NCBI GenBank assembly: GCA_000934665.2
Contig: KZ538591.1
Location: 1-60,157, forward strand
Reading direction: 5' to 3'
Length of the DNA stretch: 60,157 nucleotides
Source: Catajapyx aquilonaris
Taxonomy: Eukaryota
A program made the position numbers and the translations under genes. Under the pieces are notes generated by a model. That model did no database searches. It was not told where the DNA came from and worked only from the letters and a program-made list of their open reading frames with translations. Shown here piece by piece: positions 1 through 60,157 of this stretch (position 1 is its first letter; the number at the start of each line of letters is the position of its first letter).

Positions 1-159
1 AATGGAAATGACCTCCATGAATACACAGTCTACATTTTTATATGAGAAAACTTCCCCTTTAAAGACTGCTGGCATCATGTAAAATCCATTCATGCAGTAT
101 GCAGATCAACTCTTACAATTGAGTTCTGACAGGGTTTTTATTCCCATATCCCTATAGCC

Positions 160-3100
160 ATGCCAAGAAGGAAACAGCCTCAAAGCCTGATATGCTTGAG
201 CATGAACAGCCTGGCCAGCAGTGTGCTACAAGCATGCAAGAGGAGCAATGGCCACAATCAGGATGGGATTAGCCAATTTGTCCATGACATACCAGAGAAG
301 TTTGTAATCGAATTTGTACAGAAGATACTCAGGTTGTACTCAAAGGTAGAGTACAACTACTGCATGACGGAAACATTTCATGGGAAATGCACCAAGGTAA
401 CCCCAGAGGATGAAAAGGACCTTCTGATACGCCCAGCACATTGTTACCGTCAACTGTTCACCAATCTTCATGTTATGAATGAGCCTCAAGTTTTTAAAAC
501 TTACTATGATGGGGGGGGGGGGGTTGTCAGAACCACTAACAATGTGTTAAAATCTCATCAATTTTCCAACCTGAGCAATCTCCGTGAAGTTACGATAACA
601 TTGATTCCAGGCACACAGCAGCTGGAGCAGATGGTTGAAAATTGCCCACTCCTGCAGGATGTGATGATTGAGGATTGCCTCAGGTACGTGACCTTAGAAT
701 TCGCTCAAGCTGCAGACACCTTAAAAATATCAATGATTATCCTATTAAACATGATCTTGCCATCCACATGCTTGCGAACCTGCCCAGTCTGAAATGTTTG
801 GGCATTAATGACTTGTCCCAAGTGCTGCCACTTTGCACACGGGAATATCCCTTGAAAAGATTTTACTCACACTACTCATTGTTGCCAATCGAAGCCTCTC
901 TCCCCACCTTGAAGAGCCAAAGCTGCTGAACATAGCTAGTGGCACCGACCCAAGCCCCATTAACAATCTCCTAGGCCTAAAGTGCTGAACAATAATTAAT
1001 AATAGGAGGTACAGTTTCCAGTCTTGTCTGCCTGAGAGACTTGTGTACATCAGTCGTCTTTCCTTTGATCAAGTTGATGAATGTCTCACTATCCTTAATT
1101 TCTTGTTATCGCTAGAGATGAAGGTTCAAATCACACAGCTCAAGTCCCTGAGCATTTCAGGATGCACTTGAATCAACTTGGCTGCCATTGGTGAGATATT
1201 TCCAGACATACCGTCTCTTGACTTATACAATGTAGGCTAGGGCGGCTCGAAAAACACTTTTTTTCGAAAGTTGTAGTTCGCTAGTGAAAAAAAGTTGTGT
1301 TGGGCGATCCTTTTGACAGGTAAAAAATCTGAGTCATGTGGGTTAATATCCTACGGCTCCGCCAGGGGCGTAAGTGACGCAACTTCCGGGTTTTCGTTTT
1401 TTGGCGTGCGAGTACACTTACCCGGCCTAAACATGAAAAGTTGCGGGCCTTTGGGGGTGAAATGTCGTTATTTTGCGATATCTTGCACCGTTGACGAGAT
1501 ATTGACCAAAACCCCATGTTCAAAAATTGCACGGTTCTGCAAAAAAACACTCTCTTTCGCTCTTTTGAAAACTTGTATGTGCTTTTTATGGATTTTGGGG
1601 TTCTGAATCCGAATCCGGCAACATATTTCCTCTATCACTTACGGTTTTAGAGATATATCGTTTTAAAACCTTTGACGGTTTACTAGGGGTCTTTCCGAAT
1701 CAAGTAGGCCTAATGTTGCTAGACTGCCTCGGATCTTGGTGAAAATAATCCCAGATGTACTCATCTATTCCATAATGCTGCCTATAAAAGTTCAACCATA
1801 TTGCTCAATACTATGATGAGGGGGAAAATCGCAAACATCTGGAAATGGCTGAGAATGAAGCCTTTTTTGGAGATTTTTTTTTTCGGTTAGTGCAAGTGGT
1901 CAAACTCCAATGAACATATATATTAAAAGAAAGGGAAACACCAGGACAATGCGCACATGGAATTAGTTTTCCTCTAAAATGTAAATATAAACTTTTATAG
2001 CATTTTATTGATCACTTGCTGAGTCACATGCCCAAGAATATATTGTGACCTCAACAATTATAATCGACTGCCCTTGGCCGACTCCCTCTCGTACCTTTCA
2101 CACTTATACTAAAACGTATATCATTGGTTCGGGCTGTCCTGCGGAGAAAACCCTTACGCAGTCATGGAAACACACTGCGACAACTGTGAAAAACAACGAT
2201 TCTTGATTTAAGTGTCGTATCATCCAAAATTGGTGTTTTCTCAAAAGCTGTACGTGACAGAGCCACTCTGACTTCAGATCCGGATTCAGCACACCTTAAT
2301 ATATATAGTCAGTCTGATTGTATCCAAAATAGTATTTTTATGCAGAACATGTTGAGGTCACAATATATTCTTGGGCATGTGACTGAGCTAGTGACAAATT
2401 TAATGCAATAAAAGTTTATTTGTACATTTTAGAGGAAAGCTAATTCCATAGGCGCATTGTCCTGGTGTTTCCCTTTCTTTTAATATATATGTTCATTGGG
2501 GTTTGACCACTTGCACTAACCGAAAAAAAATCTCCAAAAAAGGCTTCATTCTCAGCCATTTCCAGATGTTTGCGATTTTCCCCCTCATCATAGTATTGCG
2601 CAATATGGTTGAACTTTTATAGGCGGCATTATGGAATAAATGAGTACATCTGGGATTATTTTCACCAAGATCCGAGGCAGTCTAGCAACATTAGGCCCAC
2701 TTGATTCGGAAAGACCCCTAGTAAACCGTCAAAGGTTTTAAAACGATATATCTCTAAAACCGTACGTGATAGAGGAAATATGTTGCCGGATTCGGATTCA
2801 GCACCCCAAAATCCATAAAAAGCACATACAAGTTTTCAAAAGAGCGAAAGAGAGTGTTTTTTTTTTGCAGAACCGTGTAATTTTTGAACATGGGGTTTTG
2901 GTCAATATCTCGTCAACGGTGCAAGATATCGCAAAAATAAGGACATTTCACCCCCAATGGGCCACAACTTTTCATGTTTAGGCCGGGTAAGTGTACTCGC
3001 AGGCCAAAAAACGAAAACCCGGAAGTTGCGTCACTTACGCCCCTGGCGGAGCCGTAGGATATTAACCCACATGACTCAGATTTTTTTACCTGTTAAAAGG

Positions 3101-3592
3101 ATCGCCCAACACAACTTTTTTTCACTAGCGAACTACAACTTTCGAAAAAAAGTTTTTTTCGAGCCGCCCTAATGTAGGCCTATTATGGTGGTGATATGGT
3201 GGTGAATTCATTCATCTTCCTCCTGACTAAATTATGGCAAGTTCTGCTTTTCAAGCACTTGAACTATTGAAGGTGATTGAGAGGATGCCAATGATTCAAG
3301 CCAAATCTCGGGTGTAAATTTCCAGCAATAAATTAAGGAATCTTGATGTCTGTATCCCACCAAACATTTCGATTTCATGTGAGCAGCTGTCTGGAGTTAG
3401 ACTGAAGGAGTTGCGTGAAATCGTCTTAAGCTATACTTGAGCGTGACAAAAGATATAATACAAAGATTTTGTGTGTATGTGGAGGTAAGTTGGCAGTAAC
3501 ACATTGGTGATAATTCTAAATGCCAGGTTGAAGTGCATTCACTGCAAAGTCCGTTGAAACCATAATTATGACATATGGTTTTTAAAGTCATA
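160..3592 (+). pseudogene. Decayed intronless leucine-rich-repeat protein gene with an N-terminal BC-box/SOCS-like motif, interrupted by a hAT-like insertion
   Basis: ORF 160-792 starts MPRRKQPQSLICLSMNSLA and has LRR-like segments (FSNLSNLREVTI, ENCPLLQDVMI). Similar segments continue in other frames (SCRHLKNIN, LANLPSLKCLGI) and resume after the 1238-3171 insertion (NKLRNLDVCIP, RLKELREIVLS) with stops and frameshifts. The 3' end is approximate. Confidence 0.5.
1238..3171. mobile_element. Non-autonomous hAT-like foldback element with ~820-bp inverted arms
   Basis: Termini TAGGGCGGCTCG...CGAGCCGCCCTA; exact 8-bp TSD ATGTAGGC at 1230-1237 and 3172-3179; arms ~1238-2055 and ~2350-3171 are reverse complements around a ~290-bp spacer. 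Confidence 0.9.
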
Positions 3593-3929
3593 ACGCCATA
3601 TACAAGTATACAACTGTGATTGAATCATTCTGCAGGGCACTCAGGGAATATATCAGAGCTGCATAGAGCTTGAGAAGTTTTTTTTCCGAGAAATATTGTT
3701 TGGCATACATTATAGGACTAATGAGATATAATCTGGTTTAGGTGTACTCTAATCTGGTGTCATAAATTTTCCTATGCACCATTGTGCACAGAAAAAATTT
3801 ATTTGTACTCGCCCTTTTGGCCAGCGTGGTCTAACACCTAATTAAAAAAATTCACGGTTGTGGGTTAATATCTTCACACTTATGTCTTCGTAAAACGGAA
3901 ATTTTGGACCAAGTTCACCTCGTTTACGG

Positions 3930-4210
3930 TACATACGTATCATTTGGAACCTTTTTGCGAAGTGCCCGGGCCCACGGGAAGGGTGACTGGGAGGGATGTA
4001 TATACAAGGTGCAAGTGCAATAGCTCTAACTGTACATTTTGTGAACTCCCCCGGGTGGATTAGTCTAGCGGAGATTTCACCCGAGACGAAGCCAGAGACG
4101 ATCTAACTGCACGAGATGTGCTGTAGGTGGGAAGCCCTAGCTTGGGATCGAGCCCGGGACCCTTACATCCGTGGGCGCGAGTGTTACCGAAGTGCCACTC
4201 CACCTCCCCT
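3930..4210 (-). mobile_element. tRNA-derived SINE (family A), diverged copy
   Basis: Minus strand has A-box-like TGGCACTTCGGT and B-box-like GGGCTCGATCCC; body matches the copies at 42329-42641 and 31688-31940. Confidence 0.65.
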
Positions 4211-5641
4211 AGAAAGATATAATTATGGGCCCGAACTGAACGTTCGGTAATGTCTCCTTCTTTACTGCTTTGGCTTGATATTTGCTTTAGTTTTATTTTA
4301 TTGCTTGCTACCTTGGTACAGCCGCAAAAAAAAAAAAAAAATATCGTGGGGAAATCCCCATGTGGCTCTTTCATTTTGCATGATTTCATCAGCTTCGCGA
4401 AAGTTTGATTCCATGACATACCTTCTTGAAAGCAGCATGCGGTGGCAAGTTGTGCCTTTCCGAGTCAGATACCTAAATAATTTGACTCTTTAGCCCTTTC
4501 GTGTTGTAATTTGCAATTTCTAGTGACTTTTAATCGATCAGTTTTTAAGGAAAGATTGTATGTCGATATCCCCAGGAATTCTTCGGTTTCTTGGCGCCAT
4601 GATTCCATATACTGTACGGCATGATGTACTAGCAGAGGAGCCCGTTCTTCGCACGGCCCGTTTACATGGTTTGCTTTTTGCTGCCATTGCCATAGAAAAA
4701 CCAAACATGCTGGACAAACAAACCAACAAACTTTGCCTTTCATACACAGATAGCAGGGTACCCATTCTTCGCACGGAAATTGATGAAGTTCAGGCCCGTT
4801 TCCACCGATCGCTAGCTGTTGCCAGCCATGTTGGCAGGAGCATGGCAGTGACTTGTTTCACGAGGTACCAGCAGATGAAAAAATTTGGCGGCTTTTTCGA
4901 TTTTAAAAATGGAAAGGTCCATTGTGCCCCAGTCTCCCCTATAATTTTTGCTCTGGACAAAATGCTAGCCAGAACTATTTTTTTTGTTGCAAGGCGATAA
5001 ATAATAACTTAGGCCATTTTTGCGATAGAGCGACGATTATTTTTTTCGTTGAATACCGCGTTTTATGACACCAATCGGATGCTCAACATCTCTACTAAAC
5101 AATGCCATCCTTAAAATTGCCTAGTGTTGCTTTTCTTTGGCATCAGCTGCTCGTACGTTCAACTGTGCGAGCAGAAGGCCTTTTGGTGTCTGCCTTAAAA
5201 TGGCAGATTCAATAAGGCAGACAGCATGTGCGAGAATTGGCAGATATACAGTATTAGCGTCAAAATTAGTTTACGGGGACTTTATAGAGGGTTCTGTTTT
5301 CAAATTCGATGTAAAAAGTTACAAATCAAAGTGGCGTGATGTGTTATCCTGATATGCCCTGATGCTACCGCCGCCGATTTTTGGGGGGGAGGAAGGGGAG
5401 GGGTACAGCTCCAGATAAGAGGAGAGCCCGTACTCTTCAATGGCTCTTATCTATGATGCTGAAAACAAATTTTCACGAATCCCTCAGGTTATAAACAGTT
5501 GCCTCTATTTACAATGCCACTGCAAAAATGGGTGGTCCGGAAGTTAATTGTCTCTGGCGGTCAATGTGGTAGGTGGTGGCAGCTAGTCTTTGGTTCTTCC
5601 CAGTCATAAGAGCTTCCTGCTTTTTATAGACCGTAAATTTA

Positions 5642-5839
5642 TTTATTTATTTATTTATTTTTAAAATACCCCGTGATAGGGCGCAGGGCGGAGCCCTCTT
5701 AGGGGGGAAGGGGAGGTTCCCAAGGGAGGGCGCTGTAATTTTTAGGCATTTCTGTCTGTGAAATACACCAGACCTTTTCTCCTGGCCCTCGGCAGAGTAG
5801 GGCGTGCCCCGGCATGTCGGGTGAAATGCGGAAAAACTA
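5642..5839 (-). mobile_element. Headless SINE copy (family B)
   Basis: Matches body and tail of 38425-38682; (TAAA)n tail on the - strand; 16-bp TSD ATAGACCGTAAATTTA at 5626-5641 and 5840-5855. Confidence 0.8.
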
Positions 5840-7174
5840 ATAGACCGTAAATTTAAAAATCTGCATCTATTTGAATTTTTGCAGGACTGAATTTAGTGTA
5901 AAATTGACTAAATGACCAATTTTCAATGGCCTTCATTTATAGTCTTAGTAAATTTTTATAGAGGGTCACATTATGACTTCTTATAAATGTATATAAAATA
6001 TCAAGTGGTCTATTCTTTTAATTTCAAATGGTAACGTGTCTGTGGGACTGATGAACTTCCTTGTCTTTCCCTGCCAGAGATCATTTTTGTACTTATAAAT
6101 TTTTGAATAAACATATATTTAAATGCTTTCCCCTCTAGTCAGTTCATAACTTCATTGATGTGGTAGATTCCTCACACTTTTCTTCTCTAGAGCATCGCTA
6201 TACTGCCATCACAACCAATTTGAATTCGCAGAGTTATTACGTAGTGTAACCCAGTCCAGAAATGCGTGTATAGAGCAATAATAAAGCACAGCATGACAAA
6301 GACCAATAGAAGACAACTCCAAAGATGGGCATGGGCATCCATACCTCCGATGCACATTTTTTGCCATCTATAGCAGCCATACCGATGGTTCAGACAAATG
6401 AACAATTCAATATACGTTATTACAGTATTATATGGTTGACTAAAGAGTAGTTCTTTACTATACTGTTTCCACTGACAAATAAACTTCTTGTGTTGCAGCA
6501 AAATTAGCACCGTCCTGCATTAGTTTGACATATTTTATTACTGCTGATACCTGGGGTGGCAGAAAACACTTTATGGGCTGACCTGGCCTGTGATAGGCCC
6601 TACAAAAATCTCGCCAAACCAATCGGGACTGGTTATGTAAAAGTTGAGTTGCAACATGCCAGTATACACATTTGAAAGACCGTCAAAAGGTGCTTAAAGC
6701 AACTTCTCTTTCATAACTCCTTTTGCCGATTATATTAAGTGCAAGTTTGTCGATAATGAAATATTTATTTGGGGGTGGATTCATCAAAATAATGACGTAA
6801 GTCACATTTTTGTCGTAACCGGTCGTAACTGTAGTTACTAATAATTAACTAACTATGATTTATGACCGGTTACGACGCAAATATGACTTACGACATTAAA
6901 TGAAGCAACCGTCAGCCAATTTATTATGTTAATTGTTCATAAATTCCATATTAATTCTTTCCATCGCTAGGTCTCATGAAAATTTGTGCACACTTGTCCA
7001 AATTCATTACTACATAATAATACTAATAAGTTACCTAAAATGTTTATTATCCGAATGAAAATTACTAGCAAGATATCAGTTGTTTGAATTCATCGTCTCT
7101 GCCCTTCACGGAGGACTTGAGTTCTTTGCTTTTTCGGTTTTAAGAAAATAGACAATATACCATTTTCGCGATAG

Positions 7175-7273
7175 CCATTTCTGACATTCTTTAACACCAG
7201 GCCTTTTCTCCTGGCCCCGAGCAGAGAATGGAGTGCAATTCTGCTCCGGCATGTCGGGAGAAAAGCGGAAAAT
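7175..7273 (-). repeat. Fragment of SINE family B body
   Basis: ccttttctcctggcccc...gcagagaatggagtgcaattctgctccggcatgtcggg aligns with 38527-38593. Confidence 0.7.
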
Positions 7274-7439
7274 ATTTTCCTGTTTATTTAGAGGGGTTAG
7301 ATGTAGGCTACGATAAAATATATATATTGTGTGAATTAGGGACCCGAATGTCCCAGGCATATGGGTACAGTGGTCCATTTGCATAGGGCAGCTTCTAAAC
7401 CGATTTTAAGCCAAAGGGGTGGAATATATTAGTGACGTA

Positions 7440-8044
7440 CAGGGGTTGGACAGAATAATAGGGGCCCCTGCAAAAATCGGATGAAATTTCGCGTTTGTTT
7501 TATTCGAAAACTGGAAAAGGTACAAAGATGACATTTACCTAGTTTTGAAGCTCTATCGATGTACATTTGTGGAGGTATGCAGATGACGTAAAAATCACGA
7601 GAAGGAGAGAGAAACAAAAGACGAACGATACCCCCAGACCCCACTGTTGACCAAAGTGTCCCACCCTTTTTATTTGAAAATGAAAACAGTTACGGATATG
7701 AACTTCACTGGGTTTTGAAGCTCTATCGATGTCACTTTGTGCGGTATAGAGATGGACTAAAATTACCGACAGAGGGGGTGGGGATAAAAATAATAGAAAC
7801 GACACCCCCCTTCCTCGGCACTGCTTGAAAGCAAACACTGGAAAATTTTCTTCCCAGCGCTGATACTTCATGCTAACTGAGCAATACCACTGCCAAACAT
7901 GGTACCGGTACTGGTAAGTTAGTATAGTTCTAGTAGTGGGACGAAAATTCGACCCAAACTTATACTATATAACTATACATTATTTTGTCCAACCTCTTTT
8001 CAGATTTAGTGTCGGGGAAGGCCTATTATTCTGTCCAACCCTTG
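7440..8044. mobile_element. Tc1/mariner-type MITE (same family as 25625-26841)
   Basis: TIR CAGGGGTTGGACAGAATAATAGG...CCTATTATTCTGTCCAACCCTTG, TA at the left end; internal sequence aligns with 25625-26060. Confidence 0.7.
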
Positions 8045-8877
8045 GTATATTACTAATGAGTAGGCTACCAATACCGGTACCTCCAACATGCCGGAAAATA
8101 GTGGTTTTTAGATGTAACAACTATGTACTATTATTAAAATTCAAATGTTCAAAAGTGCACCACTGTGTCCCGGTCTCCCCTATACGTGTAGTTCTAAGAA
8201 TTCGGTTGCACACACTGTAATAATCACGAGTGCCACCGGTAAGATGGTTGGAAATGTACCATCTGACAAAATGCAAATGGTGCGGTATGTTGCCTTAATT
8301 AGTATGAAGGTTATTACCGTCATACATTGTACTTTGCATAATTACAGTCATGCGGTATTATTATCATATCCTAAAATTTGAGGTAATTTATTTTATTTGT
8401 TACATGATCTATTATATCACTCTGCACGGCTCGGTGTATGGCATTTTCAGAAGTAACTCATTGTACACGCCCACATGTGTATTAATTTTAATTTTCTATC
8501 CCAGTTACGTGATCGAAGAACCTTAAGAAACACTATGAATGGGGTAGGAATCACATCCGCCTATAATTCAAGTTCCTACGTAAGCCAAGGTATGCTTGTG
8601 CTGGTCAATATGTCGGGTGGAGTATACTGTTCCCTGATTGGTCGATCGTCGGTTCAGGCATGTCTCTTTCGCACCCCAATTTTCGTTCTATTCGCCCCAC
8701 ACTGCTTCTTCTCTTGTGTCGCACGACAGACGTGATTTTCCATGCTCTCAATGAGTGACCCAGTGAAGCGAATACATGACAAGGTTGAAAGGTCAATCTC
8801 ACTTGAGGTAGATCAGTAATTGCACCGGTTTTGCACAAGGAGCTCTACTTTTGGACAGGTCAGCACGCACATCTAAA

Positions 8878-8901
8878 ATGGTCCTTCTGCATCAATCTAA
8901 G
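8878..8901 (+). CDS. Candidate first coding exon of the SLC6 gene (MVLLHQSK)
   Basis: aaaATGg start context followed by AAG|GTTAGT, a phase-0 donor matching the phase-0 acceptor at 13040. No homology support. Confidence 0.4.
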
Positions 8902-11900
8902 GTTAGTGGCCTTTTCATGGGGACTTTCAACTTGTAAACTACTTTTTGACATTATATGCTACAAGTTGTAAGTTGCCTGAATAGTGTTTTTTGATATGTA
9001 GTAGTGGTTTTTGTGTCGAGTTAATGTGTATTGATATTACTGTCCGATTGTCACGCCTCATATTGCGCATGAGTTTCGCAATACCAAATAGGCTACATGA
9101 TTATTTTGCGAATATTGAACGTACCAGGTGCTGCAAACACAATAGTGTTCTTTCACCAGCTTTGCCATTAAATCCAATAATTACCCTAATGTTCGGTACA
9201 ACCTTCATAATCTTGGTAATGCAATGAGTATATACAAGTACAAAGCTTTATAGCCAATTCAGTTGTAGTAGTCAATAATGTACAGCCAGCATTTCTCACT
9301 TGAAGGTCACACTCGATTCACCCCCATTAGTGGTAACGCAATTAAACGGCAGCAACGTGCATTAGAAACAAGTAAACAAGTGCGCATCATTTCCGTTTAG
9401 GTACATTCCCGCACAGGTATAATTTGCCCCGGAACATCCGGGCACGGTATTGATCCGGGTAGCCAGACTTTATTGCACATGTGTAAGGAAACCTTGATAA
9501 CAATTCGTTCAGTCCAGATTAATCGTGAATTGGGTGTCATTTGCTTGCACCTTTTTTTTAAATGTCACTGCAGGTGCGATTAACTCACAGGGTAATAAGT
9601 TATTAACAAGTGTTACTTGGAGAAGATGTAAACAGTGGGCTAGATCGATGCGACCTCGTCCAGCTCACCGTTTTGAGTGTTTGCCCTGTTTAGATTCTCA
9701 AACATACGGAGATTTGTTACAGAGGAGTAATTCGCATGATATGAACTATTTTGAAACTGGTGGTTAAGCAAAGTGATGTCATATTGCTAGTGCTAATAAT
9801 TATGGAGGTAAGCTAAGTGGTTTTACAAAAGTGACGTTGTACAGCATGGCATAATAGATATTGCAGTCGAGGTTTCCATTTTTGGATGTTTTAAATTGTT
9901 ATGTAAAGGGTTGGTAGATAATTATAGCTACGTGCGAAACGTGAGGCTTGTTACTCAACACCGAATTATTTTTTAATTACGTCTCTTGGCTTACAGTCAC
10001 AGCAGTTGGATTATAATTAGTTGTTTCAAACCTCCTCCCCTTCTCCTGCATCTCGCTTCACTGTTGTAATTATTTCGTGAATATTTAAAATCCAATAATT
10101 GCCATATCCCGCCAGATTGAGTTGCACATCTCTCCGAGTAATGTAGTACAGCATGTAATGCACAGTGCTTTCGAGACCTATACACCTGTTTTTGCTGAAG
10201 TTGTTCGTACAGTCGTGTACAGTGCGTCAGCCTCCCTGTACCGTGTACCGTGTCGATAAGAAACTGTTCAAAAAATACCAGTACCTCATTATGTGTCGAA
10301 TATGATATATTATTTCTAAAATATATGATCCTTGTGTGAAAATACTCTATATTTATGACGCAATATGACTGCGGTGCAGCAAATTCAGCAGTTGGCCTTG
10401 CCCGTTAAGTAGGTTGCTAAATCCCTTTTCCAAAGGGTATTGTGCAGGTAACGATCTAATTATAGCCTTGTTTTATGTAGATGTTGGTTATAATACTGTG
10501 CAGTATAGGTTTCACATTCATTCACTACACTTTGCGTTATACTGTATCTGACGATGCCAGCCTTACGCGGCTTCCACTGAATTTTAGGAAGTATGACGAC
10601 AGTGATAGTTACAGGAAGAGCCATTAATGCCATAACTACTGAAGGGAAGATATCTTTTGGTTTTCCTGGCAAGTGCATATCTCAGGTGCATATGACGTAT
10701 GCGTCCTTTTCTAATAATATTGGTGTGTTAGCCACATTCCGGTATTTTTTTTGCGTCGGAATATCCTACTAAGACCTCCTTATCTCGATGGTTATGTCAT
10801 AGCAATGCAGTTTTGCTTGAATAGGGCGCATTTTGGATAGGCTATATGCATTATTTATTGATTGGGCAGATCGATAAGGCATTTTAATGTGCAGTGCATT
10901 TGAGTTATTGATTTGTAATGGCGAATAGATTGCACAACTCCGCGATGGACGAATTGCTCTTATTCGTAGAAGATTGGTATGTTTCCTTTTGACAACTGCC
11001 GTCATCCATTTTGGTATTTTTAAAACCAAAATCTGCTCCAAAGTTTAACATCTCATTGTAAACATACGGTATTTGTTGTCACAATCATGTATGAGATTAT
11101 TGAATTAATATGCGAATCACAGAGTTTGCGATTCCAGTAAATGTAGTATGTACCAGGTGCTTCTTAGTACGTCAGTCAGACGCCACTGGATTCCTTACCC
11201 CAAAATGATATTCACAAGCCGGTACGGCGACGACTTTTGCTGCCCTAAGTCACGCGCACCATTTCCACCTGCATTCCTGGCAGTAGACACGTAGTACCCT
11301 GCACGTATTATCTTTTCTACGCTCGAAATGCAAATGTTGCAAGTGGATTTAGCAATCCCTATCTTAACGAGTCACACAAGTATTAGTCTTGCTACATTGG
11401 ACATAACAAGCTGACTTTGCTTGTGAAATAGGAGGATTTCCTCATATTGTCATGCACAGTCCAGTATAATATAAGAGTAACTTCTCGACAGTACAAGAGA
11501 GTTCCTGGGCGAAGGTTAGGACTCGTAATTGGCATGTAACTGCTCGTATTTAATCCGTGAGGCTGGCACTTTTCCAGGCCTGTGTAGAGACAACGCGTAA
11601 TTGATTGGCATTTGTATGTAGGCAACAACAACAACAACAACAACAACAATGGGGAACCATTATTTTTGGCATATTACTTGTAATGTCATTCAAGTAGCAG
11701 CCAATGGTCGTTTGACCGGTTGATGCCTGGACATTTTACACTTAATATTTCCTAATTTTGTCTGGAACAAGGACGAATGACATACGAGCAATAAATATAT
11801 AATACCTGTAGGTCCCCCAAAAAGGGTTATGCCCTCGAAAGGGGCATCATAATAAATAAATAAATAAAAATAATACCTCGTAGAAAATGTTTTGAGTGGT

Positions 11901-14900
11901 TAAACTCGAATGACATTTTAAAAAGATTGATACATACACAGCGTGTTTAATAATTTAACTCACATCATTATCGGCAGCATGTACAATTTATTTTGGCATC
12001 CTGAGATGTGAAATGAAGGAAGAGAATTCAAGAGACCAGTTTTTCGTGCACAGACAATGTTATGGAGGAGGAAATGACCCTAAACCCGTGCAAGATATTG
12101 ATCCTAATTTACAAAACAAATTGTCGCAGAGATAGTTTGACACACGCTATTCGCGGCATTCATACATTTGTAGTGAAATAGCATTGTCTCTTTAAATGCA
12201 GCCAGGCGCTCCTAAAAAGAGATCATCTCTTAACGATCAAAAGATCCACACAGACTAAAGAAGAAGAATTCCGACCCCAAAGAGTACTAAATTATTAACT
12301 GCCATTTCTTCAGCCTGATGGTTGGGGTCTTTCTTATGCCGAGGTGGTCGATTGTGATGACGTCAGCGGGCTCATTTTCATTTGACATTCATTGTTCCAG
12401 GTTAAGTCACTGGGAACCTGCTGCGAAATAACGAAAGCTATAGTGCTTCCTCCTGAAAATGTCGTCATTTGCACTATTATTTTGCGTAGCTCTCCTGCAA
12501 AATTAGTTGCATTACACCATGCTATCTATTAAAGAGAGTGTGTCAGAGCTTTTGCAAGAATAGAGCGCTATTTGCATTCCTCTCGTAAGGCCGATTACGT
12601 AACTGAAGTGGAGTAGACCCATGTAAAGGTTGACCTATAACCACCCTCTCCATCATATTTTCACAGTTTCACCTGGTCTGGAAACATTGCAACTATCAAT
12701 AGTCCTCTCCTATTGGTCAATGTCGTTTACTTCCAAACGTTACAGTTACGTTACAGTTTTCAACCATAAAATAGCTATATACGTACTATCACCACATTTC
12801 TTAAGCGACAATCTTAATGAGAAACTGGTCAGAAAACATGGCACTGCAAGGTAGTTAATACATGTAGCCAATAAAACCACTGATTCATTTGTGTTCCCAT
12901 ACTGTATATATTACCCCTTAGGACGTGCTATCGATAACAACTCAGGAACAGAGAGCATTATTGGTCACATTATCCTAATGTTTACATGGTTTAGATTTAG
13001 AACATGCTGCTGTACTGATTCCATGATTGATGGTTCCAGGAAAATGGCGATGCGACCGGGAGGCATTTATCTGACAATGGGTCAGTGGAACGCGAGAAAG
13101 AGAGTGTTCCGCAAGCGAAGCGACGTCGCTCCAGCCTTTCGCCGTCGTTGTCATTTGACGAGAACAAAGAGCGTGGAAACTGGTCCAGCAAACTCGAGTT
13201 CCTTCTGTCCTGTCTGTCGTACGCGGTCGGGCTTGGAAACATATGGCGATTTCCTTACCTCTGCTACAGAAATGGAGGAGGTATACACAAAACCTGCCTA
13301 CGATACCAGTCACAGGTCGAGATCTTACCTTTTCTCCTTTTTCAATGACATATATTGTCGCCTATTCGAATTGTATAATATGCATATTTAGATTGTGAGC
13401 GCAGGTTCTCTAGATAGCTTCTGGTTGGCGATATGTTGCGAACAAAAATCGCGTCTCTCTTTTTAAGGTCGCTGCGATTTTTTGGCGACAAAACGATCTG
13501 GGTGACCTTAATAAATCATACATATCTCAGGGAACATAGATCCGTTCTCTTTCCAGGGTTTCTTTTTCAGATATTTTTGAGGTAAGCCCCCACCAATATA
13601 TCATTGTTTTGAATATCCAGCAGCGTTTCGCCAGCAGAAGTTGTTTCGAGAACCCAAGTTAGTGATTCTTTTTTTGCAAAAAAAAAAACAAAAAAAACAA
13701 AAAAAAAAAAAAAAGTGGAAGTGTTCGGAAGTGAAGTCGAGGTGATCCTTTTCCAGATGTCGGTTTTTTTCAGAGCTGTTGTGCTCTAGTTAAAATTCGG
13801 ACTGGAAAGGAATAGTAATTACCGAGGCTTCGCATCTTGACATTCTGTAATTTTGACGGTTTTGTCTCCAGGAAAAGAAAAAAGAAATGAGACGGACAGC
13901 ACGCCTAAGGTGGCACAACTATATCCTTTACCTACTTTACCCTATATCGTAATTTAATTTTCTAACCATTCTTTAAAATATCCCCTGTACCATTATCGTC
14001 AGAAATATTTTCGTAATTTATTGATTACGAATATCTAATGCTCAAATGAAATTCTGGTAATCTGTCATGGACTATCTATATTAATATTATATTATAGCCT
14101 GTGACCTGTCCAATAATCTGAAACTAATCATATAATTTAACATTTCTGATGATAAGTTCCTTTCAACTTGAAATACACTTTCCTCTTGACCTGATATTGT
14201 GACACGACCCATCTATAAAAGGGTACGATTAGGTCTTAGGTCACAGTGTGGAAGAGGCTTTCCTACCACATTAGGCGGCAAGTTCTAAACAAGTGATAAC
14301 TCAATTTCTGGTTAATTGTGTCAAAAAAGAACTTTGCCACCAGGGAAAGGCTGCTCTGCACTAAAAGGCCCCCAGTCCAATTTGACATTCACCTTTCAAA
14401 TACTGTCGCCATTTTCAAAATTAGTCTAACCATAAGTGTAACGAGATCAATATGCGACAGTATTTAAAGGTCAAGGGTCACCATCAAGGGTGGCAGGTAG
14501 GACCAGGACAACATTTAAAGACAGTATTGTTGCTTACTGCTTGTTACTTTGCTTCCCATGATTTTAATGAGTTGTTTTAACGTTTTCTTTTCACAGGCGC
14601 CTTCTTGATTCCCTACACTTTGATGCTGATTTGTACTGGTCTTCCACTCTTTTTCTTTGAGTTGTCCTTTGGACAGTATGCCAGCGAGGGGCCAATTACC
14701 ATTTGGAAAATTTGCCCCCTGTTCCAAGGTAAGGAGAGTCGGTCCCATCCGAATCTCGCCTCTCAAATAAGGGATAGAGAATTTGAGAGAATTTATGGAA
14801 TGTAAGTGGTTTGTCACACGTTTTCATGTTTGTTCAAAATAGTGTGCAGATCAAAATGAAACCTTGTGTACTTGGAGAAGTCGAAGGAGGATGACTTCAA

Positions 14901-17900
14901 AAAAAATCGTAATTCCAACTCTGTATTTCCACTGCTAACCAGCTGTGTAACTATATGTGATTTCTATTAATTATGCGCTCTATGCAGATTTGGAGACATC
15001 CTCGTGATTATATGGTCAAAATAGCTTACATACAGAAATGCAATAACTGTTCAAAACGTTCTAGAAACATTGTGTTTGACATAAACCTAATATCAGTCTC
15101 TAATAATAACAAGTTGATCAGATACAATGTTTCTTGACATGTTAATAATGTGTGTCACCTTCAGATTATTATTGTCTTTACTGGACCGTTTCTTTCATAA
15201 TTATCTCGTACAGTAATGCTGCGTATCATCATGTGCATTCCTAATGTACACATATACATTGTGTGTTGCAGGTGTAGGTTACGGAATGTTCCTGATCTCC
15301 GTTTTTGTTGGGATCTATTACAACATAATCCTGTCCTGGGCCATTTTCTATCTCTTCTCATCGTTTACTAACGATCTACCCTGGTCTTCGTGCGACAACT
15401 GGTGGAATAGCAAAGGTAACTCGCAGGTTTATCCAAGTGCATGTAAGTAGAATCTAACGTGACCTTGAATAATAGCTTGCAGAAAGTTCGACATGAAAAA
15501 CTGCACTGCTAGAGGTGGTCTGATGAGTTCTAATGGAACTTGTTTCTACCAGTGGAGTGTGACTGAAGAAGACTGGAGCTCTCTGAACGAGAGTAATATC
15601 AAAATGAAAATGCCTGCCGACGAGTATTTCCAGTAAGTAGGATTAAACCTGTGCAATTAACCCGTACCTGAAATTGTGCTAATGCGTATGATTTGTGATG
15701 CAGCAATTTTATGTTGGACATGAGTGAGGGAATCCATGACATTGGAGAAGTCAGATGGAGTTTGGCTCTTTGTCTTCTCCTGGCATGGATCATCGTATTT
15801 GCCGTGTTGCTGAGAGGCATCAAAAGCGTCGGAAAGGTTAGTGCATTATGAACAACTATTATTAGTAGTTATCAGGCGGATAAAAGCATATAGTAACATA
15901 TATCACCCTATTTCAATCGCTCAATAATGTAGTGTAGCCAATAAGCCAAGTGGAAAATGACAGTACAGGCAACTCGAATTGAGCGGGCGACTACCTCCTA
16001 CTATCTGGTGTTACCCCAGCAGATGGTAGTGTCAAAGCGACGTTCCGGCACCGTCTTCACTACGTTCCTTCCTCACCTATCCCAGGAATTGGAGAGACTA
16101 TGCCAGACTTGGCGAATGCACATAGCAAGTGACTTCAAATATTACTCGTCTGATCCTTGGCGTACATGCGGCTTATTTTAATTGGTATGCGATGTAACTG
16201 TTACATGGGCAAAATTTGAGTGAACACCCATAATAATGAATATAGCAGGCAGAGTGCTTTCTGAAAATGACTGATGCACCTCCTGAGTCCTTCTAGTTCC
16301 CTGCTTCCCTGTAACTTTTATATTTCTTCAATATCCCAAGATTTTTAGTTACATACTCGACCGCTGGTACATCCCGGGGTATTTGAAATACCTGCGAGCC
16401 GGTTCTATTCTGGTTACACATAAATATTAGTTTATGTCCTTGGCACCTAATCCACTGAACGCATACCGGTATTTATATCAGTTTGCGGATAAGCAAAATT
16501 TAAAATAACATGTATGTAGCAAGCATTACATGAAGGGTAGAGCCGTAGAGCATAAAGAGTAGAGCTGTAATTTTCTGATATATTAGTTAGGAAAACAATT
16601 AGCTGACATACTGGACTTAATCACAAGCGTAGGGCAGCAGATTATGAGTATGTACAGTACTGTGCTCTTCGGTACCCTTTGATGTACAGTACATGTAAGA
16701 TAAACACGTTGTTTTTCATGTAGCTAATAAACATAGGCATGCTGCATCCCCGGTCTGCGACGGGGTTGCAGCTATTGGGTTATAAGTTGCGAGGGTAGCA
16801 GAAGGCGCGCAAGGTGTCAAGCCCAACAGGTAGAGCGCAGACAGCAGGCATATGTGGGTAGCACCTCCTGCCGTATTCTGGTACCCTGCCACTTACTAGC
16901 TACAAAACGCCGTCCCTGCAACGTCCGCGCAACATTCCACATAAATACTTCTGTCGCAAGTCAGACCGCTTTGTACGAACCGGTATGAACGGCCAGTTTA
17001 GCCGAATTTGATACGAAAATGTCCCGGTTTATTCGTACATTGCGGCAAGGACCGCTACCTGAACATGTTTCTTTAGTTATATCGGTGTACTTAGCGGTTA
17101 AAGTGCATTGAATCCGCAGTGAAGACTTGCCGGTGAACTCCTGCAGCCTTTTGTCATGCTTGCATCTAGGGCAAAAGATGCGACCAACCCGCAACATCTC
17201 CCGCATGTATAGGCATATACGGTACCCGGCCCATACTGATGTAAGAGCCGTTGTCTTATAATAATCGACAAAAATGCGCACGACAATATTATTATGACGG
17301 CAAGGTGCATAATTTACGTAGTTACATATGTGGGATTGATTTATAGATTTAGGCCAGTTATGTACAGTACATGTAATACCAAAATGCAGTTGGTGGCCTG
17401 TGCCTATGCCACCACCTGGCCTATCTTGTTAGCCTGCCAATTTGGTCACATTCCGCTATCCTCTAGCCAACATTGAGCCTACCCCGACTACCTAGGCTGC
17501 AGTTTTAGGAATACCGCGTAAACCACCTCCTGCTGACTTCTGCGCTGTGTGCATGCCGGGACCAAATATTTGGCTCCAACAAAGAAAGCAGGCATGGCCA
17601 TGGCAGGCTTGAATGTGCCGGCACGTGTAGGCGCTGCAAGTGCCAACTCCCTGCCGCACCCCACCTTCTGCCCCCGTTCTGTTGCCCCAGCTGAACCCGC
17701 TCATATTCGTACGCCATGTACTCGACGTCTCTGCCATCCCACCAACCGGGTCTCGTCCATTTCGTCATCAGTGCATTGGACAGATTTTTGCCATGCCTGC
17801 TGGACAACTCCTGCTGTGTTTAGATGCCCTGCTAGACTACACCTCTCTGCTGAAAGAGTCTTGATGGGACATAGAAAAAGAGGGGATTTTTTTCCCCCTC

Positions 17901-20900
17901 CTCTTCAGCATATGTGTAGCACCGATAGCACATGTAACTTTGCTTGTCTTTCCAGGCGGTATACTTCACTGCCCTATTTCCATACATGGTGCTGATTGTA
18001 CTCTTGGTGCGTGCGGCGACTCTTCCCGGATACGTAGATGGTATTCTGTTCTATCTCACACCTGAGTGGAGCAAGTTGGCGGAAGCTGGTGTAAGTGTTG
18101 CGTTGTAATCCGTTGAACAGGTTGGGCAGGGGCAGGGGAGCATATAGTTGTGACTTTGGTGCTATTTAAGGTGTGGGCGGACGCCTGCGTCCAGATCTTC
18201 TTTTCCCTCGGGCCCTGTTGGGGTGGACTCATCACTCTCTCCAGTTACAACAAGTTCAAAAATAACTGTTACAGGTATCACTTGTGTTCATGGTGTTCAG
18301 GCAGTCGTTGATATGTCGTATTAAAGAGGCATGGTGATGTATAATAATGCTTGCTGACATGTATGATTGTCGACAGGAGGGATATTGACACATACAAGGG
18401 ACTTTATATACGTTCGCGGCCTGCCATTGAAGGAGCGGAGTAGTGGTAATCTGACGACGCCATGAAATTGACCTATAAATAAAAATCTTTTAGGTGCTTC
18501 TGCTTCATGCCATAAACTTATATAATGTCCCGTGTATTTGTACCATAAAGTAATGGGCAGTGTCGTAAGAATCTGTGGTGTCAAATATCTCGACCTTATG
18601 TGTGAATAGCAGTCCTCTGCCTTTGGTATCTCACATGCATGCTTTTGATGCCTGAATTCTTAGTTTATTGTGCATCTTTATTATGGTAAAATCCAATTCA
18701 GTTTCTTTATTTTCCAGTGCTAATGTTATTACAGTGGTGCTAATTGCTTAGAAACTATTAATACTATTATGCCTGTATAAGTTACAGTGAAACCTGCTCA
18801 TTACGGACCCTAGGTATAGCGGAAACCTATCCATTGAGGAATTTTTCCTAGGAACGGGCGTATGTATAGGACATGCAATGTATTTTTTGACCGATATTAC
18901 GGAACCTGCCCAACGCAGAAACGGAAGGGATTTGGTCTCCCTTCAAAGAAAATCTCTGTTCATAATGGAAATCAAAAGGTTCACATCAAGGGGGTAACCA
19001 CTTTGGTACTCCGATGTACACCTGCGAGTGGTACTCCCTGGTACTTCTTGAATTTGGTAGTCACAAAAATAGAAACTAAAGCTGGGTTCACTCTGGGCCA
19101 TCGCAGCCCTTCCAGGAGGCCTCTGAGTAACCCTTTTTGGACCGTCCTTTCACCATACTGTGTCTCATAATTGCTGGAATTACTATCGGCTCGTAGCCTT
19201 GAAGAAAGGGGACTATTTTTGGTTGGAAAATGGAAATACAGCGTTCGGGGGGGGGGGGCTTGCACCATATTGAAGGTAAGGTGCTTATTTTTGCTCCCCA
19301 TTTTCCTCTCTCTCTCAGTGGCAAAAAAATCTTAGTAATGTCAAGGTAAAGGTAATGTCCTTGATCTCAATATAGCGGAAACCTATCCATTATGGAAAAA
19401 TTTTAGGGTCTTGTGCGATTCCGTAATCCACAGGTTTCACTTATAGGTTTATAAAAGTAGCTTTGAACATAATATTTTGTTTTATTTTGTTATTTGCATG
19501 ATTTTACTTACGATTTTGGCATAGATTTATGCCCCAGTAATTAACCCACTTCATTGGAAAGAAAATTGTAAGTCACCCAGGAGCAGTTTATCATCTTTAA
19601 CAGCTAAAACTGTCCTAAATCACTTTTTAATCACTCATCATGTAGTTATGAGATTCTTTATCTGCATAAATCCACTGGTGCACACACGGGGGGGGGGGGG
19701 GTNNNNGCTAGATGTCAAGAATGATTGAAAAACTGCTAATATTGGCAACACTGGAATTGTTGGTGAACTTGAAAACCTGGTAGTCAAAACTGTAGTGCAT
19801 CCTAGGGACTCTTTCCAAGAAATGCAAAACACATAGATTGAATATCTGTGGCAAAACAAAGATACTTTCTCTGCTGTCTATAAACAGTGCCAGTGAGAAT
19901 TCTTTGAAACTTGAGATTCCAATAATAAAACCAAGAACAACCAGCAGACAGACCATGCGAAGCAATATTCCTGCAAACAGCATGGAGGAATACTACAGGA
20001 GATGACTGTAAGGGTGTTCCAAGTTCGTGGGTCACTTCTTGATACCTGATATCGCCCGATAGTTATTTTTAGGGGGTCAAATATAGCAGTAGTTATAGAA
20101 TAGGGCACATGGTTAGGGGCACAACAAGCTACAAAAAAATAACGAAAATTTTGTGTGCGCCATTGATAAATCGTTCCCAATATGAATTTTCATTGGACAC
20201 GGACCCAAAAGCTGGTGCATGTTATTGCTCTGTGTGAATCCAGAGATAATCTCAAGGACATCGGTCGTAAATTCAGCTTCATGGCCGGTTTCACCAAGCC
20301 CGGTTTTCATAAAAACCCCGGTTCTTTCAGAAAATTCCTGCAAATAAAATAGGGCTTTTCCGAAAGAACCGAGGTTTTTATGAAAACCAGGCTTGGTGAA
20401 ACTGGCCATTAGGCAGCTTAACAGTTTGATGAGAAACGGACAAGAGGGAGCTTATTTTGTACTTGCAATGGAATAACATGAGTATGCTAGCCATAAGTTA
20501 AACATAATTAATACAACTAGAAGTTTTATGCTAGTGATTTTACATTAGTTAACTGATTTTAAGAATACTTTTATGCACAATGCATAAACACATGGGCCAA
20601 CCATCACTACAACGACACTCCTAACTCCCTTAAAAGTTACCTTACAAATTAGAAGGGAGATGTGGGGACATTGCATTGGCAATGATTTAACCACATGCAT
20701 CATCATTAATTGATGAATAAAAATGAGGAAACAGTATGTACTAGGGAACCAACACTATTGTGGACCAGGATGTGGACTCTGTATTAAGATTTTGCCTATA
20801 GTAAGTGACACATCACTACAAAAAGATGTTCCATCTGCGAGCCTTCCACATTTGAGTATTAAATGCTCTACTGAACGTTATTGAGCTTTGCGTTTAGTAG

Positions 20901-21016
20901 GTTATATGTTTAACTTCAATACTGCTGTACTTATGATTGTCACTTAAGCAATTAAAACAAAGGTAATAATGATGATGATGATGGTGGTGGTGATGATGAT
21001 GATGATGATGATGATG

Positions 21017-21080
<64 letters not shown>

Positions 21081-24000
21081 ATTTATTTGTGGCGATGGAG
21101 TACCACCTGCAATTATACGAGACTGTCACACTTACCAGTGTGAGCTTCAGTTAATCTGCAGTGAAGCAATGGCGAAGACAGTCAGGTCTTTATATTTGAA
21201 ACATAATAATGATATGATGCAACTGTTTTAATACATGTACAGGTTTGGGCTGATGCTGCTGTTCAAATCTTCTTTTCCTTGTCGCCATGCTGGGGTGGGC
21301 TCATCACTTTAGCCAGTTATAATAAGTTTCACAACAACGTACTCAGGTAAATATGATATTTTCTAGCACATATGACAAGCCTACAGTTATAATTACATAT
21401 AGAATTAAGGCCAAATAATTGTAGAGTAACAGTGTGCATTGCATTTCTTATTGCTTGGGCAGTAGTTTGCATTGTCCAGTTTTGTTTATATTAGAGAATG
21501 ACTTTGCTAACAGTGCATACAGTAGTTAAATTCTTTGGTATGTTATGTTGCTTGCTGTGTAATACAGTTTGATGTCTTTTGAGTTATTAGATTCATGGTC
21601 AATGTGTCTAAATTGTGTAGCAAGTGGGGATTTTTCACATCCCACAAGTATACTGTATATGTGCAAGGGTGATGGTAATAGAAGCATTATTTTTTAAATT
21701 TTGGGCATAGTGACCAAAGGACATAAGATTTGCATAGTAGGCCACTAAGGGGTAATTAGGTGTGTTTACATTAGGGGAAGATGGGATTGACATGCAGTTG
21801 AATCTCAATCAAGAGGCAAGCTTGCACTTTGACACTGGAAGTGAGCTGCAGATGAGCTACCCCAGGTGCATCTCAAATTGGCATGCTCCAGACACTTCCT
21901 CGAAGAGCCAGGTGCTGCTATGATACAACCTGACAATGCACTGGACATTTATCTGTGCTTTCATAAGCATTCCAAAAGTGAACTATTCTCTCCTGGGATT
22001 AGCTCTCGGCTTAGGCACAGGCCTGTTTGGGTTTATCTGAGACAGTTACTCAAAGGTTGTCTCAAACACACGCCTCTGGACCACTGTCAGCACAGGTCCC
22101 CTAATGTAAATGCACATGTTGAGTTCCAGTTTTCAATGTAGTCACAGTTATTCTGTGCAAGCTGGCGCTGGTGGACTAGTGGTTAGCGCGCTTGCCTCTG
22201 GTCCCAAAGTCGTGGGTTCGAACCAAGCCGAGGTCGGTGACTTTTCTCCAGGTGGTAGAAAAGTGAGAGTGCGCCTTCCTTCGGAGGGGAAGTAAAGCCA
22301 TCGGTCCCGTGTGCTTGTGACATTGCGCGAGTGCACGTTAAAGATCCCCAGAGTGGCCAAATTTCCAGGAGGAGGACCACCCCCTGGCGTCGGTGTTGAG
22401 CCTTGCGGCAGAAACAGGCCGACGTTAAGCCCCACTGAAAAGTTATTCTGTCCACACATTTGCCTGAGCAGTGAACAAGCTTGCTCATGGTTTCATACTA
22501 TTAATAATAATAATATAATCAGGACCAGGAGATTTTTCTACTGACATTCGCCCCATCTCATCACTCTGATTATCGCACCAATAGTGGCTTCTTTGGGTCA
22601 TGGTAGGCAGAAGAAGCTCCTGCAGAGAGTGAGGGTGGTAAGGTGGCTACCCAAAACTTCCCATATGGTACTCATCTTTGAATGTCATCATATGTTTCTC
22701 TGTACTTATGACATCTAACTCTCACTGTCATTCAAGATCTCATCTTGTGAGTAGGCCTGCCATATTTGATGCAACATAAAGAGACCATTTCATTGGTGCA
22801 GATAATATTTTGAAACTTCTGATGAGGTGGTGAATCAATCACAGGGCTCTCTTGATTATTTCTGTAATGAGACCATGGAAAACTCAGCCATGCATGGTCA
22901 CATGTGTGTGAGATGTGTATGGAGTATTTGTGACTACATCTAAAAATAGTGCTCAACAGCCTGATACCATAAAAATTTTGTCCACCTTGATCATTATTAG
23001 CACCGATATATTTTTTTAAAACTGGGAACCTCTTACTGTCACCATCAACCTTGAAATACAGGGTGAACAAAAAAGAATATCAGGGTTTCATGTGGTCATT
23101 GTGGCTGTAGAAATGTGGATCCTACGTGAGATGAAAGAGCAAGTTTCAAAGATTCATATGGGATGCGACAAAGTTGTTCACCCCCTCTCTCGGTCACGTG
23201 ACAACCCATTTTTCAAACATGGCATCTCCAGAGCAGAAAGTGTTTTGTGTCCTCCAGTTTGCGAAGTGCAAATCAGTAGTTACTGTTCAGAGGGCGTTCC
23301 TGCGACAATTGGGAGGTGATCCCCCATCTGACAACAACATTCTGTGGTGGTACAACCAGTTCCAAGAGACAGGGTACCTCTGCAAAGGCAAGAGTACAGG
23401 ACTCCCTGATGCTTTCCACTTTGTCTTCTGACACATGTGGGTGTCCTGTAGTCTTGCCTTTGCAGAGGTACCCTGTCTCTTGGAACTGGTTGTACCACCA
23501 CAGAATGTTGTTGTCAAATGGGGGATCACCTCCCACTTGTCGCTGGAACGCCCTCTGAACAGTAACTACCGATTTGCACTTTGCAAACTGCAGGACACAA
23601 AACGGTTTCTGAAGATGCCATGTTTGAAAAGTGGAGTTGTCACGTGACTGAGAGAGGGGGGGAACAACTTGGCGCATCCCATATGAATCTCTGAAACTTG
23701 CTCTTTCATCTCAAGTAGGATCCATATTTCTACAGCCAATTACCTAGCCACAATGACCATATGAAACTCCAATATTCTTTTTTGTACACCCTGTATATTT
23801 GTATTGTAAATACACTGTGCATGCAATATAATTATACATATGATCAAATTCAATACGTCTCATGCTTATTAAATTTCTAATTAGGGATGCCCTGACTGTT
23901 GCCACTGGAAACTGCCTGACAAGTTTCTTCGCAGGATTTGTCATATTTGGGATTCTGGGTTTCATGGCCCATGAGCTGGGTGTGCCAGTGAAAGAAGTAG

Positions 24001-26314
24001 CTGCTCAAGGCAAGTTATTATGAAGAAAATTATTTGGTTTATATATCAAATGGCAATTGTATGATTTCCCTCCTCTTAGGTGCTGGATTGGCTTTTATAG
24101 CATATCCTGAAGCTGTAGCGAGGCTACCATTGTCTCCTTTGTGGTCGATTCTCTTCTTCGTGATGCTTCTGACTCTTGGAATGGGCACACAATTCACCGT
24201 CCTGGAAACTGTAGTCACTACAATTGTTGATGAGTGGCCAGACAAATTGAGAGGCAGGAACCACAAGTGAGTCTGCAGAATGCTCTTCATTCATTCATTC
24301 ACAACAATGTGTGTGCAGGGTGTTCTAAAAGATCCACCTGTCCTTATGGATTGAGGCTATCACTTGCGAATTATTGAGATGAAACTGCTTTAAATGATAA
24401 AGGTTGCTTCAATTTCACTGTGTAGATTTCTGCATGTTGACTTTTGCCTTTCAATCCATATGAATTATGGAATATTTTGCAAATGTAAATGGGTGGGGCT
24501 GTAGGCTACCAGAGATCATTGCTAATCTTGCTGATGGTCGTCCAACAGGTGGGTCCTAGGAGGTGCATGCACTTTCATGTACCTATGTGGGCTGAGTATG
24601 TGCACTCAAGGAGGTATGTACGTGTTCCAATTGGTAGACGACCATGCAGCCACGTTTTCAGCTCTCATCATTGGTATGGCTGAAATCTGTGCTGTTTCCT
24701 GGGTGTATGGTGCTGAAAAGTTCTTGGATGACATCAAAGTCATGCTCGGCCACTATCCTCGTCCATACCAGTTTTGGAAGTGGATATGGAAAGTTGGAAC
24801 TCCTCTTTGCATTGTGGTAAGTTCACCTGCAGCTAATCAGTGTTTCTTTTTTTTCCCCCTCGTATTACCTCATACCATATACTGCATATTGCTTGTCTAC
24901 TGACATGTCTTCTACTCCTTTGTAGTTCATCCTGATCTTCACTTGGGTGGACTATCAACCAACCTCTTATGGAGATTATGTGTTTCCCATGTGGGCCAAT
25001 GTTTTGGGTTGGATACTGTCAGCAACCTCTGTGTCAATGCTGCCCATTGTTGCCATGGTCAAACTCTACAGGGAAACTGGGCCATTTATGCTGGTTAGTT
25101 CATTATCAGGTTCATCTTGTCATTGTTGCTGTGAAATAGAGGTGCAGGCATAATGGCCCACACATATCAGTCATCTTTGTTTGTCACTGTCGTGAAATTT
25201 TAAAGGGAACTTCCCTTTGCATAATAATATTGGCTATTATTTTGAATAATATTTGACTCCAATTACTGACATTAGATTATTTTGGTGTAAGAGTCTTCTG
25301 TGTCTTGGGAACACCATTCACTCGAAGTAACTTATGGTATTTATTGACAGAGGGTGAAAAAACTTACCAAGCCAACAGATTCTTGGGGTCCAGCTCTCCA
25401 GATCCACAGAGCTGAAGTAGGCAAACCAAAGCATATTGATTCAACTGTTCCTCTCGCAGCTCACATGCAAGGTAATATTTCTTAGCATGCAATTCTCTTG
25501 TGCATGACTATCATACATTATGTTATCCTGAAGAGGTTGGTTGCGAATGGTTAAACTCATTCCCCTCAATAGTAATTTTTATTATAGTTAAATTATGTTT
25601 ACAATACAATATTACAGGAATATGCAGGGGTTAGACAAAATAACGGGGCCCCCTGCAAAAAGCAGGTCCTCCATTGTACTCAAAAACTGGAAAAGTTACG
25701 GAGATGGCTTTTACTGATTTTTGAATCTCTGTCGATGTACATTTACGGACGTGAAGATGACACAAAAATCCCAAGAGGAGGGGGAGAAAGAAATGACTAA
25801 CGACACCCCCCAGACCCCATTTTTGACCAAAGTGTCCCACCCTTTTTATTTGAAAACGAAAACAGTTACAGATATGAACTGCACTGGGTCTTTAAGTTCT
25901 ATCGATGTCACTTTATGTGGTATAGAGACTGACCGAAATTACCGACCGGGGGGAGGGGGGGGGGGGATAGAAACGGAACCCCCCTTCCCCAGCACTAAAT
26001 CTGAGAAGAGGTTGGACAAAGTAATGTATAGTAAGTTGGGTCGAATTTTCGTCCCACTGCTAGTTACTACCAACTTAGTAGAGGTGCCACAGCCTTCCAC
26101 CTCTAAGGTCCCGAGTTCGGTCCCCAGATCGGACAGAGGATACTTATGTGGATAGAGTTCCGATGGGCTCTCCATGTTCGCGTGGGTTTTCTTGGGGTTC
26201 TCCTGTTTCCTCCCACTATCAAAATCCATCACAGCCAAGGCAATGATTGAAGTCAAGTAATTTATTAAAAAGATGATCCCCTAAAAAGCCCAAGGAGGTT
26301 TATCACGGGGTATC

Positions 26315-26376
<62 letters not shown>

Positions 26377-28031
26377 TACTACCAACTTAGTAGTACCATA
26401 TTTGGCACTGGTACAGCTAAGTTAGCATTAATTAGCAGTGGGACGAAAATTTTCCATTGTTTGCATTCAAGCAGTGCCGGGGAAAGGGGGTGAGGTTTTC
26501 CCCGCCCCCTGTTGGTAATTTTGGTACCTCTCTGTACCACTGACATCGATGGAGTTTCAAATTCCAGTAAAGTTCATATCATTCTGTAACTATTTTCATT
26601 TTCAAATGAAAAGAGTGAGACACTCTGGTTAAAAAATGGGTCTGGGAGGGTGTTGCTAGTCTTTTGTTTCTCCCCCTCCTCTTGGGATTTTTGTGTCATC
26701 TTCATGTCAGTAAATGTATATCGATAGAGCTTCAGAAATCAGTAAAAGTCATCTCTGTAACTTATCCAGTTTTCGAGTACATTGGAGGAAAAAATTCACC
26801 TGCTTTTTGCAGGGGCCCCCCATTATTTTGTCCAGCCCCTGTACACATGCAACATGTGACTATGATGATCTAAGCGTTTTTATAAAGTAATGCCAACTCT
26901 TTACGAGATAGTCATGATCCAATAGGTTGACTACATCATCTTCATAGTTAACATCAGTATTGTGCTTATGTGCGTGTGTGACGGATGCCGCAGCATCCAG
27001 GAATCTCATTGGACATGCGACTAATGTGGAGGATTCGATGATTCCAAAATGATCCCAATATGCTTGTGTAGTGAATTTTGAAAGTTGCTAATCATTTGTA
27101 ATGCATTGTCTTACGTGATTGTGTGACATCTGTCCACCTTCCCTTTTTTAAAAAAACTAAATTGATTGGAAATGGGTGTGAAATACCTATTTCATAATGG
27201 TGAAGAAGTCATTGTTTTATATCTTTTTGAGATGGTATTGTTGCAGTTTCATGTACCATATGGAATGAAAATGACCTCACATCTGTATTGGTGGAAATAA
27301 TTTATTGGGTCTGTCTCCCTCCTCCCCTCATCCCCCCGTGGCCTTGTTATTTTAATTCAATATTATGACAATATATTTGGTATTGTTTCATTTAAAACTC
27401 AAAATAATCAGCCACTAATGTATTTGGGTCACTCACTTATCAGCTGGGACCCTGACTGTTGAGTAGATGAGTTGTTCCTATTGAAAGACTGCACATTTTC
27501 ATTAGCCAATGGCATGCAAGTCCATTTGGAATCTCAGGTATGTGGCGAGCTGATATTGGAGTGAGCTGCAATATTGCCACCAATACAGTTTGGAGCTGAC
27601 TTTGTTCCACCTCAATATTTTGCAGTTTACTCCCTATATAATTATTATATCTTGTTATATACAGTAAAACGTTGATATAACGCTCCTGCATGTAACGCTT
27701 TCCTGCTTTTAACGCCCCTTATTTCTGGTCCCTTGATCATTTCCATAAGGTAAATTTTCCCTCATATAATGCTATCCCGCTTATAACACTACTTTTGGGC
27801 AGTCCCTTGAAGAGTGTTATATCGAGGTTTTACTGTAATTTTATGAGTGCGTTTTTGGTGAGATCGAGGTTTTACTGTCATTGTGATCCTAATTTGTGAC
27901 CTTTTCTAGATGATGACCAAGACAGCAATGGACTCTGTACTGTGTATGAAAACAATGACGACAACAATAGTGAGGATGGTGGGCTCAGGATGAAGGTTGA
28001 GGTGATGAAGCAACATGAAACAGGACTGTAA
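8878..28031 (+). CDS. GlyT: SLC6 Na+/Cl- dependent glycine transporter-like gene, whole model: 14 coding exons per isoform, ~686 aa, exon 8 mutually exclusive
   Basis: Phase-consistent exon chain 8878-8901 (tentative), 13040-13280, 14597-14728, 15272-15415, 15476-15632, 15704-15836, 17956-18090, [18171-18274 or 21243-21346], 23885-24009, 24080-24266, 24549-24816, 24926-25093, 25351-25471, 27910-28031 totals 2061 nt. SLC6 motifs [40 protein letters not shown]; GlyT-type TM6 WGG and C-terminal WGPAL. Confidence 0.92.
13040..13280 (+). CDS. GlyT: SLC6 exon 2 (N-terminus and TM1)
   Basis: ttccag| ENGDATG...[37 protein letters not shown] |gtatac. Confidence 0.93.
14597..14728 (+). CDS. GlyT: SLC6 exon 3 (TM2)
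   Basis: tcacag| [44 protein letters not shown] |gtaagg. Confidence 0.95.
15272..15415 (+). CDS. GlyT: SLC6 exon 4 (TM3)
   Basis: ttgcag| [48 protein letters not shown] |gtaact. Confidence 0.95.
15476..15632 (+). CDS. GlyT: SLC6 exon 5 (extracellular loop 2)
   Basis: aatag| [52 protein letters not shown] |gtaagt; second EL2 Cys, N-glycosylation sequons and a PxxEYF motif; phases 1 and 2 fit the neighbours. Confidence 0.88.
15704..15836 (+). CDS. GlyT: SLC6 exon 6 (TM4)
   Basis: atgcag| [44 protein letters not shown] |gttagt. Confidence 0.93.
17956..18090 (+). CDS. GlyT: SLC6 exon 7 (TM5)
   Basis: ttccag| [45 protein letters not shown] |gtaagt. Confidence 0.95.
18171..18274 (+). CDS. GlyT: SLC6 mutually exclusive exon 8A (TM6, [10 protein letters not shown])
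   Basis: tttaag| [35 protein letters not shown] |gtatca; 104 nt, phase 0/2, no stops. Confidence 0.88.
18785..19442. mobile_element. pogo/Tigger-like MITE between exons 8A and 8B
   Basis: TA-CAGTGAAACCTG...CAGGTTTCACTT-TA, with subterminal repeat TATAGCGGAAACCTATCCATT at both ends. Confidence 0.7.
20281..20409. mobile_element. Short hairpin MITE
   Basis: ATGGCCGGTTTCACCAAGCC...GGCTTGGTGAAACTGGCCAT with ~50-bp arms. Confidence 0.7.
20964..21078. repeat. Compound (ATG)n(ATA)n microsatellite
   Basis: Trinucleotide runs visible directly. Confidence 0.95.
21243..21346 (+). CDS. GlyT: SLC6 mutually exclusive exon 8B (TM6, [10 protein letters not shown])
   Basis: gtacag| [35 protein letters not shown] |gtaaat; 104 nt, phase 0/2, no stops. 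Confidence 0.9.
22157..22440 (+). mobile_element. tRNA-derived SINE (family C; body recalls tick Ruka / Meta-SINE type)
   Basis: A box GGACTAGTGG, B box GGTTCGAACC; body GCACGTTAAAGATCCCC...GACGTTAAGCCCC; TSD AGTTATTCTGT at 22146-22156 and 22441-22451; second copy at 46764-47046. Confidence 0.85.
23059..23793. mobile_element. Palindromic element made of two head-to-head left ends of a Tc1/mariner-type transposon with a DUF4817-like HTH
   Basis: TA-CAGGGTG...CACCCTG-TA; both arms encode ...[19 protein letters not shown]...[24 protein letters not shown], one on each strand. Confidence 0.88.
23885..24009 (+). CDS. GlyT: SLC6 exon 9 (TM7), followed by a GC donor
   Basis: aattag| [42 protein letters not shown] |gcaagt. 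Confidence 0.93.
24080..24266 (+). CDS. GlyT: SLC6 exon 10 (EL4, TM8)
   Basis: tcttag| [62 protein letters not shown] |gtgagt. Confidence 0.95.
24549..24816 (+). CDS. GlyT: SLC6 exon 11 (TM9-TM11)
   Basis: caacag| [54 protein letters not shown]...[14 protein letters not shown] |gtaagt. Confidence 0.93.
24926..25093 (+). CDS. GlyT: SLC6 exon 12 (TM11-TM12)
   Basis: ttgtag| [56 protein letters not shown] |gttagt. Confidence 0.93.
25351..25471 (+). CDS. GlyT: SLC6 exon 13 (C-terminal tail)
   Basis: tgacag| [40 protein letters not shown] |gtaata. Confidence 0.9.
25625..26841. mobile_element. Tc1/mariner-type long-TIR MITE containing a SINE
   Basis: CAGGGGTTAGACAAAATAA...TTATTTTGTCCAGCCCCTG-TA; arms ~25625-26000 and ~26470-26841 are inverted. 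Confidence 0.8.
26082..26375 (+). mobile_element. 5'-clipped tRNA SINE with V-domain-like core (family D)
   Basis: B-box-like GAGTTCGGTCCC; core CGTGGGTTTTCTTGGGGTTCTCCTGTTTCCTCCCAC; (TTA)n tail; 18-bp TSD TTACTACCAACTTAGTAG at 26064-26081 and 26376-26393. Confidence 0.82.
27662..27835. mobile_element. pogo-like MITE
   Basis: TA-CAGTAAAACGTTGATATAAC...GTTATATCGAGGTTTTACTG-TA. Confidence 0.75.
27910..28031 (+). CDS. GlyT: SLC6 probable last coding exon (acidic tail ending ETGL*)
   Basis: ttctag| [40 protein letters not shown]; phase 1 matches the donor at 25472. Confidence 0.7.
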
Positions 28032-28286
28032 ACTATTCTTAAGTATAATAAAACAACCAGTATTACTTCACATAACTAACTAGCTTATTCCATTATTGCC
28101 CATGATCAATAACAGCGATTCATCAATTACACTAGTGGGATATTGTTATTAAATTGAATCTGTAAGTTGATATCAGTAGACATAGGAAGGTATCCCAACC
28201 AATTGTTATGGATCTGGAAGAAAAAAAGTGAGCCATTTTATTATGAACTTTTTGAATGTTCCACCAAGAGCTCTTGGTCCCACTTA

Positions 28287-29521
28287 AGAGGGATGTTCAA
28301 AAAGAGACAGAACTTTTTTAAATAACATGTCAACCGGCAGAGAGAGTATATTGCTGCTACTTTGAACACCACCACTTGCCCCAATCCGCTATGACCATTG
28401 GTCATCAAGATATATCTGCTTAAGTAAGCACTTGCACGAGCTGTTCGTCAGATTAGTGAAAATGAAAGAGCTTGAAAAAGTGTGTCTGAAATTATGCTAC
28501 AAACTTGGTAAAGATTTTACAGAGACATTTCAATTGCTTAACCTAGCATACTAGTAAAGGTCTCCTCCACAAAAAAAAAAAAAGCACAGATGAGTCTGTC
28601 AAATGTCAAGGTGATGTTGGTTGTGTTTTTAAATTGGAAAGGCATTGCCCATTATGAATTTGTACCATATACTGCATGTTGTCAGATGGTAAACAAATAG
28701 TTGTACTGGGAAGTTTTAGCTCATTTGGGGAGGTGCAGTGGCCGAGATGGTAACGTCTTGGCTTGCTGAGTGAAAGGTTCCAGGTTCGATCCCCGCCTGG
28801 GAGCTCCCTTTCGCCTGCATCAAGAGGGTCTCTGACCTGAACCTTGGAGGTGTCTGGCAACCTAACCTCCTGAGGAACAGCACATTACCCATTTAATGAC
28901 ATTGCACTTGCACCTACGTTCCCTCCCCAAAAATCCCTATCCTTACCCAATGTCCTTGATTTCCCTGCACCGGAGTCTGAATAAAAATGGAAAATAACCA
29001 TAAGAAAATACGGTGGTGTCCTATCCCCCTAAAAGAGCCACAGGCTCTATCACGGGGTAGCAAAAATAAATAACAAATAAAAAAATAAAAGTTTTAGCTC
29101 ATTGGAGGGTTGCTGAGCGCAGGAAGAGGCCTGAATTGTGGGTACAACAGGGTAACAGACTTGGATGTTGTACCATAACAATTCCTGGTTCACGCATCGA
29201 TACTCATCATCAGTTATTTGACAAAACATCAGACGTCCATTGTACCCATCAACCCTCTTCTCCAGACTTAGCCCCAGCATACATTTTCCTACGTCCAAAA
29301 CTTAAAACCACTTGGAAAAGACGTCATATCCAAACCACACAGGTGATTCAGGACAATGCGATAAGAACCCTGCGCACCATCACTGAAAGTGCATTCCAAC
29401 AACAGAAGAAACATTGGGAACAGTAGAGGGAACTACCTTGAAGGAGACAGTGATTAAAATGTTGCAAAATGAGCAATATGGCCTTTATAGCAAAAGTTAG
29501 GTATTTTTTGAACACCTCTCG
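28287..29521 (+). mobile_element. Decayed, internally deleted mariner element
   Basis: TIRs GAGGGATGTTCAAAAAG / TTTTTTGAACACCTCTCG; transposase remnants CLKLCYKLGKDFTETFQLLNLAY, VKVMLVVFLNWKGIAHYEFVP and HQPSSPDLAPAYIFLRPKLK (YSPDLAP motif). Confidence 0.88.
28726..29088 (+). mobile_element. tRNA-derived SINE (family E) inserted in the mariner
   Basis: A box TGGCCGAGATGG, B box GGTTCGATCCC; A-rich tail; TSD AAGTTTTAGCTCATT at 28711-28725 and 29089-29103. Confidence 0.88.
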
Positions 29522-31063
29522 TGTGGTATGTGCCACCATTTACAGAGTTGTGCTGCGCATGCAGTTATGAGGCAAATTTTCTGTTACTCCTATTGGTACA
29601 GGTACGTAGGTGTTTGTTACATTCCTAATGACATTCAAAAATAAATTTTTGCAATTGCATTCCAGAGTTTGGACATCTGTGAATCTCATGTTTCTAAACC
29701 TATGCACACCATTTACAATTTATTACATACTATTGGTGCCAGTGGTGGAAAAAATCAGACGGCTGCAGTGAGCTCTTTTATTAATTGGCAATACCGGTAA
29801 TTTTCAAGGGAAGAAATAAACGCAACTGAACACACTTTATATTGGCCAGCTGTGTAGGATGCAGGTGCATGCTTGTGAAAGAGTGTGGTAATTTGCTGCA
29901 GGTCAGCTGCAGGTACTATGGGGAGTATGTAACATATAACAATAAGTGTACCGTACTGGTACCGGTATGTAATAAAAGTGACAAATAGAAATAATTGGAG
30001 CAGGATTAGAACCCCCATGTAGAAAAAGGCAAAATTGCTGTACAGGTAGTACCTGTTTTATGCCGGTAATTGGTTCCAGAAAAATACGGCGTAAAACGAG
30101 ACAAAATTATAATGGAAGTAAATGAGATGGGTTCCAAGATTTCCAACAATTTCCCCTCAGTCGCTCAGACAGTACTTATATTCCTGTTTTTAATGCTGAA
30201 TATTTGAAACATTTATTGCCACCCTATTCGCAACGCTCAAGAGTTTCCGCCCTCAGCGCTACCGCCGAATTTGTGAATTATTGCCACCTCTCACATTCCG
30301 CGCCCCAAACGCGCACTCTTTCCGCCCGCTCAGCCATCCGCGGAATTTGTGAAAGAAAAACGGCGGCAGCCCGGCACGTCGCTGGGACGTCCTCTGGCGA
30401 AGAACTGATGACAGCAGACCAGAAGGTAGCAGGAGGTGTACTCTGCTCAGTTTACACGTCCCGAATGCACCAGAATGCACCTTACCAATCATATGATCAG
30501 TTGGGAGAGAAATAGCCAATGAAGGCGAAGCTGCCAGTGCGCATGTGCTGATGATCATAGCTGGTGGATGTAAATTTTAAAATATACCCTCGCAATTATA
30601 TTTTATATTATTTTGATTGCGAGAAACCTATGGTCTTTTAAAAACTGTACGAATATCTTGTGATCTGATTTTAAATTACTGTGTTTCCGTCCCTCACCCT
30701 CTTTCATTGCAGACGGGCTCTCTCCGGCTCTCTCTGTGCTGCAAAAAAGTGACTTGTTTAGCTCTCGGTTCTCAAATGCAAGGTAAATCAAATACGCTCG
30801 TCCTTCGGGTCGACAAAACTGGTTAAACAGGGGTTAAACCAGTTAAACACATCTAGGAAGTCTAGGAATATAAAACGACATTCCCTTCCCGCCAGGCTGA
30901 GGGAGACTTTTATATTCAGCCACCCGAATGCGTCCACAAGAAGCCGACAACGGCCATGTGCGAGATTGAACACGTTTTGCACGTAGGCCTAGCTTGGCGG
31001 TTAGCCTGTTGATTCGCACTGACGTGCCGGGTGAAGAGTGACGACTAGGAAAGCGACTGCGAA

Positions 31064-31682
31064 ATGGAGCTAAGGTTTGCACTGATAGAGTGCCGTGCTA
31101 CCGTTGCTTACATGTGTTGTGCTAGTTATGGTGGTATGTGTGTATTGTTGCAGTGATTAGTGAATGCTGGCAATACTCCAGTGATGGACAGGGATCAGAG
31201 AATTGGACAGTAGTGTTTTCATTTTTCAGGCGGATTAAATTTCAACTTTTGCATAAAAATGGGCTGATGAAAGGAGGAGTGATCAGGTATGCTCTTGGAG
31301 GCCCTTCAGAAGTTATCTCACATCTATATAGGTGGAAAGGTCATGTACAGCTGCAAGTTTTTTTGTTGCCCTCAAAGGAGAGGGGTATAGTGAGGGGGAG
31401 TTATGGGGGGTGCACTTTCGGTACTTCGGAAGGGCTTGTGTTAGGTGGACTTCGGCTCGAGAGTACCAGCCTGATGCAGTAACTACCGTGACATTTTCAC
31501 CAATACAGATGTGAGGAAAATTATGAGCCCAAATGATGTTTTGCTACAGTGAAACTAACTTACATCATCAGCCACAATTTCTTTATACAGATATAATAAA
31601 CCATGGCTGATGAATAAGTGGGGTGAGCACATTGAAATTTTTTTGACTTATTCAGACATTTTTTGTCTTGTGACATCAGTGT

Positions 31683-31740
<58 letters not shown>

Positions 31741-34700
31741 TGTGGGGTAGTACTCCCCTTAGCGGTATCTGCACAGGCCTTTATTTGTTAATTAGTTGTA
31801 CATTGAGTAGCCTTCATATTGGAACCATTGCGACACGCCCAGGGCCACGGGCAGGATGACAGGAGGGGATGTGCAAGGTGCAGTGCATCTGATGCTGTGG
31901 TCATTTTGTGAACTCCCCCAGGTGGTTTGTCTTAATGGTAACATCAGTGTCATTACAATATGCATGATGTTTCCATTTAGGCAATTAAAATTTTTTGATC
32001 AAAATGTGGAGGACTGCTTGACATGTATGGGATTCAATGTAATGCTTGAAGAGTTAATACTTATTTTTAAATAATTCTCTTGTAGTGAAAGTGTGGAGTT
32101 ATTGCTAATATTCTCATTTTCAGTGTGGTCTCTGGAGACCTAGTTCGTGACGTTGAGAACTTAAAGATGAAGGGTTATGCCTCAGTTGATCGACTGGCAA
32201 AAGGAGTTGATCTTGGTAACTTCAATTTCCCAGTGCCCACTGTTGGGAACAAGTGGAATGGTAAGTGGCTCATGAGCAAGTATTTGAAATTTCAAACTAT
32301 ATCAGCATAACTGGTTCATATTTCCTAACACAATCACAAGGATGAATTGGAAGGGAGACATAAATCATAGTTACAGACAGACTTATTTCAAAAGTAAGTA
32401 CCTTTTGGCTCTAAATATTTTAAAATGGACTTTTCCCCAAAAAATAGCCACATGATTGCACAGATCTTTAGTAACCACTTGACACCATGTATGTTGAAGG
32501 ATTTTTAGAACCTTGGCACCATGTTTTGTAAGCCAGTGTCAAGCATTCTTGCCACCAAGCCTTTTCTTTCATTTCTTGGTCACGCCATAGGTTCTTGCCT
32601 GTCAAAGATTTTTTAGAGCAGGTGAAACAAGTGCAGGTCACTTCGTAACAAAGCTGGACTATGGTCTGAGTGCTCAAATATACCAGAAAGTGCCATTTTT
32701 CCGCCAGTAATTGGTTCCAGCAACACAGCGGCATAAAGTGAATCAGAGTAAAACAATATGAAATTATAATGAAAGTGGATGATATAGGTTCCAAAATTTT
32801 CAAAATTTTTCCACAGGCAGTAGGGGAGAGGGCTGTACCATGGAACACTTTTTCAACATTTATTTTCATTTAGTAAAGTTGTTCATGTTTTCAACATGTG
32901 AAACTGTCCATGTATGAAGCATATTGTTGCCCACACAATGGAACTTACTCATTTTGTATGTCACTAATAACTTTACTAAAAATAATTAATATGTGATGGT
33001 GTTGCAAATGTTCCATGGTACAACATGCTGATGTACCTTGGAACAATCTGATGTATCCTTGGAACAATTTATTTTCCAGCATGATATTAGGCTCAACAAT
33101 GCAAATATTTTATTTCACGTTGTAGTTTTCATTCTTTTCAAAGCCAATTTTGAACACTATTCTTGATGACACCCTGACACAACACCCTAGCTGATGTGTT
33201 CCAAGGTACATGCATGGCTACTTTTAGAAATGAACTTGCCTCTCTTTCGTGCATTACATGATTGGTAGGTAATAATGATTCAGCACTGTAGACTATTGGT
33301 GTACACTTCAGAGCAGAACTTCATCTACTACAAATCTGTTATATGACAGGAGCAATAATCGACAAAAGGCCTGCCAAAAAAACTTACTTTTGAGTATGAA
33401 AATACACCTCCGCCACTCACTACCTCCAAAATGGCTACCTGCTAGGGTCTGCTTCCAACTAGGGGGCATATGCATCCTTTGATTCAGAAACTGGCCGGTA
33501 CATGTCAACACGAGCTGTGGTACATTGAGTGTTCCTAGGTACATTGTACTCAAGGTACAGCCCTCTCCCCTACTAATATTTCTGTTTTTAGTGCTCACTG
33601 TCAGTATTTGAAACATTTATTATATGCATTTAGACTTTAGAGGGAGGTTGTAGGTTGAGGGTCATGGGGAGTCCCTTTCCCTTCTTTGCCAAGAACTGCA
33701 GGACCTGTGCAGTGATGTGCTTGTGTTTAGACTGTTTTAATATAAATTTTTTTCAGTTTTCTGATTAATTTTTTTTTTCAAAGGTAATATTGAAACTGAC
33801 ACTAATGTGAATCAGCGTAAAATGAAGCTGAGTTAAGCTGGTACTTCCTGTACTCTATTTGAAATGTTGAAGTCAGTGGTTTCCAACCTTTTACCAACAG
33901 CAACCCCCTAAACATGGTTCCATAAATGTGCGACCCCCCCNNNNNNNNNNNNCCAAAAAAAAAAAAAAAAAAAAAACGTTGAACCAAGGCTCGTGACCCC
34001 CCGGCTGGAAACCACTGGTTTAAGTAATGCCTATATGCTAGGACTGGAATGTGCAGTCAGACATTGTCATGCATCTTTCTTCAACAATTTCAGTGGGACA
34101 TCTTTGAGCCTGGCCATGAAATGGTGTGGACCTTGTAAACAGTAACTTTCACGTGTTTCACTTTCTCCTGAAAATTTTTGGCAGGTGAAAGCCTGGGGAG
34201 ACACCAACAGATGAAGGAATCTGATTGTTGATGAGAATGCTTGATGTCGGTTTGCAAATTCAGTTGGCATGGTTCTTAAATTCTTGGATCGACATGGTGT
34301 CAAGTGGTAACTAAAATCTGTGTCATCATGTGGCTAAGTCTTGAAAATAAAATTTGATGGCCAAATAGTACTTTTGTAATGCAGTACTCCATGACAGCAA
34401 GAAAATGGCTTCCATTTCATGGTATCATCAGTCCAAAAAGAATTGTCCCAGTCATCCTGATGTGTGTGCTGCCCGCTCGACACACACCATGTAACTTACA
34501 TGGTGTGTGTCGAGCGGCCAGCCCACACGTCAGGATGACTGGGACAGTTCTTTTTGAACTGTTGATACCTAACTGCATGCAGGGCTTATCACTGGCCCTG
34601 ACCTCCTGTCCACAAATCTCATCAGTTGTCTTTGATTCCTCAGTTTGTTGTGCTATGAGCATTTGCTAAGTTGATAGTGGGATTTATGCTGTTCAAATGA

Positions 34701-37700
34701 AACCTCATTGATCTGAGTAATAATTGAAGTTTTCCGAACTTCATAGCATTGCTTGGTTCAAGTGTGGGTTATAGCCAGTTTAATCTGCTGATATACCAAT
34801 CGTGAGTCATGGCATCTAACAAGGGAACGACCAAGATGGGTTTCAACCAAATCGGAGGTGACTGACCTTGGTCGTTCCCTTGTAGGTCGATATTGAGGAT
34901 ACAGTAGAACTCCAATATTATCCGACTCCTCTGTTCATCCGACCATCCTGTTCCACCCATAAATGCATGTTTTCTCATCAAATACTGTAATGCAGGCCTA
35001 CTAAGCATTTGTTTTGTATTGCCTTAGTTGAATTTTAAACAGCAGAGTGAATACGTAAAAGATAAATACTTCACTATTTCTTAGAAATACGTAATATTGT
35101 ACATTTTTTCATGATTTTATATGCTTTTTGTTGTGTTTTTCGTTGCTCCTCGGATTATCCGACCTTTTATGTTATCCAACAATGCTCTGGTCCCGTGGGT
35201 GACTGATAATCAAGGTTCTATTGTAATTACTTTTGCTTGCTGTAGGAAAATGCCCCCACATTGCAAGGCATGAAAGAAGAGAGGTTTCTTATTAATTTCC
35301 CGATTAGAAACAGTAGTTGTCATGATCAGAAATTGTCAGTAATATACTGTATTACTGCTCATAAAGAGGCATGCCGGTGTAGTCAAGGTGGACCAGTTTT
35401 TAGAAATGCATGATCTGGTGGCTATACTGCCGTCAGATGTAAGAAGACCGTAACTCAAAAACCAGTAAGGGTGAAAGTCGCATGCATGCCCTGCACTAAT
35501 TCTCTCTGAGTCAAGGGGGGATTAGTGCAGGGCATGCATGCGACTTTCACCCTTACTAGTTTCTGAGTTATGGTCTTCTTACATCTGAAGGCAGTATACC
35601 GGCATGCCGGTATAAGGCGAGGTTTTCACATAAGTTACAGTGTTACACTATCCTTTCCGAACTTGACATTTGCCTGGAAACCATAATTCACGTAAAGGCT
35701 ATCGAAAAGGCACATTTTCTGAATAGAGTACCCATACCACATATTGTTTTCAATTGCAGTGTCTGGCAATAATCTCTATTTAAACAGTGTGTTGGAGCAG
35801 GGGGTTCCCCTGTCAAAGCAGGCTGACGATGAGATCGGTCGCACACACTACATTTTTTATATGCACTGTGCAACAGAACTTGCATATTCTCACAGCCTGG
35901 ACACTCACCCATTTTCATTGGAACATTATTTTAGTATGGTACCAGAAGCATTCAAAATTTTTTGGCGAAGATCAAAATGACGGAAATCTACCTTGGTTAT
36001 TGCGGCATGCCGGCCACCTCCGGGTTATACTGGCATGCTGGTCGACCTCATTTTATACCGGCATGCTGCTTTATGAGAGGTAATACCTATAATGAATGGG
36101 GATTCTGTTTAATTCCATAAATGACATAATGAAATTGATTTCCAAAGTCGCACCATTGCTTACTTATGGTGCAAGGAGGTGTTGCGAGATCAGTTTCAGC
36201 TCATATCACAATAATTTGTAGTGAGGTTGTTCCTAATATTACTGGATGAAAAAGTGAAATTCAGTTTTTGACTACTTATATCTCCAACTAAGAAATCTGG
36301 ATTTGAAAATCTTTTAATTCTCACCTTTTTGCAACTTAAAATAAGCACAGCAAGCGTTCTGAGGAGCATTGTAGGAGTTTTAGAAAAATATTATGAAAGT
36401 TTTAGAGTTCCACTACAAGTAGCATTTCATAAAATTAGTTATATTGCAACTTGGTTTGCATGATGTGTCAGCCCAATACAATGGGAATCCAGTAATACTC
36501 CATTAATGTCAATTTATTTGAACTGCACACTGTGACCTCAGAGGTCAAAGGTATCACATATCTAAAAATTGCGAATTTTCTGTCATTGCCATAAAAATGG
36601 CTTTGGCTAGGATTGCCTCTAAACTGTCTTTTTGGACTAAGTGGATTTCTCTTGTAGGACCACGATATGGTTACTAGATATTAGAAATTATTGAAATCAA
36701 AGGATACCAGCCAGGATTGCCCTCCCCCCGCCCCCGATAGCCACGATATTTAGTGGAATTAATAATGGCAGCTCCTAAAGTAAAACCCAGGTTTGTTATA
36801 TCTGTTCCAATGAAAATGTGGATTTCAAATTCTCAATTTTGCAGTTTTTTTCAGTTTTAAAGTTATCACAGGAGAGCTAGGAAAGTTAGATTATTTTAAT
36901 TTAATTTTTCAAGTTGCCAATTTGAAGTAGTTATACATTTCTGTCCAAAATAAATACGTTACGAGAAAAATAGATTATAATAAATACAATTAATAGAAAG
37001 ATTGCCAGTAAAGGAGTGCATTTGGCAGCTGCCAAATTGGCCAGTGTAGAGTTTTAATATGGTATTATTTTCAGCTGTGGTTCACAAGACCAATAAAAAA
37101 GAAGTTGAGCTACTTGTCCAGCAACAGTTTGGCCTTGACATACCAGATGCATCAGATAGAGAATGGTTGGAATCATTCTTGACTGTTGGACAAGAAGTTG
37201 AATTTGAGATCACCAATGTTGATATCAAGTCGAAGTGCCCTTTCATTAGAGGAAGGCTAATCTGGTTGAGTATTAATTAGTAATTACACTAATACATGAT
37301 AAAATGTGAATTATTGACTTAAATGCCGATGTCTTGCTGTCTTACAGCTTTGATAAGGCAGAATCACAGTTGGGAAGTGAAGAGGAGATTCCCTGCGGTC
37401 AAGTGCCAAGGCGAGAATTGGAAAATGGTGGCTATGGTAGTGGCACCACAAGCCCAATTCATGAAGGCAAAAGAAGTGATAGAGCTGAAAGTGTGAAGTC
37501 GGGATGTAAGAGGAAAAGAGTAAATGAAACAGAGAATTTGGAAGCTGAGACTGAAGTAAAGTTGTTTTCAAGAACTCCTTCTGAAGTGGCAAAACTGATA
37601 GCAAACTGTGGTGATCAGCCTAGCACCAAACCCAAACCCATTGCTCAAGGCAAAACAAAAAAGCACCGTACATCACCTGCTGCACAAGGACCTAGTCTTC

Positions 37701-37987
37701 TGGAAGTTATGGAGTCGCTTAAGCCATTATTATCAGGAAAGGCCAAATTGAAATCGCAGGGAACAAAAAAGGGAAAAAAGAAGATTTTGCATAATGGAAA
37801 AGCACACAAGAAGATAAAGAAAGAAAAGAAGAAGGAAAAGAAAAAGGAAAAGAAAAAGGAAAAGAAAAGGGAAAAGAAGAAGGAAAAGAAGAAAAGTGAA
37901 TCTAGGAAGAAAAAAAAGGGGAAAGGTATGACATTGTCACAATGTCAGCAAAAGGTAATTGATGAAGCATTGAAAAATACCAAATAG
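31064..37987 (+). CDS. Divergent RPA43/Rpb7-like OB-fold protein with lysine-rich C terminus (~325 aa; exons 31064-31074 tentative, 32124-32260, 37075-37264, 37348-37987)
   Basis: Phase-consistent chain; PTVGNKWNAVVHKTNKKEVELLVQQQFGLDIP...LTVGQEVEFEITNVDIKSKCPFIRGRLI resembles, from memory, the RPA43 OB region (PxxGQKLxGxVNKV...GDELEFEVxxLD....IRGKL); KKEKKKE repeats at the C terminus. Confidence 0.55.
31688..31940 (-). mobile_element. 5'-truncated SINE (family A)
   Basis: (TTA)n tail; body matches 42420-42520; 15-bp TSD ACATCAGTGTCATTA at 31673-31687 and 31941-31955. Confidence 0.85.
32124..32260 (+). CDS. RPA43-like gene, internal exon
   Basis: tttcag| VVSGDLVRDVENLKMKGYASVDRLAKGVDLGNFNFPVPTVGNKWN |gtaagt; the phase-1 end fits the acceptor at 37075. 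Confidence 0.65.
33874..34017. mobile_element. Small hAT MITE spanning an N gap
   Basis: CAGTGGTTTCCA...TGGAAACCACTG; near-identical 8-bp flanks GTTGAAGT / GTTTAAGT. Confidence 0.7.
34421..34569. repeat. Near-perfect ~150-bp hairpin (MITE-like)
   Basis: Arms meet at ...CACCATGTAA C TTACATGGTG... with a 1-nt centre. Confidence 0.8.
34902..35223. mobile_element. pogo-like MITE, diverged
   Basis: TA-CAGTAGAACTCCAATATTATC...GATAATCAAGGTTCTATTG-TA with ATTATCCGAC subterminal motifs. Confidence 0.55.
35423..35598. repeat. ~175-bp hairpin (MITE-like)
   Basis: TATACTGCCGTCAGATGTAAGAAGACC...GGTCTTCTTACATCTGAAGGCAGTATA. Confidence 0.8.
37075..37264 (+). CDS. RPA43-like gene, OB/S1-fold exon
   Basis: tttcag| AVVHKTNKKEVELLVQQQFGLDIPDASDREWLESFLTVGQEVEFEITNVDIKSKCPFIRGRLI |gttgag. 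Confidence 0.7.
37348..37987 (+). CDS. RPA43-like gene, terminal exon (low complexity, lysine rich)
   Basis: ttacag| followed by a 640-nt frame open to TAG; (KKEK)n repeats typical of nucleolar proteins. Confidence 0.75.
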
Positions 37988-38321
37988 CCACAGTGAGACA
38001 GAAGTAAATGACACACAGGTGTGTAATGTATATTAAGATTTTTAAATGTTTCAATTTTTAAAGGCCACTTCACAAACTTGATGCAGCATGTGCATGAATA
38101 AAACAGAACTAAAGGGATTCTTGGGAACCCCTTGGGGGTTGCCATCGTTTTGTCTACACTAGTGATTGTCAATATTACGTCTGTAGTCCCCTTCCTGGTC
38201 CTCGGGGGCCCTTCAGGTGGGCCACAAATGAGGGATGTGGTGGAAAAGAGTGATAGCCCACAGAGGTGTCATTTTTCAGGAGAGCGAATATAAGTTTGCA
38301 CTCTCTTCACAAATCATAGGG

Positions 38322-38984
38322 CAGGGGTGGGCAAACTGCGGCCCGCAAAGACAAATTGTGTGGCCCGCGCAAAAATTTCAGTATTCCTGAAAATGTTGAT
38401 TTAAAAGAAAAAAGAAAAGAATAATTACCCCGTGATAGGGCGGAGCCCTTTCAAGGGGGGAAGGGGCGGTTCCCAAGGGAGGGCGTTGTAATTATAGTCA
38501 TTTCTGACTTCCTGAAATACACCAGACCTTTTCTCCTGGCCCTGGGCAGAGTAGGGAGTGCAATTCTGCCCGGGCATGTTGGGTGAAAAGCGGAGCCAAG
38601 CAGAGGTGACGGGGACGGGATTTGAACCCCGGCCTCCCGCTTGGCTGGCCAGTGGCGTAACCACCAGACCACCATGCCTCCCTTATGTTGAAAAATTAAA
38701 ATTGCAAAATTTTATGCCTGTGCCTTTCTTTTTAATTCTTTGTAATTCACAAAAAAAAAAATCAACAAAATCAAAATTTATACAGGCCATTTTTATCGAT
38801 AATTATATTTAGCTAATTTTATCCATTTTCAGAGAATTTCATGATAATTTATGCAATTAATGGAAGTTCGTTTAAAACAATGGATGTAAACTTTTTTAAG
38901 TTGAAATTTCTTTTGTTAGATGCGGCCGTCAATTTTTTTCAAATGTCTATGCGGCCCAAGGAGAAAAAAGTTCGCCCACCCCTG
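38322..38984. mobile_element. hAT (Charlie-like) MITE containing a SINE
   Basis: CAGGGGTGGGCAAACT...AGTTCGCCCACCCCTG; GCGGCCC subterminal motifs; exact 8-bp TSD TCATAGGG at 38314-38321 and 38985-38992. Confidence 0.9.
38425..38682 (-). mobile_element. Full-length tRNA SINE (family B)
   Basis: Minus strand GGGAGGCATGGTGGTCTGGTGG (A box)...GGTTCAAATCC (B box); tail ...CTATCACGGGGTAA. Confidence 0.85.
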
Positions 38985-41981
38985 TCATAGGGAATGCTGG
39001 TTTTGATCTAGTCTGTGTTGCCATATCGTGAATGATAAGTGCACCCTGGACAATACAGTTTAAGACTTGCAACCCTATGCAATATCCGTCTGTCGCTGGA
39101 AATTGAATTTCTACCTCGAGATACTAGATGGCAGTGCACAGTTTCTTGGCCGAATGCCAAAAAGCCCTACCGCCCTCTCCTTCCTCCACGGGTTCTAGGC
39201 AGTGACCCAACCAGCTACTCACACCTTCTTGAGGAAACCCCGTTTCTCTGTACAAGAGCAAAGAGGGCCTCGTGTGCAATATCGAGTGAAACCTTCCGGA
39301 AAAGTAATAACTTTTGACTTGAGAAATATCTACAAGGTGTACATGTGAGAATATGAGAGTTAAACCGCATATTTTGTTGCATGGATAACACAGTCATGAA
39401 ATAAGGTAGCATGGGGATGTTAAGAACACAATTTTTATTTTACACTATAAATGGGTATTCATATTGCAATGCAGTGTAACAAGAGTGACATCCTTGACAT
39501 GCAGTACCGGATATTTGGGCAGGGGGCGACGTTCGTCCGTCCGTTTCCCCTCCCCCCCCCCCCCCCNCCCCCCCCCCCGCACCTTCCCACAGGAGGTTGT
39601 AAGGTGCGAAATCTGCCCATTAGGGACAACAATTGTGGGGTGCACAAGGTCGAAAGTCCACAAATAAAAACTGGCTGGAGGCTGGCTTATCTTCCCGCAC
39701 CAGAGGGAAATCAGGTGTTGCTTCCATTAGGAATATGGGCTTCTGGTCAAGGGTCACTGTAGAGGGCAAGAAATAAGCCTGCGAAGTCACTGGGGGCAAG
39801 GCACTTTGGGGGCCAACAATTTGGAAATTTCAATGCATTTTCCAGAGTCGTGCTATATGACAACGATATACTGTACACTGTACTCCCAAATATCCAGGCT
39901 AATGACAGCACGGGTGTTGCCGGATGATCAGAAAAAATGGATAACCGAAAAATTGTCCTACACATTGTAAAAAAATAGCTATTCACAGGTTTTAATGTAG
40001 GCTACTACTGTATAAAGAGTATGATGCTTGGTTGCATCAAAATAATAATATACTTACCATAAATTTTTACGTTGTCTTTTAGAAAAGGTCTTATACATTT
40101 TGTCTTTGTTGGCGAGACATTGACAGAGTGGGTGGAATTTTCGTCCCTCTGCTAGTTACTGCTAACTTATCAGTAGCCTACCATTTTTGGCACTGGTACT
40201 GCTAAGTTAGCAGTATCTAGCAGTGGGGCAAAAATTCAACGCCATTTTTCAGTATTTGATTTTTTTTAAAAAAAATTTGGCAATGCATGAATAATCCGCA
40301 ACACAGACAATCGGGAGTACAGTGTATTGACAACCCTATGTACCCCGTGAGGACTCACCATCTGGGATCAAGTCAGGAGCTTAAGAATTTCAGAAGGTAC
40401 TGTAGCAAAAGAGTTTAGGTTTTCNCCCCCCCCCAGGAGAGAGAGATGGAGAAAACGGGAAAGAGGGAGTAGCTAGTTATAATGGGGTCAGAACAACGGC
40501 TCTTGCGCGCCTAGAAGCTACAGCACTGCTTCCTAGTGCTTCGCAGTAGAATTAGCATTTCCCATAAGGGTTGCATGTCTTAAACTGTAATGTTGAGGCT
40601 CTAGGACATGAACTTGGAGTATACCAAATTGTTTGTCATGTCTTTTACGCAGTTGTTAGGTGTTGAGGTCAAAAATGAGGGTTATCACCTTTTCCCACCA
40701 CACCCCTCAAATCAATTGAATATTCAAATGAATTATAGGAGTTTTGGTGGCCAATCACAAAGTGGGCTGCAGCAACTTTTGTCCCCACTTGAGCAGGCTG
40801 CACACAAAAAATAGGGAGAAACACTGCTCTACACACGTTTTCTACCGACAATAAAGCCACAATCCCAAATGCTTCGGCACTACCACTACTCATTTTTTCC
40901 ATATCATTTGAGAACTGGCAGCATACAGAAATTATACTAACTTCTGTGCACATGCTGTAAAGAGTTTGTGTAGTAGTCTTAAGTAACAGGTGGAGCATTA
41001 GTGTACTTTTGCAGGGATAGAAAAGAAGCTTCATAAGTGATTATTGTTACTGGTATCATCATTAGAGGAAGTATTATTGTTTTATATAATTAGGTCCTTT
41101 TATGCTCGGGGGCACATGACATTCACAGAAACCTGAATTTTCTCTGAATGGGGTCAGATGTGCATATACAATGGTTGGCACTGCAGTCATGGATTGTATA
41201 ATTATTTTAATGCTGACAACTGAGCCTTGTTACAATTATGACCTATATGATATTGTGTAGTGCTCTCTGATATGATATTACAAGAGCCAGAAGCATAAGA
41301 GGAATGATACAACTCCCCCTCTTCCTCTCCCTCTCTCCCTCACCCAAAAAACCTGAATACCTACTGCTTCCCGCTTATCTGACCCACCATGCTTGGATAA
41401 TGTCATCTGTTATTATTTTTTTAAATAACTTTGTAATATGAGTATGTGGATCATCTTCCTCTCACACAAAATTGAATTTATCCATAGCATAGATACGAAA
41501 TGACACTTCCCATGGCTAAAGACGCAAGCATTCTGATGGGAAAAAAGTGCTCTGAATTCTGTTTTAACCCTACATCAGCAAAAATCTGAATAAGGCTTAT
41601 ATCCACCTGCCCCTGTTGCCTCACCATCAAGTGTGATAAAGAGTTAGACTTTTGGTAAGCCTATGGAATGAACTTCTCCAATGATATGCATGATTCATGC
41701 CAAACATGGAGGTGAGAGGGCCAAGCATTTTTGAAGTTAGAACCAATGCACATTTGAGCTCAAATATGAAACAGAATAATGCATTTCAGCGTAAATATCA
41801 TGTGGAATTTCTCATACATCCTATGGAGTGTGTATGTTGACATTACAATGGACATTTATGCAGTGTTACAAGAAGATACAATCATGAAGGGGAAACTTGA
41901 CAGTCCCTTTGTCCCTTTGTATAGTTGGTTCTTGCATAACTTATATTCACACTTCATTAGTAATCCTAGTGTGGCATTGTA

Positions 41982-42122
41982 CAGTGTTGGACATTAATTA
42001 CGTCATACTGCTAGCTACATTTTCCGAAGCGGCACAGCTTGTACTGTCCATTGCTTCGATTCGTTCTTCTGCCTCTTTGGAAAATGTCGCTAGCAGTATG
42101 ACTCTATTAATGTCCAACACTG
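41982..42122. mobile_element. Short TA-flanked MITE (related to 52874-53036)
   Basis: TA-CAGTGTTGGACATTAAT...ATTAATGTCCAACACTG-TA. Confidence 0.8.
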
Positions 42123-42328
42123 TATACAGTTTAATCAAGTTACAATATAATCATTGCTAACTTGTAAGTACTGTACAGGTTTCCTGTGACAAGTCCTTTG
42201 TATGTACAGCCAAGGTACAGCAGAGGAGGGAATAGTGAGTAATTGATTGATAAATTTGTAATAAATGGAATAAACGATATTGATATCTGGCATTTTCAGA
42301 GCTTTCATTGAGGCATGTGATTGTTGAA

Positions 42329-42641
42329 TAATAATAATAATAATCCGGGGTAGTGCTGACCTCATCAGAGGTATGTAGCACGGACCTTTATTTATTTTTG
42401 TCGTGTACATCGGAGCCTTTATACGTAACGCCCGGGCCCACAGGCAGGATGACAGGAGGGGATGTGCAAGGTGCAGTGCAATGTCTTTATGTGGCCATTT
42501 TTAGTGAACTCCCCCGGGTGGCCAGAGGTGACCCTTGAACTCTGCACGAGATGAAGGGGGTGTCCCCGGGTTGGGATCGAACCCGGGACCTTAACATCCG
42601 TGGGCGCGTACGTTACCGCAGCACCACTTCGCCTCCCCTGC
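42329..42641 (-). mobile_element. Full-length tRNA SINE (family A)
   Basis: Minus-strand B box GGGTTCGATCCC; (TTA)n tail; TSD GATTGTTGAA at 42319-42328 and 42642-42651. Confidence 0.85.
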
Positions 42642-43392
42642 GATTGTTGAAGGAATCAAGGTAGGAGTCATTGGGAGCAGATACAGGACTAAGGTGAGAA
42701 CTAGACAGACTGTAACCCTTCTTGATCAAAGAGTGAAGTTCCCATGCTAAATCTCCATATACAGTAGATCAGACCGGATGGGGACATCAAAAACTAGACA
42801 GAATATGAATGTACAGCAGGTGTAGGTAATTTTAGTGAAAAAAATCATTTTCCTAGCTCAATGAGAACTTTGAAAATTTTGGCCAAGCATTAGCATAATG
42901 TCAGAGGTTTCGGATTGTAAGAAAACCGGTTAGTGGGAGCAGTAATGTGACTATTACACGCTATTGCATATTGTAAACATGCGAATGGTCTACAAAACGG
43001 TGTGTAGTACATATCACTGAACACATGGGATCACTTGGAAAGCTGAAATTGAAAAATTGTTTAATCTTGAAAACATGACACTTGACCCCTTTATTTCCCA
43101 ATGGGGAGTGGCGGATTCAGTTCCACTGAAGATTATTACATAGAAAAGTATTTACAGTGTTATATTGAAATTGGAACACTCATGTGGCAGTGTGACTTTC
43201 CAGTTGAACAGCTGGCCACTGACTGGTGTCTTGAATGGCATTGTTATGACATGTTGGAAGAATGATTTGATGGACCAGCACTACAATCCAAAATGTCCTA
43301 CAAAAGTAAAAGAGTGCACTTTGAAGATATCTGGAGTTTTGACTGTGCATTTGTCTAAACCTGGTACTAATTAATTAATTAATAATAATAAT

Positions 43393-44047
43393 TAGAGAAC
43401 GGATTTCTAGGTTTTTACCTACTTTTTATTTTGTAGGCAGAACACCGGAACCAAAATATCTATCCATTTCATAACACAAGGACCTCAAAAATCGCAGTTT
43501 TATAGAACCTAAAAATGCCTATTTCGGGTTTTGGGACCTAAATGGCCTATTAGCACCTATTAGTGCCTATTTCGACCTTTTTTATGCCATTCGGTAAGAT
43601 TTTCGAGAGTTCTGCAGGTTTTCCGTTCAAGGAATCCCTCCCACTTCAACCTGTGACAAGCGAAGAAGCGGTTGATCGGCAAGATCCCGGGTAATATGCC
43701 GTTAACAGCTATTGCGAGTCGAAATAACTGTTTTTAATAGCAGTTAAATAAGCTGCTACATTCGGCCCGACGGATTTTCTATCGGCCATATCGGCTTCCC
43801 GTGAGGGAGCATCTTAACTGTCGCCGAAAATCTGCGATTAACCAACGAAAATATGGAATAACTGCTAGTTCGTTACTGCTCTGCAAAATTCAATGGCCAG
43901 GAGTAGGCTGTAAATATGTGTAGAAATTAAAATAAATTTGAACCAGCTTGATTTATAGTGCCTATTTAAGAGCCTATTTTGACTGTTTTCAGGGCCTAAA
44001 TGCCTACCTATTTGAGGGTTTTTGAGAACCTAGAAATCCGTTCTCTA
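43393..44047. mobile_element. hAT-like non-autonomous element
   Basis: TAGAGAACGGATTTCTAGGTT...AACCTAGAAATCCGTTCTCTA; 8-bp TSD ATAATAAT; repeated GCCTATTT subterminal motifs. Confidence 0.8.
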
Positions 44048-45005
44048 ATAATAATATATAAATGATTTGTCTAATCTTGCTGAATAAAATGATGGATCAC
44101 TTGACTCATTTTGAGTCATCAACCTGAGACCATATATACGGTCCCACTATACCCTTTGAATTCAGTCAATTACTGAAATGAAGCATTTTTCGTTTATGGA
44201 AAGAAAAGGTCTCCTGTAAATTGTCAAGTTCTGTACTGAGGGTGGTATTTTTTCTCCCAATACAGTACAGTGGTGCCTCGTACTTCGAACTTAATTAGTT
44301 CCGGGAGGTCGTTTGAAGTCCGAATCAGTTTTTCCCATAAATAATGGAAAGTGAATTAATCCATTCCCAGACCCTACTCTATACTCATTTCGATGAACTT
44401 CAACAGAAAACACATTATTTAAGGTAAACCTGCCGCGATTAAATGCCTTAGACTCTTAGAGCCTAGATACAGCAACAACAACAACAACATCACGACATTT
44501 CCCTATGAGGGGTAGTCAGCGATGAAGGGAGACGCAAGCTAACCCAACATATGAACTAATAAAACCAATAAAACTCATGAGAATAAACCTAAAAACAACC
44601 CGTCCCACCCCCCACCCCTGCCCACCTCAGACATCACCTTATCCTCAGACATATTTACCTATTTACCCATTAAGAGCCTAGATAATAAATTAAAACATGA
44701 AAGCAATAACTATAAAATACGTAAATACTGTGCAATAACATGAAAATGGCAATTACTGTATAAGTGAGGAGTGGGGATGACCTGTGTGACTGGTGGGGTG
44801 GAGGGTGGAGAGGAATTGAAGGAAGATTAGGCCTTGTTAGGGAAAAGTCACCTTCCATTATACAGTATAGGCCTACTGTATAGCCAAACCCATCAACAAT
44901 AAAGCGATAAAATTACTGAAAACCACTGTCTAAAGGCCTGTTTCCACCAGCACAATTTTTGTTCTGGACAAAATTTACGCCAGAACAATTTTGTTTCCTT
45001 GATGA

Positions 45006-45086
<81 letters not shown>
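45006..45086. repeat. (ATT)n microsatellite
   Basis: Visible directly. Confidence 0.95.
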
Positions 45087-45088
<2 letters not shown>

Positions 45089-45089
45089 T

Positions 45090-45474
45090 AAACAGATGGC
45101 GTATACGCAGCGATCACATTTTTTCACTGCAAGTGCAGTTCGAACTGAGAAGCATCGTTCGAACTCCGGATCAAATTCCCATCGTCAGTCGTGGCTTCCA
45201 TCATTCTACAACTTGAAACACCCGCTTAATAACAATTTCATAAAAGTTTCTTTTAGCTGCTTTTCAACGCTATCCGGAAGAGAACCGCTGCGCTTAATTT
45301 AGCTCGTGACACGCTTCCTTTCTGGTGATGTCACAACCGCCCTAACCGGCCTTCCTCATCCTCAGCCCTTGTCCTCTGCCGGCAGCGTGGGCCTTCTTCC
45401 ACGTGAAACCCGTCCATAGAGTTTCGTCATTTTCATGGGACTAAACTAACCACTGTGCAGTGAGGAAGGTGAAG
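45090..45474 (+). promoter_or_regulatory. CpG-rich promoter and probable non-coding first exon of LARS1
   Basis: Local CpG enrichment; strong donor GAAG|GTGAGT at 45474/45475 and acceptor TTTCAG at 45626, 10 nt before the ATG. Confidence 0.5.
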
Positions 45475-45636
45475 GTGAGTATTGGGCTTGGTCCTTGCAC
45501 TTTTTGAGGATTGATTGTTCTTGAGTTGGGCAGATAGGGCTACCAGTACAAGGCCCAATATTTTGCAGTGAACTGGAGCTAACACAGTGAAAGTGAAGGC
45601 AGGTACTGATGGGTTATTATTTTCAGGGCAGACAGA

Positions 45637-48600
45637 ATGGAACGTAAGGGGACATTCAAGGTGGAGTTCCTCCAGGCGATTGAGAAGGAGGTGCAGGAGC
45701 AATGGGAAAGGGAGAGGATCTTCCTGGAGGATGCACCCAGCAGTGGAAGGGGGAGCAAGTTTTTTGTGACTTTCCCCTACCCATACATGAATGGGAAGCT
45801 GCACCTTGGGCATACTTTTTCACTGTCTAAGTGTGAGGTTAGCATCCCTTTTTTGCACATGATTATGGCTCGCTACTATAAAGGTGCGTTTACATGTGAG
45901 CGATTTGACGAGCGAAATCTTCGGCAAGGGTGAGTAAAACAAGTAACTAATATTGTTTGAGGTGAAAATCGATTGTTAATTTCAGCCTCGGCGAAGATTT
46001 TGCTCGTCAAATCACATGTAAATGCACCTTGAATCCTATTTTATTGTTCTTGTTGGTGTCTAAGCATAACTTATAAATTGTAAGTGAACTTATAGGTATG
46101 TGCGTGTGTGTGATTTAAAATGTATATTATATAGGTTTCTGTTTACCCACCTATTAATAATATCATACCCCGTTATCAGCCAGCGGCTCTTTAAGGGGGA
46201 GTTTTGTTTTGACTGGAACTCTTTGCATTTTTACTTCGCTTTTGGGGATAGGATAGGGATGGAAGGAAGCGGCTGTGGCCTATTATTTTAGGAAACAACC
46301 CCGGAATTTACCTGGAGGGACCGTGGGAAACCACAGAAAACCACGATTAGGGTTGCCGGCCCCGGGGATCAAACCCAGGACCTCCTGGTTAGCAGTCGGA
46401 TAACATATCCCCTCCGCCACCACTGCTTCGGTTTTTACCCACCTATTTAACTTGTCCGTGGGGGGACTTGGAACCAATTGACCAATTTCCAGATGCGCGC
46501 CTCTCGCGGCCAATTTTGGCCTGCCATTCAAATGGCGGCGTTATGAGAGCAGAGGCGGGATTTCCCTGTCCCAGCCCATGTTAAATGGCCTCTGCTTGCT
46601 CGCGTCTGGGAGTCTGGCTCCGGGGCAGATCTTGTTGACATATTTTTTTGTGGAGTGAGGAGGTTCCTGGCCTGCCCTCACCAGGTTCCAAAAGTTAATT
46701 GGCCCCCAGGCGGATTGCCCCCGGAGTGATTTTGTGAATTCTGATCGTGCTTTTCTCATTGCTATCAGTGGGGCTTAACGTCGGCCTATTTCTGCTGCTA
46801 AGGCTAAACACCGACGCCAGGGGGTGGTCCTCCTCCTGGAAATTTTGCCACTGTGTGGATCTTTAACGTGCACTCCCGCAATGTCACAGGCACACGGGAC
46901 CGACAGCTTTACTTCCCCTCCGAGGGAAGGCGCACTCTCCCTTATTTACCACCCGGGGAAATGACACCGACCTCGGCCGGGTTCAAACCCACAACTTTGG
47001 GTCTAGAGGCGAGCATGCTAACCACCAGACCACCAGCGCTGGCTTCTTTTCTCATTGCTGTCCGGGCTCCAATTGTCCGCGTCTGGTGGTCTGGCCCCGG
47101 GGCAGATCTTGGTGAGATTTATTTTTTTTTATGAGGAGGTTCCCACACTCGGGTTCCAAAACTTAATTGGCCCCGTGGTGGACTGCCCCCGGAGTGACTT
47201 CGTGAGTGCAAGTTTCTCATTACTAGCCGGCCTCTCATTGTCCGCGTCTGATGGTTTGGCCCTGGGGCAGATCTTGCTGGTAATTTTTTTTAAGTAACCA
47301 GGGACCGGACCTTCCCTTACCAGGTGCCTGAAGTGAATCGGCCTGGAGGCGAACTGCCCCCGGAGTTATTTTGTGAGTGGTGCTGACCACGCTTTTCTCA
47401 TTATTATCCGCCCTCTTTTGTCCGCGTTTGGTGGTTTGGCCCCGGGCGGATCTTGCTGAGAATTTTTTAAATGGTTCCATTAATTTCATAAATTATAGCA
47501 CAATTTTAGACTCCCTGCATAACAGAACTGCTGCAAAAATATGCATGTATACGGTATAGATACGTATCGCAAACATTTAGATGTTAGAAGAAATGACAGA
47601 TTAAAAAAAAAAAAAAAGAGCAAGCTACAAACTTACACACAGTCAAAAGTAAGGTCCATTATCAAAAGGGTTCTTGCTCAACAAGATCTGCCCCGGGGCC
47701 AAACCACCAAACGCGGACAATAAGAGGACGGATGATAATGAGAAAAGTGTGGTCACCACTCACAAAATAACTCCGGGGGCAGTTCGCCTCGGGGCCGATT
47801 CACTTCAGGCACCTGGTAAGGGAAGGTCTCGTCCCTGGTCACTCAAAAAAAAAATTAGCAGCAGGATCTGCCCCGGGGCCAAACCATAAGACGCGGACAT
47901 TTGAGGAGGCCGGATAGTAATGAGAAACTCACACTCACGAAATCACTTGGAACCCGGTACGGGAAGGGCGGGAACCTCCTCACTCGAAAAAAAAAATTAT
48001 CTCACCAGACAACCAGACCACCAGACAACCAGACGTGGACAATCAGAGCCTGGACAGCAATGAGAAAAGTGCTATCACCATTCACAAAATCCCTCCGGGG
48101 GGGGGGGGGGGGGGGGGGNACTTTTGGAACCTGGTGAGGGCAGACCAGGAGCCTCCTCACTCCAAAAAAAAATAAATGTCAGCAAGATCTGTCCCTGGGC
48201 CAGACCCCCAGACGCAAGCAAGCAGAGGCCATTTAACATGGGCAGGGATAGGAAAGTCACGTCTCTGCACATATAACGCCGCCATTTTGGCCGCGAGAGG
48301 CACGCAACTGGAAATTGGTTAATTATCGTGGATTACTGGGGGCTGACTAAAACCGAAGCAGGTTGGTGTAGTGGTTAAGGAGTGAAAATCGGGAGGTCCT
48401 GGGTTCGATTCCCGGGGCCGGCGATCCTGACTGTTGTTTTCTGTGGTTCTCCATGGTCCCCCAAGATAATTCCGGGGGCGCTTCCGTACAATAGGCTTCC
48501 CTCCTTCCCTATCCTTGGCCCCATCCATGTGTGAGGAAGATCTCAGAAAGAGGATAACATGGTGGTATTCCACCCCCCTAATGAAGCGCAGCACAATTGT

Positions 48601-51600
48601 TGCGCTTGTTTACACAAGTCATGATTGGTCCGCGGCGTCAACGCGACCAAAGACCAAAACTGTCGACGGCCTGTGTGTATGGGCCTTAAAGCAGTAGTTG
48701 AAGAGTCCTTTGCTCAGGTTCCCATATTTTGGCTTCATTGGGCAGCCTAAACATAGGGTTCTAGTGTTCTGGTTCTGTTGGGATGAGGTCACTGCATTTG
48801 ATCGCATTTCAATAGATTTTAACACCTTGTAAATTATGTTTGCAATTACACCACAACTGTTTATTATGTAAAATTAAAAGTTGTGTCCATTTAGTTTGCA
48901 GTTCGGTTCCAGCGCCTAAAAGGGAAGAAATGCCTCTTCCCATTTGGATTCCATTGTACTGGAATGCCTATCAAAGCTTGTGCAGACAAACTAAAAAGGG
49001 AAATGGAAGACTATGGATGCCCCCCAGTGTTTCCGGACATTGTAGATGACGATGCGAGTCAAGAGAAAATGGAAGTTGACCTGGTGCCTAAAGACAAGTC
49101 AAAAGGAAAGAAGGTGAGTTTCTTTATAGTATGTGTGGTGTCACTGACATGTCATGAGATGAGGATGTTTTAAGTAAGTAGGGCAAGTGAAATTTTTTTG
49201 CATTCCCTACTGTGCACATATTATAAATGGAAATGTATACATCTGAGAGCCCTATTGGTTTTCTGATGTTTCCTGCAATGGCATAAGTATCTGTATTATT
49301 TTTCTGTGGCTGCAGGACAAGCGAAACAAATATGGCCCAGGATGTAACTGTCCCCCCCATTTTTGGGAGTAGTATGGTTGGTTGTTGTCTCAGGAAAATG
49401 GGTTGGAAACCAACTGGGATTTTTGTAGGTGATAACAAAATTACTTCATAATTTTCAAATTATTTTGAGACTGCCATTTGCAATTTTTAAAACAGGTTTT
49501 TTTTTGTTTGGCAAGACACTGAAACTAAGCCAAACTCATAAGAAGGTGATTTTAAAATGTTACAGAGCAAGGCTGTGGCAAAGACGGGAGGCGCAAAGTA
49601 CCAGTGGCAGATCATGCAAAGTTTAGGCCTGAGCAACAATGAAATTGCCAAATTTGCAGATTCCAACCACTGGCTTCACTACTTTCCACCTTTGGCCAAA
49701 AAGGACCTCATGAGCATGGGCTTACATGTAAGTACTGTACCCTACAATTTACTGTATTCATGATTCTGTAGGCAGTCAGCTATTGATAGTTTTCTGATGG
49801 ACTTGAATTGTTAGTTGAAAATATTTCGTGCATATTGTTTGACATTGCACTATAATTTTTTTAATGTCAGGTGGACTGGAGACGTTCTTTCATCACAACA
49901 GATGCCAATCCCTTCTACGATAGCTTTGTTCGCTGGCAGTTTTCGCACCTGAAAGACAGGAAGAAGGTTCAGTACGGGAAACGATACACTGTCTTCTCAC
50001 CGAAGGATAACCAGCCTTGCATGGATCATGATAGGAGTTCCGGTGAAGGTGTGGGACCTCAAGAATACACGCTCATCAAGGTACACAGATAATGATGGAC
50101 CTTCCTCCGCTTTAAATATTGTGTAAAATTGCAATACGTGGGATTGAGTGCACATAAGGTATGGTTTTGTCAATGTAATCCTAAAGTTTTTTTTCTTACC
50201 CTGTTTAGATGCAAGCGATTGAGCCCATCCCGAAAGTTCTTCAGAGCTTGAAGAAACATGGCTCGATCTTTCTGGTGGCAGCAACACTTCGTCCCGAGAC
50301 GATGTATGGGCAAACCAATTGCTGGATTCACCCAGATATCAAGTACATTGCCTTTAAGACCCAGAAAGGGGAAGTGTTTATTGCTAGTCGTAGATCTGCT
50401 CTCAACATGGCTTACCAGGGATTTACACTGAAGGATGGGAAGGTGGATGTGTTGGCTGAATTTTTGGGGCAAGAGATTTTGGCCATGCCACTGAAAGCTC
50501 CACTAACTCCTTACGAGAAAATTTACACCCTTCCGATGTTGACTATCCGAGAAGAGAAGGGAACTGGGGTGGTGACCTCCGTTCCATCCGATGCTCCTGA
50601 TGACTTTGCTGCCCTCAGAGATCTCCAGAAGAAGCAGCCCTTCAGGGAGAAATATGGGATTCAGGACCACATGGTCATGCCATACCAGCCAGTGAGTTCT
50701 TTTTTCTCAATCTTTCCCTGACACTTGTAATAATTTCAATGTTTATCTCTGATCACAGGTGTCCATAATTGAAATCCCTGAGTTTGGTAGCCTGAGTGCT
50801 GTGGCAGTGTGCGAGCACCTGAAGATCCAGAGCCAGAATGATCGGGATAAGCTGGCAGAAGCCAAGGAAATGGTCTACCTCAAGGGATTTTATGATGGAG
50901 TTATGTTAGTTGGGGAACACAAGGGCAAGAAGGTGCAGGACATCAAGAAAAAGGTGCAGCAGAATTTGGTGGCCAAAGGGGTAGCAGTTGTTTACATGGA
51001 ACCAGAGAGGAAAGTCGTGTCTAGGTCAGTATTTCACTTATCCATATCTTTTTAATTCTCAGCCTACGATGTGCAAATAATAATATGTATCAGGAAGAAT
51101 TTATGCCTTGTACAGTGGAATCTTGTACTTAGAATGATCCAAAGTTTGATCGCTAATTTTGGGATAAATTTGATCCGGAGTTTGAACTACTCGCGCAGTG
51201 AACAAATTCGCTCGCTGTGTAAGCACCATATTTTGTGCACCAAAATTGTCTCTTGCTCTCGCTGTGGAAGCATCTCTTGCGTTACGCTTGTGTGTTTTCA
51301 GTTATTTTTTTGCTTAATTTTTGATGTACGATATTTAATTAACTTTGTATACAAAGATGTATCCACTTTCAAACAGTACCCTTCCTCCTCCTTTCCACCT
51401 TCCTCTCCACACAGGGCATAACTACTACTCACTCGAGCAGTAAATGCCATTTTCATTTTGTTATACGTACAGTGTTTACCTATTTTATTTTTATTTTGAT
51501 GTTTTAATTTATTATTTATGGCATTTGATCGTGTAATGGTTGCCTTCAATTACGGGTATTTGCTGTTATCAAAGTGGGTATTGTCTAGGACCTAGGGCTC

Positions 51601-52792
51601 TAGAGTCTGGGAACGGGTTAATTCACGTCATATTATGTACTATCATGGAAAAAATTGATTCGGACTTTGAACAATTCAGAGTTCAAATGTCGTCCTGGAA
51701 CGAATTAAGTTCGAGGCACCACTGTATTTGGATATGCAATAATGAATCAACCCACATGAGACCAGTTTTGGGGAAAGGGGCTTTGAACAGTTTGAAGGTC
51801 ATACCTGTGTATTTAATTTAGTGTTCTTTTCGGTCATTTACGGCAGAAGTATGCAGATTTAACCAGCGTGTTTTGAACTGAATGAAGTAGGATCCTTTAG
51901 GTATGTATATGTTCCTGGGCTTAGCTCAATTTTGACTTTTTGTGGGTTGACAAAATTATTGCATAACACAGTCCATGCACACCATTTGCTAGTTAACTTT
52001 TCGGTCATTTGTGGCAGAAGTATGCTGATTTCGCCACCTTGATTTTAACTTAATGAAGTACTATTCTTTGGGTGTATATCCTGGGCTTAACTCAATTTTA
52101 ACATTTTTGTGGGTTGACCCATTATTGCATAAACCATCCATTTCCTGATCAAATGAGTTTTTTCAATGGCCAAGTCATAGCAGAAAGATATGGGTAAACA
52201 TCTGCATAAACACATTGCACTAGTAGGTTTGCATAAATCTGGGGAATATTGAAAAATGTACCACAGGGAAATTTGATACGATTTTTGATCTCTAAATGGG
52301 TACATAAATGTGGGACTTTTTTCTGAAAAAATATACACGTGGTCCTCTGAACATTCTAATTCTGTATAAAAACCAGGACTCGAAGGCTGCTTCCAAAACA
52401 AAAAGGAACAACTACTAATATCACTTGGCTCACCCTCCTGCCCAAACAGTCTGGCAGTGATGTCACAGGATTTCAAATGATATATCTCCATCACAGAGCC
52501 CATTTTTCATGCATGCATTTGCATCATTATCCTGACGATTAAATGGTCATTAATAACCAGAAATACTAACATGTTTTACCGTATATTCAATGTGATGTTT
52601 TCAGGTCTGGAGATGAATGTGTTGTAGCACTCTGTGACCAGTGGTACCTTGACTATGGTGAAGAGAAGTGGAAAGAGCAGGCTCTGAAAGCACTTGCAAA
52701 CATGGAGCTCTATCATGAGGAGGTCAGGAAGAATTTTATGGCCACTCTGGACTGGCTCAAAGAGCATGCTTGTTCCAGGACTTATGGTCTGG
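45637..52792 (+). CDS. LARS1: Cytosolic leucyl-tRNA synthetase, 5' part (exons 45637-45837, 48895-49113, 49566-49727, 49871-50080, 50209-50691, 50759-51024, 52605-52792; continues beyond the window)
   Basis: MERKGTFKV...[14 protein letters not shown] (HIGH motif), [45 protein letters not shown]1 editing motif [41 protein letters not shown]; all GT-AG junctions are in phase. Confidence 0.97.
45882..46029. mobile_element. PIF/Harbinger-type (Tourist-like) MITE
   Basis: AGGTGCGTTTACATGTGA...TCACATGTAAATGCACCT; same family as 53156-55936, which has a TTA TSD. Confidence 0.7.
46156..46433 (-). mobile_element. tRNA SINE (family F)
   Basis: Minus-strand head ACCGAAGCAGTGGTGGCGG...GGGTTTGATCCC; TSD TTTACCCACCTATT at 46142-46155 and 46434-46447. 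Confidence 0.85.
46476..48324. mobile_element. Foldback element with modular tandem subrepeats in both arms
   Basis: Arms ~46476-47460 and ~47675-48324 are inverted; each holds about three diverged units containing GGCCCCGGGGCAGATCTTG and TGCCCCCGGAG; exact termini unclear. Confidence 0.8.
46764..47046 (-). mobile_element. SINE family C copy inside the foldback arm
   Basis: Reverse complement of 22157-22440; TSD TTTTCTCATTGCT at 46751-46763 and 47047-47059. Confidence 0.87.
48352..48697 (+). mobile_element. tRNA SINE sharing the family F head and body but with a different 3' part
   Basis: ACCGAAGCAGG TTGGTGTAGTGG...GGTTCGATTCC; body GTTTTCTGTGGTT...TTCCGGGG...CCTTCC matches 46250-46433 on the - strand; 3' end approximate. 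Confidence 0.7.
51113..51724. mobile_element. Tigger/pogo-like MITE
   Basis: TA-CAGTGGAATCTTGTACTT...AAGTTCGAGGCACCACTG-TA; related end at 44268 (CAGTGGTGCCTCGTACTTCG). Confidence 0.65.
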
Positions 52793-52873
52793 GTGAGTTG
52801 CTTTTGACCTGTCTCAAAACAGGTAACGTAACTGCCACTCCACCTTCTGCATCAGTGATTGGAGGAGCCTATA

Positions 52874-53036
52874 CAGTGCTGGACATTAATGGTCGAGTAC
52901 TGACAGCGACATGAGCTGTAGCGGCGAAAGAGCGAACCTGATCGGACCTATGAATAAGACAGGTCAGATCAGGTTTGCTCTTTCGCCGCTACAGCTCATG
53001 TTGCTGTCAGTACTCTGCCATTAATGTCGAGCACTG
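52874..53036. mobile_element. Short TA-flanked hairpin MITE
   Basis: TA-CAGTGCTGGACATTAATGG...CCATTAATGTCGAGCACTG-TA; almost fully palindromic. Confidence 0.8.
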
Positions 53037-53650
53037 TACGTGCATGGAATCTGTTATGTACCATTGCGATTGCCACATTGTGTCACTTAACCAGCCTTGG
53101 TAGAGGCTGAAATAATGTGGATATCTAAAAACAGTCTCCTCTTCGATAGGACTTAAGGTGCGTTTTAGTCCAGTCAAATTATGCGATTTTAGGCCTCAAC
53201 CTAGAACAAACTGCAACAGAAATGGTGTCAACTGATTCTATAGCAAAAAATGGCGCTGAAAACGATGGAACACAGTCTGCGACTGTCCGGTCGCCCCAAA
53301 AGCCGCCATCTTGAAAAAATGGCGGCCAAATCGGATATGTTGGACAAAAACATTTTTTATCACGAAGACGACTTGGTTTTAATGGAAAGTGAACTGGACA
53401 TAAATGAAAGAGCATAGAATGTCCTTCAAGACAACACTTTCATCTTCTCTGTAGAGTGCATAGTGTCGAATCTAGACAATTGTTTATGTATTCTCAAGTA
53501 TCGCATTTGCCATCTTATGGCAAACTGAGTCTTTCATGGTGAATTGGGATAAAAACAAAGAGTTCTTTAGGCCTGTGTGTGAAGTAGTGTACGTGAATAA
53601 CTGCATTTCATGCATTAATAACATTACATGGTTACATAGATCTCCAACTA

Positions 53651-55314
53651 CAGTAGCCTCCGGATATAACAGACTTCAATGGACTGCGGAATTCAGTCTG
53701 TTACAACCGAGATCTGTTGTAGGAAGATACACAGGGCATATATGGCAGTATGGCCGGTCCCAGCATACTTCCAAAAGGCCCTGTGCATATTCACTCCGGA
53801 TATAACAGACACGTTGTTCACCTCACATCGGCTATAACAGACAATTTCTTGGCCCTTCTGTGGGAAAATATGCTGTTTTCGATTACTTGGCGTCTACTTC
53901 CCACTTGTAGACATTATAACAACTAGTTCCTTGACATTTCCGAGCATGCTGTAGTACTCTGTACAAAGAAATTCGTGGTTTTTACAGTTGCATTGCTTTG
54001 TAGCACACTGACTTTTTGTACACCCATTGCAGATTTAGTTGATTTCTGCATTGCTTTAGGAAGTTGAGACTTTAGTGTCTCCCTCATTAGTCCTTCAGAA
54101 TCAAAAACTCTTGCAGGGATCGAAGTGCATCACAGTACGAAAATATGAGAACAGATTGAGAAATTCTTGTTATACGCCTATGTAGGAGCACACACCAACA
54201 ATAGTTGAAAAAACGATAATATTGTGTATATACTGTACATCTTGAAAGGAATCATTTCCACGGTGCACAGTGTGGTTCGAAATCAAATTCCGCACCTGTT
54301 TGTTTCTTTTCAGTGAAGGTGGTAGTGGAGTGTTTCTCAACCGAGGTTCTGCGAGCAATCGCCAGGATTCCACTAGAAATAGTGATGAGTAAGCTAATCT
54401 CGGCCATGTAAATGTATTTTTGAGTCACTAATTGATATAAAATAATTTTTATATAAGAGTTCCCTGAGACATGAATATTATTTCAAGGTTTCTGCAAGGG
54501 TAAAAAGGTTGAGAAACACTGGTGTAGTGAGTCATTCTCTTGCATTTATCATACTCCCTATAATTAGCTTCATTTCCAATATTGTGCTTGGTCAGTGTTT
54601 GGTATTTCTGAAATCAGTCTGTTATAACCGAGGTCTGTTATTGCCATCCCGCCATTTTTGCACCGAATACACAGGGTTTTCTGCATTCCATTTGCCTGTA
54701 ATGCACACTACCGCATACGGATTGATTTCTATCATTCTACAAAATGCGAAATTGGCTCATCCGTACATAACGCAGGACCAAAAAAAAATATTTCCTGCCT
54801 TCATTTTATCAGAAAAAGTATGACTTTGACCTGTTCGGCAAGTGTTATAGATCAGTGACACTTGGGAAAATCACAGCCTTTCCAGTATGCAGTGCTTCAA
54901 GGGGGTAATCACTTCGGTACTCCGGTGTACACTTGCAAGTGGTACTCCCAGGTACTCCTTAGGTACTTTACTCTTTGGTACTCCTTGGTACTCCTTGAAT
55001 TAGGTACTCCAGTGTACACTTTTCAGTCCAGTGGTTACCCCCTTGCAGTGCTTTCCTCGCGTGGGAAGTAGACGCCGAGTAATCGAAAACAGCATATTTT
55101 CCCACAGAAGGGCCAAGAAATTGTCTGTTATAGCCGATGTGAGGTGAACAACGTGTCTGTTATATCCGGAGTGAATATGCACAGGGCCTTTTGGAAGTAT
55201 GCTGGGACCGGCCATACTGCCATATATGCCCTGTGTATCTTCCTACAACAGATCTCGGTTGTAACAGACTGAATTCCGCAGTCCATTGAAGTCTGTTATA
55301 TCCGGAGGCTACTG
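53651..55314. mobile_element. pogo-like element with ~255-bp TIRs
   Basis: TA-CAGTAGCCTCCGGATATAACAGAC...GTCTGTTATATCCGGAGGCTACTG-TA; repeated ATAACAGAC motifs; inverted match extends to ~53905 and ~55061. Confidence 0.75.
54328..54521. mobile_element. Small hAT MITE, innermost layer of the nest
   Basis: GAGTGTTTCTCAACC...GGTTGAGAAACACTG; flanks TGGTAGTG / GTGTAGTG. Confidence 0.65.
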
Positions 55315-56170
55315 TAGTTGGAGATCTATGTAACCATGTAATGTTATTTATGCATGAAATGCAGTTATTCACGTATACTACTTCACATACAGGCCTAAAG
55401 AACTCTTGTTTTTATCCCAATTCACCATGAAAGACTCAGTTTGCCATAAGATGGCAAATGCGATACTTGAGAATACATAAACAATTGTCTAGATTCGACA
55501 CTATGGACTCTACAGAGAAGATAAAAGTGTCGTCCTGAAGGACATTCTATGCTCTTTCATTTATGTCCAGTTCACTTTCCATTAAAACCAAGTCGTCTCC
55601 GTGATAAAAAATGTTTTTGTCCAACATATCCGATTTGGCCGCCATGTTTTCAAGATGGCGGCTTTTGGGGCGACCGGACAGTCGCAGACTGTGTTCCATC
55701 GTTTTCAGCGCCATTTTTTGCTATAGAATCAGTTGACACCATTTCTGTTGCAGTTTGTTCTAGGTCCATCAACAATTTGACTGGACTATTTACATGTGAG
55801 CGATTTGTTCGCGGCGATGTATCTCAATCGATTGTGGGAAAAGTAACAATCGATTTTCGCCTCAAACAATACTGGTTACTTCGGTTACACAGCGATGTTA
55901 TCGCCGTGAACAAATCGCTCACATGGAAACGCACCTTTACTCCTGAAACAAACTGCTCGTATTGCAACCAACGGGCTCCTTTTGACTTATTCCACATCAT
56001 TTATGATTGTCCCTTTTTTTTCCACCCCCAGCTCCTCTTTCTTATACTCTTTCCCAACAGCTCCTGATTTAAATGTAACTGTGAGGACTAACACTATTTC
56101 CGGCAGTAATTTCTTTAATTTACACAATTTCTTAAGCGATGTCAGTAAGCTCATAAATTTCAGAACTTAA

Positions 56171-56585
56171 AGGGACACTCCACTCAAAATACAAGTTGGG
56201 TTCTAAAAATCGGGCAAAAAATCCTGATTCCAAGGGTATAAGGAGTTTTTCTTAGAGACGAACGGTAAGGCCAGTGTGAAAGCTGGAAGTGTGTCGTTCG
56301 AAAACCGTGCGCGGGGCGGTGGGCGCAGGTGGCGACGCCACTAGAGTGGAACCGGGCAGAACTAGACCAGGGTCGCCTGGCGCGGCAGGTGTTTACTGAC
56401 CGCGCTATACTTCTCCGGTTTGCCACGGGATGCTGTTGTATCACCCTTCTTAGCAGATGACGTGTGTAGATATATGATTTTCCGTGTTACCGTTGGGCGT
56501 AGAAAAAAACCAATTGCACACTCGGAATCCGGATTTTTTTTCCCTATTTTTGGAGGCCAACTTGTATTTTGAGTGGAGTGTCCCT
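56171..56585. mobile_element. Kolobok-type MITE
   Basis: TTAA-AGGGACACTCCACTCAAAATACAAGTTGG...CCAACTTGTATTTTGAGTGGAGTGTCCCT-TTAA. Confidence 0.8.
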
Positions 56586-56934
56586 TTAAAGTAATGAGTT
56601 CATAAGCCTTTTTTCTTTCTATTTTCCCCTGCTTTGTTTTTTCTTTTTCTTTCCCCACCATGCTACAAGAAGTGTTACATTGTTTCTTTATACTTTTCCT
56701 TGCCTAACCGTGTTTGTGTACTTGACCTAAATACACCTTTAACAATAAATGAAATGTAAGCTGGTCGTCTCCCCCCAAAGGCTTTGTAGCCCACCAGGGT
56801 AATGAAGTAGAAAAAAAGTTAATATCTGCCTTCACTACCTCCATGTGAGCCTACTATCCGTTTATTTAATATAGACCTCCTGTGTTTGACTCGAAACAAC
56901 TCCCAGGCAAATGATTCAAAAAAATGAAGTTATA

Positions 56935-58801
56935 TAGGGTGTTCCAAAAAGGTGTTCCCAGTAAAGAATCAATGCAGTTCCGGAAGTATTCCATATATTT
57001 TATTCAAATTTGCCGGGAAGGTGGCATATATGATCAAGTTTTTGTACAAAAAGTCACACCTCCACATGTCCACCCTGGCATCTAAGACACAGCTTAAACC
57101 GTTCTTCAGCTGCTCGCCAGGTGTAGCTTGTACGGATACATCTCCCGCATTTTCCATGTGGTGCATCGAACTCAGTGTCAGTCGGATATCCATCTCCAAG
57201 GATCCCCGACGCAGGGACTTCTGCAGACTCTTCAACATTTTCTCATTTTTACTTTATTATATTTTATTATAAATTTGTTTTGTTTTACACCTTTTCACTT
57301 CACACCGACAGTGTTCGAAATTGGGATACATAGGCAGGTCGCCAGTGGCACCTGATATGCATAGCATGGTCGCCAAAACTGTATGTCTAGTCGCCATTAT
57401 TTTATTTTATTATGTATCATTACTGTTCCATAGCACGAAATCGCCTATAGTTATAGTGTACAGCGTTAATATGCTTCACAATTCAGAAGTATTTTACCAA
57501 CTGCTTCTTTTTAGACACGGAACTGCAATAATAGCCTACACAAATCACATCAATGATGAATTCACTTTGTTCCTCGGTGTTGATTTTATGCTGGCAGACT
57601 CCTCTTCTTCCTCGTCAGCTGGTTTGCTGACTTTGGCAATGCTACTGCCCACAAAAAAATCGGAAATCTTCCGTTTTGCCATTTTCCTCGGTAGAGCACT
57701 TCTCGAGTCCGATCCGCCTCTCTTGCCGACTGCGACTCGAAATCAGTCGAAAGACTGCATTCATGACTTATACCGGTCATCGAACTTGGACCTTCTTCAC
57801 CACACCTTCCCTGTTCCCTCCACCCTCCTCCTAATTAGGTCCATCCTGCCCCGCTTTCCCCTCCTCCACATCTGGCTGTGACTCCGCGTAGCCGAGTCCT
57901 TCCTGCTATCCTGCAACCTTATTTACCCCAACTTGGAACTTGAACTTGACCCCCGGAGTGAGGACCCCAATAAATACCAGGCGCGCTTCATGATAATGAG
58001 CCACCTACAGCATCAGCACTGCAGGAACGAAATTGAAAATACGAGGCAGAAATACAGTATTGGGAGGGAAAGCTAGTCGCCAAAGTGGCGACTAGCCATC
58101 TTTATTCAGTCGCCAATGGATAACCTAAAGTCGCGAAATGCGACTGGCGACCGGTTAATTTCGAACCCTGCACACCGAGTGTTACTGGAACCAATCCCCA
58201 GTGTAAAATGAGGAGTAGGCCTACCTGTATTTTCATCCTTTCATTTGGTGGTGGTGCTAACGTGAAGTGCATTTTTATTTTGACCTCATGTGATGATTCA
58301 TTTTCAATCCGACACCTCATCTGATTGTCCAATGACAGAATGACGAATCTGATGAGGATAAAATGCATTGATAACACACATGGCTTCCCTCACCTGTTCA
58401 ACACGATAAGTTGCAGGTGGACACCCAGAGCTCTTGCCATGGACGATGAAGCCTGTCACTTCGAAACTCCGGAACCACTTAAGGATGGAGTTGGAGGGTG
58501 GGTCTTTGCAATAGAGTCGCCGGAACTATCTTCGCACTCTAGTCACACTTTTCAGTTCCGCGAACAGATTACACATTTTGCTTTTACTGAAGATGTATCC
58601 ATACAAGCTATACACCTGGCGAGCGGCTCAAGAACGGTTTAAACTGGGCCTTCGACGCCAGGGTGGGCATGGGGAGGTGTGACTTTTTGTACTAAAACTT
58701 GAACATATGTGCCACCTTCCCTGCAAATTTGAATAAAATATATGGAATACTTCTGGAACTGCATTGGTTCTTTACTGGGAACACCTTTTTGGAACACCCT
58801 G
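56935..58801. mobile_element. Tc1/mariner-type non-autonomous element with ~145-bp TIRs
   Basis: TA-TAGGGTGTTCCAAAAAGGTGTTCCCAGT...ACTGGGAACACCTTTTTGGAACACCCTG-TA. Confidence 0.82.
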
Positions 58802-59024
58802 TATATCGTTCGAAAGCATGTTTAAATCCACGTTACATATTTGCGAGTGGTATGCCTATCGTCCACCTCTAATTTTTCACAAAAAGAAGGCAGAAAGGTG
58901 TCATTTTTTGAGTAGTTGCCGACGTTACGCCGCAAAGGGAATTTTTTTTCTGACAGCTTCCCGGAGGCCAAAAAAATCCCCCTGTGAACCCTGGATAGGG
59001 CAAATCTTTGTCTATAATGATATA

Positions 59025-59231
59025 CAGGGTGGACCAACTTCAAGTGTCGTTTTATAACGGGGATTAATAGCAGTGATTTTGCGATGACATAGCAGCGACG
59101 TGTAAAATGTCCCACTTCGGCCAATCTTCGGCGCCATCGAAGTGGGCCATTTTACACGTCGCTGCTACGTCAATCTAAAGCGCTTCTATTAATAGCCGTT
59201 GTAAAACGACACTTGAAGTTTGTCCACTCTG
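59025..59231. mobile_element. Short TA-flanked hairpin MITE
   Basis: TA-CAGGGTGGACCAACTTCAAGTGTCG...CGACACTTGAAGTTTGTCCACTCTG-TA. Confidence 0.8.
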
Positions 59232-60062
59232 TATATGAAACTTAAGAAATTGCGATATGTGTAATCATAATTAAGTTCATTGCACACCTATGTTATCTCG
59301 GCCGTTTATAATCCGAATTACTCTGCAAATGTATCGACGGCAAGCCAGAAATGTGCATGATAAAATTACACTGTGCTCTATTACACTAAAAATTTTAAAA
59401 GCATTGGTTTATTCAGTTTAATAGGCTATTACCCAGCCTGCTTTCTGGCGGGAATACGCTGCAATACTTTTAAATACTTCTTAAAAATGCAGTGTAATAG
59501 AGCACGGTGTAATTTTATCACACACATTTCTGGCTTACCGTCGATACATTCGCAAAGTAAATCGGATTATAAGCGGCCTAGATAACAGGTGTGTGCAATG
59601 AACTTAATTATGATTACACAAATGGTGATTTCTAAGTTTCAAATATATCATTAGATAGACAAAGATTTGCCCTATCCAGGGTTCACAGGGGGATTTTTTT
59701 GGCCTCCAGGGAGTGTCAGAGAGAGAAAAAAATCCCTTTGCGGCGTAACGACGGCAACTACTTAAAAAATGACACTTTTCCGCCTTCTTTTTGCGATAAA
59801 AAAATTAGAGACGGACGATAGGAATACCACTCGCATATAGGTACCGTGGATTTAAACAAGCTTTCGAATGATAGATAACTTCATTTTTTTGAATCATTTG
59901 CCTGGGAGTTGTTTCGAGTCAAACACAGGGGTCTGTATTAAATAAACGGATAGTAATAAGCATATGATGACCCTTAAAGACATGAGTGGACTTAGTCAAG
60001 GCCTCTTCCAGTTACACAGCACACTCTAGGACAGTGCTGGAGCCTCATGTAAAAACCATGTA

Positions 60063-60157
60063 CGAGGGGCGGTCATAAAGTTCTTACAATCACCGAGAAA
60101 GAAGAGAGTCACGGGCTAGTGCAGCTATTGTGTGGTAGGTCCTTTTCCACATATGCG
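60063..60157 (+). mobile_element. Probable left end of a mariner-like element at the window edge
   Basis: TA-CGAGGGGCGGTCATAAAGTT resembles mariner TIRs; the partner end lies outside the window. Confidence 0.4.

What the first reader, a model, noticed from the sequence alone, without database searches (positions are those of the whole stretch)
18171..21346. Mutually exclusive TM6 exons that switch the GlyT1/GlyT2 selectivity residue (Gly vs Ser) within one glycine-transporter gene
Seen: two 104-nt exons with the same phases (0/2) and intact AG/GT sites lie between the TM5 and TM7 exons. 8A encodes [35 protein letters not shown] (Gly codon 18210-18212); 8B encodes [35 protein letters not shown] (Ser codon 21282-21284). 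Including both or neither shifts the frame. Only 6 of 34 complete codons change the amino acid, while 15 of the other 28 differ synonymously and the flanking introns are unrelated, indicating an old duplication kept under purifying selection. Established: this unwound part of TM6 lines the SLC6 substrate site; vertebrate GlyT1 has SL-G-CAWGG and GlyT2 has SL-S-AAWGG, and that Gly/Ser position (human GlyT2 S479) determines whether sarcosine is transported. Inference: this animal may make a GlyT1-like (broader, N-methyl/imino substrates) and a GlyT2-like (stricter glycine) carrier from one gene by splicing, where vertebrates use two paralogs. I do not know of a published description but cannot check.
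Basis: partly seen in the sequence, partly recalled or inferred. Interest (0 to 1): 0.88.

Follow-up and report, generated by a model that had tools for sequence, protein, structure and literature searches.

The report
Twin exons toggle glycine-transporter pocket residue
An invertebrate glycine-transporter-like gene carries two alternative copies of the exon that lines its substrate pocket, one coding glycine and one serine at the spot that decides sarcosine acceptance in vertebrate carriers, but use of the glycine copy in RNA is not yet shown.

Summary
Two 104-nt exons (18171-18274 and 21243-21346) sit between the TM5 and TM7 exons of a single SLC6 gene. Both have AG/GT sites. They share 74/104 bases. 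Of 34 codons, 13 are identical, 15 synonymous and 6 replaced, including Gly versus Ser at the residue aligned to GlyT1 G319 / GlyT2 S479. Either exon alone keeps a 598-codon frame open. Both together, or neither, give premature stops.

Synonymous sites are saturated (pS 0.79) while pN is 0.16, and the similarity ends at the exon borders. That points to an old duplication with both copies constrained.

The rest of the protein is GlyT2-like. The glycine, Na1, Na2 and Cl site residues and the TM10 glutamate of the third sodium site are kept. The Gly exon would therefore give a natural "S479G" form, not a GlyT1 copy.

Weak points:
- The one spliced-contig run confirms seven other introns but shows no junction at either TM6 exon.
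- No relative has the pair: 0 of 24 informative metagenome loci and 0 of 30 protein clusters. None of these relatives is close.

Most likely this is a lineage-restricted mutually exclusive exon pair (confidence 0.55). It is a new variant of a known kind.

The parts
13040..13280 (+). Exon with TM1 (first coding exon seen in the window; the start codon lies further upstream and was not located)
   Evidence: Open frame and AG/GT. PDB phmmer of 13160-13279 hits GlyT2 best, E 1.6e-17, with the AVGLGN motif kept.
14597..14728 (+). Exon with TM2 (holds the Tyr and Glu that correspond to GlyT2 Y225 and E240)
   Evidence: AG/GT and frame. Residue mapping is by counting on from the alignment, so it is an inference.
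15272..15415 (+). Exon with TM3
   Evidence: Spliced joint 15413>15474 (GT..AG with cut +2) in run X1. Frame. Tyr at the GlyT2 Y279 position from the ranges.
15476..15632 (+). Exon for extracellular loop 2
   Evidence: Joints 15413>15474 and 15632>15704 in X1. Frame.
15704..15836 (+). Exon with TM4
   Evidence: Joints 15632>15704 and 15834>17954 in X1.
17956..18090 (+). Exon with TM5, directly upstream of the pair
   Evidence: Joint 15834>17954. X1 contig 3 ends at 18092, the last base shared by 8A, 8B and the intron (my reading, table 8).
18171..18274 (+). Exon 8A, TM6, Gly form (motif SLGPCWGG). Donor GTATCA. It lies 80 nt after the TM5 exon.
   Evidence: No RNA junction seen.
18210..18212 (+). 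Gly codon GGG, aligned to GlyT1 G319 / GlyT2 S479
18275..21242 (.). 2968-nt intron between the two alternative exons. It holds a poly-G run with a 4-N gap (19689-19706), an inverted repeat (20276-20414) and a GAT/ATT microsatellite (20957-21090).
21243..21346 (+). Exon 8B, TM6, Ser form (motif SLSPCWGG). Donor GTAAAT.
   Evidence: This is the form carried by 72 of the 105 distinct TM6 segments among the retrieved relatives, which were fetched with these two exons as queries.
21282..21284 (+). Ser codon TCG at the same position
23885..24009 (+). Exon with TM7 (Asn and Ser of the Na1 and Cl sites), followed by a GC-AG intron
   Evidence: Joint 24007>24078 in X1. Frame.
24080..24266 (+). Exon with TM8
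   Evidence: Joints 24007>24078 and 24266>24549. GlyT2 is the best PDB hit, E 1.9e-19.
24549..24816 (+). Exon with TM9-10, including the Glu aligned to GlyT2 E640
   Evidence: Joints. Alignment.
24926..25093 (+). Exon with TM11-12
   Evidence: Joints 24815>24925 and 25092>25350.
25351..25400 (+). Start of the C-terminal exon (its end was not determined)
   Evidence: Joint 25092>25350. Sequence read.

Best explanation
The gene is a GlyT2-like SLC6 transporter of an arthropod-type invertebrate. Its 104-nt TM6 exon was duplicated in tandem long ago. The two copies are spliced in a mutually exclusive way. Because 104 is not a multiple of three, transcripts with both or neither carry premature stops and are expected to be removed.

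The result is two carriers that are identical except for six residues of TM6. One of the six is the pocket residue. Ser (8B) is the commonest form among the retrieved relatives. Gly (8A) is the derived form. By analogy with GlyT2 S479G/S481G and GlyT1 G305S, the Gly form should have a larger pocket that tolerates N-methylated glycine (sarcosine), and possibly altered ion or substrate kinetics.

Shown here: the exon anatomy, the frame logic, the constraint on both copies, and the residue equivalence.

Inferred: that 8A is actually spliced in, that choice is regulated, that NMD enforces exclusivity, and any difference in substrates.
For: Anatomy and frame.

Constraint:
- pS is 0.785 (saturated) against pN 0.164.
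- In 100,000 simulations each, at most 6 residue changes with no stop never occurred if all 30 differences were neutral. The probability was 0.006 if 15 were neutral.
- All 21 invariant columns of the TM6 alignment are kept in both exons.

Residue equivalence: GlyT1 has SLGCAWGG and GlyT2 has SLSAAWGG at position 14.

Role of the residue: passages read in PMC9564218 and section 6 of PMC12685064.

Backbone: the glycine, Na1, Na2, Cl and Na3 site residues are conserved.

Recurrence: the same position varies among protostome relatives as separate genes. Of 105 distinct TM6 segments, 72 have S, 23 have G and 8 have A. One amphipod (Trinorchestia) carries both a G gene and an S gene. This shows the site is a recurrent target of diversification.

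Expression: the flanking exons are expressed and spliced (seven joints), so one of the two TM6 exons must be used.
Against: - No RNA junction to or from either TM6 exon appears in the only run found.
- The pair is absent from all 24 metagenome loci where both flanking exons are visible. It is also absent from the 165 TM6-bearing members of 30 protein clusters, including RefSeq isoform sets of Daphnia, Artemia, barnacles, shrimps, spiders, ticks, scorpions, horseshoe crabs, nemerteans and oysters.
- 8A has a weaker-looking donor (GTATCA). It has a Cys at a position that is Ala in the G- and S-type segments tallied (95 of 95). Its GC3 is 0.74 against 0.45-0.60 in the other exons.
- In GlyT2, S471G lowered glycine uptake, so the Gly form need not be a better or broader carrier.
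- No arthropod orthologue's substrate was checked here. 'Glycine transporter' rests on homology.
Confidence: 0.55

Rival explanations
1. Only 8B is used. 8A is an unused or barely used pseudo-exon. It is either a relic of duplication or a TM6 exon captured fairly recently from a diverged Gly-type paralogue elsewhere in the genome, so its intact frame and sites reflect youth at this site rather than selection here.
For: - No RNA junction for 8A.
- The pair is absent in all relatives examined.
- 8A's GC3 of 0.74 differs from the rest of the gene, and its donor looks weaker.
- It has a Cys where the 95 G- and S-type segments tallied have Ala.
- Gly-type genes exist as separate genes in other arthropods.
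Against: - A relic that decayed neutrally is very unlikely given 28 of 34 residues kept at saturated synonymous divergence (P 0.006 or less).
- Capture would need a 104-nt exon to land in the correct intron, strand and phase with working AG and GT, 80 nt after the TM5 exon.
- No other SLC6 sequence lies in the 60-kb window.
- The apparent nucleotide closeness of 8A to Gly-type exons from metagenomes is explained by their high GC3.
Confidence: 0.25
2. 8A is a 'poison' exon. Its inclusion together with 8B shifts the frame and sends the transcript to decay, tuning transporter level rather than making a second protein.
For: Inclusion of both exons gives a stop inside 8B. A weak donor is typical of regulated exons.
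Against: A poison exon needs no coding constraint. Yet 8A keeps every invariant TM6 residue and shows pN far below pS.
Confidence: 0.08
3. Assembly artefact. The 4-N gap at 19703-19706 joins the 5' half of one paralogue (ending in 8A) to the 3' half of another (starting with 8B), so each real gene has a single TM6 exon.
For: A gap lies between the two exons. No RNA contig in the tables shown bridges exon 6 to exon 8. X1 contig depths differ: 6.97 upstream against 23.2 downstream.
Against: - The gap follows a homopolymer G run, and an X1 contig stops at the same place, which suggests a sequencing problem rather than a scaffold join.
- The N- and C-terminal halves have the same best relatives at similar identity, 60-71%.
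- The two halves join into one complete, in-frame 12-TM protein with no exon repeated or missing apart from TM6.
Confidence: 0.07

Closest known systems
Vertebrate GlyT1 (SLC6A9) and GlyT2 (SLC6A5) paralogues
   Same: The same TM6 position carries Gly in GlyT1 and Ser in GlyT2. Swapping it moves sarcosine acceptance (PMC9564218 passage; PMC12685064 section 6). The rest of the glycine and ion sites are conserved in the window gene.
   Different: Vertebrates use two genes that also differ in Na+ stoichiometry (TM10 Glu versus Met). Here one gene with a GlyT2-like TM10 Glu would supply both pocket forms by splicing. The neighbouring residues are Pro-Cys, not Ala-Ala or Cys-Ala.
Gly-type and Ser-type GlyT-like genes of other arthropods (malacostracans, sea spiders, copepod-like metagenome contigs)
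   Same: The same SLGPCWGG / SLSPCWGG alternation at the same site, within the same gene clade.
   Different: There the two forms are separate genes, or a single gene with one form. No annotated isoform set or genomic locus examined has both exons in one gene.
Mutually exclusive homologous exons from tandem exon duplication in other transporters and channels
   Same: Same-length, same-phase neighbouring exons that replace one membrane segment. The C. elegans ABC transporter mrp-1 has four such exons (PMC4165533 passage). The general class is described in PMC8373072, PMC9741552 and PMC9013439, of which I saw only search listings and abstract openings. From recall, not from any call: SLC7A2 CAT-2A/2B, SLC25A3 exon 3A/3B, and insect para, RDL and GluCl.
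   Different: None of these is an SLC6 carrier, and none toggles this pocket residue. Here exclusivity would rest on frame (104 nt). No sign was found of steric hindrance, U12/U2 incompatibility or a docking/selector RNA pairing.
Known GlyT1 and GlyT2 splice variants
   Same: Alternative splicing of glycine transporter genes.
   Different: From recall: the vertebrate variants (GlyT1a-e, GlyT2a/b) change the N- or C-termini, not TM6. In the 30 invertebrate clusters examined, the TM6 segment did not differ between isoforms of any one gene.

Membership tests
Mutually exclusive exon pair from tandem exon duplication | Two neighbouring homologous exons of equal length and phase | tested here: met
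   Both are 104 nt with phases 0/2 and share 74/104 bases. The direct repeat is confined to the exons.
Mutually exclusive exon pair from tandem exon duplication | Both copies have usable splice sites and an open frame | tested here: met
   AG and GT flank both exons and neither has a stop. 8A's donor GTATCA looks weaker. No splice-site scoring was run.
Mutually exclusive exon pair from tandem exon duplication | Including both or neither is incompatible with a functional product | tested here: met
   Both gives a stop inside 8B. Neither gives a stop in the next exon.
Mutually exclusive exon pair from tandem exon duplication | Each exon is seen alone in mature mRNA | tested here: inconclusive
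   One run (X1) of unrecorded kind was found. Seven other introns are confirmed by joints, but none at either TM6 exon.
Mutually exclusive exon pair from tandem exon duplication | Both copies under purifying selection | tested here: met
   pN 0.164 against pS 0.785. Neutral-decay simulations give P of 0.006 or less.
Mutually exclusive exon pair from tandem exon duplication | Pair conserved in related species | tested here: inconclusive
   0 of 24 loci with both flanks visible and 0 of 30 protein clusters have it. The nearest relative is only 69% identical, and no genome of the same species or a close relative is held.
SLC6 glycine transporter, GlyT2-like | Closest solved relatives are glycine transporters | tested here: met
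   GlyT2 is the best PDB hit for 5 of the 6 exon peptides tested: TM1, 8A, 8B, TM8 and TM9-10. The TM3 exon hits DAT and NET slightly better.
SLC6 glycine transporter, GlyT2-like | Residues that bind glycine, Na1, Na2 and Cl- in the GlyT2 structure | tested here: met
   The residues listed in PMC12685064 section 6 were mapped through. G204, N205, A200, V201, Y225, Y279, Q465, F468, S469, W474, N501, S505, L566 and T570 are all kept. G198 is Ser here (a backbone contact). S471 is the toggled site. Y225, N501 and S505 were mapped by counting, not by a printed alignment.
SLC6 glycine transporter, GlyT2-like | Glu in TM10 (GlyT2 E640) and Glu in TM2 (E240) of the third Na+ site | tested here: met
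   Glu aligns with E640. The TM10 motif, with Glu at that position, was matched 124 times among the retrieved relatives, always with Glu. E240 was mapped by counting.
SLC6 glycine transporter, GlyT2-like | Transports glycine with Na+ and Cl- | not testable with these tools
   Needs uptake or current assays.
GlyT1-type carrier (claimed for the 8A isoform) | Gly at the TM6 pocket position | tested here: met
   8A has SLG and GlyT1 has SLG.
GlyT1-type carrier (claimed for the 8A isoform) | Met instead of Glu at the TM10 Na3 position (2 Na+ coupling) | tested here: not met
   The shared TM10 exon has Glu. The GlyT1 Met is stated in PMC12685064 section 6.

The most novel reading that the evidence does not exclude
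One gene switches, by mutually exclusive splicing, the single pocket residue that separates sarcosine-accepting from sarcosine-rejecting glycine carriers. It does this on a three-sodium GlyT2-like backbone. This would be a splice-level solution to the functional split that vertebrates, malacostracans and sea spiders reached by gene duplication. It would also be the first case of a substrate-site exon switch in an SLC6 transporter.
Probability: 0.35. Interest if true: 0.7.

Novelty: new variant of a known kind. Interest (0 to 1): 0.55.

Why it matters
If both exons are used, this is a natural experiment. Two carriers would differ only in six TM6 residues, and the known selectivity residue is one of them.

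- It would show that a substrate-site switch in SLC6 can be delivered by splicing rather than by paralogues.
- It would give a clean pair of cDNAs to test how Gly versus Ser at this site affects sarcosine or N-methyl tolerance, glycine affinity, and Na1/Cl- coupling on a GlyT2-like background.
- It would add a case of convergent diversification at one site, by exon duplication here and by gene duplication in other arthropods and vertebrates.

If 8A is unused, the finding reduces to an unusually well-preserved duplicated exon.

Tried and rejected
**RNA evidence.** The look-up of sequencing runs listed no RNA holder. It returned one run (X1) of unrecorded kind that holds 0.48 of the words. In read laying there is no joint row at either TM6 exon. 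The bin holding 8A (17904-18320, depth 2.32) is fully accounted for by contig 3 (139 letters at depth 6.97), so no cover of 8A was laid. The bin holding 8B has depth 1.06, but the tables do not say where in the bin. From table 8 I compute that contig 6 (1041 nt) carries about 19 unplaced letters upstream of 23883. These should come from whichever TM6 exon it joins, but that loose end is among the 13 not shown. Both caps are used.

**Own genome.** None is held.

**Protein searches.** No hit was 100% identical, so this species is not in the collection. Ciona and Owenia top hits with two TM6 segments are fused tandem genes, not tandem exons.

**Isoform sets.** 30 clusters were examined, and 165 of 189 listed members carry the segment. 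None shows alternative TM6. Within-cluster variants co-vary with the flanking exons, so they are species differences.

**Metagenome scan.** 80 loci were kept of 152 confirmed. 0 have a second full TM6 exon. The loci divide as follows:

| Category | Loci |
|---|---|
| Both flanking exons visible | 24 |
| Continuous (no intron around TM6) | 16 |
| Downstream flank only | 21 |
| Upstream flank only | 15 |
| TM6 exon alone | 4 |

Apparent second hits were read-through into introns. L025 has short partial repeats only.

**Genome-contig scan.** 5 bacterial NSS loci, irrelevant.

**Lead that 8A belongs to an old Gly-type lineage.** 8A shares 84/102 nt with L005 against 72/102 with 8B. I rejected this as a lineage signal. 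Those loci have GC3 of 0.9, and GC3 correlates with codon identity to 8A (r 0.59) among Ser-type loci too.

**Exclusivity mechanisms considered and rejected.**
- Steric hindrance: the intron between the exons is 2968 nt.
- U12/U2 incompatibility: 8A's donor GTATCAC resembles the U12 donor as I recall it but departs at two core positions, and I saw no U12-like branch site before 23885. This was by eye only.
- Docking/selector pairing: 14 inverted pairs were found in 17950-24010. None links the two exons' flanks convincingly, and most belong to a foldback element.

**Chimera check.** The N- and C-terminal halves have the same best relatives.

**Our earlier findings.** Nothing was on record.

**Literature.** Six full-text searches were run. 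Four looked for prior descriptions and found none of alternative TM6 exons in any SLC6 gene. The library holds open-access papers and bioRxiv only. Supplements were not opened.

Full report
**What is there.**

Reading the stated coordinates confirms two 104-nt segments, 18171-18274 (8A) and 21243-21346 (8B). Each is preceded by AG and followed by GT. They share 74 of 104 bases. Over 34 complete codons, 13 are identical, 15 differ synonymously and 6 change the residue. Codon 14 is GGG (Gly, 18210-18212) in 8A and TCG (Ser, 21282-21284) in 8B.

An independent repeat search finds the same pair as a direct repeat of 109 nt at 72% identity (18169-18277 / 21241-21349). The similarity ends 2-3 nt outside the exons. 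tblastn of the gene's own protein against the whole 60-kb window finds one SLC6 gene only, and only its TM6 segment is present twice.

**The gene.**

Six-frame reading, splice-site inspection and spliced contigs of one public run give these exons on the + strand:
- 13040-13280
- 14597-14728
- 15272-15415
- 15476-15632
- 15704-15836
- 17956-18090
- 8A or 8B
- 23885-24009 (followed by a GC-AG intron)
- 24080-24266
- 24549-24816
- 24926-25093
- a further exon starting at 25351

Seven introns are confirmed by GT..AG (one GC..AG) joints in run X1: 15413>15474, 15632>15704, 15834>17954, 24007>24078, 24266>24549, 24815>24925 and 25092>25350.

With 8A or 8B alone the frame is open for 598 codons. With both there is a stop inside 8B. 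With neither there is a stop in the next exon. The start codon lies upstream of 13040 and was not located.

**Is it more than a decayed copy?**

By Nei-Gojobori counting, the proportion of synonymous differences is 0.785, which is saturated. The non-synonymous proportion is 0.164. The 13 non-synonymous base differences are packed into six codons, and the other 28 codons keep their residue.

I ran simulations of 100,000 replicates each, starting from 8B.
- If all 30 differences had fallen neutrally, the mean would be 18 residue changes, and at most 6 changes without a stop never occurred.
- If 15 were neutral, the probability is 0.006.
- If 10 were neutral, the probability is 0.23.

Both exons keep all 21 invariant columns of an alignment of 14 TM6 fragments. 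An old duplication with selection on both copies is therefore the simplest reading.

8A is the more derived copy.
- It has Cys where all 95 G- and S-type TM6 segments tallied have Ala.
- Its GC3 is 0.74 against 0.45-0.60 for the other exons. With only 34 codons this is weak evidence.
- Its donor is GTATCA against GTAAAT for 8B.

**What the residue is.**

phmmer against PDB sequences puts both peptides on GlyT2 first and GlyT1 next. In the printed alignments GlyT2 reads SLSAAWGG, with the Ser at 479 of a 797-residue chain. GlyT1 reads SLGCAWGG, with the Gly at 319 of a 652-residue chain. Both align with position 14 of 8A and 8B.

Passages I read in PMC9564218 say that S481G/A lets GlyT2 carry sarcosine and that G305S abolishes it in GlyT1. 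Section 6 of PMC12685064 says the Ser/Gly difference is the only pocket difference, giving volumes of 39 against 46 cubic angstroms. It also says the Ser side chain binds glycine's amino group, Na1 and Cl-, and that S471G lowered uptake.

**What kind of carrier.**

I mapped the residues listed in that section onto the window's exons through.
- The glycine-site, Na1, Na2 and Cl residues are all kept. One exception is G198, which is Ser here and makes a backbone contact. The other is the toggled site itself.
- The TM10 glutamate of the third sodium site is present. This residue is E640 in GlyT2 and Met in GlyT1. The TM10 motif, with Glu at that position, was matched 124 times among the retrieved relatives, always with Glu.
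- A Gly in place of the usual TM8 Asp is general for the protostome clade, not a defect of this gene.

Three residues (Y225, N501, S505) and E240 were mapped by counting, not from a printed alignment.

Both isoforms therefore share a GlyT2-like backbone. The 8A form is best described as a natural S479G-type variant, not a GlyT1 equivalent.

**Relatives.**

The three protein searches found no identical protein. The spliced protein was built only inside scripts. It is 67-69% identical to scorpion, spider, horseshoe-crab and barnacle genes, and 64-66% to Daphnia genes.

A FastTree of 49 named relatives plus the window protein puts it inside the arthropod clade.
- It sits next to barnacles and malacostracans with support 0.71.
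- The mandibulate grouping has support 0.85.
- Arthropods plus a priapulid have support 0.97.

I chose the 49 sequences by hand from the named hits. Insects were absent from the hits.

Among 105 distinct TM6 segments retrieved with the two exons as queries, 72 carry Ser, 23 Gly, 8 Ala and 2 others. The Ser form (SLSPCWGG) is found across annelids, molluscs, nemerteans, brachiopods, chelicerates, branchiopods and barnacles. The Gly form (SLGPCWGG) occurs as separate genes in malacostracans, sea spiders, a copepod and unnamed fragments. At least one amphipod has both a Gly gene and a Ser gene. The site is thus a recurrent point of diversification, elsewhere by gene duplication.

**Is the pair conserved?**

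Not in anything I could reach.
- In 30 protein clusters, 165 of 189 listed members carry the segment. No gene shows alternative TM6. Isoforms differ elsewhere, and the few variants track species.
- A metagenome scan kept 80 loci of 152 confirmed.
- None of the 80 has a second full TM6 exon.
- In 24 of the 80, both flanking exons are visible with one TM6 exon between them, with introns up to 3.2 kb.
- The 104-nt TM6 exon with these borders is itself a widely conserved unit in those loci.

The nearest locus is only 69% identical outside TM6, and no genome of this species is held. The test therefore does not reach the depth at which an old but lineage-restricted pair would show.

**RNA.**

One run of unrecorded kind holds the gene as spliced contigs. 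It shows that the flanking exons are expressed and spliced. Contig 3 ends at 18092, which is the last base shared by 8A, 8B and the intron. That is what a branch in an assembly graph would give, but from a single study it is only a hint. No joint touches either TM6 exon. What this leaves open is set out under Tried and rejected.

**Mechanism.**

Exclusivity can rest on frame alone, since 104 nt is not a multiple of three. The 2968-nt intron rules out steric hindrance. I saw no convincing U12-type signals (by eye) and no selector/docking pairing. Regulated choice by splicing factors, with NMD clearing double and skipped forms, is inferred and not shown.

**Rivals.**
- An unused or captured pseudo-exon (0.25). 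The absence of RNA and of relatives with the pair favours it, as do 8A's odd composition and donor. The constraint statistics count against it, and so does the need for an exact landing in phase.
- A poison exon (0.08). It fits the frame logic but not the coding constraint.
- A mis-join at the 4-N gap (0.07). It is weakened by the poly-G context, by equal affinities of the two halves, and by the complete, non-redundant exon set.

**Novelty.**

Four full-text searches looked for prior descriptions. They found no account of alternative TM6 exons in an SLC6 gene within the open-access library. Mutually exclusive homologous exons are a well-known device, for example C. elegans mrp-1. I therefore file this as a new variant of a known kind, with moderate interest until junction reads exist.

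Noticed in passing
window 23056-23796: Nested inverted repeats (arms up to 178 nt, 88-94% complementary) form a roughly 740-bp foldback, MITE-like element in the intron between 8B and the TM7 exon. An ORF on the minus strand inside it has a weak helix-turn-helix DUF4817 match (E 3e-4, below the cut-off).
   Followed up: partly
window 24010-24079: A GC-AG intron (donor GCAAGT) is confirmed by a spliced contig joint in run X1.
   Followed up: yes
window 19689-19706: A homopolymer G run is followed by a 4-N gap. An X1 contig also stops there, which suggests a sequencing difficulty rather than a scaffold join.
   Followed up: partly
window 20957-21090 and 26285-26390, 31680-31740: Long GAT/ATT-type trinucleotide microsatellites read as poly-Asp/Asn/Ile runs in ORF lists. 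One lies about 150 nt upstream of 8B.
   Followed up: no
window 18171-18274: The GC content at third codon positions is 0.74 in 8A, against 0.50 in 8B and 0.45-0.60 in the other ten exons. This is unexplained. With 34 codons it is about 2.4 SD from the gene mean.
   Followed up: partly
L025 4223-4568; L024 3190-3667; L026 2063-2403: Metagenome contigs of a Ser-type relative carry short tandem partial repeats of the TM6 exon start (three copies within 350 nt) or of the TM7 exon start (two to three copies). They could be micro-duplications or assembly artefacts.
   Followed up: no
P0001, P0002 (Ciona savignyi), P0003 (Owenia fusiformis): Database proteins of 753-1623 residues hold two full transporter units. 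They are fused predictions of tandem genes, which inflated their scores in the exon search.
   Followed up: yes
protein set (TM8 motif): Protostome GlyT-like proteins carry Gly where vertebrate GlyT2 and most SLC6 carriers have Asp in the TM8 'LGLD(S/T)' motif (for example LGLGTQF in 59 proteins against LGLDTMF in 49).
   Followed up: partly
window 37310-37984: A 225-codon open frame on the + strand with a long Lys/Glu-rich tail has no Pfam family above the cut-off. It is possibly part of a neighbouring gene.
   Followed up: no
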